In this document: positions 1 to 43,501 of the stretch, piece by piece
Numbering within the stretch: position 1 is the first letter of the stretch
Layout: each line of letters opens with the position of its first letter
NCBI GenBank assembly: GCA_964366485.1
Contig: CAYITZ010000001.1
Location: 1-43,501 of the forward strand
Source: an uncultured Gammaproteobacteria bacterium
GTDB lineage: Bacteria; Patescibacteriota; Microgenomatia; UBA1406; GWC2-37-13
Direction of reading: 5' to 3'
Length of the DNA stretch: 43,501 nucleotides
Translations under genes and position numbers: made by a program
Notes under the pieces: generated by a model
What the model was told of the DNA's origin: nothing
The model's input: the letters and a program-made list of their open reading frames with translations, nothing else
Databases searched by the model: none

Positions 1-434
1 GTAGTTGCGTGAAGAAAACAATGATCATAGTCTAATACTGGATTCCATAAACACAAACAATGTATTTGTCCTTTATGTTCAGCAGAATAAAATATCCCAA
101 CAGCCCCACCAAATGAGGCTCCTAATAATCCAATGCGGGCATATCCTTTCAGCTTTACTTCATTCACTGCCGCAGTAAGATCATCTATCTCTCCCTTAAT
201 AGTCAGACCAACTGATTTTCCACCACTTTCCCCTGACCCGCGAAAATCAAAACGAAGCACCGCAAAACCATTATTTTTTAATAATTCAGCCAATTCAACA
301 AAAACACCACTTTCGTCTTTGTCCGCAGTTATTCCGTGAGCGAGAATAATAGCCTTTTGTGTATTATTTGCAGGGAGGTGCCAAATACCGCATAATAGTG
401 TCCCGTCAAGGCTTGGAAAGGTGATTTTTTTCAT
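1..434 (-). CDS. alpha/beta-fold hydrolase, N-terminal part (gene runs off the left edge)
   Basis: Absent from the ORF track because there is no stop in the window. Reverse-strand translation from ATG 434..432 reads MKKITFPSLDGTLLCGIWHLPANNTQKAIILAHGITADKDE...FDFRGSGESGG...IGLLGASFGGAVG, with a GxSxG nucleophile elbow. Track ORF 133..339(+) is its antisense shadow. Confidence 0.7.
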   Translation of the reverse strand, partial: MKKITFPSLDGTLLCGIWHLPANNTQKAIILAHGITADKDESGVFVELAELLKNNGFAVLRFDFRGSGESGGKSVGLTIKGEIDDLTAAVNEVKLKGYARIGLLGASFGGAVGIFYSAEHKGQIHCLCLWNPVLDYDHCFLHAT

Positions 435-469
435 ATCCCCTATTGTATAATAATGATTACTGAATTTCA

Positions 470-541
470 GGCTGGGTAGCTCAGTGGTAGAGCACTCGTT
501 TCATAAGCGATAGATCGTGGGTCCGAATCCCGCCCCAGCCA
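470..541 (+). tRNA. tRNA with CAT anticodon (elongator tRNA-Met-like; Ile2/lysidine type not excluded)
   Basis: Manual cloverleaf: acceptor GGCTGGG/CCCAGCC; D arm GCTC-AGTGGTA-GAGC; anticodon arm CTCGT-TTCATAA-GCGAT; variable AGATC; T arm GTGGG-TCCGAAT-CCCGC; discriminator A. CCA is not encoded. Confidence 0.9.
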
Positions 542-545
542 CTTC

Positions 546-1442
546 ATGCCAAAACTTGACCTTTCAATTATTATCATATCCTACAACACGAAAGAGACAA
601 CCCTTAGTTGTCTTCGTTCCGTTGTCAAATCACTGAGGAACTCTCCCATAAAGTATGAAATACTTGTGGTTGATAATGCGTCGACTGACGGGTCACTTGA
701 AGAAATTCAAAATTTTAAACTTAAAACTCAAAATAAATTCCAAATTCAAATAATACAAAACATTCAAAATGTCGGTTTTGCAAGGGCAAATAATCAGGCG
801 GTTAAACTCGCAGTAGGAAATCACATTCTTTTATTAAACTCAGACACGGTTGTGATTGATGATGCAATACCATGCATGTATAACTTTTTTGTACAAAACA
901 CTCGCGTTCATTTTCTTGGTCCAAAGCTTTTTAATCAGGATATGACACCACAAGCATCAAGTGCTCCTTTTTACACTTTGCCCATAGTCTTTGCGGCTCT
1001 CTTTCTTAAGGGCGATCATTGGGGTGTAAGCCGTTCATCACCGGATAAGACGATTGAAACTGACTGGGTGTCAGGTGCCTGTATCATGACAAAAAAGGAA
1101 TATTATGACAAAATAAAGGGATTTGATGAGGGCATATTCATGTATATGGATGAAGTTGACCTTCTCTACCGAGCCAAAAAAGCCGGCTTCAACACCTATT
1201 TTTATCCTCAAGCTCACTTTATCCATCTGGGAAGCTCTTCAAGTAAGGGAAAAACATACCCCATCCTCCAAGTATATAAGGGATTTCTCTATTTTTACCG
1301 TAAGCATTATTCGCACTTGAGCCTCATTTTACTCAAAATTATGTTACAATTAAAAGCACTGATCGCGCTCATTATAGGTTATATTATTAAGAACGAATAC
1401 CTCAAAAAAACATATGCGGAAGCTTTTAAACTGGCTCGATAA
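546..1442 (+). CDS. family 2 glycosyltransferase
   Basis: LSIIIISYNTKETTLSCLRSV, VVDNASTDGS, NVGFARANNQA and LLLNSDT (DxD-type) motifs are typical of GT2. The ORF starts 5 nt after the tRNA. Confidence 0.85.
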   Translation: MPKLDLSIIIISYNTKETTLSCLRSVVKSLRNSPIKYEILVVDNASTDGSLEEIQNFKLKTQNKFQIQIIQNIQNVGFARANNQAVKLAVGNHILLLNSDTVVIDDAIPCMYNFFVQNTRVHFLGPKLFNQDMTPQASSAPFYTLPIVFAALFLKGDHWGVSRSSPDKTIETDWVSGACIMTKKEYYDKIKGFDEGIFMYMDEVDLLYRAKKAGFNTYFYPQAHFIHLGSSSSKGKTYPILQVYKGFLYFYRKHYSHLSLILLKIMLQLKALIALIIGYIIKNEYLKKTYAEAFKLAR

Positions 1443-2955
1443 CAACCTCATCAAGCTTCTCTGTATCGGGTATATTTTCGTTATACCCCTTTATCCCAAA
1501 CTTCCCGTAAAAATGATTAATTACACCTATATTGCCGTACGCGTTGAAGATTTTTATGTGGCGGCATTGGCTATCATCTTTTTCATTCAGTTACTCCGCC
1601 ATAAAATTACTTTGCAGAAAAAATTCCTTATTCCTTTTCTCGTCTTTTGGGTGGCGGTGTTTACTTCCTTTGTATGGGGATTTTTTGTTCAAAAAACTAT
1701 TTTATTTAAGCACTTAGGCCTTTTCCATTCACTCCGGAGGGTTGAATACATGAGTATGTTTTTTATATTTGCCTCATCCATCAGATCAAAAAAAGATTTT
1801 CTCTTTTATCTCCGCGTGGTCATCTTTGCGCTTTTTACCGTAGGTATTTATGGTATCGGCCAGAAGTTTTTGGGCTGGCCAGCAGTGCAAACCATGAACC
1901 CTGAATATGCGAAAGGATATATTTTGATTCTTGATGCAAATGCTCGTATATCTTCGACTTTTGGGGGGCACTATGATCTGGCCGCTTATCTGGTGTTTGT
2001 GCTTCCATTAGTTCTTTCGTGTTTTTTCTACTTTAAGGCAAAATGGTGGTATTTTCTTGTGTTTCTCATATCCCTTTTTGCTTTGCTTCTCACCGCATCT
2101 CGAGTATCTTTCGGAGCATACGTGATTTCAACGTTCCTCTTTTTACTCTTCATGCGCAAATTTAAAATGTTTTTTATCGTTGTCCTGATCACCGCGGCAC
2201 TTACTTTTACTCAAGGAACTCTTACCAGCCGTCTTACCCGCACCTTCCAACAAAAACAAATCTATATTGACAAAACAACGGGACAAACAACCGTCCCCCG
2301 CAGACTTAAACCTGATGAGTTACCCGTCGGGGATTATGTCATGAATAAACAAAATACAGCAGATAGCGCAGTCGATGTATCCTCAGGTGTAGCCCTTAAC
2401 TCAAAGGATCTGAAAGACATTATGGAAAATCTTCGCGACCAAGTGCGTGAAGAGGCCCGCCAGCAGGGGAGAACTCTCACTCAAGCTGAAGAGGACGCCT
2501 TGGTTGAGAAGACATTCCGCAATCTTAAGGTGGTTACCACCCTGCTTCCTGATATTTCTTTCGCAACCCGCCTGCAAGTGGAGTGGCCAAGAGCAATCAG
2601 TGCCTTTTTGAAAAATCCGTTGCTGGGTAAGGGACCCTCGTCCATCACTGAGGCGACTGACAATGGTTTTTTAAGAAGTCTGGGAGAGTTCGGTTTGTTT
2701 GGTACCTTAAGTTTTTTTGTCATTCTTTTCCTCGTCTCACAAAAGGTGTGGGTAAAAGCACGGGAAAAGAATAATGAAGAAAGTATTATACTGTATGCCC
2801 TTCTTTTTTCCCTCTTTGGACTTCTTATCAACGCCACATACATCGATGTATTTGAGGCTTCAAAGGTTGCGTACAATTTCTGGATGATATTTGGATTGTT
2901 TGGAGGATATGTGTTGCTTGACTCAAAAAAATCTCTGAAAAAGAAAAGGACATGA
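1414..2955 (+). CDS. O-antigen ligase/polymerase-like (Wzy_C family) polytopic membrane protein
   Basis: About 10 hydrophobic segments. LLTASRVSFGAYVIS and the C-terminal RLQVEWPRAISAFLKNPLLGKGPSS...NGFLRSLGEFGLFG match the O-antigen ligase family pattern. Overlaps the GT2 gene by 29 nt. Confidence 0.7.
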   Translation: MRKLLNWLDNNLIKLLCIGYIFVIPLYPKLPVKMINYTYIAVRVEDFYVAALAIIFFIQLLRHKITLQKKFLIPFLVFWVAVFTSFVWGFFVQKTILFKHLGLFHSLRRVEYMSMFFIFASSIRSKKDFLFYLRVVIFALFTVGIYGIGQKFLGWPAVQTMNPEYAKGYILILDANARISSTFGGHYDLAAYLVFVLPLVLSCFFYFKAKWWYFLVFLISLFALLLTASRVSFGAYVISTFLFLLFMRKFKMFFIVVLITAALTFTQGTLTSRLTRTFQQKQIYIDKTTGQTTVPRRLKPDELPVGDYVMNKQNTADSAVDVSSGVALNSKDLKDIMENLRDQVREEARQQGRTLTQAEEDALVEKTFRNLKVVTTLLPDISFATRLQVEWPRAISAFLKNPLLGKGPSSITEATDNGFLRSLGEFGLFGTLSFFVILFLVSQKVWVKAREKNNEESIILYALLFSLFGLLINATYIDVFEASKVAYNFWMIFGLFGGYVLLDSKKSLKKKRT

Positions 2956-2956
2956 T

Positions 2957-4417
2957 ATGGAAAAAAACCGTTTTAGAAAAATTGATGTTGTTATATTGGG
3001 ATGCATCCTCGCGGTTGCTTTGATTTTCAGACTATATAAAATTACCGCACCCCTTTCCGATTCCTACTCATGGAGACAGGCCGATACTGCGGCTGTTGCT
3101 CGCAATTTTGTAAGAAACGGTTTTACCCTTTTTGAACCGCATTACGATGATCTTTCCAGCATCCAATCGGGTGCCGAAAACCCAACCGGCCTCCGCTTTG
3201 TTGAATTCCCTTTATACAACGCCATGTTTGCCGGATTATATTCTCTTCTTCCCCTAGTATCCATCGAAGTATATGGAAGACTCGTAACGATATTTTTCTC
3301 CCTTCTCATCATTGCAATTATTTACTATTTACTTTTGAAAGAGCATTCTCGCCTGAGTGCTTGTATGGGTGCAATGATATATAGCATCTTCCCCGCTTTT
3401 GTCTTTTTTTCCCGGGTAGTATTGCCGGAGACAACTGCGGTGGCTTTTTCCTTTTTAGCAATGTTGTTTCTTTATTGGTGGCAGAATCAAAAAAAAGGAC
3501 ATAAAGCACTTATTCTATTTATCTTGTCCTTGGTATGTTATGCGGTAAGCATCCTGATTAAACCAACCGCCGTGTTTTATGGAACTGCGCTTCTTTATAT
3601 TTTTATTTCTAAATATAAATTCGGAATTCTTAAAAAATTCGATTTTTATTTATACTTTATACTCGCCGCACTTCCCTTCATCCTATGGAGATTATATATT
3701 GATAAATTTCCCGAAGGAATCCCCTCAAGTGACTGGCTTATAACCAGTGTCAATACGTTTGAGGGACAGAAAGTAATCTTTATGCGACCGGCTTTTTTTC
3801 GATGGATATTTTATGAAAGAATTAATCTTATGATATTCGGTGGCTACATGACTGCTTTTTTTGTAGTAGGTGTTTTTGTCCGATTAAAAAAATATTTTAT
3901 TCATACGCTTCTTCTTGGAGCTTTGGCTTATCTGTTTGTCTTCCAGGGGGGCAACGTCCAGCATGAATATTATCAAACAGTTATTTTTCCACCCTTGGCA
4001 ATGTTTGCGGGTATTGGAATTGCATTATTTTTGAAACATCGTAAGAATTTCCTCCACCCCATCATCGTTTACCCTGCCATTGTTGTGCTTGCCGCCCTAT
4101 CTATCATGTTTTCGTATTATTACAAAGTCAAGGATTTCTACACCTATCCGGAAGACCTGAACCAAATGGCAAAGATACTCGATACATTTACCAGACCCAA
4201 TGACAAAATTATTACTGATCGGCTTGGTGATACAACTCTCCTTTATTTGGCGGACAGACGTGGAGCTCCCATGTTGTATAAAACAATTGAACAGCTGAGA
4301 ACTGATGGCTATACGTATTATATGACTGATAAAAAAGAGATAATAGCTGACTTAAAAACAAAGGAGCAGTATCCTGTTTTATTTGAAAATACTCAGTTTG
4401 TCCTTTTTAGATTATGA
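2957..4417 (+). CDS. GT39/ArnT-like (PMT_2-type) lipid-carrier-dependent membrane glycosyltransferase
   Basis: Polytopic membrane protein. The N-terminal loop SWRQADTAAVARNF...LYNA is typical of ArnT/PMT-like transferases. Starts 2 nt after the previous stop. Confidence 0.6.
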   Translation: MEKNRFRKIDVVILGCILAVALIFRLYKITAPLSDSYSWRQADTAAVARNFVRNGFTLFEPHYDDLSSIQSGAENPTGLRFVEFPLYNAMFAGLYSLLPLVSIEVYGRLVTIFFSLLIIAIIYYLLLKEHSRLSACMGAMIYSIFPAFVFFSRVVLPETTAVAFSFLAMLFLYWWQNQKKGHKALILFILSLVCYAVSILIKPTAVFYGTALLYIFISKYKFGILKKFDFYLYFILAALPFILWRLYIDKFPEGIPSSDWLITSVNTFEGQKVIFMRPAFFRWIFYERINLMIFGGYMTAFFVVGVFVRLKKYFIHTLLLGALAYLFVFQGGNVQHEYYQTVIFPPLAMFAGIGIALFLKHRKNFLHPIIVYPAIVVLAALSIMFSYYYKVKDFYTYPEDLNQMAKILDTFTRPNDKIITDRLGDTTLLYLADRRGAPMLYKTIEQLRTDGYTYYMTDKKEIIADLKTKEQYPVLFENTQFVLFRL

Positions 4418-5613
4418 AGATCCTGATGTTGACTCCTTACCTTCCTTACCCCCCTGCATCAGGCGGCCAAATCAGAACTTTAAACTTACTTAAGTATTTG
4501 CGGGCCAAAAACGAGATAACCCTTATTGCGCTCTATAAAAATGACAGTGAAAAAAAATATCTTCCCTACCTGAAACCCTATTGTAAAGAAGTCTATCTGT
4601 GTAAAAGGCCGGAGAAAGCCTGGCAACCTGAGAATATTTTCAGGTCTATATTTTCAGTCAATCCATTTCTTATTGTGCGGAATTACTCCTCCCAGGCAAC
4701 CTCGACCCTCAAGGAACTTATCACTAAAGAGAAATTTGATGTTATCCACGCTGAGACATTTTATATCATGCCTCATATACTTGAAACTGATACTCCCATT
4801 TTGTTGGTTGAACAAACGATTGAGTTTAAAGTGTATCAACACTATGTGAATTCGCTCCCCTTTTTCATCAGACCGCTTTTCTCTATGGATATTATTAAGC
4901 TGAAATATTGGGAGCGGTATTACTGGCGTAAAGCTTTTTTGGTGGGGGCAGTCTCCGAGTCCGACCGGATGACTATAACCGGTCTTGAGCCTTCTATCAA
5001 GCCGGTGATTATCCCCAACGGCGCAGGGGAGGAGATGATTGTAGATAAACTTGAAGCAAAAAAACTAAATTATCCCGTTCTTCTTTTTGTGGGGAATTTT
5101 TTCTGGTTACAAAATACCGAGGCCGCAAGATATCTCATTGACAAGATTTATCCATTACTCGCTAAGGCAATACCCTCTATTCAACTTGTCATTGCTGGGC
5201 AAAATGCTCGAGATAAGTTAAAAATATCTGACCGTGATCATATTAAGATTCTTGATATTGACCCAAACAACTCTGAGTTAGTAAAGAAGGTATATGCAGA
5301 ATCAACCCTCTTTGTAGCCCCTATCTTTGGACCAGGTGGTACGAGATTAAAAATATTGGCGGCAATGTCAAGCGGATTACCTATCGTCACAACGCAAACA
5401 GGAATTGAAGGCTTAGATATAAGCAACAACAAGCATGTCCTTATTGCAAATACTCCTCAAGAATTTGTTACGCAGATAAAAAAAATATTAAGTAACAAAG
5501 AAACCTATGAAAAAATACGAAAAAACGCATTCGAGCTGGTAAAAGAAAAATATAATTGGAAGAAAATTGCGGCTGAGTTAGAAATAGCATACCAGCGCAT
5601 AAAAAAAGCCTAA
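4414..5613 (+). CDS. GT4 (family 1) glycosyltransferase
   Basis: N-terminus LTPYLPYPPASGGQIRTLNLLKYL and C-terminal GGTRLKILAAMSSGLPIVTT (GT-B fold GT4 pattern). ATGA overlap with the upstream gene. Confidence 0.85.
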   Translation: MKILMLTPYLPYPPASGGQIRTLNLLKYLRAKNEITLIALYKNDSEKKYLPYLKPYCKEVYLCKRPEKAWQPENIFRSIFSVNPFLIVRNYSSQATSTLKELITKEKFDVIHAETFYIMPHILETDTPILLVEQTIEFKVYQHYVNSLPFFIRPLFSMDIIKLKYWERYYWRKAFLVGAVSESDRMTITGLEPSIKPVIIPNGAGEEMIVDKLEAKKLNYPVLLFVGNFFWLQNTEAARYLIDKIYPLLAKAIPSIQLVIAGQNARDKLKISDRDHIKILDIDPNNSELVKKVYAESTLFVAPIFGPGGTRLKILAAMSSGLPIVTTQTGIEGLDISNNKHVLIANTPQEFVTQIKKILSNKETYEKIRKNAFELVKEKYNWKKIAAELEIAYQRIKKA

Positions 5614-5615
5614 TT

Positions 5616-6716
5616 ATGAAAATCGGCATAGATATCTCACAAATTGTATATGAGGGCACCGGCGTCGGCAGATTTGTGAATGGATTGACCGATTCGATAC
5701 TTCAATTTGATAAGACAAATCAATGGACTTTCTTTTTTTCCTCTCTCCGTCAAAATCTGAATCCTCAAATTAAAAAATCTATCAAAAAAAACGGACATCG
5801 TTTATCAGAGTACAAATTGCCACCCTCAGCCCTGTCTTTTTTATGGAACACAATGCACCGGATGAAGGTAGAAAAATTAGTGGGAAATCTGGATTGGTTC
5901 ATAACCTCAGACTGGACTGAGCCACCTTCACACATGAAAAAAGCAACCATAATCCATGACCTTGCATACTTAAAGTATCCCGAAACTATCCACGAAACGA
6001 TACTTCAAACTCAAAAACAAAGAATGAACTGGGTAAAAAAAGGGTCAAAAATTATTTTTGCTGACTCTGAAACAACCAAACATGATGCAATTCAACTCTG
6101 TGGACTTGAAGAAAAAAAGATATTCGTCAATTACCCGGGTGTGCAGTTTCCCAAATCTAATATATCTGAAATGAAGAATGCCCTCTCTTTGTTTGAACTT
6201 AAAAAACCATTTATATTGACGGTGGGAAAAATTGAACCAAGAAAAAATTTAAAAAGATTAATCGATGCTTTCGCTCACATAAATAATAAGACAGTTGACC
6301 TTGTTGTTGTGGGCCATCAAGGATGGGATACTGAAATTTCAAAGGGACAATCTGAATCAGCGAATATAAAGTTCTTAAACTTTATAACTGACACGGAATT
6401 GTCCGCGCTCTATTCCTCTTGTCTTTTTTTTATCTATCCTTCACTCTATGAGGGTTTTGGATATCCTGTAGTTGAAGCCATGAAATCTGGCGCGGCTGTG
6501 GCAACATCAAACAACTCTTCTTTGAGGGAAATTGGCTTGACCTCAGCGCTTCTATTTGATCCTCAAAGTACTGAGAGTATAGAGGAAGTTATATTGAGAC
6601 TTATAAGTGATTTTGACCTAAGAAATAAATTAAAAAAACAGGGTATAATGAGGAGTCGTGATTTTGAGTGGAAAAGTTATTATGATAAGATGATGGACGT
6701 CTTGATGAAACATTAG
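5616..6716 (+). CDS. GT4 glycosyltransferase
   Basis: GKIEPRKNL...PSLYEGFGYPVVEAMKSGAAVATS (E-x7-E region). Confidence 0.85.
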   Translation: MKIGIDISQIVYEGTGVGRFVNGLTDSILQFDKTNQWTFFFSSLRQNLNPQIKKSIKKNGHRLSEYKLPPSALSFLWNTMHRMKVEKLVGNLDWFITSDWTEPPSHMKKATIIHDLAYLKYPETIHETILQTQKQRMNWVKKGSKIIFADSETTKHDAIQLCGLEEKKIFVNYPGVQFPKSNISEMKNALSLFELKKPFILTVGKIEPRKNLKRLIDAFAHINNKTVDLVVVGHQGWDTEISKGQSESANIKFLNFITDTELSALYSSCLFFIYPSLYEGFGYPVVEAMKSGAAVATSNNSSLREIGLTSALLFDPQSTESIEEVILRLISDFDLRNKLKKQGIMRSRDFEWKSYYDKMMDVLMKH

Positions 6717-6730
6717 TTACCTTTATAACT

Positions 6731-7849
6731 ATGATAATTGGAGTAGACGGCAACGAAGCCAATGTAAGAGAGAAGGTGGGAGTATCGGTCTACACGTTGA
6801 AACATCTTTTTTATTTTCAACAGCGCGCTTCTTCAAATTTAAAGTTTATTGTCTATTTAAAAAAGCTCCCTATTAATGACCTACCTGACGAGACACCTTA
6901 TTTTAAATACAAAGTAGTAAATGGTTCCTTTCTCTGGTCCCAAATATTTTTACCTTTTGAATTGTTTAAGAATTATTTTTCTCGGGAACGCATTAAGGTG
7001 TTTTTCTCACCCGCCCATTACGCTCCTCGGTTTTGTTTTTGTCCGTCCGTGGTAACCATACATGATGTGGCATATCTCCATTATCCAGACGAGTTCTTGA
7101 AAAAAGATTTGTACCAATTGAAGAACTGGACGAATTATTCTCTACACAATGCGACAAAAATTATAACCGTCTCAAAAACTACGAAAAAAGACGTGATGCG
7201 TTTTTATCACACCTCTGAAAATAAAATTGAAGTTATATTTAACGGGTTTGAAAAAGAAATTGACGACCAATCAATCGTCGGTTCAAGCGGCGAAATGACA
7301 CCCCCTATTACTTCTCCCTACGTGCTTTATGTTGGCACTATTCAACCCAGAAAAAATATAATTGCGCTCATCCGCGCTATGACTGTACTCAATAAAACTC
7401 ATCCTGAGTTTAAATTGGTGATAACAGGGAAAAAAGGTTGGCTTTTCGATCAGATTTTTAAGGAAGCAAGGAATTTATATCTTGAGAATAAAATAATTTT
7501 TACCGGCTATGTTACTGATGAAGAATTAGTAACTCTTTACCAAAAAGCTTTTTGTTTTGTGCTCCCCTCTTTTTATGAGGGCTTTGGTATCCCGGTACTT
7601 GAGGCCATGAGTTTTGGATGTCCGGTTATTTCCTCATTCTCCTCAAGTCTCCCTGAAGTAGGAGGCGAAGCCATGCTCTATTTTGATCCGGAAAATTACT
7701 CCGAACTTTCAGATAAGATCGTTCTCCTTTCGACAGATAAAAAACTCCGAAGTGAACTGATAAAGAAGGGTCGTCAACGGATTAAGCTATTTTCATGGAA
7801 TAAATGTGCAAGGGAAACATTAAAAATCCTCACATCACTGCATGGATGA
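6731..7849 (+). CDS. GT4 glycosyltransferase
   Basis: GTIQPRKNI...PSFYEGFGIPVLEAMSFGCPVISS. Paralogous in pattern to the 5616..6716 gene. Confidence 0.85.
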   Translation: MIIGVDGNEANVREKVGVSVYTLKHLFYFQQRASSNLKFIVYLKKLPINDLPDETPYFKYKVVNGSFLWSQIFLPFELFKNYFSRERIKVFFSPAHYAPRFCFCPSVVTIHDVAYLHYPDEFLKKDLYQLKNWTNYSLHNATKIITVSKTTKKDVMRFYHTSENKIEVIFNGFEKEIDDQSIVGSSGEMTPPITSPYVLYVGTIQPRKNIIALIRAMTVLNKTHPEFKLVITGKKGWLFDQIFKEARNLYLENKIIFTGYVTDEELVTLYQKAFCFVLPSFYEGFGIPVLEAMSFGCPVISSFSSSLPEVGGEAMLYFDPENYSELSDKIVLLSTDKKLRSELIKKGRQRIKLFSWNKCARETLKILTSLHG

Positions 7850-8981
7850 AAATAAAAAACTGCGTATTGCCATGTTTTTTTCCTCCAACCCTACCTCAGC
7901 CGGCGGAGTGCAGGAGCATGTTCGTTATTTGTCAGTAGAGTTGAGGAAAAGAGGGCATGAAGTGACTCTTTTTGGACCTGAGGGAAACGCAAAACAGTAT
8001 AAGAATTATCACCCCATCGGTTATACCATTCAGGTCCCCCTCCCGAACGGTAACTGGACAAGTATCCAGATGCTCAAACCTTTTTCTGATATAAATAAAA
8101 TTTTTTCAAAAAATAAATTTGATATCCTGCATATTCAGGAACCCTATATCCCCATCCTTGGGTGGCAGTTGGTTGACGCAACCAGTATCCCAAAAGTCAG
8201 TACTTTTCACTCCGCATGGGATGATACTTCTATTATCAATGCACTCAATGGTATTGTGCCTCTGTTTAAAGATAAATTTTCCGAGAAAATGGGTGCCGCA
8301 ATCTTTGTCTCCCGCATCACTCAAAAGAGATGGGAAGGTCTTTGTACAAAAAAAGTCTCTCAACATATTGTTTACAACGCAGTAGACAGGGAGTCGTTTT
8401 ACCCCATCCCCCAGAAGAAGTCAAAAAAAATAAAGCTTCTTTTTTTGGGGCGTATGGTGCAAAGAAAGGGGGTAATCTATTTATTGGAAGCTTTTCGCAT
8501 GATTGCCCACAAGTTTCCTCAGGCAGAGTTGGAGTTCGTTGGCGGGGGGCCAGAGGTGCAAACAACCTTGTCATTTATTAAAAATAACCACCTCGAAAAG
8601 CAGATAAAATATGGGGGGGAAGTCTTTGGAAATAAGAGAATTCATTTTTTTCAGGAAGCTCAAATATTCTGCGCTCCCTATTTTGATGAGGCATCTCCCC
8701 TCACCATACTTGAGGCAATGAGTTGCGGATGCACGATTGTAGGATTTCAAAATGAGGCGGTTAAAGAATCTCTCCGTGAGTATCCAAACTTTGAACTTCT
8801 GGTTGAGCAGAAAAATACAAAGGCACTTGCTCAGGCATTAACAAAAGTACTAACCGATTCTCAACTTCGGCAGGATGTAAGAGCTTGGTGTATCGGGGAA
8901 AGTCAAAAATATGCTTGGAGTATTGTGGCGGAGCAAACTGAGAAAATTTATTTGAGTATTTTAAAACAGAACCATGCGTAA
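7842..8981 (+). CDS. GT4 glycosyltransferase
   Basis: SSNPTSAGGVQEHVRYLSVELRKRGHEV at the N-terminus; FLGRMVQRKG...ASPLTILEAMSCGCTIVG at the C-terminus. 8-nt overlap with the upstream gene. Confidence 0.85.
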   Translation: MDENKKLRIAMFFSSNPTSAGGVQEHVRYLSVELRKRGHEVTLFGPEGNAKQYKNYHPIGYTIQVPLPNGNWTSIQMLKPFSDINKIFSKNKFDILHIQEPYIPILGWQLVDATSIPKVSTFHSAWDDTSIINALNGIVPLFKDKFSEKMGAAIFVSRITQKRWEGLCTKKVSQHIVYNAVDRESFYPIPQKKSKKIKLLFLGRMVQRKGVIYLLEAFRMIAHKFPQAELEFVGGGPEVQTTLSFIKNNHLEKQIKYGGEVFGNKRIHFFQEAQIFCAPYFDEASPLTILEAMSCGCTIVGFQNEAVKESLREYPNFELLVEQKNTKALAQALTKVLTDSQLRQDVRAWCIGESQKYAWSIVAEQTEKIYLSILKQNHA

Positions 8982-10482
8982 AGCTTTGTTATCGTTGCTC
9001 TTGCAGATCTTTCAACTTCATAAAAGCTCCGTACCCACTGATAAAAAAGGGCTCATTATTATACTGATTGATGGACTTAGTCACACCATGCTCAAACAGG
9101 CGATCGAAAAAAGATATGGCAAATTTTTTTCAAAACTTCTTAAAAAAGGATACTCTGTACATCCATATTTTTGTGGTATCCCTGCGGTAACTACCGCAAC
9201 TGAGGCAGAGTTATTCTTTGGGACAAGTGAAAATATTCCTGGATTTACTTGGTATGATAGGTCTTTGTCTCAGTTTGTGAGGGGAAATAGGGGCGAAAGT
9301 GTCGTGGGATTTGAACAAGAAATGAAGAAGAAATCTCAATTGCTCAAGTCAGGATCTTGCATATTGGGTATTTATTCCGCAGGCGCTACACAATGTGATC
9401 TTTCAGGGGTTGAGTTAAATTTAAAATCCCCATTGAAAGTTTTTCGTAAGCTCCATTATTTTCTCTTTATTTTTTTCAACCCTCTTCGATTGTTTTTAAC
9501 ATGCTACCTTATAGTTAGGAGTGTGCTTACAAGTATTTTTATTTCAGGCAAAGAACGATCAAAAAAGAAATTAATTACTCTTTTAAAATCCGCATTTTCC
9601 CGTATTTTCTTAGGAAATATTGCAAGCTATATTGCCGAACTTGAAATAGCGCGTGAAACGCCTGTTCTTTTTATTGATTATGTACTCTATGATGAATTTG
9701 CTCACGAATACGGAATAGATGCTAAGATGTCTTACTCATCAATTCGACTAATTGATTGGTATTGTGAGTCTCTCTATAAAACAGCTCAAAAATCTAAAAG
9801 AAAATATGATTTTCTCATTCTTTCCGATCACGGACAGACACCATCAAGACCCCTTGATAAACCAAACTACCTTGAGAGCATAGTTCAAAATGCTCTCAAT
9901 GATCCATCCTATCATGTGTTAAAAACATTTGGTTTCCCCCCATTTGAACAAAAAGATAAGAACATCTATCTTATTCCAGGTGGCTCAACAACTCAAGTTT
10001 ATTTTTCTGAAAGATTCAAAAAACCTTATGTACTACATGAACTTGACGAGAAATTTCCAAATATCATAAATAGTTTGATAAATAATGAAGAAATTGGTTG
10101 GGTGTTGGTAAGGAATAGTAATAATACGCAGTCACTCATTGGAAGAAAAGGAATGATTGAATTTGCAGGAGGGAAAGTCCAGAAAATCTCTGGCTACCCT
10201 TTTGGCACATTGCCGTTTGATAAAAGAATACCCCAGTCACTCGCACGATATGCGTCTTTTGAAAATAATGGGGATCTGGTACTTTTTGGAAATGTTGATG
10301 ATCAAGGAAGACTGTATGCCTTTGAAGAACATAAAGGAACCCATGGGGGGTTTTATGGAGATATGACAAGGCCGTTTATATTAACGAATAACGAGATGGT
10401 TATAAATCAATTAAATAAAGATAATGAAATGAGGCTCATTTTTGAAGCGATCAGAACAAGTTATGGCGCGGATAAACTATAA
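8974..10482 (+). CDS. alkaline-phosphatase-superfamily enzyme (type I phosphodiesterase/nucleotide pyrophosphatase-like) with internal TM segments
   Basis: LIIILIDGLSH (metal/nucleophile region), DEFAHEYG, LILSDHGQT and EEHKGTHGG motifs. Hydrophobic stretch HYFLFIFFNPLRLFLTCYLIV. Confidence 0.65.
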   Translation: MRKALLSLLLQIFQLHKSSVPTDKKGLIIILIDGLSHTMLKQAIEKRYGKFFSKLLKKGYSVHPYFCGIPAVTTATEAELFFGTSENIPGFTWYDRSLSQFVRGNRGESVVGFEQEMKKKSQLLKSGSCILGIYSAGATQCDLSGVELNLKSPLKVFRKLHYFLFIFFNPLRLFLTCYLIVRSVLTSIFISGKERSKKKLITLLKSAFSRIFLGNIASYIAELEIARETPVLFIDYVLYDEFAHEYGIDAKMSYSSIRLIDWYCESLYKTAQKSKRKYDFLILSDHGQTPSRPLDKPNYLESIVQNALNDPSYHVLKTFGFPPFEQKDKNIYLIPGGSTTQVYFSERFKKPYVLHELDEKFPNIINSLINNEEIGWVLVRNSNNTQSLIGRKGMIEFAGGKVQKISGYPFGTLPFDKRIPQSLARYASFENNGDLVLFGNVDDQGRLYAFEEHKGTHGGFYGDMTRPFILTNNEMVINQLNKDNEMRLIFEAIRTSYGADKL

Positions 10483-11503
10483 TATGAGTATGAGAAGCAT
10501 ACAGATTCTTGAAGATACGTTTGATAAAAAAGAATTTAATAGTGTTGCACTACATCCTCTACAAGCATGGGAATGGGGAGAAGCACGAAAAAAAATGGGG
10601 ATTGCTGTGATAAGAATAGGAGTATTTGATAAAGATACTCTTATTGAAACTTATCAAATGACTATACATCTCATTGCTTTAGGCTATAAAATTGGTTATC
10701 TCCCTCGCTCAATATTTCCTTCCAAGGACGTGTTGAGCTTTCTATCGTCGTATGGGAAAAAAAACAATCTCATCTTCATAAAAATCGAACCGTATGTTGA
10801 AGCGGGTTTCAAATTTCCCTACGTTCCTCAGGGTAAACAAACTTCAAATTTCAAATTGACTAAGTCTCCTCATCCTTTATTTCCAATCTGGACGCAAATG
10901 CTGGACCTCACCCAAACTGAAGAAGATCTCTTAAGGAATATGAAGCAAAAGACGAGATATAATATTAAACTCGCTCAAAAAAAGGGTGTTGCGGTGAAGG
11001 AAATGTCAAACAATGAGGGCTTTGAGATATTTCAGAAGCTCTATTTTGATACGTGCAAACGGCAAAAATACTTTGGCCACACAAAAGAGTATCACGAAAT
11101 TGTCTGGAACAGTCTAAAGGATGGGATTGCCCATATTTTAATTGCATTCTATGAAGGTGCTCCCCTTGCGGCGTATGAACTGTTCAAATTCAAAGATATT
11201 TTTTATTATCCGTATGGGGGTACTTCAGAATTACACCGCAACCTGATGGCGGCAAATCTTCTCATGTGGGAGGCAATCCGCTTAGGAAGAAAACTGGGTG
11301 CAACCAAGTTTGACATGTGGGGGTCTCTTCCCCGAAATTATGACCAACATAATCCTTGGGCGGGCTTTACCCGATTCAAAGAGGGATACGGCACCACCTT
11401 CACCGAATTTGTTCCCGGATTAGATTTGGTAGTTTCTCCCTTTTTATATTCTCTCTATAATCTTATGTATACATTAAGGAATTTCTACCTTGGACTACGA
11501 TAG
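10463..11503 (+). CDS. FemAB-family peptidyltransferase (peptidoglycan interpeptide-bridge type)
   Basis: QKTRYNIKLAQKKGV, YEGAPLAAYELF..YYPYGGTS and WEAIRLGRKLGATKFDMWG resemble FemX/FemAB. The start is ambiguous: TTG 10442 (track), ATG 10463 or ATG 10484. Confidence 0.7.
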   Translation: MARINYNMSMRSIQILEDTFDKKEFNSVALHPLQAWEWGEARKKMGIAVIRIGVFDKDTLIETYQMTIHLIALGYKIGYLPRSIFPSKDVLSFLSSYGKKNNLIFIKIEPYVEAGFKFPYVPQGKQTSNFKLTKSPHPLFPIWTQMLDLTQTEEDLLRNMKQKTRYNIKLAQKKGVAVKEMSNNEGFEIFQKLYFDTCKRQKYFGHTKEYHEIVWNSLKDGIAHILIAFYEGAPLAAYELFKFKDIFYYPYGGTSELHRNLMAANLLMWEAIRLGRKLGATKFDMWGSLPRNYDQHNPWAGFTRFKEGYGTTFTEFVPGLDLVVSPFLYSLYNLMYTLRNFYLGLR

Positions 11504-11533
11504 GTAATTTGAATTAAAATTTTCAATGATTAT

Positions 11534-12139
11534 TTGAACAAAGTACATTCGGTTATTATTATTCCTGGTCTGGGAGGTGAAACAAGAATGCTCCAGTTAG
11601 CTACAAATCACTGGAAACGTCATGGATTGGATACTATTGTTCATTCTGTAGGGTGGCGTGATGGTGAGCCCTCATTCGAACCAAAACTCAAAATATTGGT
11701 AGAAATGATCGATCGGCTCACGAATAAAGGAGTTGTTGTTTCTTTGGTGGGAACAAGTGCTGGTGGTAGTGCCGCTTTAAACGCATTTATTGAGCGCAGA
11801 AATGTCGTGCACCGAGTAGTAAATGTCTGTGGAAGATTAAGAAAAGGACCATCTACCGGATTTCGATCATTTGAAGCAAAAACTGCTTCAAGTCCATCAT
11901 TTGCTGAGTCTGTCAAATTATTTGAAAGTAGAGAAGGTAGCCTCACTGATTTGGATAAACAAAAAATAATGACAGTTCGAGCTATGTTCGGTGATGAATT
12001 GGTCCCAGCTAATACAACCATTTTACAGGGTGCTTTAAATACAAAAGTTCCATCCCCAGAACATGTATTTAGTATAGGAATGTCATTAACGCTATTTTCT
12101 AAGCCAGTAATTCTCTTTTTGAAGGGGACAAATTCATAA
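11534..12139 (+). CDS. small alpha/beta hydrolase (lipase/esterase-like)
   Basis: VIIIPGLGG oxyanion-type start and LVGTSAGGSA (GxSxG). TTG start. Confidence 0.5.
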   Translation: MNKVHSVIIIPGLGGETRMLQLATNHWKRHGLDTIVHSVGWRDGEPSFEPKLKILVEMIDRLTNKGVVVSLVGTSAGGSAALNAFIERRNVVHRVVNVCGRLRKGPSTGFRSFEAKTASSPSFAESVKLFESREGSLTDLDKQKIMTVRAMFGDELVPANTTILQGALNTKVPSPEHVFSIGMSLTLFSKPVILFLKGTNS

Positions 12140-12148
12140 AGAATAAAC

Positions 12149-12313
12149 TAGAAGTCATCTCTAATCCTAGGGATACGGAATGTCATTGCGAGCCAATCAT
12201 AGTATAGCGAAGCAATCTTATCAGGTCATGAGATTGCCACATCGCCCTTGGCAACCTCGCAGGTTGCCAGGCTCCTCGCAATGACATGTTATTAGGTTTA
12301 GAGATAACTTCTA
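12149..12313. repeat. 165-nt nested imperfect palindrome (outer stem, inner stem, two internal hairpins) between convergent genes
   Basis: Outer arms 12149-12170 TAGAAGTCATCTCTAATCCTAG and 12292-12313 are complementary at 19/22 positions. Inner arms ATGTCATTGCGAG (12180-12192) and CTCGCAATGACAT (12275-12287) are perfect over 13 bp. Internal hairpins: GCAATCT/AGATTGC (12212-12218 / 12231-12237) and CTTGGCAACCT-CGC-AGGTTGCCAGG (12247-12271). Confidence 0.8.
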
Positions 12314-13129
12314 CCTATAATTACTATTCGAGTCAGCGGCCATACTTAATACAATTTCCTTATATCTTTTAACTGCTTTGTATAAATCAGAAATAACAAT
12401 ATATTCTTCTTTTTGATGCGCCAGTTTTGGGTTTCCTGGATCACAGATGATGAAATCAACGTCTTTGTAAAATCTCGCGTCGGTTGCAAAATTCACTCCT
12501 ACTGCCTCAGTATGGCATATCTTTTTTGCCGCTCTGACTAGAGGGGAATCTACACTTGTCTCACAAGGCTCCCCGTACGAAATGACATCTATCGATCCTC
12601 TCCCCTGCCTATTGACTATTTGAGCTATTTTATGAATGATGTTTGCTTTTGATTGTCCAGGTAAATAACGAATATCTATATCTAATTCACACTTACCGGC
12701 AACGATATTCACCTTTTGTCCTCCTTTTATAATTCCCAGACTAATTGATGGATTAGATAATAGTGGATGAACTATGCTGAACTTCATACTTTTTAATTCT
12801 TGAATGATGTTTGACATCTTCTCAATTGCATTCTCTCCATTTTCAGGAAAAGCGGCATGCGCTTCTTTTCCAGATATGATAATTTTCAGTCTGAGAAATC
12901 CCTTTTCTGCAATAAAAATATTGAAGCCAGTTGGTTCACCGAATATATGGTATTTTGCATTTATTCCTTTTTCTGCCAATACTTTTGTTCCAAAATATCC
13001 TGCATTTTCCTCATCGCAAACACAGCATAAGATAACTTTTCCGTTGAATTTCTGAAAAGTCAGATTCTGATAATTTAATATCTCCAAAATCAATATCATA
13101 GTAAAAACCGCTTTCAATAGAAGTACCAA
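12311..13129 (-). pseudogene. M20-family metallopeptidase (ArgE/DapE-like) lacking about 95 N-terminal residues
   Basis: Homology starts near GKVILCCVCDEENAG (the DEE metal motif). It continues through FGEPTG, the dimerisation domain AEKGFLRLKIIISGKEAHAAFPENGENAIEKM, and the C-terminal DPGNPKLAHQKEEY. The N-terminal HxD and Asp metal ligands are missing. The first ~30 codons of the track ORF are an alternate-frame read of ThrRS-derived DNA. Confidence 0.65.
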
Positions 13130-13223
13130 GCGTCAACTTTGTCTTTGGATAATATTCAAGGATAGCAGCCGCCAATAAATGAGCACAAGAATGTCGAAGA
13201 TTGTCTAGACTTTGTTTTTCCAT
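13011..13223 (-). pseudogene. threonyl-tRNA synthetase N-terminal (editing-domain HxxxH region) fragment, 70 codons
   Basis: LRHSCAHLLAAAILEYYPKTKLTLGTSIESGFYYDIDF matches the ThrRS N2/tRNA_SAD segment (E. coli RHSCAHLLGHAIKQLWP...GFYYD). The ORF stops after 70 aa inside the M20 remnant, in another frame. Confidence 0.7.
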
Positions 13224-13254
13224 AAGATTTATGATATTAACTTTTAATAGTCTT

Positions 13255-14793
13255 TTATTGGGTATTTTTTAACCAATTAATAATTTTATCCCCAATAAGC
13301 TTAGTATTTGGGTTATATTTTTTTCTGTGTTTAATAGCTTTTCTTTTTAATTCCAGAATATTTTTTGGAATAGACGCCTTAGTAATTCTTTTTATTCGTT
13401 TAAGTATTTCAAATTCATCTAACATATCATCATTAATTGATTTTGTGAGAGCTCTGCAAACATCCTTTGCAAACTTTGCCCAGTGGGCCGTTGAACAGAT
13501 AATTACGGGTGAGGAGATAGATTTTTGTTTTTGGTATCTCTCTACTATCGCTTGAGCAACAGAAGTATGGGGGTCCATCAGATATTTAGTTTCATCATAA
13601 AGTTTTTTTATATTTAATAAACAATCTTTATTTGAAACCCAATCCGCATAAAATTCTTTCTTTAAGATTCCTTTAGTAAGATTGTCAACCTCAAATTTTC
13701 TTTCGATTTTTAATTGGTTTATCCAGAAGGAAACTTTTTTTGGATCATTAGAGATTGTGTATAAAAGACGTTCAATATTACTGGCGATAAGAATATCCAT
13801 CGACGGTGAGGGTGTTTGCACCAATTTACGTTTTTTAATATTATATATTCCTGTTTGGAGAAATTCTGTTAGTACATTGTTTTCATTTGAAGCACAGATA
13901 AACTTTCGAATTGGTAATCCCATTTTCTTAGCATAATATGCTGCTAATGTATTCCCGAAATTACCCGTAGGGATAGCTATGTCTATCTGACTTCCCAATG
14001 TTATAACCTGCTTGTTTACTAAATCAATGTAGGCATTAATATGGTAAATAATTTGTGGAATAAGCCTTCCCCAGTTAATTGAGTTTGCTGAAGACAATAA
14101 AACTTGGTATTGATTAAAAAGTTTTTTATTAAATTTGCTGTCATTAAATATATCTTTTACTAATGATTGGACTGCATCAAAATCTCCATGGATAGCGCAA
14201 ACTTCAACATTTAACCCGTTTTGGGTAATCATTTGCAACTCTTGGAGTCGCGATACATGTCCATAGGGATAAAAAACTATTATGGAAACACCTTTTCTAT
14301 CTTTGAACCCCTCTAAAGCTGCTTTTCCTGTATCTCCAGATGTTGCTACTAAAATGAGATAATGTATAGGTTTTTCACCTTTGTTGACCAATTTTTTATT
14401 CTTCTCCTTTACTGCTTCTGAAAATAGCAATGGCATAATTTGTAAAGCCATATCTTTGAAAGCGGAGGTTGGACCATGCCATAACTCAAGAACATATTGA
14501 TTGTCTTTTAAGTGGATTGATGGGGCAATTAGAGTAGTATCGAAGTTTGTAGAATATGCTGTATTAACAATTTTCCTTATGGTATTCTCTGACAAGTCTG
14601 GTTCAAAAAGATTAAAAATAAAAATAGCTCGTTCTTGATATGACTTTTTTGATAGTAACCTTAATTGTCTAAGCGAAAATTTTGGTATTTTTTCCGGAAC
14701 AAAAAGACCTCCATCATTTGCAATACCTTTTAATATGACATCCAAAAAAGAACATAATTTTATATTGTTTCGTGTACTTTTGTATTGAATCAT
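13255..14793 (-). CDS. thrC: threonine synthase (long form)
   Basis: YKSTRNN...GIANDGGLFVP at the N-terminus; PLP-lysine motif TSAFKDMALQ; SGDTGKAA. ATGA overlap with the upstream kinase. Confidence 0.9.
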   Translation of the reverse strand: MIQYKSTRNNIKLCSFLDVILKGIANDGGLFVPEKIPKFSLRQLRLLSKKSYQERAIFIFNLFEPDLSENTIRKIVNTAYSTNFDTTLIAPSIHLKDNQYVLELWHGPTSAFKDMALQIMPLLFSEAVKEKNKKLVNKGEKPIHYLILVATSGDTGKAALEGFKDRKGVSIIVFYPYGHVSRLQELQMITQNGLNVEVCAIHGDFDAVQSLVKDIFNDSKFNKKLFNQYQVLLSSANSINWGRLIPQIIYHINAYIDLVNKQVITLGSQIDIAIPTGNFGNTLAAYYAKKMGLPIRKFICASNENNVLTEFLQTGIYNIKKRKLVQTPSPSMDILIASNIERLLYTISNDPKKVSFWINQLKIERKFEVDNLTKGILKKEFYADWVSNKDCLLNIKKLYDETKYLMDPHTSVAQAIVERYQKQKSISSPVIICSTAHWAKFAKDVCRALTKSINDDMLDEFEILKRIKRITKASIPKNILELKRKAIKHRKKYNPNTKLIGDKIINWLKNTQ

Positions 14794-15407
14794 TTTTTAA
14801 TTACCTCCATAAATTCATCTACACTAAAATTTTGACTATGCGAAAAAGTATAATCAAACCTAATATTTGTAATATTCTCATACCTTTTTGATCTAAAAGC
14901 AAGTAGTTTAGGATAACATCTACTTAGAGATTCAATATTTGATTCCCCATTTACCTTGTAAAAAGATTTACCCCAAATAACCGGCTTTGGATCTTTAAGA
15001 TACAACCTGTACATTTCTTGCTGAACAGTAACGGGAGTGTCCAAATAAATTATCTGAGTTAATTTCGATAATTTCTGTAAAATACTATTTTCCATATAAA
15101 TAACACTACCAGTCGTATCAATAACAATATTTTTTTGGTGTTTAATAGCTCTAAATATTTCATACGTTGCTTTGTTCTCAAAATATAAATATTTTTTACT
15201 TCTTTTCACATATTGGGGATCAAATGGTTGCCCCATCCATTTACCAACATCATGTAATCCAGAATAACCAAACTTTTTAAGTTCATGACTTAATTTCTGT
15301 TCAATTATGTCATCACAACAAAACCTCTTGAAGCCTTTTTCTTCTTGAAGTTTTTTCGACCAATAACTTTTACCACTACCAGACATTCCAATTATTGAAA
15401 GTTTCAT
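14790..15407 (-). CDS. P-loop kinase, shikimate-kinase-like fold, sitting in the homoserine kinase position of the thr operon
   Basis: Walker A IIGMSGSGKS. FCCDDIIEQ resembles the SK DxD substrate motif and VIDTTGSVIY resembles the SK GGG segment. 205 aa. ATGA overlaps on both sides (asd and thrC). Confidence 0.6.
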   Translation of the reverse strand: MKLSIIGMSGSGKSYWSKKLQEEKGFKRFCCDDIIEQKLSHELKKFGYSGLHDVGKWMGQPFDPQYVKRSKKYLYFENKATYEIFRAIKHQKNIVIDTTGSVIYMENSILQKLSKLTQIIYLDTPVTVQQEMYRLYLKDPKPVIWGKSFYKVNGESNIESLSRCYPKLLAFRSKRYENITNIRFDYTFSHSQNFSVDEFMEVIKK

Positions 15408-16477
15408 ATATACCCTTTTTTAACTAGTAACTCTGCCATGAGAATTGCTCCTCCAGCAGCACCTCTTATGGTATTGTGAGATAGAGCAATAAATTTCCAA
15501 TCAAAATATTTATCTTTCAGCAATCTCCCCATTGAGATTCCCATTCCATTTCCAAAGTCACGGTCCAATCTTGTTTGAGGGCGATTCTCCTCTTCAAAAT
15601 AATGAATAAACTCCTTTGGGGCAGAGGGTAAATTTAATTTATCTATTGGGTTAAACTTTTTAATCGCATCAAGAATTTGTTGTCTGGATGGTTTTATCTT
15701 GAATAATACTGATACACTTACCATATGACCGTTTGATGCAGGAACTCGTATGCATGTTGCAGAAATTTCTGGTTTTTTAGCAATATACAATTTATTGTTA
15801 GTAATTTTTGCCCATATTTTTAAGGGTTCTTTCTCAGATTTTTCTTCTTCTCCAACTATTAAAGGAATAACATTATCGACCATCTCTGGCCAACTACCAA
15901 ACGTTTTGCCTGCGCCAGAGATTGCCTGCATACTAACAATCTGAGCTTTTTGTGGTTTAAATTTTTTAAGAGCAGTAAGTATTGATACATAGGATTGTAT
16001 TGAACAGTTTGGTTTCACAGCAATTAAACCCTTTTTCCAACCTCTGTTTTTTCTTTGTATATCTATGAGTTTTACATGTTCAGAATTAATCTCCGGCATA
16101 ATCATTGGAATATCTTCTGTCCATCTATGCGCAGAGTTGTTTGATACAACAGGAACATCAAGTGCGGCATAAGCTTTCTCAACCCGCTTAATATCCTCTT
16201 TATCCATATCTAACGCAGAGAAAACAAAATTAACCTGTTTTGCTATACTTTTTATATTACTTTCTGCGGATTTAACTTTTAATTTCTTTACTTGTTCTGG
16301 AATAGGTGTATTCATTTTCCATCGGCCTTTAACAGCCTCTTCGTATTTTTTCCCAGATGATTGAGGAGACGCTGCAATAACTACTACCTCAAACCATGGA
16401 TGATTTTCTAGCAGTTGGATAAACCGCTGTCCCACCATACCCGTTGCTCCCAATATTCCCACTTTTAGCTTATTCAT
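15404..16477 (-). CDS. asd: aspartate-semialdehyde dehydrogenase
   Basis: VGILGATGMVGQRF (NADP site), active-site KPNCSIQS, SMQAISGAG and SHNTIRGAAG. Confidence 0.9.
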   Translation of the reverse strand: MNKLKVGILGATGMVGQRFIQLLENHPWFEVVVIAASPQSSGKKYEEAVKGRWKMNTPIPEQVKKLKVKSAESNIKSIAKQVNFVFSALDMDKEDIKRVEKAYAALDVPVVSNNSAHRWTEDIPMIMPEINSEHVKLIDIQRKNRGWKKGLIAVKPNCSIQSYVSILTALKKFKPQKAQIVSMQAISGAGKTFGSWPEMVDNVIPLIVGEEEKSEKEPLKIWAKITNNKLYIAKKPEISATCIRVPASNGHMVSVSVLFKIKPSRQQILDAIKKFNPIDKLNLPSAPKEFIHYFEEENRPQTRLDRDFGNGMGISMGRLLKDKYFDWKFIALSHNTIRGAAGGAILMAELLVKKGYI

Positions 16478-17469
16478 ATATTTCCTCCATTAACTATTTT
16501 TGCAACTGATAGAAGATCAGCGAACACACCTGCTGCAGTAACAAAAATTCCTGCCCCAGGTCCTTTTACTACTAATGGGTTTTTAAAATATCGTTCGGTC
16601 TTGAGGGCAATCAAATTGTCAGGTCCTTTAAGATTTCCAATATCACTTGATTTATCAACTTCTTGAAGTCCGACACTACACTTTTGAAAACTTATTTTTG
16701 CTACAAAGCGTAGAACTTTATCTTTCTTTTTTGCTTCTTTTACCTTTTGTTTGTAAAAATTATTTATTTGGTATAGGTCGCGCAAAAAGTTTTCATCGCT
16801 TAGTTTCTGCATTTTTTTTGGATATAAACCAACAAGTTGTATATCTTTAATTTCAATTTTCCGACCTATTAAGCGGGCCAAAATTAGAGCTTTGCGAGCT
16901 ACGTCAACACCTGATAAATCGTCTCTCGGATCGGGTTCGGTAAACCCTTTTTCCTTTGCAGAAAGTACTGCTTCAGAGAACAGTCTTCCATTGTCTAATT
17001 GAGAAAAAATAAATCCAAGTGTTCCACTAAAGCAACCTTGTATTTCTATAACTTTATCTCCAGTTGTTATAAAATTTTTTAATGTTTGGACGATCGGTAA
17101 ACCTGCGCCTACTACGCACTCATAAAATAACCGTTGTTCACCCAATTTATGTAAAAAATCAAAATCTTTTTGTTTGCCACTAAGTGGTTTTTTGTTTGCT
17201 AAAATAGCAAATCCTCCACGTTTTAGAGCAAACGTAATATATGAGACTGTTTCATCGGATGCGGTTGTATCTATAAGCACAAATGGTAAAGCAATTTTCT
17301 GTATTGCGTCATTAATTTCTTGTGCAGAATTTTCTGAATTAAATTTTCCAACATAATTAAGTGAAATACCTAAGCTTTTTCTAAGTTTCTTTTTCTGTTC
17401 TGCGAGTTGCCTTATAACTTCCTTTCCTACATTTCCAGCTCCAAGATGTAAAATGTTCAATTTTTTCAT
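16474..17469 (-). CDS. hom: homoserine dehydrogenase, no C-terminal ACT domain
   Basis: LNILHLGAGNVGKEV (NAD(P) site), FYECVVGAGLPIV, GTLGFIF and EPDPRDDLSGVDVARK. I prefer ATG 17469, which forms an ATGA overlap with the ask stop; the track start is 17487. Confidence 0.85.
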   Translation of the reverse strand: MKKLNILHLGAGNVGKEVIRQLAEQKKKLRKSLGISLNYVGKFNSENSAQEINDAIQKIALPFVLIDTTASDETVSYITFALKRGGFAILANKKPLSGKQKDFDFLHKLGEQRLFYECVVGAGLPIVQTLKNFITTGDKVIEIQGCFSGTLGFIFSQLDNGRLFSEAVLSAKEKGFTEPDPRDDLSGVDVARKALILARLIGRKIEIKDIQLVGLYPKKMQKLSDENFLRDLYQINNFYKQKVKEAKKKDKVLRFVAKISFQKCSVGLQEVDKSSDIGNLKGPDNLIALKTERYFKNPLVVKGPGAGIFVTAAGVFADLLSVAKIVNGGNI

Positions 17470-18371
17470 TGTGATACTCCTTTCCATATTTTTGTACCAA
17501 TTAAATCTGGTTTAAAGATATTTTTTACCCACACAATAATTCCTTTTGATTTGACAGGTTTCATTGCTTCAGAATGCAATACCTTTGCCCCTCTTTCTGC
17601 AAGAGCAAGTGCTTCAGAATATAAAAGTTCTGAGTAAAACTTTGCTTGATCATCTTTCTTAGGATCGGTACTAAATACACCATCAACCTCTTTCCATAAA
17701 ATAACTTCTTTTGCGTCAAGAACATTAGATAGAATAGTTGCGCTGTAGTCAGACCCACCTCTACCTAGAGTTACAATTTTTCCTTCTTTTGTGGCAGCAT
17801 AGAATCCAGTTACAACAGGTACAATATGTTTTAGGAGTAGAGGTAGTAAACTTTTCTTTGCTTTTATTTTGGTATCTGCAAGAAGAGCCCTAGCGTTACC
17901 AAACATATTGTTTGCCACAATAACACTAGAAGCGTCTATAGGTTTTGCGATGACATCAATTTTGTTTAATGCAGCTGACAATAAGTGACTACATAATTTT
18001 TCACCAAATGAAATTACGTAGTCGTAATCAGATAAGCTGTAGTCTTTACATAGGAAAAGGTAAATACTTAAATCCCCAAAAAGATGATAAAGAGATTTTT
18101 TAATATGAACATAATCATTTTTCCTTAATCCTAAATCTCTTAATGCAGAATTATGAATACCATGTAGTATGCGTATTTCTTCAAAAGCGGTCGAAAAATC
18201 TCTAGATTTGCATTTCTGAAAAAGACTAATCAGTTTATCTGTTACACCATTCATAGCCGACACAACAATAACTACTTCTGACTTATTGCTAAATTTTTTA
18301 ATAATTTCAGCAACATGAAGCATTCGTTTACCCGTTCCAAGCGATGATCCTCCAAATTTCATAATTTTCAT
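17466..18371 (-). CDS. ask: aspartate kinase, catalytic AAK domain only (301 aa, no ACT domains)
   Basis: MKFGGSSLGT, VVVSAMNGVTD, TLGRGGSDYSAT and VDGVFSTDP. The protein ends right after the kinase domain. Confidence 0.85.
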   Translation of the reverse strand: MKIMKFGGSSLGTGKRMLHVAEIIKKFSNKSEVVIVVSAMNGVTDKLISLFQKCKSRDFSTAFEEIRILHGIHNSALRDLGLRKNDYVHIKKSLYHLFGDLSIYLFLCKDYSLSDYDYVISFGEKLCSHLLSAALNKIDVIAKPIDASSVIVANNMFGNARALLADTKIKAKKSLLPLLLKHIVPVVTGFYAATKEGKIVTLGRGGSDYSATILSNVLDAKEVILWKEVDGVFSTDPKKDDQAKFYSELLYSEALALAERGAKVLHSEAMKPVKSKGIIVWVKNIFKPDLIGTKIWKGVSQ

Positions 18372-18394
18372 AGCATTATCTTTTTTTAATTATT

Positions 18395-18417
18395 AAAAAA
18401 CCTCCCTTATGGGAGGC
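18395..18417 (-). terminator. attenuator-2 terminator (regions 3':4')
   Basis: Minus strand reads GCCUCCC-AUAA-GGGAGGU followed by UUUUUU. It ends 23 nt upstream of the ask ATG. Confidence 0.75.
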
Positions 18418-18448
18418 TTGGTTTTTGATAAATAATATATTATTTACG

Positions 18449-18517
18449 CTACAAACCTCCCGAATTGAATCGGGTAGTTGTAGTAGTTCTCAACAGATTT
18501 TTTATTTGATTATCCAT
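18449..18517 (-). CDS. thr leader peptide 2: MDNQIKNLLRTTTTTRFNSGGL
   Basis: Hand translation of the minus strand: ATG GAT AAT CAA ATA AAA AAT CTG TTG AGA ACT ACT ACA ACT ACC CGA TTC AAT TCG GGA GGT TTG TAG. Five consecutive Thr codons run into the CCCGA/UCGGG hairpin (18459-18474). Confidence 0.75.
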   Translation of the reverse strand: MDNQIKNLLRTTTTTRFNSGGL

Positions 18518-18519
18518 AT

Positions 18520-18547
18520 AAAAACAAAAGCCCTCCTTTCGGAGGGT
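18520..18547 (-). terminator. attenuator-1 terminator (regions 3:4)
   Basis: Minus strand reads (A)CCCUCC-GAAA-GGAGGG followed by CUUUUGUUUUU. Confidence 0.7.
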
Positions 18548-18557
18548 AAATTTAAAC

Positions 18558-18588
18558 AAAAAAACACCCTCCTTAAGTAGGAGTGGTG
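18558..18588 (-). terminator. hairpin 1:2 plus U7 (lon terminator and/or attenuator pause hairpin)
   Basis: Minus strand reads CACCACUCCU-ACUUA-AGGAGGGUG then UUUUUUU. The 5' arm consists of the Thr/Pro codons of leader peptide 1. Confidence 0.7.
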
Positions 18589-18623
18589 GTTGAGAATTGA
18601 AAACAAATATTGTTTTTACTCAT
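18573..18623 (-). CDS. thr leader peptide 1: MSKNNICFQFSTTTPT
   Basis: Hand translation: ATG AGT AAA AAC AAT ATT TGT TTT CAA TTC TCA ACC ACC ACT CCT ACT TAA. Four of the last five sense codons are Thr. The stop lies in the loop of hairpin 1:2. Confidence 0.65.
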   Translation of the reverse strand: MSKNNICFQFSTTTPT

Positions 18624-18628
18624 ATAGT

Positions 18629-18661
18629 CTATAGTTTATAACAGACTTTCTTAAATGTCAA
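18629..18661 (-). promoter_or_regulatory. sigma70-type promoter for the thr leader/operon, overlapping the lon stop codon
   Basis: Minus strand: TTGACA (18661-18656), 15-nt spacer, extended -10 TGtTATAAA (18643-18635). Alternatively TAAACT at 17-nt spacing. The leader-1 ATG lies 11 nt after the -10. Confidence 0.5.
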
Positions 18662-21062
18662 ACTTATTTCGGTTCTTAATCATCTTTGGGGAATGAGTTA
18701 GGGCAACCGGTAAGACTTCATCAAGATTCTCAACATACACAAACTTGAGATCTTTCAAGATATAGTCGGGAATATCTTCAAGATCTTTTTTGTTGTCTTT
18801 GGGAAGAATGATGGTCTTTATACCTGCCCTATGCGCGGCGATGACTTTTTCCTTAACTCCCCCTATCTCAAGTGCTCGTCCACGAAGGGTAATTTCTCCG
18901 GTCATAGCAACATCGCGCCTAAAAGGTGTCTTGGTGAGGGCAGATAACATGGCGGTTGCAATTGCCAGTCCAGCAGAGGGACCGTCCTTGGGAACAGCAC
19001 CTTCCGGTACATGGACGTGGATATCATAATTGTGAAAGAAATCTTTTTTGAGATCGAACTTTTCCCAACGGGAACGGATATAAGAAAGGGCGGCTTGGCA
19101 GGACTCCTTCATGACGTCGCCCAAATGACCAGTTAGTGTTAAAGCGCCTTTACCCGGCATGATAGCAACCTCGATAAAGAGGATGTCTCCCCCCGCCTGA
19201 GTCCACGCAAGTCCGGTCGATATGCCAATCGTGTTTTTTCCTTCAATTATTTGACTGGAGTATTTGTATGGGCCTAAATACTTTGAAATATCTGGGGTAG
19301 CGACTACTTTTTTTGTAATTTTCTTCTCAACAATTTCACGGGCAATCTTACGGAATACCCCGGCAACCTGGCGCTCAAGTTCGCGTACTCCAGCCTCACG
19401 CGTATAGCGCCGGATGATCATCTTCATAGCCGCATCATGCACCTGTACTTCGGCAGTTGACAGACTATGGGCATCGATCTGTTTTTTGACAAGATAGTCT
19501 TTTACGATGTGGAATTTTTCATCCTCCGTATACCCAGGGAAATTGATGATTTCAAGCCGGTCAAGCAAAGCCTCGGGAATAGTATCTAACATATTGGCGG
19601 TTGTAATAAAAAAAACGTCGGAGAGGTCAAAGGGAACTTCCAGATAGTGGTCGGAAAACGAATGATTTTGCTCTGGGTCTAAAGCCTCAAGAAGGGCCGC
19701 GGATGCGTCTCCCCGGTAATCACGACCGATTTTATCTATTTCATCAAGCATGAATAAAGGATTTTTGGTGCCTGCCTGTTTGATGCCCTGGATGATACGT
19801 CCCGGAAGTGCGCCCACATAAGTTCGTCTATGACCGCGGATTTCAGCCTCATCCCGTATCCCGCCGAGTGACATCTTCACAAACTTCCGGTCAAGCGCTC
19901 GCGCTATGGAACGACCAAGAGATGTTTTTCCCACTCCCGGAGGGCCTACAAAACAGATAATCGTGGGTTGATATTCTTTTTTCTTTTTTTCTCCTGTTCC
20001 GTCCTTCTGTGCAATCTCCGCTTTTTGACGGCGCAGTTCAATGACAGCTAGATATTCAAGTATACGCTCTTTGATCTTTTTTAAACCAAAATGATCTTCG
20101 TTCAATATCTTCTCCGCTTGTTTGATATCAATGTTGCTGGTCGAAATGGTTGACCAGGGTAGATCAACCAACCAATCAAGATAGGTTTTTACATATGAAG
20201 CTTCCGGATTGAATTGTGACATTTGACTGAGGCGTTTGAGCTCTTTTAACGCTTTTTCCTCCACTTGCTTTGGCATTTTTGATGCGGCTATTTTATCACG
20301 GTACTCTTTCAGATCCTTATCTTCTCCTCCCCCCAGCTCTTCCTCAATTGTCTTCATCTTTTCTTTGAGAAAAGTTTCTTTCATTCCCTTTTCAAATTTA
20401 CGTTGAGTTTTTGCTGATATATTTTGTTCAATTTCAAGAATTTTAACTTCCTTGTCTATATGATCCACTTCCATCACTAGTCTTTTTTTTAATTCATTTT
20501 CCTCCAGGAGAATCTGCTTTTCTTTTTCTTTGATATCGAGAATCATGGCAATATGATACGAAAAATCTTGTGGAGTCCCCACGTTCAGAATATTCATGAG
20601 AAAAACAAAATCAACCGCTTTTCCTAAATTAATTGCTTTTTTTACCTGGAGCGAGATGTGTTTTACCATTGCCTGAAGTTCATTATCATTGTCAAGGATT
20701 TCTTCGATCTTTTCGACTTTGCCTTCAAAGTAAGGGGTATCTTTGGTGTATTCGGTGATCTTAACCTTTTCAACCCCCTTAACCAATGCATTTATTTCAC
20801 CTTTTTCACCAACCACAGTCTTTTCAATGGTTGCCACAACTCCTATTTCATAAAGGTCTTCCTTTCTCGGATCTTCAACCGATGAGTTTTTTTGCATCAC
20901 TAGAACAATTCTTTTATCACTCTTTAACGCCTCATTTATGGTCGTAATGCTTTTGAGCCTCCCAAAAACGAGAACGTTTTCCGTCTTGGGAAACACGATA
21001 CCGTCACGAACTGCGATGATGGGAAGTGTGACTTGATTAGGTGAACCCATAAGAAATGCCAT
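18651..21062 (-). CDS. lon: ATP-dependent Lon protease
   Basis: Walker A GPPGVGKTSLG, Walker B LFMLDEIDK, protease PKDGPSAG with the K dyad. The start is set at ATG 21062 because the track's TTG 21104 is the -35 hexamer of the lon promoter. Confidence 0.95.
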   Translation of the reverse strand: MAFLMGSPNQVTLPIIAVRDGIVFPKTENVLVFGRLKSITTINEALKSDKRIVLVMQKNSSVEDPRKEDLYEIGVVATIEKTVVGEKGEINALVKGVEKVKITEYTKDTPYFEGKVEKIEEILDNDNELQAMVKHISLQVKKAINLGKAVDFVFLMNILNVGTPQDFSYHIAMILDIKEKEKQILLEENELKKRLVMEVDHIDKEVKILEIEQNISAKTQRKFEKGMKETFLKEKMKTIEEELGGGEDKDLKEYRDKIAASKMPKQVEEKALKELKRLSQMSQFNPEASYVKTYLDWLVDLPWSTISTSNIDIKQAEKILNEDHFGLKKIKERILEYLAVIELRRQKAEIAQKDGTGEKKKKEYQPTIICFVGPPGVGKTSLGRSIARALDRKFVKMSLGGIRDEAEIRGHRRTYVGALPGRIIQGIKQAGTKNPLFMLDEIDKIGRDYRGDASAALLEALDPEQNHSFSDHYLEVPFDLSDVFFITTANMLDTIPEALLDRLEIINFPGYTEDEKFHIVKDYLVKKQIDAHSLSTAEVQVHDAAMKMIIRRYTREAGVRELERQVAGVFRKIAREIVEKKITKKVVATPDISKYLGPYKYSSQIIEGKNTIGISTGLAWTQAGGDILFIEVAIMPGKGALTLTGHLGDVMKESCQAALSYIRSRWEKFDLKKDFFHNYDIHVHVPEGAVPKDGPSAGLAIATAMLSALTKTPFRRDVAMTGEITLRGRALEIGGVKEKVIAAHRAGIKTIILPKDNKKDLEDIPDYILKDLKFVYVENLDEVLPVALTHSPKMIKNRNKFDI

Positions 21063-21070
21063 AATTTTAT

Positions 21071-21104
21071 TTAGCAGTATAGCAAAGTATCTGCTAACTG
21101 TCAA
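21071..21104 (-). promoter_or_regulatory. lon promoter (TTGACA-17-TATACT) overlapped by a CIRCE-like inverted repeat
   Basis: Minus strand: -35 at 21104-21099, -10 at 21081-21076, ATG 13 nt downstream. Inverted repeat TTAGCAGTA-N9-ATCTGCTAA (21071-21097), compared with the CIRCE consensus TTAGCACTC-N9-GAGTGCTAA. Confidence 0.55.
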
Positions 21105-21121
21105 ATGTTAATTAAAAATAT

Positions 21122-21973
21122 TCAAATAAAATCACTTAATAGACCTTCGAGATCTTTCACTTTACTTTGCGAAACAAGAGTCGAATCAGCCAGCTGGGGA
21201 AGATGTTCGTGATAAGCCGGCCTATCTTCTTTAAAGAGTATTCCTAAGGGAAATTTCTCCTCATGGAATTCAAGTGCCTTACCAAGTGCCGCAACTTTAT
21301 TGTTAGGTTGATAATCTGCCCCAAGCTTATATGACTTTTGCATGTAATAGGGATAGGTATTTATTTTGTTGAAGGTAACGCAGGGCTGAAGAATATTTAC
21401 GATTGAAAATCCTTTATGTTCAAATGCATGCTTCATGGTTTCAATCATGTGGGGAGCATTACCTGCAAATGCCTGTGCTACGAACGTGGCCCCTTGAGTT
21501 ATGGCAAAGCTCAATGGATTTACCGGTGTTTCAATGATGCCGGTTGGTGTCGATTTTGATTTATATCCTTTTGCCGCGGTTGGTGCAACCTGACCCGTAG
21601 TTAATCCGTACACGCTATTGTCATGAATAATGGCAGTAATATCATGATTTCCGCGGCACCCGTGGAGAAAATGATTGCCCCCTTCACCATAAAAATCTCC
21701 ATCCCCCGCTACCACGATAGTTTGCATCTTGTGATTTGAAAGTTTAAAACCGATAGCAACGGGAAGAGCCCTACCGTGTAGGCCATGGCTTGCATAGGCA
21801 TTCAGGAAATCGTTCATGTTACCGGAACACCCGATTCCAAAAGATACAAACACGGAAGAAGGCGAGAGCCCCATTTGTACCAGCGCGGATTTAATCGCCA
21901 CTCCAATCCCCCAATTGCCACACCCCGGGCACCAGGTTGGTTGATAGCCGGTAAAATCCTGTACTGTTGACAT
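21122..21973 (-). CDS. 2-oxoacid:ferredoxin oxidoreductase beta (TPP-binding) subunit
   Basis: TWCPGCGNWG, and VVAGDGDFYGEGGNH (TPP GDG motif). Confidence 0.85.
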   Translation of the reverse strand: MSTVQDFTGYQPTWCPGCGNWGIGVAIKSALVQMGLSPSSVFVSFGIGCSGNMNDFLNAYASHGLHGRALPVAIGFKLSNHKMQTIVVAGDGDFYGEGGNHFLHGCRGNHDITAIIHDNSVYGLTTGQVAPTAAKGYKSKSTPTGIIETPVNPLSFAITQGATFVAQAFAGNAPHMIETMKHAFEHKGFSIVNILQPCVTFNKINTYPYYMQKSYKLGADYQPNNKVAALGKALEFHEEKFPLGILFKEDRPAYHEHLPQLADSTLVSQSKVKDLEGLLSDFI

Positions 21974-21976
21974 AAA

Positions 21977-23695
21977 TTATTTTAAAATGCTATTAACTAT
22001 CTCCTCCATTGAGATAGGCCGCCCATCGTATTTAAGAATCATTTCTTTCAGATCAACACCCAGCTCCATCCTCAAAAGTTTTCCAAACTGCCCGGTTGAG
22101 TTATTTTCAACAAGAATATATCTTTTTTCTTTATTAAAAAATGGCAAAACCATTTCTTTACTCATGGGGAACAGGTGGATAAAATGGAGAAGGGCCGTCT
22201 TCTTTCCTTTTTCCTGCAAAAGACGTTGTGCTTCTCGTACCGGGCCTTTGGTTGATCCCCAAGCAACAAAAACAATCTCCGCACTATCCATATCTCCGTA
22301 GACGATGGGAGGTGAAAAATGTGACATAAGATACGTTTGTGTTTTACGTGCCCGTTTATCCACTTGATTTATGCGGTCTAAAGCTTCCTCGGTTGTGTGT
22401 CCGTCTTCCAGATGTTCGTATGAGTTTGATTGATAGTAAGCCCCTTCTGCTCCCGGCACCAGGTGAGGAGATATCCCATCTTCGGTGATTCGATAACGTA
22501 GGTAGGGAGACTGATCAATTTTATTGATCTGTTTTCCTCTATTTGGTTTATACTCTTTCATGTGCTTTTCAACAAGATCCTTTGAAAGGCTTCGATGAGA
22601 CTCCGAAAGTAACATGTCTGACATGACTATTACCGGAACCTGGTATATGTCAGCTAAATCAAAAGCTTTGATAGTCAACTCAAACATTTCATCGTTATCT
22701 CCTGGTGCAAGTACAATTTTAGGAAACTCTCCATGCCCCGCGTGCACCGCAAACAAAAGATCCCCCTGCTCGGTCCACGTCGGCATTCCCGTTGCAGGTC
22801 CTGACCTCTGAGCAAGAAATATGACGATGGGAATTTCCGCAATACCGGCAAACGATATTGATTCCACCATGAGGGCAAATCCACCACCTGAAGTACCAAC
22901 CGACGTTCGAACGCCTGCAAGCGATCCGCCGAGTGCGGTATTAATAACCGAAATTTCATCTTCTGCGTGGCGGACTACCATATTTGTTTTTCCCTGCCAT
23001 CCGGCAAGGACGGTGAGGACGGTTGATGAAGGTGTCATGGGATAGGCTACATACAGGCGGCAATCGGCAACTGAGGCGGCAAGTGAAAACGTTTCGTTTC
23101 CGCTTATTACCAGTTGGGGTGTATTTTCCCGTTTTACTAATAGAGGCTTCACATGCTCTTTATAGTTTGCTAAAACATAGTTATAGCCTGCTTCAGCAAA
23201 TTGCTTGTTGAAATTTACAACCGTATCTCCTTTTCTACCAAATTGGGATACAAGAAGCTCATGAAGCACCGAAATATCAGCCCCAAGAAGCGCCAAAGAC
23301 GCGCCAAGTGCTATTGTATTTTTCATGACAACTTGTCCCTTTAAATCTGATAGAGTTTTTTTTAGGGGAATATGAAGTTTAATTATGGAATCTTCTATCT
23401 CAAACTCATCTTTGTCATACAACACTAAGCTATTTGATCCGAGCTTATCTTTATGAAATGTATAGGTGTCTTTATTTAAGCATACCAACATGTTTATAGT
23501 CTGTTTGAGACTATATACCGGTTCATCCGAAAAACCTACATTGTAAGTATTATGTCCACCCCTGATAAGAGACGGGTATTGGATATAATCAAAAATAAAA
23601 TACCCCAAACGGCTTGCGATTTTGGAGAAAAAAGTTCCCGTCGTAAGGATACCAAATCCCGCCTCACCGCCAATTTTCCAAAGATATTGCGGCAT
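21977..23695 (-). CDS. 2-oxoacid:ferredoxin oxidoreductase alpha subunit (gamma-alpha fused type)
   Basis: MPQYLWKIGGEAGFGILTTG (gamma-domain start), AYPMTPSS, HAEDEISVIN. Start moved to ATG 23695, because the track start 23758 would overlap the ferredoxin gene by 61 nt. Confidence 0.85.
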   Translation of the reverse strand: MPQYLWKIGGEAGFGILTTGTFFSKIASRLGYFIFDYIQYPSLIRGGHNTYNVGFSDEPVYSLKQTINMLVCLNKDTYTFHKDKLGSNSLVLYDKDEFEIEDSIIKLHIPLKKTLSDLKGQVVMKNTIALGASLALLGADISVLHELLVSQFGRKGDTVVNFNKQFAEAGYNYVLANYKEHVKPLLVKRENTPQLVISGNETFSLAASVADCRLYVAYPMTPSSTVLTVLAGWQGKTNMVVRHAEDEISVINTALGGSLAGVRTSVGTSGGGFALMVESISFAGIAEIPIVIFLAQRSGPATGMPTWTEQGDLLFAVHAGHGEFPKIVLAPGDNDEMFELTIKAFDLADIYQVPVIVMSDMLLSESHRSLSKDLVEKHMKEYKPNRGKQINKIDQSPYLRYRITEDGISPHLVPGAEGAYYQSNSYEHLEDGHTTEEALDRINQVDKRARKTQTYLMSHFSPPIVYGDMDSAEIVFVAWGSTKGPVREAQRLLQEKGKKTALLHFIHLFPMSKEMVLPFFNKEKRYILVENNSTGQFGKLLRMELGVDLKEMILKYDGRPISMEEIVNSILK

Positions 23696-23697
23696 AA

Positions 23698-23973
23698 TCA
23701 GTTGGGAAAAATGCGTTGTCCGTTTTCGTCGGTTATGATAATTGCGGCCACCGGACATGCTTTTGCTGAATCAACTATTGTTTCGCTTGTTTCTTCGACT
23801 GCTGTTTTCAGTATGATTGCTTTAGCTTCAGAGTCAAGCACATAGGTCTTGGGAGCAACCGCAATGCAGGTTGCGGCACCGATGCACAGATCACGATCTA
23901 CATGGACGGTTAATTTATTAATTTTGACTGGGCCTGACGGGTTTTTAGGGTCAATTACATCACTTTGATCCAT
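23698..23973 (-). CDS. small ferredoxin (single Fe-S cluster type)
   Basis: VDRDLCIGAATCIAVAP ... AKACPVAAI cysteine pattern. Sits immediately upstream of the oxidoreductase. Confidence 0.7.
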   Translation of the reverse strand: MDQSDVIDPKNPSGPVKINKLTVHVDRDLCIGAATCIAVAPKTYVLDSEAKAIILKTAVEETSETIVDSAKACPVAAIIITDENGQRIFPN

Positions 23974-23981
23974 AGTTTCTA

Positions 23982-24338
23982 TTAAATTAATAATTTTTGA
24001 AGTGCCTCAAGAGGCAAAAGCACGCACTTAATCCGGTTAGGACCAAGCTCAATCTTCAATAGATTCATCATATCTTTTTTTGTCATTTTCTTCAACTCTT
24101 CTTTTGTTTTTCCTTTTGCCCATTGAGTCACCAGTGATGAGGCCGCCTTTGATATGGCACATCCTTGCCCCTGGAATCGCACATCCACAACTCTGTCTTT
24201 CTTTAATAAGATGTCCATCTTGATTTTATCGCCGCATAATGGGTTGTAAACAATCACCGAGTTGGTTGGATTTTGGATATTTCCCGTATTTCGAGGTTTT
24301 TCCGCATGGTCTAATATGACTTCCTGATATATGGTCAT
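23982..24338 (-). CDS. sufU: SufU/IscU-type Fe-S scaffold / sulfur acceptor
   Basis: YQEVILDHAEKPRN, NPLCGDKI, GQGCAISKAS. Confidence 0.8.
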   Translation of the reverse strand: MTIYQEVILDHAEKPRNTGNIQNPTNSVIVYNPLCGDKIKMDILLKKDRVVDVRFQGQGCAISKAASSLVTQWAKGKTKEELKKMTKKDMMNLLKIELGPNRIKCVLLPLEALQKLLI

Positions 24339-24347
24339 AGATTTTAA

Positions 24348-25571
24348 TTATTTTAAAATTTGACAGACTTCGTGCAGGCCATCTATCAGTGCATCAACGT
24401 CAGATACGCTATTGTAAAGATAAAAACTCGCCCGTACGGTTGCCATAAGATTCAGTTCTTCATGGAGGGGCATCGCACAATGATTTCCCGCACGCACGCA
24501 TATGTTTTTTTCGGATAATATCTGGGCCACATCGTGGGGATGATATTTGTCAAAATGAAAGCTTACAATGCCGCCCTTGTTTTCGGTATCTTTTGGCCCT
24601 ATCACGTGAAGATCCTTGAATTCTTGTCCCAATCTTTTTATCGCATATGACGCCAGTTTTTTTTCGTGATTTTCAATATTCTTTAGCCCCACTTTTTCTA
24701 AATAGATAACTGCCTCCTTTAGCGCGATGACTTCAGCAATTGCCGGAGTCCCCGCTTCAAACTTATGGGGAGCTTCTTTGAATTTGGTACTGCGGACATG
24801 GACTTCCGATATCATCTCTCCCCCATAGAGAAAGGGCGGCATTGTGCCCAGTAATGCTTTTCGTCCCCACAGTACTCCTACTCCCGTGGGGCCCAGCATT
24901 TTGTGACTTGAAAATGCTAAAAAGTCACAATCCAAATCCTGCACATCCACCTTCCGGTGGGGCACTGCCTGAGCCGCATCAACTATAGTAATGATTGTTG
25001 GATTAATTTTTTTTGCATCTTTTATAATTTGTTTAATGTTATTTGCAACCCCCAGAACATTGGAAACATAGGTAAGACACAGAATTTTCGTTTTTTTTGA
25101 AATATATTTTTCCAGATTTTTTACATCGAGACTCCCCTCCGTGTCAAGCTTAATGACCGACAGTTTCCCTCCCTTTTTTATGAGAAGTTGTTGCCAGGGA
25201 ACAAAGTTTGAGTGATGTTCCATAATGGTTGTGGCTATTTCATCTCCCTTTCTTATGATTTGTTCCCCCAGAGAATAGCTCAGAAGATTTAAGGATTCAG
25301 ATGTGTTGCGGGTAAAGATAACTTCGCCTGAGCTATTTGCGTGAATAAATGATGCAATTATTTCTCTCGTTTTTTCGTACTCCTCGGTTGCGCGCTCGGA
25401 TAGGTGATAAATTCCCCGATAAATATTTGCAGAATACGTTTCATAATATTCCTTGAGTTTGTCAATGACGCTTCTCGGTTTTAATGAGGTTGCGGTTGAG
25501 TCAAGATAGATTAATCCGGGAAGATTTTTAAATATGGGAAAGTCTTTTTTTAATCTGTCCGGGTTAAGCAT
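24348..25571 (-). CDS. sufS: cysteine desulfurase, SufS type
   Basis: PLP lysine FSSHKMLGPTGVGVL; catalytic Cys loop RAGNHCAMP. Confidence 0.9.
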   Translation of the reverse strand: MLNPDRLKKDFPIFKNLPGLIYLDSTATSLKPRSVIDKLKEYYETYSANIYRGIYHLSERATEEYEKTREIIASFIHANSSGEVIFTRNTSESLNLLSYSLGEQIIRKGDEIATTIMEHHSNFVPWQQLLIKKGGKLSVIKLDTEGSLDVKNLEKYISKKTKILCLTYVSNVLGVANNIKQIIKDAKKINPTIITIVDAAQAVPHRKVDVQDLDCDFLAFSSHKMLGPTGVGVLWGRKALLGTMPPFLYGGEMISEVHVRSTKFKEAPHKFEAGTPAIAEVIALKEAVIYLEKVGLKNIENHEKKLASYAIKRLGQEFKDLHVIGPKDTENKGGIVSFHFDKYHPHDVAQILSEKNICVRAGNHCAMPLHEELNLMATVRASFYLYNSVSDVDALIDGLHEVCQILK

Positions 25572-26166
25572 ATTGTTTCAGTATAGTATATTTATATTGT
25601 TCTATACCCTTAAATTCATCACCACTGAGGTGTTGAAACATATTTTCAATAAATCCCGAAATCATAATATGTTCTGACTTCTTTTTATCAACTCCCCTTG
25701 ATTGTATATAAAAAAGCTCCTGTTTGTTCAATTTGCCTGTTGTTGACCCATGAGTACAATAAACGTCATTGGCTAAAATCTCCAGGTCAGGTTTAGAACT
25801 GACAAATACGCTGGGTGATAAAAGGAGATTTTGATTTTTTTGATACGCATGAGTGCCCTGGGCCAATTTATCAATCCGTATCATGCCTTCATACAAGAAA
25901 ACCGACTCATCATCGAATACGCCCTTGATAAGAAGATTTGACTGTGAACTGGGAACACGATGATATTGGATTGTCTTCACTTTAAATGAATCTTTTTTAT
26001 GCCCTGTATATAATCCGTATATATCAAGATCAACACCTTTTTCCTGGATATCAAACACAAGCTCTCCTGAAAGATTATGAAAAAATACCATATATTTTCC
26101 AGGCTTTTCAAAAACTATGTGCTTCTCTGACCCCTCCTTTATGTGTTTAAATGTTACAAGTTTCAT
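25564..26166 (-). CDS. sufD: short SufD-like Fe-S assembly protein
   Basis: C-terminal beta-helix pattern SKPDLEILANDVYCTHGSTTGKLNKQELFYIQSRGV. Start is either ATG 26166 or GTG 26193 (track). Confidence 0.7.
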   Translation of the reverse strand: MKLVTFKHIKEGSEKHIVFEKPGKYMVFFHNLSGELVFDIQEKGVDLDIYGLYTGHKKDSFKVKTIQYHRVPSSQSNLLIKGVFDDESVFLYEGMIRIDKLAQGTHAYQKNQNLLLSPSVFVSSKPDLEILANDVYCTHGSTTGKLNKQELFYIQSRGVDKKKSEHIMISGFIENMFQHLSGDEFKGIEQYKYTILKQYA

Positions 26167-26182
26167 ATTACAAGTTAAATAA

Positions 26183-27580
26183 TTACCCCACACTCCCTGA
26201 CATTTCTAAATTGATCAAACGATTTAATTCAATTGAGTACTCAAGGGGAATCTCCTTCACAACCGGACTGATAAAGCCGTTCACTAAGAGCCCCTCGGCA
26301 TCAGGTTTACTAATACCGCGGGATTGCAGATAAAATAATTTCTCCTCACCGATCCGTTCAACCGTAGCCTCATGCTGGACCTCCACATCCTGCTCTTTGA
26401 TACGCATAGTGGGATAAGTGTCTGACCGGGAATCAGGATCAAGAAGTAACGCGTCACATGAAACATAGGATGAAGAATCTTTTGCACCCGGCATAATTTG
26501 CACGAGACCTCTATACGAAGTCCGACCCCCGTCTTTGGCAATGGATTTTGAAATGATTCTTGAAGAAGTATTTGGTGCAAAGTGAATCATCTTGGCCCCG
26601 GCGTCTTGATGTTGACCTTTCCCGGAATAGGCGATGGAAAGCACTTCACCACGAGCTCTTTCACCTTTTAGATAGACCGCCGGATATTTCATAGTTACCT
26701 GGCTTCCGAGGTTGCAATCAACCCATTCCATAATCGCATCCTCCTCGGCTACCGCCCGCTTGGTTACCAAATTAAAAACATTTTTGCTCCAATTTTGGAC
26801 GGTGGTATATCTCACCCTTGCATTCTTCTTCACAAATATTTCCACAACCGCACTATGTAGTGAACTTTTCGTATAGATAGGAGCGGTACATCCTTCAATA
26901 TAATGGACGTAAGATCCTTCCTCGGCGATGATGAGCGTTCTTTCGAATTGGCCAAAACGCTCAGCATTCATGCGAAAATATGCCTGAAGAGGAAGGTTTA
27001 CTTTCACTCCGCGGGGGATATAGACAAATGACCCCCCAGACCAGACTGAGGAATTGAGGGCCGCAAATTTATTATCCGTATAGGGAATCAATGTCCCAAA
27101 ATACTCTTTCACTAATTCAGGATGCTTGCGTAGACCGGTGTCCATATCACAAAAGATAACTCCTTTTTTTTCTAATTCTTTATGGATACTTTCATAAACC
27201 ACCTCAGATTCATACTGTGCACTCACCCCACTGAGGAACTTTTTTTCTGCTTCAGGAACTCCAATGCGATCGTAAGTATTTTTAATTTCATCCGGAAGTT
27301 CTTCCCAAGTCCCTACTTGCTTATCTGTTGCGCGGATAAAATAAGTGATATCATCAAAATTTATTTTGGAAAGATCCCCTCCCCATGGCGGCATCTTTTT
27401 TGAAAGGAAGTAGTGATATGCCTTTATACGGTACTCCAACATCCACGCGGGTTCAGATTTGAGTCCCGAGATTGCCCGTACAATGTCCTCTGATAGGCCT
27501 TTTTTGGCCGTGAAAACATTTTTTTGTGGCATCGAAAACCCATACTTATATTCAAATTCGAGAGACTCATCTTTAACCAT
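26183..27580 (-). CDS. sufB: Fe-S cluster assembly protein SufB
   Basis: 465 aa. RTLIIAEEGSYVHYIEGCTAP, KISKSIAKDGGRTSYRG and FYLQSRGI are highly typical of SufB. Confidence 0.95.
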   Translation of the reverse strand: MVKDESLEFEYKYGFSMPQKNVFTAKKGLSEDIVRAISGLKSEPAWMLEYRIKAYHYFLSKKMPPWGGDLSKINFDDITYFIRATDKQVGTWEELPDEIKNTYDRIGVPEAEKKFLSGVSAQYESEVVYESIHKELEKKGVIFCDMDTGLRKHPELVKEYFGTLIPYTDNKFAALNSSVWSGGSFVYIPRGVKVNLPLQAYFRMNAERFGQFERTLIIAEEGSYVHYIEGCTAPIYTKSSLHSAVVEIFVKKNARVRYTTVQNWSKNVFNLVTKRAVAEEDAIMEWVDCNLGSQVTMKYPAVYLKGERARGEVLSIAYSGKGQHQDAGAKMIHFAPNTSSRIISKSIAKDGGRTSYRGLVQIMPGAKDSSSYVSCDALLLDPDSRSDTYPTMRIKEQDVEVQHEATVERIGEEKLFYLQSRGISKPDAEGLLVNGFISPVVKEIPLEYSIELNRLINLEMSGSVG

Positions 27581-27588
27581 AGGAATAA

Positions 27589-28299
27589 TTACAACTTTTC
27601 AAATCCTTTTTCTTCAATGACGCTCAGGAGCTCTTTCCCCCCCTCCTTTACCAGACTGCCCTCTTTGAGGATAATTACTTTGTCCGGGGAGATGTATTTT
27701 AAAATACGTGAATTATGAGTGATGAAGATAATCGTTCTATTTTTTTTGAATGTTTTCATGAAGGTTGAAATTGTCTTCAAAGCATCCACGTCTACCCCCG
27801 TATCTACCTCATCAAATATGGCAACTTTCGGTTTGAGAACTGCCGCCTGGAGCACCTCAATCTTTTTGCGCTCACCTCCCGATGAACCTTCGTTTAAAGA
27901 ACGCTCAAGGATGTCTGTTCTTATTTTTAATTTTTTTGCTTCCCGGATCACTTCTTTTTTTAATTCGAAAGCGTCTTGTTTTCCCGCAAGGGCAACACGA
28001 AGGAGTTGAAATACGGTTACTCCTTGTAAAGAAAGAGGTGATTGAAAGGAGAGAAATACTCCCGTTTTAGCTCGCTTATCAGGGGATAAATCCGTAATGT
28101 TTTCTTTATTTAGGAAAATCTTACTTTTTTTGTCCAATGAATAGTGAGGATGTCCCATAATACAGTTTGCCAGAGTAGACTTCCCGGAACCATTCGGACC
28201 CATGATGACGTATACTTTGTCATCCTTAAAGTTATAAGAAAAATCTTGGAGGATAGCCTTCCTTTGCACGCGAGCCGTAAGATTTTTAATATCAAGCAT
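27589..28299 (-). CDS. sufC: Fe-S cluster assembly ATPase SufC
   Basis: Walker A GPNGSGKST, ABC signature LNEGSSGGERKK, Walker B VAIFDEVDTG. Confidence 0.95.
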   Translation of the reverse strand: MLDIKNLTARVQRKAILQDFSYNFKDDKVYVIMGPNGSGKSTLANCIMGHPHYSLDKKSKIFLNKENITDLSPDKRAKTGVFLSFQSPLSLQGVTVFQLLRVALAGKQDAFELKKEVIREAKKLKIRTDILERSLNEGSSGGERKKIEVLQAAVLKPKVAIFDEVDTGVDVDALKTISTFMKTFKKNRTIIFITHNSRILKYISPDKVIILKEGSLVKEGGKELLSVIEEKGFEKL

Positions 28300-28301
28300 G
28301 G

Positions 28302-28700
28302 TTAAAATAATTCGACGAGTTTTGTTTTTTTAAGCTGTTGTAATACTACATCATTCAATTTTGTTCTTACTCCAACTTGATGCGTGCAAATTTTTTCATA
28401 CTTGCATTTTGCTTTCGTACTCTTCAAGCACTTTAAAAAATCCATATTCGTCTCAAAAATGCATAGAAAATCATATAGTGAGATCGAGTCAATATTTGGG
28501 GATAAAACATACCCCCCAACTCGACCCTCACGACTGATGAGCAGTTTATTACTGACGAGCGTGGCGGCTATGCGAGCTAAAAATCGGCGGGGAAGATCGG
28601 TATTTTCAATAAGCTCAGAAAGCGGGACAAAGTCCTTTTTACCTATGAGTTGGGATATAATGATGAGCGCGTAATCTGATTTTTTACTGAGTGTTAACAT
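28302..28700 (-). CDS. Rrf2-family transcriptional regulator (IscR/SufR-like role)
   Basis: LSKKSDYALIIISQL...RRFLARIAATLVSNKLLISREGRVGGYVL wHTH, plus a C-terminal Cys triad (CLKSTKAKCKYEKIC). First gene of the suf operon. Confidence 0.85.
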   Translation of the reverse strand: MLTLSKKSDYALIIISQLIGKKDFVPLSELIENTDLPRRFLARIAATLVSNKLLISREGRVGGYVLSPNIDSISLYDFLCIFETNMDFLKCLKSTKAKCKYEKICTHQVGVRTKLNDVVLQQLKKTKLVELF

Positions 28701-28737
28701 GTACCTTAATTGTAGTAGTTTAAATACAATTTTTCAA
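28701..28737 (-). promoter_or_regulatory. rrf2-suf promoter (TTGAAA-17-TACAAT) with an embedded inverted repeat AATTGTA-N10-TACAATT
   Basis: Minus strand: -35 at 28737-28732, -10 at 28714-28709, ATG 8 nt downstream. The inverted repeat (28708-28731) covers the spacer and the -10. Confidence 0.5.
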
Positions 28738-28790
28738 GTCTAAATAGAGACATACAAAATTTAGGCGGTGATTCCACAATTACTCCGAAG

Positions 28791-29318
28791 TTATCGAGGC
28801 TTCCTTCTCCTTATACCAATTCTTATTGTCCCTCTATTCATATTAGAACCTGTCTCCCTGATAACTTTATCAACCAAAATTGCACTTACATTGGGAGGAA
28901 TAAGTTTTGGCCGGATTACGCTGAGGTCTAAACAAAGTTTTGTACCCATTGGACAAATATCTCCTTCACGCACAATTTGCTTTACTGCAACTTTTGATAA
29001 ATTCACAGCTAAGGCTTCTTCTTGTGGGGTACTTTCCTCTTTCGCCATGTGAGTTAAAACATCTTCTATATCACCTGCCAATACCTGAACCTCCCTAAGT
29101 TTATTAAATCCAATTGCTATTGAGCCAATTATTTGTAATATGCTTAAGTTTGTGTCCAAGTCGAGCACTCTTTCCATTAATGTTAGTCCATCTGGGTATG
29201 GCCCGTCAAGTTTCATTGATCTAAGCAAATCTTCAACGGATATTTGAGGCATACTACCCTCTCTTACCCGTGCAAGATCACTACTTAATAGATTGAGTGG
29301 TGAAAGCCGATCAGACAT
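28791..29318 (-). CDS. hypothetical protein (175 aa), basic C-terminal tail
   Basis: Long ORF in the operon orientation. I recognise no motif. Two TATAAT hexamers lie 0 and 10 nt upstream of the ATG. Confidence 0.55.
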   Translation of the reverse strand: MSDRLSPLNLLSSDLARVREGSMPQISVEDLLRSMKLDGPYPDGLTLMERVLDLDTNLSILQIIGSIAIGFNKLREVQVLAGDIEDVLTHMAKEESTPQEEALAVNLSKVAVKQIVREGDICPMGTKLCLDLSVIRPKLIPPNVSAILVDKVIRETGSNMNRGTIRIGIRRRKPR

Positions 29319-29378
29319 ATTATAGGATATTATACTAAAGTAATCCCCATTTTTAATAAAGATATTTGAGAATTTGAC

Positions 29379-30422
29379 TTACGTGGTAAGAGGAAAGCGA
29401 GGGAGGCGGTCAAAGGTATCAAAGTTTTCAACAAATATTCGTTTTTCCGCTTTGTAATGCGCGGCGACCCCAATCATAGCGGCATTATCTCCCGTTAAAT
29501 AGGGATACGGAGGAAATAGTATTGACCCTTTATGTTTTTTTATAAGTCTCCTGAATTTATTTCGCAGATATTTATTAGCAATTACTCCCCCGCCTACTAT
29601 AATATTTTTTATTCCCGTTTGTTTCATCGCATCTTCCGTTTTTTTGATGATAGTGTCAAATACCGCCTCCTGAAATGAACTTGCGACCAGTTTTATTTTA
29701 TCGACTTTTTCCTTTTCCGGCATTTTTTTTAAAAAGTAAAACAGTGACGTTTTCAAACCTGAAAAAGAAAATTGCAAGTTTTTACTGTGCAACATGGGGC
29801 GGGGAAAATGATAGGTATCAATATTTTTGACTTCCTGAGCTAGACGTTCAATCACTGCACCGCCCGGATAACCAAACCCGAGCATGCGAGCCGCTTTGTC
29901 CAAGGCCTCCCCCGCCGCATCATCTATCTTTTCTCCAAGTATTTCATACGTAATGTGATCTTTCATAAGTACGATGTCCGTATGGCTTCCGGAAATAATA
30001 AGCGCAAGACAGGGAAAAGAAAATTCCCGCTTCGGATTACCTTTACTATTCTGCACATGCGAGGAATAAATATGCCCCTCCAGATGATTCACGGGAATGA
30101 TTTTTTTATCATATTTCAACGCTAGTTCTGTTGCCTTTTTCATGCCCACCTCAAGCGCCATTGCCAATCCCGGACCTTGGGTAACGGCAATATAGTCTAT
30201 GTGTTTAAATGCTTGGGATCCGAGTTTGCTCTTCCTTACCGCCTCCTCAACTACAAAATCAATTCTTTCTTCATGGGCTCTTTTTGCAAGTGAGGGGACA
30301 ACCCCTCCCCATTTTTTATGAATAAGAACTTGAGAATATATGACATTTGAAAGTACTCTTCGCCCCTCAGTTATGGCACACGCCGTCTCATCACAAGATG
30401 TGTCAATTGATAGGATTACCAT
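29379..30422 (-). CDS. tsaD: tRNA N6-adenosine threonylcarbamoyltransferase TsaD
   Basis: ILSIDTSCDETACAI, VNHLEGHIYS, GVAAHY-type C-terminus. Confidence 0.9.
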   Translation of the reverse strand: MVILSIDTSCDETACAITEGRRVLSNVIYSQVLIHKKWGGVVPSLAKRAHEERIDFVVEEAVRKSKLGSQAFKHIDYIAVTQGPGLAMALEVGMKKATELALKYDKKIIPVNHLEGHIYSSHVQNSKGNPKREFSFPCLALIISGSHTDIVLMKDHITYEILGEKIDDAAGEALDKAARMLGFGYPGGAVIERLAQEVKNIDTYHFPRPMLHSKNLQFSFSGLKTSLFYFLKKMPEKEKVDKIKLVASSFQEAVFDTIIKKTEDAMKQTGIKNIIVGGGVIANKYLRNKFRRLIKKHKGSILFPPYPYLTGDNAAMIGVAAHYKAEKRIFVENFDTFDRLPRFPLTT

Positions 30423-31465
30423 ATTCGGATTTCCCTTTCTTTTTCGTTAATATATTTCATCCCAACATGAATTACTTCTCCCTTACTTTTCAATAAATCA
30501 TAGAGCTCTCCCGCTTTTTCTCCCCACTCAATGAATAGGATATTTCCGGGTTTGATATATGCTTCGAGTCCAAGATATTTAAATTCGTCAGATTCTTCGA
30601 TATTAAACAAATCGCAGTGAACGAGACGTTCAAGTCCCCATTTTTTTACTTCATATTCGCATGAGATTACATAGGTCGGAGAAGTAACGTTTTTAATATC
30701 AAAAAGTCGCCCAACACCTTTTACAAACACCGTCTTCCCCACCCCCATGTCTCCATCAAGGATAAAGACGAGTGGTTTATTCAGTTTTTTGTCCAGATGT
30801 TTTTTCACCATGAATTGTGCAATTCTTTCTGTTTCATGAGCACTTTGCGAAGTAAATGTTTCGTGATCTTTGACACCTAAGTCTCCCCTCCTCATAATTT
30901 TAATTTCCGGAGTTTTTAAGTCTATGACGGTTGAGGGTTTATTCCGAGGCAGTTTCCCCCCGTCGACGATGAGGTCAATCATGTCTTTTTTTGAGTCGGG
31001 AAATTCGCGAAGTAACGTATCGATAGAATAGTGAGCGGGGCGTCCTGATATATTTGCGCTTGTTGCTGTGACAGGTCTTCCCAGTTTTTTTACTAATTGA
31101 AAAATGGGTGGAAAGTCGGGAATGCGAATACCTAGCGTTCCTCGTTCTGATTCCAATTGAATTTCGGTCTTGTGTTTTGAATTAAGTATGACGGTAAAAG
31201 GGCCGGGGAGAAGTTTGTTGAGTAACAATCTATTCTTACCTACGCTTACATATTCTTCCGACATTTTCATATCAGAAACAAACACAGAAATCGGTTTACC
31301 GAGGGGCCTATTTTTAAAACCAATAAGTTTTGCGACCGCTTTTTTATTTGTTGAGTCTACAAGCGCCCCATATACGGTGTCTGATGGAAATATGACAAGA
31401 CCACCCGATTGCAGGACTTTTATACTTTCATGAATTGCTGTCTCATCTAGGGGGATTGTTCTCAT
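30416..31465 (-). CDS. fusion of TsaC/Sua5 (YrdC domain) with TsaE (YjeE ATPase)
   Basis: N-terminal half: GGLVIFPSDTVYGALVD ... IRIPDF...ATSANISG...STVIDL (YrdC fold). C-terminal half: LDGDMGVGKT (Walker A), VTSPTYVISCEY (SPTF signature), LVHCDLFNI (HxDLYR-like). Confidence 0.8.
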   Translation of the reverse strand: MRTIPLDETAIHESIKVLQSGGLVIFPSDTVYGALVDSTNKKAVAKLIGFKNRPLGKPISVFVSDMKMSEEYVSVGKNRLLLNKLLPGPFTVILNSKHKTEIQLESERGTLGIRIPDFPPIFQLVKKLGRPVTATSANISGRPAHYSIDTLLREFPDSKKDMIDLIVDGGKLPRNKPSTVIDLKTPEIKIMRRGDLGVKDHETFTSQSAHETERIAQFMVKKHLDKKLNKPLVFILDGDMGVGKTVFVKGVGRLFDIKNVTSPTYVISCEYEVKKWGLERLVHCDLFNIEESDEFKYLGLEAYIKPGNILFIEWGEKAGELYDLLKSKGEVIHVGMKYINEKEREIRIW

Positions 31466-31471
31466 TATGTG

Positions 31472-31501
31472 TTGTCAATTCTACCAAAAATCTGCTAAAA
31501 T
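31472..31501 (+). promoter_or_regulatory. ftsH promoter; predicts a leaderless mRNA
   Basis: TTGTCA (31472-31477), 18-nt spacer, TAAAAT (31496-31501). The ATG at 31508 is only 6 nt after the -10. No SD. Confidence 0.4.
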
Positions 31502-31507
31502 GTTCCC

Positions 31508-33403
31508 ATGATAAATAAAAAAAACGGGAAAGAGGTTAAGAAAAATGATATTAAAAAGATAGCCCAATTTAAACTCAATTTCGACTTAAAAAACATGTTT
31601 TTTATCTTCTTCATCGTCCTTTTTCTCTTTTTTGCTTATCAGTCTATTTCAAAAGAAGTAAAACAGGCACTGCCTGAGAAGTCAATTACTACCGTGGTAC
31701 AAGATATTAAGGATAAAAAAGTAAAAAGCGTAGAAATTGTTGATAATAAGGTTCTCCTTTTTTATAAAGATAATTCCCTTGGTGTTTCCTACAAAGAACC
31801 GAGCGATAGCTTTCGTAAAATACTTCTTGACGCAGGAGTAAATCCAAACAATGCTCAGATTGAGGTTAAAGATACTCAGGGCTCAAATGGACTTATCAAT
31901 TTTCTTAGTAATATTATACCCACCATTCTTATGGTTGGGTTTTTCATTTTCTTATTTAAGCAAGCGCGGGGCGCGCAAGACTCGGTTTTTTCATTCGGTC
32001 AATCCCGCGCCAAGAGATTTAATAAGGATTTGCCAAAGACTACCTTTAAAGATGTTGCAGGAGTCGATGAAGCAAAAAAAGAACTTGAAGAAATCGTCGA
32101 TTTCTTGAAAAATCCCGAAAAATATAAAAAACTTGGCGCTAGGACTCCCAAAGGAGTTATGCTGGTTGGGCCTGCCGGGTGCGGAAAGACACTATTAGCT
32201 CGGGCGGTGGCCGGTGAGGCAAACGTTCCTTTTTTTTCAATCGCGGGATCTGAATTCATGGAGATGCTCGTTGGTATTGGTGCGGCACGTGTCCGTGATC
32301 TATTTGCAACGGCCAAAAAGAGCGCACCATCCATTATATTCATAGATGAAATTGATGCAATCGGTCGCGCCCGGTCAGTTGGAGCTATGCCCTCCCATGA
32401 CGAACGGGAACAAACACTCAACCAAATCCTAGTTGAAATGGACGGGTTTACTTCAAATGAGCAAACGATTGTAATAGCCGCAACAAACAGGGGAGATCTT
32501 CTAGATACCGCCCTTCTTCGTCCCGGGCGTTTTGATAGGCGCATCATTGTGGACTATCCGGACGTGGATGGACGTAAAGACATCATGAAAATCCATGCAG
32601 AAGGTAAGCCTTTTACCAAAGAAGTCGATTGGGATAAAGTTGCCAAAAGAACGGTAGGATTTTCAGGTGCTGATTTAGAAAACATGTTGAATGAGGCGGC
32701 TATTTTTGCGGCCCGTCATGCAAAAGTTGACATTGACATGAGTGATATTGAAGAGGCGGCAACGAAAGTAAAAATGGGACCGGCCAAAAAACGAATTCAA
32801 TCGGATATGGATAAAAAGCTTACTGCCTATCATGAAGCAGGTCATGCAATTGTAAGTCACTTTCTCCCCCACACCGATCCTGTGCATCGCATATCCATTG
32901 TATCGCGAGGTATGGCACTTGGATATACCCTTATACCCCCCGCAAAAGATAAATTACACGAAACTAAAACACATTTATTAGAAGAAATAGCAGTTATGAT
33001 GGGAGGGCGAGCGGCTGAATTGACCATCTTTAACGAAGTTACAACCGGTGCTTCAAATGATTTTGATCAATCTACACGTATAGCAAAAGCTATGGTGGTT
33101 GAATATGGTATGAGTGAACTGGGTCCTATAAATTTTGGACCTACGATGGATGTGACCGAATGGGGTAAAACCTATTACGAGCAAAACACAGTATCTCAAG
33201 AAGTTCTTGCCAAGATTGACGCATCTGTTAAACAAATTTTACAAACAGGCTACGATAAAGCAGTGCACATGGTCAAAGAAAAAAGAGAATTACTTGATAA
33301 AGTTGCGAAAGAATTGCTCAGCAAAGAAAGTCTTGACCAAGAAGAATTTGAAAAGATTGTAGGAAAGAAAGAAGCGATCGAATCGCTCGCCATTCAGGAT
33401 TAA
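31508..33403 (+). CDS. ftsH: ATP-dependent zinc metalloprotease FtsH
   Basis: GPAGCGKTLLARAVAGE, IIFIDEIDA, SRH region, zinc site HEAGHAI. Confidence 0.95.
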   Translation: MINKKNGKEVKKNDIKKIAQFKLNFDLKNMFFIFFIVLFLFFAYQSISKEVKQALPEKSITTVVQDIKDKKVKSVEIVDNKVLLFYKDNSLGVSYKEPSDSFRKILLDAGVNPNNAQIEVKDTQGSNGLINFLSNIIPTILMVGFFIFLFKQARGAQDSVFSFGQSRAKRFNKDLPKTTFKDVAGVDEAKKELEEIVDFLKNPEKYKKLGARTPKGVMLVGPAGCGKTLLARAVAGEANVPFFSIAGSEFMEMLVGIGAARVRDLFATAKKSAPSIIFIDEIDAIGRARSVGAMPSHDEREQTLNQILVEMDGFTSNEQTIVIAATNRGDLLDTALLRPGRFDRRIIVDYPDVDGRKDIMKIHAEGKPFTKEVDWDKVAKRTVGFSGADLENMLNEAAIFAARHAKVDIDMSDIEEAATKVKMGPAKKRIQSDMDKKLTAYHEAGHAIVSHFLPHTDPVHRISIVSRGMALGYTLIPPAKDKLHETKTHLLEEIAVMMGGRAAELTIFNEVTTGASNDFDQSTRIAKAMVVEYGMSELGPINFGPTMDVTEWGKTYYEQNTVSQEVLAKIDASVKQILQTGYDKAVHMVKEKRELLDKVAKELLSKESLDQEEFEKIVGKKEAIESLAIQD

Positions 33404-33406
33404 CCT

Positions 33407-34336
33407 ATGGAAAAATTGCTTCTGGTAGACGGAAATGCCCTTATGCACCGGGCATATCATGCTCTACCTCCTTTTAAAACTTCAAAAGGTGTTCCCACCC
33501 ATGTCCTGTATGGGTTTCTTTCGATGTTGTATAAAGCAGTTATAGACTTCCAACCCCAACATCTTCTCGTTTGTTTTGACACTCCCGCTCCCACATTTAG
33601 AAATAAATTGTTGGAAACATACCAAGCACAGCGTCCCAAAATTGACGACGATTTTATCGTACAAATCCCTTTTGTAAAAGATGCCCTCGATGCCGGTGAT
33701 ATAGTTCACATGGAAAAAGATGGGTACGAGGCAGATGACTTGATTGGCACCATCGCCTATCACTACAAGGATAAAGGGAAGCAAGTATTTATTTTGTCAG
33801 GAGATAAAGATCTCCTGCAACTTGTTGGTGAAAACATTTATGTGATATCTCCTCAAATCGGTTTTGCGAAAACAAAACTGTACTCCCCCGCCGAGGTTAA
33901 AGAAAAACTAGGAATTGAACCAAATCAAATCCCTGATTATAAGGCAATTGCAGGTGATCAATCAGATAATTATATTGGTGCCAAAGGAATCGGCCCAAAG
34001 ACTACCGTAAAACTTCTTACTGAGTATAAAACGCTCGATAATCTTCTGTCTGGAATTAAATCGATGGAGGAGGGAAAGGTAAAGACTATTTTGCAGGAAC
34101 ACAAAAAGGACATCGTTATCGCAAAAAAATTATCAACAATCGTCACCGATGTTCCCCTAGATTTTGATATTGATGAAACACATTTTTCCTGGTTTGATGA
34201 AGGTCTTAAAATATATTTAACCGGTTTTGAGATGTATTCTATGATAAAGAGAATTTTTGAAAGAAAACAGGCGATTGTTAATAAAACTGAGCCTAAAATA
34301 AAAGAGGAGCTAAAACCTCAGTTAAGCTTGTTCTAG
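33407..34336 (+). CDS. stand-alone 5'-3' exonuclease / flap endonuclease (Pol I N-terminal domain homolog)
   Basis: LLLVDGNALMHRAYHALP, EADDLIGT, SGDKDLLQL, GIGPKTTVKLL (H3TH). 309 aa with no polymerase domain. Confidence 0.85.
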   Translation: MEKLLLVDGNALMHRAYHALPPFKTSKGVPTHVLYGFLSMLYKAVIDFQPQHLLVCFDTPAPTFRNKLLETYQAQRPKIDDDFIVQIPFVKDALDAGDIVHMEKDGYEADDLIGTIAYHYKDKGKQVFILSGDKDLLQLVGENIYVISPQIGFAKTKLYSPAEVKEKLGIEPNQIPDYKAIAGDQSDNYIGAKGIGPKTTVKLLTEYKTLDNLLSGIKSMEEGKVKTILQEHKKDIVIAKKLSTIVTDVPLDFDIDETHFSWFDEGLKIYLTGFEMYSMIKRIFERKQAIVNKTEPKIKEELKPQLSLF

Positions 34337-34367
34337 CTAGTAACTATTAACTAATAACTATCAACTA
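34333..34367 (+). repeat. five tandem 7-bp units (CTAGCTA GTAACTA TTAACTA ATAACTA TCAACTA)
   Basis: Read directly from the sequence. The array spans the exonuclease stop codon (34334-34336) and ends on the A of the next ATG (34367). Confidence 0.8.
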
Positions 34368-34783
34368 TGATTATAACTCCCGATCTTAAACAAAATATTT
34401 TTTACACCCTCTACTTTACCATCACTCATAACGCCCTTGCCCTGTTTTATTTTTGCGGCATTATCTTTGCAGTTGGTTTGTCTCTTTACCGCCCGTCAAG
34501 AAAATCAATTTTATTACTCCTTGGATTCAGCCTTCTCTTATTTGGATTTGAATACAACAAGCATATTCTCGAAGGCCTGCGGGAACAAACGCTTAATGCT
34601 CTTATTACCATACAAGAACATAATAAAGTGAGAAGAATAATCAATATTATTACTCTGAAACTTCTCCCCTTCTTCCTCCCCGTGGTGGGCTGGGGTTTAG
34701 TGCTTATTTCGGGATCGTTATATCTCTTTAATCACAAACAAGGAAGTAGGGGTGTGAGGAAAGGAAGGGAAAGTAGTATATGA
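34367..34783 (+). CDS. hypothetical membrane protein (138 aa)
   Basis: Three to four hydrophobic segments. ATGA overlap with the next gene. Confidence 0.55.
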   Translation: MIITPDLKQNIFYTLYFTITHNALALFYFCGIIFAVGLSLYRPSRKSILLLLGFSLLLFGFEYNKHILEGLREQTLNALITIQEHNKVRRIINIITLKLLPFFLPVVGWGLVLISGSLYLFNHKQGSRGVRKGRESSI

Positions 34784-35883
34784 AAACATATTCTTATAAA
34801 TCGGTTTGTGAGATATTAAAGATAAATAACCATAATTATCCTCTATCTCAAGATCAAATTAAAGAATATTTCAATTATTTCATAAACTATTTAAAAGTTA
34901 GCAATCCAATAGACTTATTAGTAACTCATCATACGCTTGGTCTTTGTCATGGACTATATATATTAATGCTTGGGAGAGACCTGCATGATATTGACGCTAA
35001 TTATCATGGATCTTCTGGGAGTAAAAACGAACTCTTCAATAGATTCTCTAGATTTGATGAAGATATAATGTCAGAAATTGCAGTTTTAGGTGAGCTATCG
35101 AGAAATGGCTGTAAGCTAGAATTTTATTCTGAATCACAAGGAGCTCATCCAGATGGATTATTGTATTTGGGCAATACCCAATACCATATTGACGTTACTA
35201 AAGTTCATTGGGAAAACAAAGAGGGCTTAGGGTTGTCAACATTAAATTCATTGTTAGAGAAAAGACCTGATATATTAAATAAGTATAAAGACAAAACAAT
35301 AGTAATTTGCCCAAAACAATCATTTCAAATTTTTATAAGAAATATGTTATCTAACTCTACTATTGCTGATCCTCTTACTTTATTTCCGGATGAAATTGAA
35401 ATACATGATAAGATCCTAAAAGGTGATGACTTTACAGGCTTTTCTTATGAAGCTAGAATAGATGGATCAATAATCAAACTAGTTGTAAAGGACATTATGG
35501 GAGCTATTCATAGTAAATTAATAGACAAGTCTGAACGATATATTCACTCTAAAATTGGATTAATTGTTTATATAGATATGTCTCGACTTGATTGTATGGA
35601 TTCTAAGGAATTAATATGGAGAGCTCAAAATTCGTTAAAAGATTTTCCAAATATCAGTGGATTAGTTCTACTCGATAGGTTTGCAATTGATTTCGAAAAT
35701 CAAAATTTTGATCTATTTAATAGATGTTATTTCATTATAAATGAAACAGCGATCCATAGAATTGAGATAAATTCTTATCAAAAAAATCCACAGAACATGA
35801 AGGAAATAGTCAAACTTATTTTATCTAAAGATAATTTAATCACTAATACAAACGGAGCTTATATTGCTAATATATCAATATAA
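34780..35883 (+). CDS. hypothetical protein (367 aa), possible degenerate PD-(D/E)xK nuclease-like core
   Basis: SEIAVLGEL ... GAHPDGLLYLGNTQYHIDVTKV resembles E...PD...D-x-x-K, an imperfect match to the motif. The coding sequence is visibly AT-rich. Confidence 0.5.
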   Translation: MKTYSYKSVCEILKINNHNYPLSQDQIKEYFNYFINYLKVSNPIDLLVTHHTLGLCHGLYILMLGRDLHDIDANYHGSSGSKNELFNRFSRFDEDIMSEIAVLGELSRNGCKLEFYSESQGAHPDGLLYLGNTQYHIDVTKVHWENKEGLGLSTLNSLLEKRPDILNKYKDKTIVICPKQSFQIFIRNMLSNSTIADPLTLFPDEIEIHDKILKGDDFTGFSYEARIDGSIIKLVVKDIMGAIHSKLIDKSERYIHSKIGLIVYIDMSRLDCMDSKELIWRAQNSLKDFPNISGLVLLDRFAIDFENQNFDLFNRCYFIINETAIHRIEINSYQKNPQNMKEIVKLILSKDNLITNTNGAYIANISI

Positions 35884-35903
35884 CTTATAATATAATAAAC
35901 AAC

Positions 35904-36353
35904 ATGAACACATCGCAAAAAATAATCTTAATCATTTCGGGTTTGCTTTTTTCTTTTAACACTTTTTATTATTACTATGACGTAAAAGAGTTCAATCCAA
36001 TTAAATGGATAATTTATAAAACTACTTATGAACCTAATGCAAAAGATATATATAAAGAATGTGCCTCTGTAAATTTAAACAGATATAAGAAATTAGGTTG
36101 TGAAGGAAATAGGGACAGATTAAGAAATGGCGAATGTATGGAATTAGAAGATGATAAATCGTTTAATCCTGATTCAGTATGCAAGCTTAAATCTCCCCCC
36201 CTGTTAATTCTTATTGAGAGAAAAATAAATTATACAAAATATAGAGCTATATATGGACCTAATATAAATGACCTGCTAATAGTTGATACAACAATTATTG
36301 TTCTTACTTTTATTGCTTTTGTTTTAACAAAGGATATTAAAATCAAAAATTAA
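35904..36353 (+). CDS. hypothetical bitopic membrane protein with a four-Cys central domain
   Basis: N- and C-terminal hydrophobic helices. Central segment CASVN...GCEGN...GECME...SVC. Confidence 0.5.
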   Translation: MNTSQKIILIISGLLFSFNTFYYYYDVKEFNPIKWIIYKTTYEPNAKDIYKECASVNLNRYKKLGCEGNRDRLRNGECMELEDDKSFNPDSVCKLKSPPLLILIERKINYTKYRAIYGPNINDLLIVDTTIIVLTFIAFVLTKDIKIKN

Positions 36354-36393
36354 CATAATTACTTCTCAACATAATTAACGTTTTATATAAAAA

Positions 36394-37260
36394 ATGAAAA
36401 AAAATTATCTAAATTCATTAGCAATTTTTGAAACCTATAAAATTCGTCGTATCTATGATGAAAGAAAAGAAATGTGGTATTTTTCTGTGATTGATATTAT
36501 TTCCGCTTTGACAGAACAGGCTAACTTTAAAAAAGCAAAAAGTTATTGGTCAACTCTCAAAAATCGTTTAAAACAAGAGGGAAGTGAGTTGGTCACAAAA
36601 TGTGACCAACTGAAAATGCAATCCGCTGATGGAAAATTTTATATGACTGATGCGGCAAATGTTGAGACAATTCTTCGCATAATACAGTCAGTGCCCTCAA
36701 AAAAGGCTGAACCTATAAAACTTTGGCTCGCACGTGTTGGGTACGAACGAATGCAAGAAATGACCGATCCGGAAAAAGCACTAAATCGTAGTCGTGATTA
36801 TTGGCAGAAAATGGGTAGGAGTCAAAAATGGATACAACAAAGAATGATGGGTCAGGAGATTAGAAATAAATTAACAGACTATTGGAAAGATCACCGAGTT
36901 AAAGAACAAGACGAATACGCAATATTGACAAACATTATCCACAAAGAATGGAGCGATCTATCAGTTAAAGAGCATAAAAACTTAAAAAGCCTCAAAACAC
37001 AGAATTTGCGCGATCACATGACTGATGCTGAACTTGTTTTTACTGCGCTTGCGGAACTTTCGACTCGTCAGATTGCTGAAAATATGAAAAGCGAAGGATT
37101 GATGGAAAATAGGATTCCGGCAAAAAAGGGTGGTAAAATAGCCAAAGATGCCAGAATCGCACTTGAGCAAAAAACTGGAAGAAAAGTGGTAAGTGGAGAA
37201 AATTTTATTTTACCCCGTCAAGATACAAAGCGAAAATTTGACAAAAAAGTCTCATTTTGA
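36394..37260 (+). CDS. Bro-N domain protein, DinD (DNA-damage-inducible protein D)-like
   Basis: N-terminus FETYKIRRIYDERKEMWYFSVIDIISAL fits the Bro-N pattern. The remainder resembles DinD-family proteins that are common in mobile DNA. Confidence 0.55.
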   Translation: MKKNYLNSLAIFETYKIRRIYDERKEMWYFSVIDIISALTEQANFKKAKSYWSTLKNRLKQEGSELVTKCDQLKMQSADGKFYMTDAANVETILRIIQSVPSKKAEPIKLWLARVGYERMQEMTDPEKALNRSRDYWQKMGRSQKWIQQRMMGQEIRNKLTDYWKDHRVKEQDEYAILTNIIHKEWSDLSVKEHKNLKSLKTQNLRDHMTDAELVFTALAELSTRQIAENMKSEGLMENRIPAKKGGKIAKDARIALEQKTGRKVVSGENFILPRQDTKRKFDKKVSF

Positions 37261-37266
37261 TATGAT
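37238..37266 (+). promoter_or_regulatory. promoter for the glmS leader (TTGACA-17-TATGAT)
   Basis: TTGACA 37238-37243, 17-nt spacer, TATGAT 37261-37266. Overlaps the stop of the upstream gene. The predicted TSS is about 27 nt before the putative ribozyme cleavage site. Confidence 0.55.
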
Positions 37267-37299
37267 TTAATAGGCTCAGATGTGAAGATTTATTAAAAA

Positions 37300-37490
37300 G
37301 AGCGTGTGGTCCCGCCTTTGGCGAGGATTACGAGGAGAGGGGTCTCGACGTAAAGTCGGACAATCGGAAACAATTTTTCAAAATTGTATATCTACGGAAA
37401 CCCTCAAGGCACAACTGTTGTCTTGAATATGTTTTTTAAACCCCCGCAGTAATGTGGGGATCAAAGAAAACATAACACAGTCCTTCATCC
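37300..37490 (+). ncRNA. probable glmS ribozyme (GlcN6P-dependent self-cleaving riboswitch)
   Basis: Lies in the 5' UTR of glmS. A-GCG at 37301-37304 (cleavage-site context). P1-like hairpin UCCCGCC-UUU-GGCGAGGA followed by UUACGAGGAG (consensus GACGAGG). GAGGG...CCCUC pairing encloses CGAC-GUAAA-GUCGG and ACGGAAACCCUCAAGG (compare B. subtilis CGGCGGAUGCCUCCCGG). 3' domain CCCCGCA-GUAA-UGUGGGGAUCAAAGAAAACAU (compare GGGGGUGA...GAACAAAGAGAAAUCACAU). Confidence 0.55.
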
Positions 37491-37572
37491 TGGCTACATT
37501 ATTAATTCGTGATTCGTATAACGTGTAACGCAAAACGTTTCACGCTACACGTTTCGCAATGACTTAACGATT

Positions 37573-39342
37573 ATGTGTGGTATTTTTGCTGTAGTTAATG
37601 ATAAACACAATTCGAGTGCTCAAACGGTTCTTGAAGGATTAAAAAAGCTTGAGTATCGTGGTTATGATTCATGGGGCATCGCGATTAAGCCAATGGGCGT
37701 AAATAAACTTCAAGTTGAAAAGCATGTGGGAAAAATCGGGCAAGCGACTACCTCCTTGCCGAAAGGCTCTATTGCTATTGGCCATACCCGCTGGGCTACT
37801 CATGGCGGTGTAACTGATGCAAACGCCCATCCTCACTTGGACTGCTCGGGACAGATTGCAGTTCTCCATAATGGCATTGTGGAAAATTATCAAGAACTAA
37901 AAGCAAAGCTTTTGGCCAAAGGTCATGTTTTTATTTCCGAAACTGACACGGAAGTGATTGCCCATCTTATCGAAGAAAAGCAAAAAACCGCAAAGATAGA
38001 AACCGCGGTATTTGAAACCTTTAAAGAACTTGCCGGTTCAAATGCCATAGCAGTGCTTGACAGTAAGACCGAATCGGTCATTGCCTGCCGAAATGGTTCT
38101 CCACTCGTAGTCGGAATGGGAAAAGAGGATTACTATCTTGCCTCCGATGTGCCTGCTTTTTTGAAATTTACCAATGCTGTTCACTTTTTGTTAGACGGCG
38201 AGGCGGTAATATTAACCAAAATTGGTGTATCCCTGCATGATGTTGAAACACATGCAAAAAAAAATCTGGTCATTCAACGTCTTGACTGGAAAGTTGAGGA
38301 TGCGGAAAAAGGAGGATATCCCCACTTCCTGCTGAAGGAAATTATGGAGCAGAAGAAAACAATTCCAAAAACATCCCAGATAAACATTGAAGAACTGCAG
38401 AAAATTGCTGAAAGAATAAAAATACACAAAAAAGTTGTCATGACTGCGTGTGGAACCGCGTCCTACTGCGCCCTTGCCGCAAAATATTTCTTTGCAAAGT
38501 CAGGCATCCAAGCTCAAAGCTATCCTGCATACGAATTTTTACCTTTTGCAAAGTTCTGTGATAAAGATACCGTGTTTATCGCTATATCTCAAAGCGGGGA
38601 AACTGCAGATACTTTAATTGCGGCTCGAGCAGCAAAAAAAGTAGGAGCATACATAGTTGCTGTTATAAATGCCCGCGGGTCAACTCTTGAACGATTAGCT
38701 GACAGTGTCCTTCTCGTCGGAGCTGGACCGGAGATTGCAGTCGTATCAACTAAAGCATTCACTTCACAACTTGCAACACTCTATTTACTTGCTCATGAGG
38801 TTGGCGGAAACATTTTACTAGCGAAGAAAAATCTGCAACACCTGGGTCAAGTTCTTGAAGATTGGTTAAATCAAGAGTTATTAGATAAAGTAATCACCCT
38901 TGCCAAAGACATTTTGAGCCATGAAGATATGTACTTAATTGGCAAGCATTTAAATTATCCCAGCACTCTCGAATTTGCGCTCAAAATCAAAGAGGCAAGT
39001 TATATCCATGCTGAACCATTCGCCGCGGGTGAATTAAAACATGGAGTTATTTCTCTTATTCAAAAAGGGACTATTTGTTTTGTACTTGCCAGCAATGATG
39101 AGGTGAAGAACGAAGTTTTGTCAAGTGCGGCAGAGTTGAAAGCTCGAGGTGCATACATCATTGGAATTGCCCCGTTTCAATCTTCCGAATTTGATACCAC
39201 CATACAAACACCGGATGTGGGAGATTTGACGCTTTTCCCCAATGTGATTGTGGGCCAGTTATTGGGATACTTCTTGGGGATTGGTCGGGGAACCGATCCT
39301 GACAAACCAAGAAACCTCGCCAAAAGCGTAACGGTTAAGTAG
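37573..39342 (+). CDS. glmS: glutamine--fructose-6-phosphate aminotransferase
   Basis: MCGIFAV Ntn-Cys start, HTRWATHG, two SIS domains (ISQSGETADT), C-terminal KPRNLAKSVTV. Confidence 0.95.
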   Translation: MCGIFAVVNDKHNSSAQTVLEGLKKLEYRGYDSWGIAIKPMGVNKLQVEKHVGKIGQATTSLPKGSIAIGHTRWATHGGVTDANAHPHLDCSGQIAVLHNGIVENYQELKAKLLAKGHVFISETDTEVIAHLIEEKQKTAKIETAVFETFKELAGSNAIAVLDSKTESVIACRNGSPLVVGMGKEDYYLASDVPAFLKFTNAVHFLLDGEAVILTKIGVSLHDVETHAKKNLVIQRLDWKVEDAEKGGYPHFLLKEIMEQKKTIPKTSQINIEELQKIAERIKIHKKVVMTACGTASYCALAAKYFFAKSGIQAQSYPAYEFLPFAKFCDKDTVFIAISQSGETADTLIAARAAKKVGAYIVAVINARGSTLERLADSVLLVGAGPEIAVVSTKAFTSQLATLYLLAHEVGGNILLAKKNLQHLGQVLEDWLNQELLDKVITLAKDILSHEDMYLIGKHLNYPSTLEFALKIKEASYIHAEPFAAGELKHGVISLIQKGTICFVLASNDEVKNEVLSSAAELKARGAYIIGIAPFQSSEFDTTIQTPDVGDLTLFPNVIVGQLLGYFLGIGRGTDPDKPRNLAKSVTVK

Positions 39343-39871
39343 GTAACATCTCCAAGAGACGTGGCAAAGAGGCACTAGGAAGTCGCATTAATTCTTTAAA
39401 GGTCTCCGTTAACGAGAGGGCTATTATATCTCTCGTCTTATTATTGTTTCCGTTGTCAGGGAAGAGATCGGTATAGAAATACAAGTAATTGAGTGCCGGG
39501 TGAGTAGGTGGGACGTTGCTGAAATGTCCATTAATCAGCTTAGAAAAAAGGTCGAATACTGAATAATCATTATTTTTCATCACTTGCTGTCTATGCTTTT
39601 TTCCTTGTGGTAAATGTTTTTTTATATCATTTAATTCTTCGTGAGTAAGTACACCCAAGACGGGAGACATCCGAGTTACTCCCAACTTCTTCATAAGTGC
39701 AAAAGTTTTTTGTGGATTAATCATGAATGCATCAACTATCTTTCCTATGACTATCCGTCTTCGAAGTGGTCCATGCGGTTCAACTGCAAATATTCTTTGT
39801 AAATCCTCATTCGTGACAAGGGGAATTACTTGTGGCACGGCAACGTCAAATCCAAACCATGCCGATTGCAT
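39335..39871 (-). CDS. hypothetical protein (178 aa), third gene of the cassette
   Basis: Long ORF with no recognisable motif. Its stop codon overlaps the glmS 3' end by 8 nt (convergent). Confidence 0.55.
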   Translation of the reverse strand: MQSAWFGFDVAVPQVIPLVTNEDLQRIFAVEPHGPLRRRIVIGKIVDAFMINPQKTFALMKKLGVTRMSPVLGVLTHEELNDIKKHLPQGKKHRQQVMKNNDYSVFDLFSKLINGHFSNVPPTHPALNYLYFYTDLFPDNGNNNKTRDIIALSLTETFKELMRLPSASLPRLLEMLPT

Positions 39872-39885
39872 GATGGCCCGAGCGG

Positions 39886-40677
39886 CTAGCTCAACATATA
39901 TATCCTTTCGTTCAAGAATGTCAGGCTCCGGGAAATCAATGATATACCCTGCTTATTCTTACGTGGAAGTGTCTTTACGTCTATTTCAAATTGATCATCC
40001 TGAGTATGGCGAGCTCTCACTCTATCGGTTGATAGGCCGTCTTTACCTCGAATATCAAGTTGGTTCGGGTCAGCCACATCGAGAGTGATTGACGCCGAAT
40101 AATCCTTAGCGATCCATTCACTTGGATTGTGTTCTTTGCCAAATCCATTTACCTTTCTTGTACCAACGGTAAACTCAAGCCTATTGAGCCCGCCTGTGGT
40201 TGTAGGAAGAATTTCTGCTTCCCATCCACACTCTACACTTGAGTTATATGGGTCGGGAAGAAATCTATGAAACTCAACTTTTGATTTTACTTCTTCTATT
40301 ATCTGTTTTAGAACACCTGCATCTTTAACTTTAAAATCCCAATCGGGGTCATTGAGCACCGTGTCTAATGACAGTTCGGTAATAGTGTCTGCTACTTTTG
40401 CTAATATTTCAGCATAATCATACCTCCCTCGCTCTAATTCTTGCTTTAATACATGCGTGAAAAAGGAAACTATTCCCATTCCGCGTAGTTTTTGTTTATA
40501 AATTCCTCCATTTTGTACAAATTTTGTCTCTGCTTTTTGTGTCAGGGTTAATGCTCTAAACCCACGCAGGTCAGGATGATACCTATTCAACACTACTTCA
40601 CGAAACAGAGCTCGCCCACTCTCGAGCATCCCATTCCGAAATTCCTGTGAACTTAGGGATTTACGTTGATGTTCCAT
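39886..40677 (-). CDS. hypothetical protein (263 aa), second gene of the cassette
   Basis: Long ORF, visibly more GC-rich than its neighbours. 17-nt overlap with the upstream ATPase gene. No recognisable motif. Confidence 0.6.
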   Translation of the reverse strand: MEHQRKSLSSQEFRNGMLESGRALFREVVLNRYHPDLRGFRALTLTQKAETKFVQNGGIYKQKLRGMGIVSFFTHVLKQELERGRYDYAEILAKVADTITELSLDTVLNDPDWDFKVKDAGVLKQIIEEVKSKVEFHRFLPDPYNSSVECGWEAEILPTTTGGLNRLEFTVGTRKVNGFGKEHNPSEWIAKDYSASITLDVADPNQLDIRGKDGLSTDRVRARHTQDDQFEIDVKTLPRKNKQGISLISRSLTFLNERIYMLS

Positions 40678-41977
40678 GGGTATGTGTCTGCAGTTTATAA
40701 CCCTTTCCTTTCACTATTTGAATCATTTCCTTATTAAATCCCAGCCCAGAAAGTTTTTTTCTGATTCTTGAAATGGTTTTATCTATTGCCCAATTGGAGT
40801 ATTTGTCAAGATATACGCTTCCCCAAATGGTTTTTGCCAACGTGTCACGATCAACCAGGGATTTTTTATTGTTATATAAAAGCACTAGCGTTTTGTACTC
40901 ATTTTGGGTGAGTGCGCTATCAAGAGGGTATGATCCCAACATTAACTCGCCATCAACATTTTTATTTATTGATAAATTTTGATTAGTTCTATTTAATACA
41001 TGTTCAAGGATAGGCAACGAGATCAGCCATTTACGCCCAATTTTCTTTGTTACTTTTAGTTGATCAAAATAATCAATCACGAGCTTTTCCTCCTGAGTGA
41101 ACTTATCTATGCGGAACATAATTTTTCTGCATACTTCCTTTTCCACTATTCCAAATAGGTTGTAAAATATTTTCATCTTCTGTCTCACTTCGGTGTCGTC
41201 CAATATATTTTGGAGATTAAGTTTGGGGGCACTTCCAAATTTACGGAGAGCAGTTTTTACTAATAGATTATTGCAGTAAAAAAAAGAGAGAGCTTCCTTT
41301 TGCAGAGATGATAATTTATAATTCCATCTTTTTGCTAGAACATTCAGAAAATATTCTGATTCTTTGTTTGTGGGTAACGGAATATTTATTTGATTTTGAA
41401 TTAATGTATATGATTTATCACTTATTGAGAATAAAGGCAGACAATCAAAATTGCATATATTAAAAATTGTGTGTATTTTATTTCTGTTGGTGAATACGAT
41501 ATTTGAAAGTATTTGTATCAGTTTTTGATGATGGCGATGCTCAATGGATTCGACCTCATCAATTATGAAGACAACGTGGCGGTCTTTTATTGTTAGGGCC
41601 GAGCACTGGTTAACTATTTTCTTGTATAATTCATACTCCGAAAGGTTTGCAATATTTTGTCTTAGGACTCCGTTTTTTTCTGCAAGCTCACAGTATAAAT
41701 ACTGCAAAAGTCCCTGTGTGAAATTGTCACTAAGTATCAGGCTTAAATCGACTTGGATAAAGCAATAGTGTGATTCCATGGAGCCGAAATATTGTCTAGT
41801 GCAGTTTTTACTGAATATCTCCTTTAAAAAAATAGATTTTCCGGTATGGGGGAACCATTTGACGACGACTGATTCACCTTTTTGAATTGGTGCAAGGATT
41901 TTTATTGCAAGTGAATCAAGAAGCTCCTGAGGAAATGCATAGACAGTATCTCTCTTATTTTTGTCAGATTGTGTCAT
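40661..41977 (-). CDS. ATPase (degenerate P-loop, ORC/Cdc6- or STAND-like) with a C-terminal OmpR/PhoB-type winged-helix DNA-binding domain
   Basis: WFPHTGKSIFL (Walker A-like), VVFIIDEVE (Walker B). The C-terminus LTQNEYKTLVLLYNNKKSLVDRDTLAKTIWG...AIDKTISRIRKKL...IQIVKGKGYKL is a clear Trans_reg_C pattern. Confidence 0.7.
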   Translation of the reverse strand: MTQSDKNKRDTVYAFPQELLDSLAIKILAPIQKGESVVVKWFPHTGKSIFLKEIFSKNCTRQYFGSMESHYCFIQVDLSLILSDNFTQGLLQYLYCELAEKNGVLRQNIANLSEYELYKKIVNQCSALTIKDRHVVFIIDEVESIEHRHHQKLIQILSNIVFTNRNKIHTIFNICNFDCLPLFSISDKSYTLIQNQINIPLPTNKESEYFLNVLAKRWNYKLSSLQKEALSFFYCNNLLVKTALRKFGSAPKLNLQNILDDTEVRQKMKIFYNLFGIVEKEVCRKIMFRIDKFTQEEKLVIDYFDQLKVTKKIGRKWLISLPILEHVLNRTNQNLSINKNVDGELMLGSYPLDSALTQNEYKTLVLLYNNKKSLVDRDTLAKTIWGSVYLDKYSNWAIDKTISRIRKKLSGLGFNKEMIQIVKGKGYKLQTHTHGTST

Positions 41978-41989
41978 GTTTTAGTCAGA

Positions 41990-42018
41990 ATTATATCATA
42001 TTTTGTCTTTATTGTCAA
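41990..42018 (-). promoter_or_regulatory. perfect consensus sigma70 promoter (TTGACA-17-TATAAT) for the ATPase-wHTH cassette
   Basis: Minus strand: -35 at 42018-42013, -10 at 41995-41990, ATG 12 nt downstream. Confidence 0.6.
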
Positions 42019-42089
42019 GCATGCGGAGCTTTATGACGATATAATTCGATTGTTACCAATTTCCTGGCCTCAAATACGGTAATTGAAGG

Positions 42090-43501
42090 CATGAAAAAAT
42101 ATCAAGTCAAAAAAATAATTAAGCAGTTTAAGTCAAAAGTTCCGGTGATTGATCCCGATTTTACATTTTATGAGAATATAAAGAAAATTTCCTTAGTTAA
42201 TTTACCTGTTGAAACACATTCTTTAACCAAGATTCCTTTGCCAAAATCTCTTCGGTATTTAGATGATTACCTTATTGAAGGGTGGAATAAAAATCATGGC
42301 CCGTTAATTGAACTTGCATCACAAAGAAAGATGATAAAACTGCCTTACCATGCCATTTTCCCAGGACCATACATTCCTTGGTTACGGGGAAAAATGGGTA
42401 TAATTGGAGATACGGCCTATTCTATCTTTATTAAAACAGTAAGTAGTGTAAAGCAAAGAGTTCCAGATATAAAAAGAATAAATGAGGTTCAAAATGGATA
42501 CACCTATAACAATGATTACTTTCCTATTATAAAAAAAATGGCTCTGCCTAAAGCAGAAAATTGGCATTTTAAACACATCGAGTGCCCGTCGATTGATGGA
42601 GTTTATTTTCCCCTTCCTCAAATTTATAAATATCAAAAGAAAGATATTACACAACTCAAAAAGAGCATTAACCTTATTGAAAATGTGTGTACATCATTTT
42701 ATAAAGCGCATAACTCAAGTAAACATAAAGTCAGTGGAAAAGTTCACAAAATAATTTCCTTTATCAGATGTGTTCAATATCTGCATACCCCTCATGTGCG
42801 GGAAACAGAAGTCGAAGTATTTGGAGAGATTTTAAATTATTTTGAAAATAAAAAAATATCTCATAGAAATGTTCCCGGGCTGTTATTTGAAATAGATCAT
42901 GCCGTATCATATCTAAATAAATTGAGAAATAAAGAAATAATATTTTCTGGAGTTTATGGCATGAGTTGGATTGATGTTATAAAGCTCCCTATAGAAAATC
43001 TCATCGAGACTGAGTTTGCTGATATTGAGAGGGTGCTTCGCGAAATCAGATCTCTTTTCTCCATAGGATGGGCGCCTATTTTAGTTCATCTATCAGGCAC
43101 TCTTGCGTACAATATCGATGGAACACACCGTCACTATGCACTGCTTAGTGTTGAACTTCTTCGAAGACTCAAACATAAACTTCATGTACCTCTCCGAAAA
43201 ATTAACTTAAATTCAAAAGAAGCCACTGAGATTATCACTGAATTTAGCTGGAGATATAAAAAAGTAGGATTAAGTTTGAGGGAAACTTTAAGAACAGTTA
43301 ATTATCTGATAAATAGTCAAGTTGAGTGGCCTTATTTACATTTTATGGAAGAGGAAATAAATAAAATCATTGATACCGAGCTTCAATATATCCCTGTTAT
43401 CTATCTACCTGAATGGAGAGCACGAACAGTAATAAAAGATCTTTGCGATGAAGGCACAGCACTTGTAGGAATACCTCCTATCAATATTGAAATCGTTGGT
43501 A
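42090..43501 (+). CDS. large hypothetical protein (over 470 aa, runs off the right edge) with a DGxHR ParB/Srx-like motif
   Basis: Absent from the ORF track because there is no stop in the window. Hand translation from ATG 42090 (in-frame stop at 42042) stays open to 43501: MKKYQVKKIIKQFKSK...LVHLSGTLAYNIDGTHRHYALLSVELL... The track ORF 42382..42654(-) is its antisense shadow. Confidence 0.65.

What the first reader, a model, noticed from the sequence alone, without database searches (positions are those of the whole stretch)
14790..15407. Shikimate-kinase-like P-loop kinase occupying the thrB slot: candidate non-orthologous homoserine kinase
The operon encodes aspartate kinase, homoserine dehydrogenase, ASA dehydrogenase and threonine synthase. 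That is every step from aspartate to threonine except homoserine kinase.

No GHMP-type thrB is present in the operon. The only additional gene is a 205-aa P-loop kinase with Walker A GMSGSGKS and SK-like segments FCCDDIIEQ and VIDTTGS. It lies between asd and thrC and is joined to both by ATGA start/stop overlaps, which implies co-translation and matched stoichiometry.

Known homoserine kinases are the GHMP-type ThrB, the PGM-like ThrB2 and the HAD-type ThrH. I know of no P-loop/SK-fold homoserine kinase. This would mirror the archaeal case in which shikimate kinase is a GHMP (homoserine-kinase-like) enzyme.
Basis: inference. Interest (0 to 1): 0.8.

Follow-up and report, generated by a model that had tools for sequence, protein, structure and literature searches.

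The report
Shikimate-kinase-fold homoserine kinase candidate
A small ATP-dependent kinase with the shikimate-kinase fold sits where the homoserine kinase gene should be in a threonine operon. It belongs to a large unnamed family that very probably does that job, although a different shikimate-kinase-like homoserine kinase was already proven in Desulfovibrio in 2018.

Summary
A 205-aa P-loop kinase (14790..15407, minus strand) lies between asd and thrC and is joined to both by ATGA overlaps. The operon otherwise encodes aspartate kinase, homoserine dehydrogenase, ASA dehydrogenase and threonine synthase. No GHMP, ThrB2 or ThrH gene was found in the window.

The predicted structure is a shikimate-kinase (SK) fold. 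The homoserine-kinase reading is strongly supported by comparative evidence:
- The family has about 950 clusters at 50% identity and at least 191 species.
- It abuts thr genes in 32 of 80 sampled loci, in 15 different gene orders.
- It is fused to aspartate kinase-homoserine dehydrogenase in both orders. One such fusion is followed directly by thrC.

Price et al. 2018 showed that DvMF_0971, an SK-related protein of Desulfovibrio vulgaris, is a homoserine kinase, and NCBIfam NF040667 models it.

The window family is not that family. It scores 25-49 bits on NF040667 against a cut-off of 197, while true shikimate kinases score 99-119 bits. It is a deeper, separate SK-fold branch with its own invariant motifs. 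Sources name it "hypothetical" or "shikimate kinase". No biochemical test exists.

Verdict: a new variant of a known kind, of moderate interest.

The parts
14790..15407 (-). SK-fold P-loop kinase, 205 aa; predicted ATP:L-homoserine O-phosphotransferase (homoserine kinase)
   Evidence: ORF found. Pfam SKI scores 26.4 bits (gathering threshold 22.1). The AF2 model has pLDDT 92.7, and the top 37 Foldseek PDB hits are all shikimate kinases or a shikimate-kinase scaffold. Family context and fusions.
15366..15389 (-). Walker A / P-loop, GMSGSGKS (aa 7-14); G12 and K13 are invariant
   Evidence: Read directly from the sequence. G12 and K13 are invariant in 101 family members. K13 aligns to K15 of M. 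tuberculosis shikimate kinase.
15312..15314 (-). Codon of D32, an invariant Asp; proposed catalytic base acting on the substrate hydroxyl
   Evidence: D in 101 of 101 members. hhalign places it on D34 of M. tuberculosis shikimate kinase. That D34 contacts the shikimate hydroxyl is from my own knowledge of the structures.
15225..15239 (-). WMGQP motif (aa 57-61), part of a family-specific insertion in the substrate-binding subdomain
   Evidence: W57 and P61 are invariant; M58 and G59 are at least 96% conserved. Residues 58-67 have no counterpart in shikimate kinase.
15105..15119 (-). DTTGS motif (aa 97-101); T99-G100-S101 replaces the GGG shikimate-binding loop of shikimate kinases
   Evidence: D97 and G100 are invariant; T98, T99 and S101 are at least 97% conserved. 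T99-G100-S101 aligns to G79-G80-G81 of M. tuberculosis shikimate kinase.
14892..14894 (-). Codon of R172, an invariant Arg; proposed binder of the substrate carboxylate
   Evidence: R in 101 of 101 members. It aligns to R136 of M. tuberculosis shikimate kinase.
13255..14793 (-). thrC, threonine synthase (512 aa, long form with Thr_synth_N); its start overlaps the kinase stop (ATGA)
   Evidence: TIGR00260 256.2 bits (cut-off 167.1); PF14821, PF00291 and PF24857 also hit.
15404..16477 (-). asd, aspartate-semialdehyde dehydrogenase (archaeal-type asd_EA); its stop overlaps the kinase start (ATGA)
   Evidence: TIGR00978 345.8 bits (cut-off 301.2) and NF006416 465 bits.
16474..17487 (-). hom, homoserine dehydrogenase (337 aa, no ACT domain)
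   Evidence: PF00742 167.7 bits and PF03447. The best NCBIfam hits are to the homoserine dehydrogenase half of bifunctional ThrA.
17466..18371 (-). Aspartate kinase, catalytic domain only (301 aa, no ACT domains); first gene of the operon
   Evidence: PF00696 163.8 bits; TIGR00657 256.7 bits (cut-off 208.7). The match ends at model position 284 of 442.

Best explanation
The gene encodes an ATP-dependent L-homoserine kinase built on the shikimate-kinase (NMP-kinase-like P-loop) fold. It would supply O-phospho-L-homoserine to the threonine synthase encoded immediately downstream.

The operon aspartate kinase - homoserine dehydrogenase - ASA dehydrogenase - kinase - thrC would then be a complete, translationally coupled route from aspartate to threonine.

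Proposed mechanism (inferred by homology to shikimate kinase, not tested):
- The P-loop (G7-S14, K13) holds the ATP phosphates.
- Invariant D97, at the end of strand 3, takes the Mg2+/Walker-B role.
- Invariant D32 activates the gamma-hydroxyl of homoserine.
- Invariant R172 binds the substrate carboxylate.
- The lid residue K141 (K or R across the family, in a K/R-P motif) stabilises the transferred phosphate.
- A re-modelled substrate subdomain adapts the pocket from shikimate to an amino acid. Its features are L74 in place of the second shikimate-binding Arg, T-G-S in place of G-G-G, two insertions carrying W57-M-G-x-P61, and invariant E77 and E155.

The protein is not a member of the Desulfovibrio-type SK-like homoserine kinase family. 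It represents a separate, older and much more widespread SK-fold family.
For: Shown by tool results:
1. Fold. The AF2 model has pLDDT 92.7 and pTM 0.88. The top 37 Foldseek PDB hits are all shikimate kinases or a shikimate-kinase scaffold, E down to 8e-8, TM 0.5-0.76. hhalign against E. coli AroK gives E 2.9e-6 and against M. tuberculosis shikimate kinase 5.4e-5. Pfam SKI scores above its gathering threshold.
2. Pathway logic. All other aspartate-to-threonine enzymes are in the operon, and the kinase overlaps asd and thrC by ATGA.
3. Conserved neighbourhood with shuffled order. Of 80 GTDB loci, 34 have AK, HSD, ASD or ThrC within 4.5 kb and 32 abut one directly, in 15 distinct arrangements. 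Threonyl-tRNA synthetase is also a recurrent neighbour.
4. Rosetta-stone fusions. P0133 (1031 aa) and P0271/P0153 are AK-ACT-HSD-kinase. P0266 (1055 aa) is kinase-AK-ACT-HSD. The P0133 gene is followed at once by thrC on a 350-kb contig, so the kinase domain occupies the thrB position of a thrA-thrB-thrC layout.
5. No GHMP motif II or ThrB-like ORF occurs in the window or in the roughly 1 Mb of related loci.
6. Residues that bind ATP and the substrate hydroxyl and carboxylate in shikimate kinase are invariant here (K13, D32, R172). Shikimate-specific ones are replaced (R58 to L74, GGG to TGS).
7. Precedent. An SK-related enzyme is a proven homoserine kinase in Desulfovibrio (PMC5764234).
Against: - There is no biochemical or genetic test of any member of this family.
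- I could not examine the whole genome of the window organism or of any relative. A canonical thrB elsewhere, or phyletic complementarity with thrB, is untested.
- In the higher-GC loci (records mostly titled Desulfobacterota, Chloroflexota or Bdellovibrionota), 32 of 35 have no thr gene within 4.5 kb of the kinase. The function there could differ.
- Some candidate-phyla-radiation (CPR; Patescibacteria) members are also unlinked to thr genes, for example L002 and P0083/L081.
- Residue roles are transferred from shikimate kinase through a low-identity alignment (15-20%).
Confidence: 0.8

Rival explanations
1. It is a genuine, divergent shikimate kinase (AroK) that happens to lie in a threonine operon.
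For: Pfam SKI scores above its gathering threshold. The fold is that of shikimate kinase. JGI names several members 'shikimate kinase'.
Against: - All NCBIfam shikimate-kinase equivalog models score at most 27 bits, against cut-offs of 161-217.
- One shikimate-binding Arg is replaced by Leu, and the GGG loop is replaced by TGS in at least 97% of members.
- No shikimate-pathway gene is in the window, and none recurs next to the kinase in the 80 loci.
- Fusion to AK-HSD and repeated abutment to thrC have no rationale for an aromatic-pathway enzyme.
Confidence: 0.04
2. It is a small-molecule kinase for a different substrate connected with threonine metabolism, for example L-threonine or L-serine, or it salvages a related hydroxy-acid. 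Homoserine kinase would then be encoded elsewhere.
For: Substrate identity is inferred only from context. Roughly half of the family's loci are not thr-linked. Nine Desulfobacterota-type loci place the kinase next to a GT9 glycosyltransferase instead.
Against: - The pathway in the operon has exactly one missing step, and that step is a hydroxyl phosphorylation.
- The kinase is fused directly after homoserine dehydrogenase and directly before thrC, the position of consecutive steps.
- No alternative homoserine kinase appears in any sampled thr-linked locus.
Confidence: 0.1
3. It is a regulatory P-loop protein, a protein kinase or NTPase acting on aspartate kinase or homoserine dehydrogenase. 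It would replace the feedback control lost with the ACT domains in this operon.
For: The window's aspartate kinase and homoserine dehydrogenase lack ACT domains. Fusion to AK-HSD could equally reflect a regulatory partnership.
Against: - The fused proteins and many neighbouring AK-HSD genes keep their ACT domains. The kinase therefore does not track ACT loss.
- The residues homologous to shikimate kinase's small-molecule-binding residues (D32, R172) are invariant.
- The operon would still lack homoserine kinase.
Confidence: 0.04

Closest known systems
Desulfovibrio-type shikimate-kinase-like homoserine kinase (DvMF_0971; NCBIfam NF040667 hom_kin_desulfo; Price et al. 2018, PMC5764234)
   Same: It has the same fold class and the same proposed reaction. 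NF040667 is the best-scoring NCBIfam model for all 38 family members tested. It shows that an SK-fold enzyme can be the cell's homoserine kinase.
   Different: - The window family scores 25-49 bits, against a cut-off of 197.
- True shikimate kinases score 99-119 bits on the same model. The Desulfovibrio enzyme is therefore a close offshoot of AroK/AroL, whereas this family is a far deeper branch.
- This family is about 205 aa against a 163-position model. It has two insertions and a longer lid carrying family-specific invariant residues.
- I could not obtain a DvMF_0971 sequence, so no direct alignment or tree was made.
Shikimate kinase AroK/AroL (Pfam PF01202)
   Same: It shares the fold, the P-loop, the Asp on the substrate hydroxyl (D32 = Mt D34), the carboxylate-binding Arg (R172 = Mt R136) and a basic lid residue before Pro (K141 = Ec R120).
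   Different: - Sequence identity is 15-20%.
- Mt R58 is replaced by L74, and G79-G80-G81 by T-G-S.
- The Mg-binding Mt D32 is replaced by C30, while an invariant D97 appears instead.
- There are insertions of 8 and 10 residues.
- The genomic context is threonine, not aromatic, biosynthesis.
Canonical homoserine kinase ThrB (GHMP superfamily)
   Same: It has the same operon slot (thrA-thrB-thrC logic) and the same proposed reaction.
   Different: The fold is unrelated. No GHMP motif II is present and there is no PF00288 hit.
ThrB2 (TIGR02535, PGM-like) and ThrH (HAD phosphotransferase)
   Same: These are other non-orthologous fillers of the homoserine-phosphorylation step. ThrB2 was likewise predicted from thr-operon context (PMC9026213; PMC7311316).
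   Different: Their folds and phosphate donors are different. ThrB2 failed to complement E. coli thrB-. No such domains are present here.

Membership tests
NCBIfam NF040667 hom_kin_desulfo (Desulfovibrio SK-like homoserine kinase) | Whole-protein score at or above the curated cut-off of 197 bits | tested here: not met
   The window protein scores 44.4 bits. The 28 members of A1 reach E no better than 4e-12. Ten members from other phyla score 25-49 bits.
NCBIfam NF040667 hom_kin_desulfo (Desulfovibrio SK-like homoserine kinase) | Closer to this family than genuine shikimate kinases are (specific sister relationship) | tested here: not met
   M. tuberculosis shikimate kinase scores 99.2 bits and E. 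coli AroK 119 bits on NF040667, well above the window family.
NCBIfam NF040667 hom_kin_desulfo (Desulfovibrio SK-like homoserine kinase) | Homoserine kinase activity (threonine auxotrophy of mutants; complementation of E. coli thrB-) | not testable with these tools
   This was shown only for DvMF_0971 (PMC5764234). For the window family it is inferred from context and fusions.
Shikimate kinase (Pfam PF01202 SKI; AroK/AroL equivalogs) | Pfam gathering score of 22.1 bits | tested here: met
   The score is 26.4 bits, but the match is partial (aa 83-191 to profile positions 53-147 of 159). Most family members have no precomputed SKI hit.
Shikimate kinase (Pfam PF01202 SKI; AroK/AroL equivalogs) | NCBIfam equivalog cut-offs (161-217 bits) | tested here: not met
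   The best shikimate-kinase model scores 19.5 bits for the window protein and at most 27 bits for any member tested.
Shikimate kinase (Pfam PF01202 SKI; AroK/AroL equivalogs) | Three-dimensional fold (five-stranded P-loop core, substrate-binding subdomain, lid) | tested here: met
   The top 37 Foldseek PDB hits are shikimate kinases or a shikimate-kinase scaffold, with probability 1.00 and target-normalised TM 0.58-0.76.
Shikimate kinase (Pfam PF01202 SKI; AroK/AroL equivalogs) | Full set of shikimate-binding residues (Mt D34, R58, G79-G81, R136) | tested here: not met
   D34 and R136 are conserved as D32 and R172. R58 is replaced by L74 (92% Leu) and GGG by T99-G100-S101.
GHMP homoserine kinase (ThrB) | GHMP motif II (PxGSGLGSSA) and a PF00288 domain | tested here: not met
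   There is no Pfam GHMP hit. There is no motif or E. coli ThrB-like match in the window or the 80 loci.
P-loop NTPase, NMP-kinase-like | Walker A motif GxxxxGK[ST] | tested here: met
   G7-M-S-G-S-G-K13-S14 is present. G12 and K13 are invariant in 101 members.

The most novel reading that the evidence does not exclude
This is a second, independently recruited shikimate-kinase-fold homoserine kinase family. It would be much older and far more widespread than the Desulfovibrio enzyme. It would serve as the main or only ThrB of many candidate-phyla-radiation (CPR; Patescibacteria) lineages, and also of many Desulfobacterota, Chloroflexota and Bdellovibrionota. That would close a share of the 'missing thrB' gaps that make such genomes look like threonine auxotrophs.
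Probability: 0.55. Interest if true: 0.6.

Novelty: new variant of a known kind. Interest (0 to 1): 0.5.

Why it matters
Homoserine kinase is one of the most frequently 'missing' steps in automated amino-acid pathway reconstruction. It was low confidence in 20% of 148 prototrophs in GapMind (PMC7311316).

Members of this family are currently labelled 'hypothetical protein' or 'shikimate kinase'. Carrier genomes are therefore likely to be scored as threonine auxotrophs, and in some cases as having a shikimate-pathway gene.

For candidate-phyla-radiation (CPR; Patescibacteria) bacteria, usually described as lacking amino-acid biosynthesis, a complete aspartate-to-threonine operon would change inferences about what they take from hosts.

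It would also be a second case of the shikimate-kinase fold taking over a GHMP job. This is the mirror image of archaeal GHMP shikimate kinase, and a clean system for studying how a carbocyclic-acid pocket is rebuilt for an amino acid.

Tried and rejected
- **Sister relationship to the Desulfovibrio enzyme.** I first read 'best NCBIfam hit = hom_kin_desulfo in 38 of 38 members' as evidence for it. The control with real shikimate kinases (99 and 119 bits on the same model) rejects that reading.
- **DvMF_0971 sequence.** I looked for one to make a direct alignment or tree.
- **PDB by sequence.** A profile search gave nothing significant (best E 0.0075, P-loop region only). Only the fold search was informative.
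- **GapMind supplements.** They did not list thrB gaps for Syntrophobacteraceae or Dehalococcoides in usable form.
- **Literature.** Searches for a prior description of this family found nothing relevant ('homoserine kinase' with Patescibacteria or candidate phyla radiation; 'shikimate kinase-like' with homoserine). The library does not hold all journals.
- **Regulatory elements.** The promoter scan found no more than chance (22 against 28 expected). It showed only a terminator-like hairpin after lon, upstream of the operon. Rfam found no leader or riboswitch for the operon.
- **Neighbours in the high-GC loci.** A recurring GT9 glycosyltransferase and an unannotated 186-aa protein gave no functional lead.
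Full report
**1. The observation**

The ORF 14790..15407 on the minus strand encodes 205 aa starting with ATG. The plus strand reads tcat at both 15404-15407 and 14790-14793, which is ATGA on the coding strand. The asd stop therefore overlaps the kinase start, and the kinase stop overlaps the thrC start.

The quoted motifs are real: GMSGSGKS (aa 7-14), FCCDDIIEQ (aa 29-37) and VIDTTGS (aa 95-101).

The four flanking genes pass curated thresholds:
- Aspartate kinase, 17466..18371: TIGR00657 256.7 bits against a cut-off of 208.7.
- Homoserine dehydrogenase, 16474..17487: PF00742 167.7 bits.
- Aspartate-semialdehyde dehydrogenase, 15404..16477: TIGR00978 345.8 bits against 301.2.
- Threonine synthase, 13255..14793: TIGR00260 256.2 bits against 167.1.

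Pfam scans of 36 of the 37 non-nested ORFs of at least 120 aa found no GHMP kinase, no PGM-like ThrB2, no HAD-type ThrH and no shikimate-pathway enzyme. The 178-aa ORF at 39335..39871 was not scanned. A six-frame scan of the whole window found no GHMP motif II and no E. coli ThrB-like match.

**2. What the protein is**

By sequence it is only marginally recognisable.
- Pfam SKI scores 26.4 bits (gathering 22.1) over the C-terminal half. AAA_33 and AAA_18 are below threshold.
- A family profile finds nothing significant among PDB sequences.

By structure it is clear.
- An AlphaFold2 model built on a 28-sequence alignment has mean pLDDT 92.7 and pTM 0.88.
- Its 37 best Foldseek matches in the PDB are shikimate kinases, or a designed protein on a shikimate-kinase scaffold. 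E-values go down to 8e-8 and target-normalised TM-scores are 0.58-0.76. Adenylate kinases follow.
- Profile alignments to E. coli AroK (E 2.9e-6) and M. tuberculosis shikimate kinase (E 5.4e-5) agree. Both query sequences were verified as exact PDB chains.

**3. Active-site anatomy**

The alignments were combined with conservation in 101 non-identical family members from many phyla.

Conserved with shikimate kinase:
- K13 corresponds to Mt K15.
- D32 corresponds to Mt D34 and is Asp in 101 of 101 members.
- R172 corresponds to Mt R136 and is Arg in 101 of 101 members.
- Y176 corresponds to Mt Y140.
- E77 corresponds to Mt E61 and is invariant.
- The lid residue K141 is K in 70 and R in 25 members and is followed by P142. 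It corresponds to the Arg-Pro of the E. coli lid.

Changed relative to shikimate kinase:
- Mt R58 is replaced by L74 (92% Leu).
- G79-G80-G81 is replaced by T99-G100-S101 (at least 98% conserved).
- Mt D32 is replaced by C30, which is variable across the family.
- An invariant D97 appears at the end of strand 3.

Added relative to shikimate kinase:
- Insertions at aa 42-49 and aa 58-67, the latter carrying M-G-x-P of the W57-M-G-x-P61 motif.
- A longer lid with near-invariant E155.

The roles of the M. tuberculosis residues are from my knowledge of the published structures. Transferring them to this protein is inference. The pattern is that of an enzyme which keeps the phosphoryl-transfer machinery and one carboxylate clamp but has rebuilt the rest of the acceptor pocket.

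**4. Family size and distribution**

- The word-indexed search found 660 relatives at E <= 1e-3. Identity is 49-70% for the best 120 apart from one 100% identical hit. They are named 'hypothetical protein' or 'shikimate kinase' where named at all.
- The exhaustive HMM search found 946 clusters at 50% identity at E <= 1e-3, and 391 at E <= 1e-30.
- In GTDB species genomes, 191 stretches encode a relative, and 80 loci were retrieved.
- Carriers include CPR lineages (Levy-, Roizman-, Gottesman- and Daviesbacteria, Saccharibacteria and others). They also include Desulfobacterota (Syntrophobacteraceae, Desulfarculales and the isolate Desulforhabdus sp. TSK), Anaerolineae/Chloroflexota, Bdellovibrionota and Acidobacteriota.
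- The count is a lower bound because the scan used two peptide patterns.

**5. Comparative evidence for function**

*Gene neighbourhood.* Of the 80 loci, 34 carry AK, HSD, ASD or ThrC within 4.5 kb of the kinase, and in 32 a thr gene abuts it directly. There are 15 different arrangements, including PK-ThrC, ThrC-PK, HSD-PK-ThrC, AK-HSD-PK-ASD, PK-AK-HSD-ASD and a divergent layout. Linkage that survives this much rearrangement is selected, not inherited by chance. Threonyl-tRNA synthetase is a further recurrent neighbour. The same pattern appears on an unrelated JGI contig, where the kinase overlaps thrC.

*Fusions.*
- P0133 (1031 aa) and P0153/P0271 (1035 aa when complete) are AK-ACT-ACT-HSD-kinase.
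- P0266 (1055 aa) is kinase-AK-ACT-ACT-HSD. The two orders imply at least two fusion events.
- P0133 occurs on two contigs from different samples. On the 350-kb contig its gene is followed at once by thrC. That reproduces the E. coli thrA-thrB-thrC layout with this domain in the thrB position.

*No competing candidate.* No GHMP motif or ThrB-like ORF occurs in any of the 80 loci, about 1 Mb in total.

*Limits.*
- Only 3 of the 35 loci with GC of at least 48% are thr-linked. Their records are mostly titled Desulfobacterota, Chloroflexota or Bdellovibrionota.
- Nine such loci place the kinase beside a GT9 glycosyltransferase.
- Some CPR members are also solitary (L002; P0083).
- Whole genomes could not be searched. 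Absence of a canonical thrB in carriers is therefore untested.

**6. Comparison with what is known**

- Price et al. 2018 found that mutants of DvMF_0971 in Desulfovibrio vulgaris Miyazaki F are rescued by threonine. The gene had been annotated as shikimate kinase and is 27% identical to E. coli shikimate kinase II.
- The genome has a separate, essential shikimate kinase.
- DvMF_0971 complements E. coli thrB- (PMC5764234).
- NCBIfam models this enzyme as NF040667.

NF040667 is the best NCBIfam hit of the window protein (44.4 bits, E 1.6e-11) and of all 38 family members tested. However, the cut-off is 197 bits. The control is decisive: genuine shikimate kinases score 99 bits (M. tuberculosis) and 119 bits (E. 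coli AroK) on that model.

The Desulfovibrio enzyme is thus a near relative of AroK/AroL. The window family is far more distant from both. It is not a member of NF040667, and the hit is not evidence of a specific sister relationship. Independent recruitment of the fold is the simplest reading. It is unproven, because I could not obtain Desulfovibrio-type sequences for a tree.

Literature searches found no description of this family. Reviews of thrB alternatives mention only ThrB2 and ThrH.

**7. Verdict**

The gene is real and the operon is as described. The protein has a shikimate-kinase fold. The homoserine-kinase assignment is the best explanation, at a confidence of about 0.8. It rests on conserved but shuffled linkage, two-way fusions with AK-HSD, the thrB-slot position and a rebuilt acceptor pocket. 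No experiment supports it yet.

The concept is already known (2018), so this is not categorically new. The family is distinct, large, unnamed and partly mis-annotated, so it is a new variant of a known kind. Interest is moderate. The finding is useful for pathway reconstruction in CPR and several anaerobic phyla, and as a likely second origin of an SK-fold homoserine kinase.

Noticed in passing
window 16474..18371 (-): The aspartate kinase (301 aa) and homoserine dehydrogenase (337 aa) overlap by 22 bases and both lack ACT domains. The dehydrogenase is most similar to the C-terminal half of bifunctional ThrA (NF006959, 322 bits), and relatives carry a fused AK-ACT-ACT-HSD of 808-890 aa. This looks like a split ThrA that has lost its allosteric module, which suggests no feedback inhibition by threonine.
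   Followed up: partly
window 12311..13129 (-): An M20 ArgE/DapE-family ORF just downstream of thrC matches only profile positions 125-372 of 373 (TIGR01910) and starts with TTG. Only 125 bases separate it from thrC, so the N-terminal ~120 residues of the family are absent. It may be a truncated remnant or pseudogene.
   Followed up: partly
P0133, P0153/P0271, P0266; locus L084 781..3876: Trifunctional fusion proteins exist in both domain orders: aspartate kinase-ACT-homoserine dehydrogenase-SK-fold kinase, and kinase-AK-ACT-HSD. One source names P0133 simply 'bifunctional aspartokinase / homoserine dehydrogenase 1', so the extra kinase domain is overlooked.
   Followed up: yes
loci L043, L046, L049, L051, L056, L070, L071, L076 (gene after the kinase); L064 (two genes downstream, opposite strand): In these nine loci, whose record titles mostly name Desulfobacterota lineages, the kinase homologue lies beside a GT9 (heptosyltransferase-like) glycosyltransferase instead of thr genes. 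In eight loci the GT9 gene follows the kinase directly on the same strand. Several also have a type II/IV secretion ATPase-like gene upstream. The reason for this linkage is unexplained.
   Followed up: partly
window 29379..31465 (-): A TsaC/Sua5-TsaE fusion protein (349 aa) lies directly upstream of TsaD. This is a compact set of genes for t6A (threonylcarbamoyl-adenosine) tRNA modification, which consumes threonine.
   Followed up: no
window 37290..37484 (+) and 37573..39342 (+): A glmS ribozyme (Rfam RF00234, 52.2 bits) lies upstream of a glmS gene (GATase plus SIS domains). This is a known arrangement.
   Followed up: no
window 546..11503 (+): A long same-strand cluster encodes envelope and glycan genes. 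It comprises a GT2, a Wzy_C-like membrane protein, a PMT_2-like glycosyltransferase, four GT4 (GT1-type) enzymes, a type I phosphodiesterase-like protein and a FemAB-family peptidyltransferase.
   Followed up: no
window 34367..37260 (+): Three ORFs (138, 367 and 149 aa) have no Pfam match and are followed by a Bro-N domain protein. This may be a small mobile or phage-derived island.
   Followed up: no
window 21122..28700 (-): A two-subunit 2-oxoacid:ferredoxin oxidoreductase (POR/TPP domains) is present. Further along the same strand is a SUF Fe-S assembly operon: an Rrf2 regulator, SufC-like ABC ATPase, SufB, a short 209-aa SufD-like protein and a class-V aminotransferase (SufS).
   Followed up: no

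Follow-up and report, generated by a model that had tools for sequence, protein, structure and literature searches.

Predicted tandem leader-peptide attenuators upstream of a threonine operon in a Patescibacteria bacterium

To our knowledge, gene regulation in bacteria of the candidate phyla radiation (CPR; Patescibacteria) is little studied, and the 279-nt spacer between lon and ask in the stretch of DNA analyzed here (43,501 nt; hereafter, the window) raises the question of how one such bacterium controls threonine biosynthesis. An original prediction, made from the same DNA, had read this spacer as a duplicated ribosome-mediated attenuator in a lineage without Shine-Dalgarno (SD) sequences. 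The host is an ultrasmall Patescibacteria/CPR bacterium, with Gottesmanbacteria as its nearest named relatives, and an SD-like motif precedes only 6 of the 37 large ORFs in the whole window.

The spacer lies on the minus strand, as do all features described below, between the lon stop codon TAA (18653-18651) and the ask ATG (18371), which forms its 3' edge. The operon ask-hom-asd-thrB'-thrC (13255-18371) consists of ask (18371-17466), hom (17487-16474), asd (16477-15404), a shikimate-kinase-like putative homoserine kinase gene (thrB', 15407-14790; a weak match), and thrC (14793-13255), and its gene order is repeated in relatives. An identical Ask protein is present in the source samples, among them ERR3858129 and SRR32696696. 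In other aspartokinases, ACT domains are the carriers of feedback inhibition. Because the Ask of this clade is devoid of ACT domains, control at the RNA level may be the main feedback of the pathway.

Anatomy of the lon-ask spacer

When the region from 18300 to 18760 was re-read, every element of the original prediction was recovered base for base on the minus strand. The spacer contains a promoter, two small ORFs (sORFs) that include Thr runs, and three hairpins resembling terminators, the alternative pairings of which are mutually exclusive. The promoter-like site (18661-18633) consists of TTGACA (18661-18656), which sits within the final lon codons, a 17-nt spacing, and TAAACT (18638-18633); its -10 region can alternatively be read as TGtTATAAA. 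It scored 10/12 in a promoter scan, which found this one good promoter, upstream of unit 1. The sORF1 ATG follows 9 nt after the end of the -10 hexamer. Judging from a -10-to-ATG gap of 6 to 11 nt, transcription from this promoter in the end of lon would probably start 1 to 3 nt upstream of the sORF1 AUG, so that the mRNA would present sORF1 with no leader, or almost none.

Unit 1 begins with sORF1 (18623-18573), which encodes MSKNNICFQFSTTTPT and carries the Thr codons ACC ACC ACU (18590-18582) and ACU (18578-18576). Its UAA stop codon falls in the loop of hairpin 1:2 (T1a, 18588-18558), in which region 1 (CACCACUCCU, 18588-18579) pairs with region 2 (AGGAGGGUG, 18573-18565), followed by U7 (18564-18558); the hairpin with its U7 looks like a terminator or a pause site. 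Region 2 (GGAGGGU) can instead pair, as an antiterminator, with region 3 (ACCCUCC, 18547-18541). Region 3 is the 5' arm of the unit 1 terminator (T1b, 18547-18520), which continues with a GAAA loop, region 4 (GGAGGG, 18536-18531), and CUUUUGUUUUU, with the U tract at 18529-18520. Folding energies of the 1:2, 2:3, and 3:4 pairings are -12.8, -13.1, and -12.2 kcal/mol.

Only 3 nt past the T1b U tract, and with no SD-like motif at the usual distance, sORF2 starts (18517-18449; MDNQIKNLLRTTTTTRFNSGGL), with five consecutive Thr codons (18487-18473) and a UAG stop codon (18451-18449). Given this 3-nt gap and the single good promoter upstream of unit 1, ask transcripts must cross both T1a and T1b. 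The unit 2 1:2 hairpin (18483-18449) has an inner stem, CCCGA (18474-18470) with UCGGG (18463-18459), and an outer extension in which CUACAACU, from the Thr codons, pairs with GG.UUGUAG. In the antiterminator (18461-18411), GGGAGGUUUG (18461-18452) pairs with CAAGCCUCCC (18420-18411), a 2:3 pairing that encloses a small AU hairpin. The terminator 3:4 (GCCUCCC-AUAA-GGGAGGU plus U6 at 18400-18395; 18417-18395 overall) ends 23 nt before the ask ATG. The corresponding energies are -15.2 (1:2), -19.2 (2:3), and -13.0 (3:4) kcal/mol. The position of the UAG directly after region 2 is kept in nearly all copies of unit 2.

Chance is a poor explanation for this arrangement, as had been argued from the Thr runs. 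Runs of at least three Thr occur in 3 of 614 ATG-initiated sORFs of 10 to 40 codons in the whole window, and sORF1 and sORF2 are two of the three. The two occurrences of CCTCC-N3-9-GGAGG in 43.5 kb both fall in the lon-ask spacer. The minimum free energy of the leader is -72.6 kcal/mol, compared with -45.6 +/- 4.8 for shuffled sequences (z = -5.6), and 0/200 shuffles fold as well.

The original prediction also held that a ribosome at the stop codon masks the antiterminator and that one stalled on the Thr codons leaves region 2 free; it proposed constrained folding as a check, and the outcome depends on whether nascent or complete RNA is folded. In nascent unit 2 RNA ending at region 3, 2:3 is the minimum-energy fold. 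For both units, a ribosome footprint on the Thr codons leaves 2:3 the minimum-energy fold of nascent RNA up to region 3, and a footprint on the stop codon abolishes it, which agrees with the proposed geometry. At equilibrium, by contrast, the full unit 2 RNA with region 1 masked by a ribosome does not switch to the antiterminator, and the terminator stays favored; the switch must therefore be kinetic (cotranscriptional), as is that of trpL.

Relatives with unit 2, T-boxes, and unit 1

Eight distinct orthologous CPR ask operons, fetched via the protein alone (Ask identity, 50 to 74%), provided sequences for comparison. A unit-2-type leader is present in 7/8 of the ask-upstream regions (leader-bearing loci L081, L082, L084, L086, L088, L089, L093, and L094/95, minus L087). 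It comprises a Thr-rich sORF of 18 to 22 codons that ends at the same UAG motif (7/8 loci), a 1:2 hairpin, a GGGAGG…UYGUAG segment, and a terminator, while the gene upstream varies (thrS, glyA, an L-PSP family gene, or a divergently transcribed alaS-like gene). Thr accounts for 43 of the 164 codons in these sORFs and is mixed in some relatives with Ile codons (TIITLTT, ITITTT), a mixture that E. coli thrL also has.

In the eighth operon (L087), the leader is replaced by a Thr-specific T-box, and in L084 and L086 a T-box is followed by the leader. In these relatives the Thr T-box occupies the position of unit 1, has ACU or ACC as its specifier, and has the same ask operon downstream. The RF00230 matches in the three loci reach 42 to 47 bits (E, 1.6e-7 to 2.3e-6), under the gathering score of 93. 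The window leader itself has no RF00230 match; no Rfam family matches at gathering thresholds anywhere in the window, nor is there a match with a meaningful E value in the leader, where Thr_leader (RF00506) reaches 13 bits (E = 9.9; gathering score, 55).

L081, the locus of the closest ask ortholog (74% identity), carries unit 2 but no unit 1, which is thus dispensable; the tandem arrangement is variable among relatives, as far as these sequences indicate. A composite of unit 1 and unit 2 was nevertheless found in five other distinct loci (L098, L099, L105, L108, and L118). L098 shares the lon context with the window, keeps the promoter arrangement TTGACA..TATAAACT..ATG, and encodes an sORF1 homolog, MKKSNISFRFSTTTPF; its unit 1 stem carries a compensatory change from CUCCU/AGGAG to CUCCG/CGGAG, and what follows its tandem is not ask but a gene for a 321-aa protein of unknown function. 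In the other four loci, the sORF1 homologs encode peptides of the M..NCTCTTS-stop type (CTCTT), and the codon content of both units shifts together with the operon. The T1b segment is near-identical in L118, L108, and L099. That the upstream half of the tandem is conserved in L098 and in the Cys/Thr loci supports the earlier claim of unit 1 as a regulator.

These loci bear directly on whether unit 2 could be the sole regulator, T1a and T1b being plain lon terminators and sORF1 fortuitous or decaying. Such a reading would accommodate the lack of unit 1 in L081 and most relatives, its location immediately 3' of lon in the window and L098, and the insignificant score that it receives from the unit 2 covariance model (see below). 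However, it would leave ask transcripts to traverse two terminators from the sole good promoter, and L099, L105, L108, and L118 carry unit 1 with no lon upstream. Moreover, these four copies keep the sORF, 2:3 complementarity, and a stop codon at one loop position (by three different codons, UAA, UAG, and UGA), and the TTT of unit 1 is replaced in them by CTCTT, in parallel with the change in unit 2. We consider regulation by unit 2 alone improbable and favor two units acting in series.

Whether unit 1 arose from unit 2 is a separate matter. As a candidate homolog of unit 2, unit 1 was rejected, the unit 2 covariance model giving 18.6 bits (E = 0.57). Two units are present, as predicted, but on sequence grounds they are best described as two subtypes, and the duplication that had been proposed is not a simple recent one.

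Codon content and base pairing across unit 2 copies

A metagenome search was run with a motif free of Thr codons that requires 3 nt between GGGAG and UYGUAG; the window leader, with 2 nt, is not matched by this pattern. The search returned 29 loci (about 20 distinct). Combined with the protein-derived set, 30/30 distinct unit 2 sequences have an ATG-initiated sORF of 18 to 38 codons that ends at the conserved UAG or at most 5 codons away. Codon content matches the downstream gene: Thr-rich sORFs lie upstream of ask and thrS, a Lys-plus-Thr sORF (TKKTTKT) lies upstream of a full-length 495-aa aspartokinase, and a Cys-plus-Thr sORF (CC-TTTT) lies upstream of a different operon. Conservation of sORF, Thr codons, and stems, both in 7/8 orthologs and in a search free of Thr codons, upholds the reading as a ribosome-mediated attenuator.

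The original prediction had looked to an ortholog alignment for compensatory changes, and the 1:2 and 2:3 pairings do covary across sequences. For the antiterminator 2:3, 90.5% of cells are paired, compared with 31 to 57% when the partners are slid; one covarying pair is U-A in 14 sequences and C-G in 13. Duplex energies are lower for cognate than for noncognate partners, both for 2:3 (-16.8 versus -15.0; 1/20000 permutations) and for 1:2 (-13.5 versus -11.2; 0/20000 permutations match the cognate mean). The outer 1:2 stem, which extends into the Thr codons, is formable in 83% of cells and shows no covariation in explicit pair counts. The terminator 3:4 is conserved in the 30 sequences, with a top pair alternating between CG and UA; in the metagenome set, its core stem was preset by the search pattern. 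RNAalifold on the MAFFT alignment (A2) recovered the terminator alone, because the 1:2 hairpin is out of register in the alignment, and per-sequence duplex tests and explicit pair counts were used in its place for 1:2 and 2:3. A supposed covariation of ACG/ACA Thr-codon choice with UCG/UUG beside the stop codon traced to one sequence and found no support across the set.

We define the scaffold by alignment A2 and a covariance model (R1) as an sORF ending in UYGUAG after GGGAGG, followed by CRAA-CCUCCC-loop-GGGAGG-U6-7. Positions 18394-18490 of the window fit the model with 71.6 bits (E = 1.2e-11), a score obtained with a sequence that is itself in the training set. R1 has no match at E<0.01 elsewhere in the window or in about 0.5 Mb around the 80 non-CPR ask genes listed. 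These non-CPR loci, which serve as a negative control, came from the contig scan of the Ask alignment, whose patterns (WKEVDGVF and GRGGSDYSA) are common to all aspartokinases.

Two further explanations do without ribosome stalling. First, the conserved RNA could be sensed free of translation by a protein, a tRNA (T-box-like), or a metabolite, with the sORFs as by-products of sequence constraints. The strong sequence conservation of the GGGAGG/CCUCCC scaffold, the T-boxes at the same position in relatives, and the lack of a preceding SD would all suit such sensing; yet the ATG frame, its length, and its stop site persist in all 30 distinct copies, and the codons in that frame fit the downstream pathway while the noncoding parts stay constant. 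Furthermore, the leader matches none of the Rfam families, T-box included, no conserved core resembling a ligand pocket exists beyond simple hairpins, and SD-independent initiation looks normal in this genome, given the 6/37 ORFs noted above. We regard translation-free sensing as very unlikely.

Second, the sORFs could encode functional peptides, such as precursors of modified peptides, the hairpins being ordinary intergenic terminators. What invites this idea is a creatininase/MftE-family hydrolase encoded downstream of the Cys/Thr-rich peptides in the L099 group, MftE being a peptide-processing enzyme. However, peptide conservation is poor outside the codon run whereas the RNA pairings covary, the C-terminal residues are set by the GGGAGG..UYGUAG RNA motif, a terminator separates the sORF from the genes downstream, and the versions with Thr runs stand before thr genes and thrS. 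The functional-peptide explanation is, in our judgment, scarcely credible. Sequence searches of the downstream 321-aa, 250-aa, 179-aa, and 376-aa proteins against Pfam, NCBIfam, and PDB returned nothing useful.

Proposed mechanism and known leader systems

The leader has the elements of the attenuator class: leader sORFs, a cognate Thr run, an intrinsic terminator, mutually exclusive 2:3 and 1:2 pairings, and the corresponding stop placement. From its anatomy, conservation, covariation, and the match of codons to downstream genes, we infer that transcription starts in the end of lon, that the sORFs are translated, and that a kinetic choice of fold responds to Thr-tRNA. Two leader-peptide attenuators in series would thereby tie ask-hom-asd-thrB'-thrC expression to a shortage of charged tRNA-Thr, a reading that we hold to be likely.

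Region 1, which in each unit contains or adjoins the Thr codons, pairs with the GGAGG-containing region 2; region 2 could switch to the CCUCC-containing region 3, the 5' arm of the intrinsic terminator (3:4 plus U tract). With abundant Thr-tRNA, the ribosome would reach the stop codon, located in the 1:2 loop (UAA, unit 1) or directly after region 2 (UAG, unit 2), and cover region 2, so that 3:4 would form and transcription would end; alternatively, the ribosome may depart and 1:2 re-form, again permitting 3:4 and termination. With scarce Thr-tRNA, a ribosome stalled on the Thr codons would keep region 1 open and region 2 free, and 2:3 would pair before region 4 is made, allowing RNA polymerase to read through. 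The 1:2 hairpin of unit 1 with its U7 may also serve as a pause site or a default terminator and thereby couple the polymerase with the first ribosome. Because both units must be passed, basal expression is expected to be lower and the response sharper. We know of no demonstration of transcription-translation coupling in CPR bacteria; an attenuator of this kind would imply both such coupling and the sensing of tRNA-Thr charging in this group.

The window leader resembles E. coli thrL and trpL (RF00506 and RF00513) in its short ORF with a run of end-product codons, its alternating 1:2, 2:3, and 3:4 pairings, its intrinsic terminator before the first gene, and a stop codon placed so that the terminating ribosome covers region 2. 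It differs in lacking sequence or structure homology to them, in its GGGAGG/CCUCCC scaffold, and in having no SD, a first sORF that is probably leaderless, two serial units, and Patescibacteria as its phylum. In the literature searched, we found no description of leader-peptide attenuation in CPR or Patescibacteria, as the original prediction had supposed.

Tandem leader ORFs have a precedent in the Salmonella mgtCBR leader, whose two ORFs sense different signals. The mgtCBR operon is a virulence and Mg2+-transport operon, and each of the short ORFs in its leader, mgtM and mgtP, governs alternative stem-loops that control transcription (PMC3641672). In the window, the operon is a biosynthetic one, codons for a single amino acid recur in both units, and an intrinsic terminator belongs to each.

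Leaderless leader peptides have been predicted in Deinococcus deserti, where leaderless mRNAs are common: the start codon is at or at most 1 nt from the transcription start, and the peptides precede amino-acid biosynthesis and tRNA-synthetase genes (PMC4007540). Starts were mapped in D. deserti (PMC4007540), whereas the window start is deduced from the -10-to-ATG gap, and the RNA scaffolds are unrelated.

We know of no actinobacterial or firmicute attenuator that reuses one conserved scaffold with different codon runs for several operons. Leader-peptide attenuators outside the Proteobacteria include Actinobacteria trp/ilvB (PMC1262725) and Firmicutes hisS/ilv (PMC2965389), examples of a mechanism that recurs across phyla via unrelated sequences, none of them from CPR. 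Like the window leader, the T-box (RF00230) couples a tRNA-charging signal to a terminator/antiterminator output. Interchange of T-box and leader peptide is known between phyla (PMC2965389), whereas this CPR clade swaps, and even stacks, the two among close relatives. A literature search, not aimed at stacking specifically, found no description of such stacking.

Taken from these sequences, the leader appears to be a real attenuator with a classical mechanism and to represent both a new RNA family and a variant of the class (tandem, probably leaderless, and interchangeable with T-boxes). The family is a candidate for Rfam and usable for annotating CPR genomes, and the tandem is a concrete, testable cis-regulatory system within CPR. 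Swapping and stacking of leader peptide and T-box on one operon among close relatives amount to a natural experiment on what leads cells to rely on one sensor or to combine two. For a broader proposal, we see about as much reason to accept as to doubt it: CPR bacteria of the Microgenomates type may share one modular, SD-less, often leaderless scaffold, whose codon run is swapped per operon (Thr, Lys plus Thr, Cys plus Thr, possibly Phe/Tyr), which occurs in tandem copies and is swapped or combined with Thr T-boxes among close relatives, and which, for the thr operon, replaces the allosteric control lost with the Ask ACT domains. If so, organisms supposed to be poor in regulators would couple transcription functionally to translation and sense the charging of tRNA, and the 250-aa and 321-aa proteins and the creatininase-family partner would be tied to amino-acid supply. 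Because codon runs match their downstream genes, they may also aid in guessing the function of unknown genes behind such leaders.

The leader between lon and ask

On the minus strand of 18300-18760, all of the predicted leader elements were found at their coordinates. The lon-ask spacer comprises 279 nt (lon TAA at 18653-18651, ask start at 18371). A promoter-like site (TTGACA at 18661-18656, 17 nt, and TAAACT at 18638-18633; promoter scan, 10/12) precedes two small ORFs on the same strand, sORF1 (18623-18573; peptide MSKNNICFQFSTTTPT, then stop) and sORF2 (18517-18449; peptide MDNQIKNLLRTTTTTRFNSGGL, then stop). Three terminator-like hairpins, also on the minus strand, lie at 18588-18565 (followed by U7), 18547-18531 (followed by CUUUUGUUUUU), and 18417-18400 (followed by U6). 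The folding energy of the leader is -72.6 kcal/mol, versus -45.6 ± 4.8 in shuffles (z = -5.6). Among 614 ATG-sORFs of 10 to 40 codons in the whole window, three contain three or more Thr codons in a row, and two of these are sORF1 and sORF2; CCTCC-N3-9-GGAGG is present twice in the 43.5-kb window, both times within the leader. These features exceed chance expectation, as the original prediction had argued for Thr-run sORFs in front of a thr operon. Positions 1-126 of locus L092 are a strain variant of this leader with three differences (C to A just before the region 3 CAAG, U5 instead of U6, and A to C before ask).

The leader is followed by ask, hom, an archaeal-type asd, a gene for a shikimate-kinase-like putative homoserine kinase, and thrC. 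The ask gene (17466-18371, minus) encodes 301 amino acids without ACT regulatory domains, and hom (16474-17487, minus) is a separate gene with a 22-nt overlap. Close Ask homologues are all about 300 amino acids long and consist of the kinase domain alone; allosteric feedback on the first step of the pathway is probably missing. The shikimate-kinase-like protein (14790-15407, minus; 205 amino acids) occupies the expected thrB slot, keeps its position in relatives, and weakly matches the non-canonical homoserine kinase model "hom_kin_desulfo" (44 bits; cut-off, 197).

Unit 2 in relatives and its codon content

To follow the second unit (sORF2 and its hairpins), DNA around Ask homologues was retrieved by exact protein look-up, without motif selection, and the upstream regions were read. 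Seven of eight distinct orthologous operons (Ask identity, 50-74%) have a unit-2-type leader, bearing out the expectation that sORF, Thr codons, and stems would be conserved. The peptide genes, each ending in a stop codon, lie directly 3' of thrS in L082 (MKTLLPILTATTTTRFIREAS), L088 (MIYYQKTTTTTTTTTTPSGECL), and L089 (MRKLALTIITLTTPFGECL), behind a T-box in L084 (MKNMNNFEYTTTTTTQLIWERL) and L086 (MKHIHILNRITTTTPIIWEYL), and behind their own promoter-like site in L093 (MNKTYIFSITITTTPFIWESL) and L094/95 (Gottesmanbacteria GCA_001780955.1; MKLRNKQINIMVTTTGSP); in L081 (MIKKHSLLTTTTTRLIREAS) the ATG overlaps the stop codon of the upstream gene. The last Thr codon enters a hairpin whose 3' arm lies within GGGAGG, followed by a UYGUAG segment, a spacer, and CRAA-CCUCCC-loop-GGGAGG-U6-7 about 20 to 30 nt before ask. 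The element follows ask rather than lon, since the gene 5' of the leader varies (thrS, glyA, an L-PSP family gene, or a divergent alaS-like gene).

In the eighth operon (L087), no leader peptide was found upstream of ask, and a T-box takes its place. The T-boxes of L084 (2709-2897 and 1181-1346), L086 (1572-1764), and L087 (2819-2965) are divergent, scoring 42 to 47 bits against RF00230 (E = 1.6e-7 to 2.3e-6), under the gathering score of 93. Three of them lie 5' of ask and are assigned to Thr because the specifier position is ACU or ACC followed by A; two of these are stacked before a Thr leader peptide, and one T-box lies 5' of glyA. All of the ask operons examined thus lie behind an element of a type that monitors tRNA-Thr charging, be it a leader peptide, a T-box, or a T-box followed by a leader peptide. 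Exchange of T-boxes and leader peptides has been described between phyla (PMC2965389).

A metagenome scan for the terminator plus UYGUAG-NNN-GGAG, a pattern containing no Thr codons, returned 29 loci, which represent about 20 distinct ones. Together with the leaders retrieved by protein, and excluding L113 because its locus is truncated, this gave 30 distinct unit-2 sequences for analysis. All 30 have an ATG-sORF of 18 to 38 codons that ends at or within five codons of the conserved UAG. Thr-rich peptides precede ask in L096, L101, L104, L107, and L110 and thrS in L109. In L103, L106, and L114, the gene for a full-length aspartokinase of 495 aa follows TKKTTKT-type peptides, whose mixed codons suggest multivalent Lys and Thr attenuation; Thr-poor, Lys-containing peptides (LTKKAAKST and LTKKISKST) precede ask-like genes in L116 and L120. 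CC-TTTT peptides (L099, L105, L108, and L118) precede a conserved 250-aa protein that matched no family, together with a creatininase/MftE-family hydrolase. The cut-off copy in L113 (26-80; GGGAG..UUGUAG plus terminator, peptide tail ..FYFPNSNGENL) lies 5' of pheA (chorismate mutase/prephenate dehydratase). The scaffold stays constant while the codon run shifts with the regulated gene, as predicted by ribosome-mediated sensing and hard to explain otherwise. A structured spacer separates leader and ask in L101 and L104; in L101/L121 and L104/L119 these spacers are 120 to 200 nt long, GC-richer, and strongly folded (-72 and -64 kcal/mol), gave no Rfam match at E < 0.01, and may be another structured element.

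Alternative pairings

In the 30-sequence alignment, the antiterminator (regions 2:3) is paired in 90.5% of cells, versus 31 to 57% with slid partners, and one pair alternates between U-A (14 sequences) and C-G (13 sequences), with two exceptions; the region 3 side of the 2:3 extension lay outside the metagenome search pattern. Cognate duplexes are more stable than non-cognate ones for both 2:3 (-16.8 versus -15.0 kcal/mol; cognate mean reached by 1 of 20,000 permutations) and 1:2 (-13.5 versus -11.2 kcal/mol; 0 of 20,000). Stem 1:2 could also be extended outward into the Thr codons (CUACRA with UYGUAG): 83% of cells allow this pairing, but covariation was absent for it in the 30 sequences.

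In the window, pairings 1:2, 2:3, and 3:4 amount to -15.2, -19.2, and -13.0 kcal/mol in unit 2 and to -12.8, -13.1, and -12.2 kcal/mol in unit 1. For nascent RNA reaching region 3, 2:3 stays the minimum-energy fold when a 28-nt footprint has the Thr codons at its centre and is abolished when the footprint lies on the stop codon. Equilibrium folding of the complete leader favours the terminator in any case. The choice between 2:3 and 3:4 would therefore have to be kinetic, as it is in trpL.

Conserved leaders, the match of codons to genes, and covarying pairings support, at the sequence level, the reading of the window leader as a real, conserved, Thr-responsive tandem leader-peptide attenuator, for which we infer the transcription start, translation, kinetic choice, and Thr-tRNA response. 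The mechanism is classical leader-peptide attenuation.

The tandem, translation start, and known systems

Unit 1 is missing in most ask relatives. L098 (1-1365) has the lon-promoter-unit 1-unit 2 layout of the window, with a unit 1 peptide MKKSNISFRFSTTTPF (then stop) and a compensatory stem change from CUCCU/AGGAG to CUCCG/CGGAG. Its sORF2 begins 5' of the unit 1 terminator and extends through it; in the window, sORF2 starts 3 nt past the U tract of this terminator (18547-18520). The gene 3' of the L098 tandem is not ask and encodes a 321-aa protein without a match in Pfam, NCBIfam, or PDB. The composite also occurs in the Cys/Thr group, with unit 1 peptides M..NCTCTTS, ..CTCTTHL, and ..CTCTTPA, a stop codon (UAA, UAG, or UGA) always at the 1:2 loop, a U-rich tract after region 2, and a terminator, ACCC(C)UCC-GAAA-GGAGGG-U, nearly matching that of the window; in the single leader of L094 the stop also lies in the hairpin loop. 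These loci show that unit 1 is no accident of the window genome. Two units do stand in tandem as predicted, but not as a fresh duplication: because the unit 2 covariance model scores unit 1 elements weakly (18.6 to 24.6 bits; E = 0.04 to 0.6), they are distinct subtypes. In the Cys/Thr tandem leaders (L099, L105, L108 [= L111, L123], and L118), CTCTT comes first and CCTTTT second.

The 301-aa Ask has its nearest named relatives in "Candidatus Gottesmanbacteria" and "Patescibacteria group" genomes, which places the window DNA in a CPR bacterium. Shine-Dalgarno-like motifs are present upstream of just 6 of the 37 large ORFs in the window, and several ATGs lie a few nucleotides 3' of a -10-like TAnnnT box (e.g., ORFs ending at 29318, 36353, and 41977), suggesting that leaderless mRNAs are frequent; the lack of a Shine-Dalgarno-like motif before the sORFs is thus no argument against translation. 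In the window, L098, the Cys/Thr group, and most stand-alone leaders, a -10-like hexamer ends 6 to 11 nt before the sORF ATG, which suggests that transcripts would start close to the ATG and be leaderless or nearly so. For Deinococcus deserti, leader peptides of this leaderless type have been predicted (PMC4007540).

The Rfam Thr_leader model scored 13 bits against the window leader (gathering score, 55), and no other Rfam family matched the leader. Actinobacteria (PMC1262725) and Firmicutes (PMC2965389) are known to have leader peptides, and Salmonella mgtCBR is a known case of tandem attenuators (PMC3641672); a recent Patescibacteria perspective names riboswitches as prospective tools only. 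In line with the original prediction, no paper on leader-peptide attenuation in CPR/Patescibacteria was found, within incomplete literature coverage, so that novelty is probable, not certain. The scaffold represents a previously uncurated family in CPR bacteria. Elsewhere in the window, a glmS ribozyme (RF00234, 52 bits; 37290-37484, plus strand) lies directly 5' of a GlmS gene (37573-39342), whose product has GATase and SIS domains.
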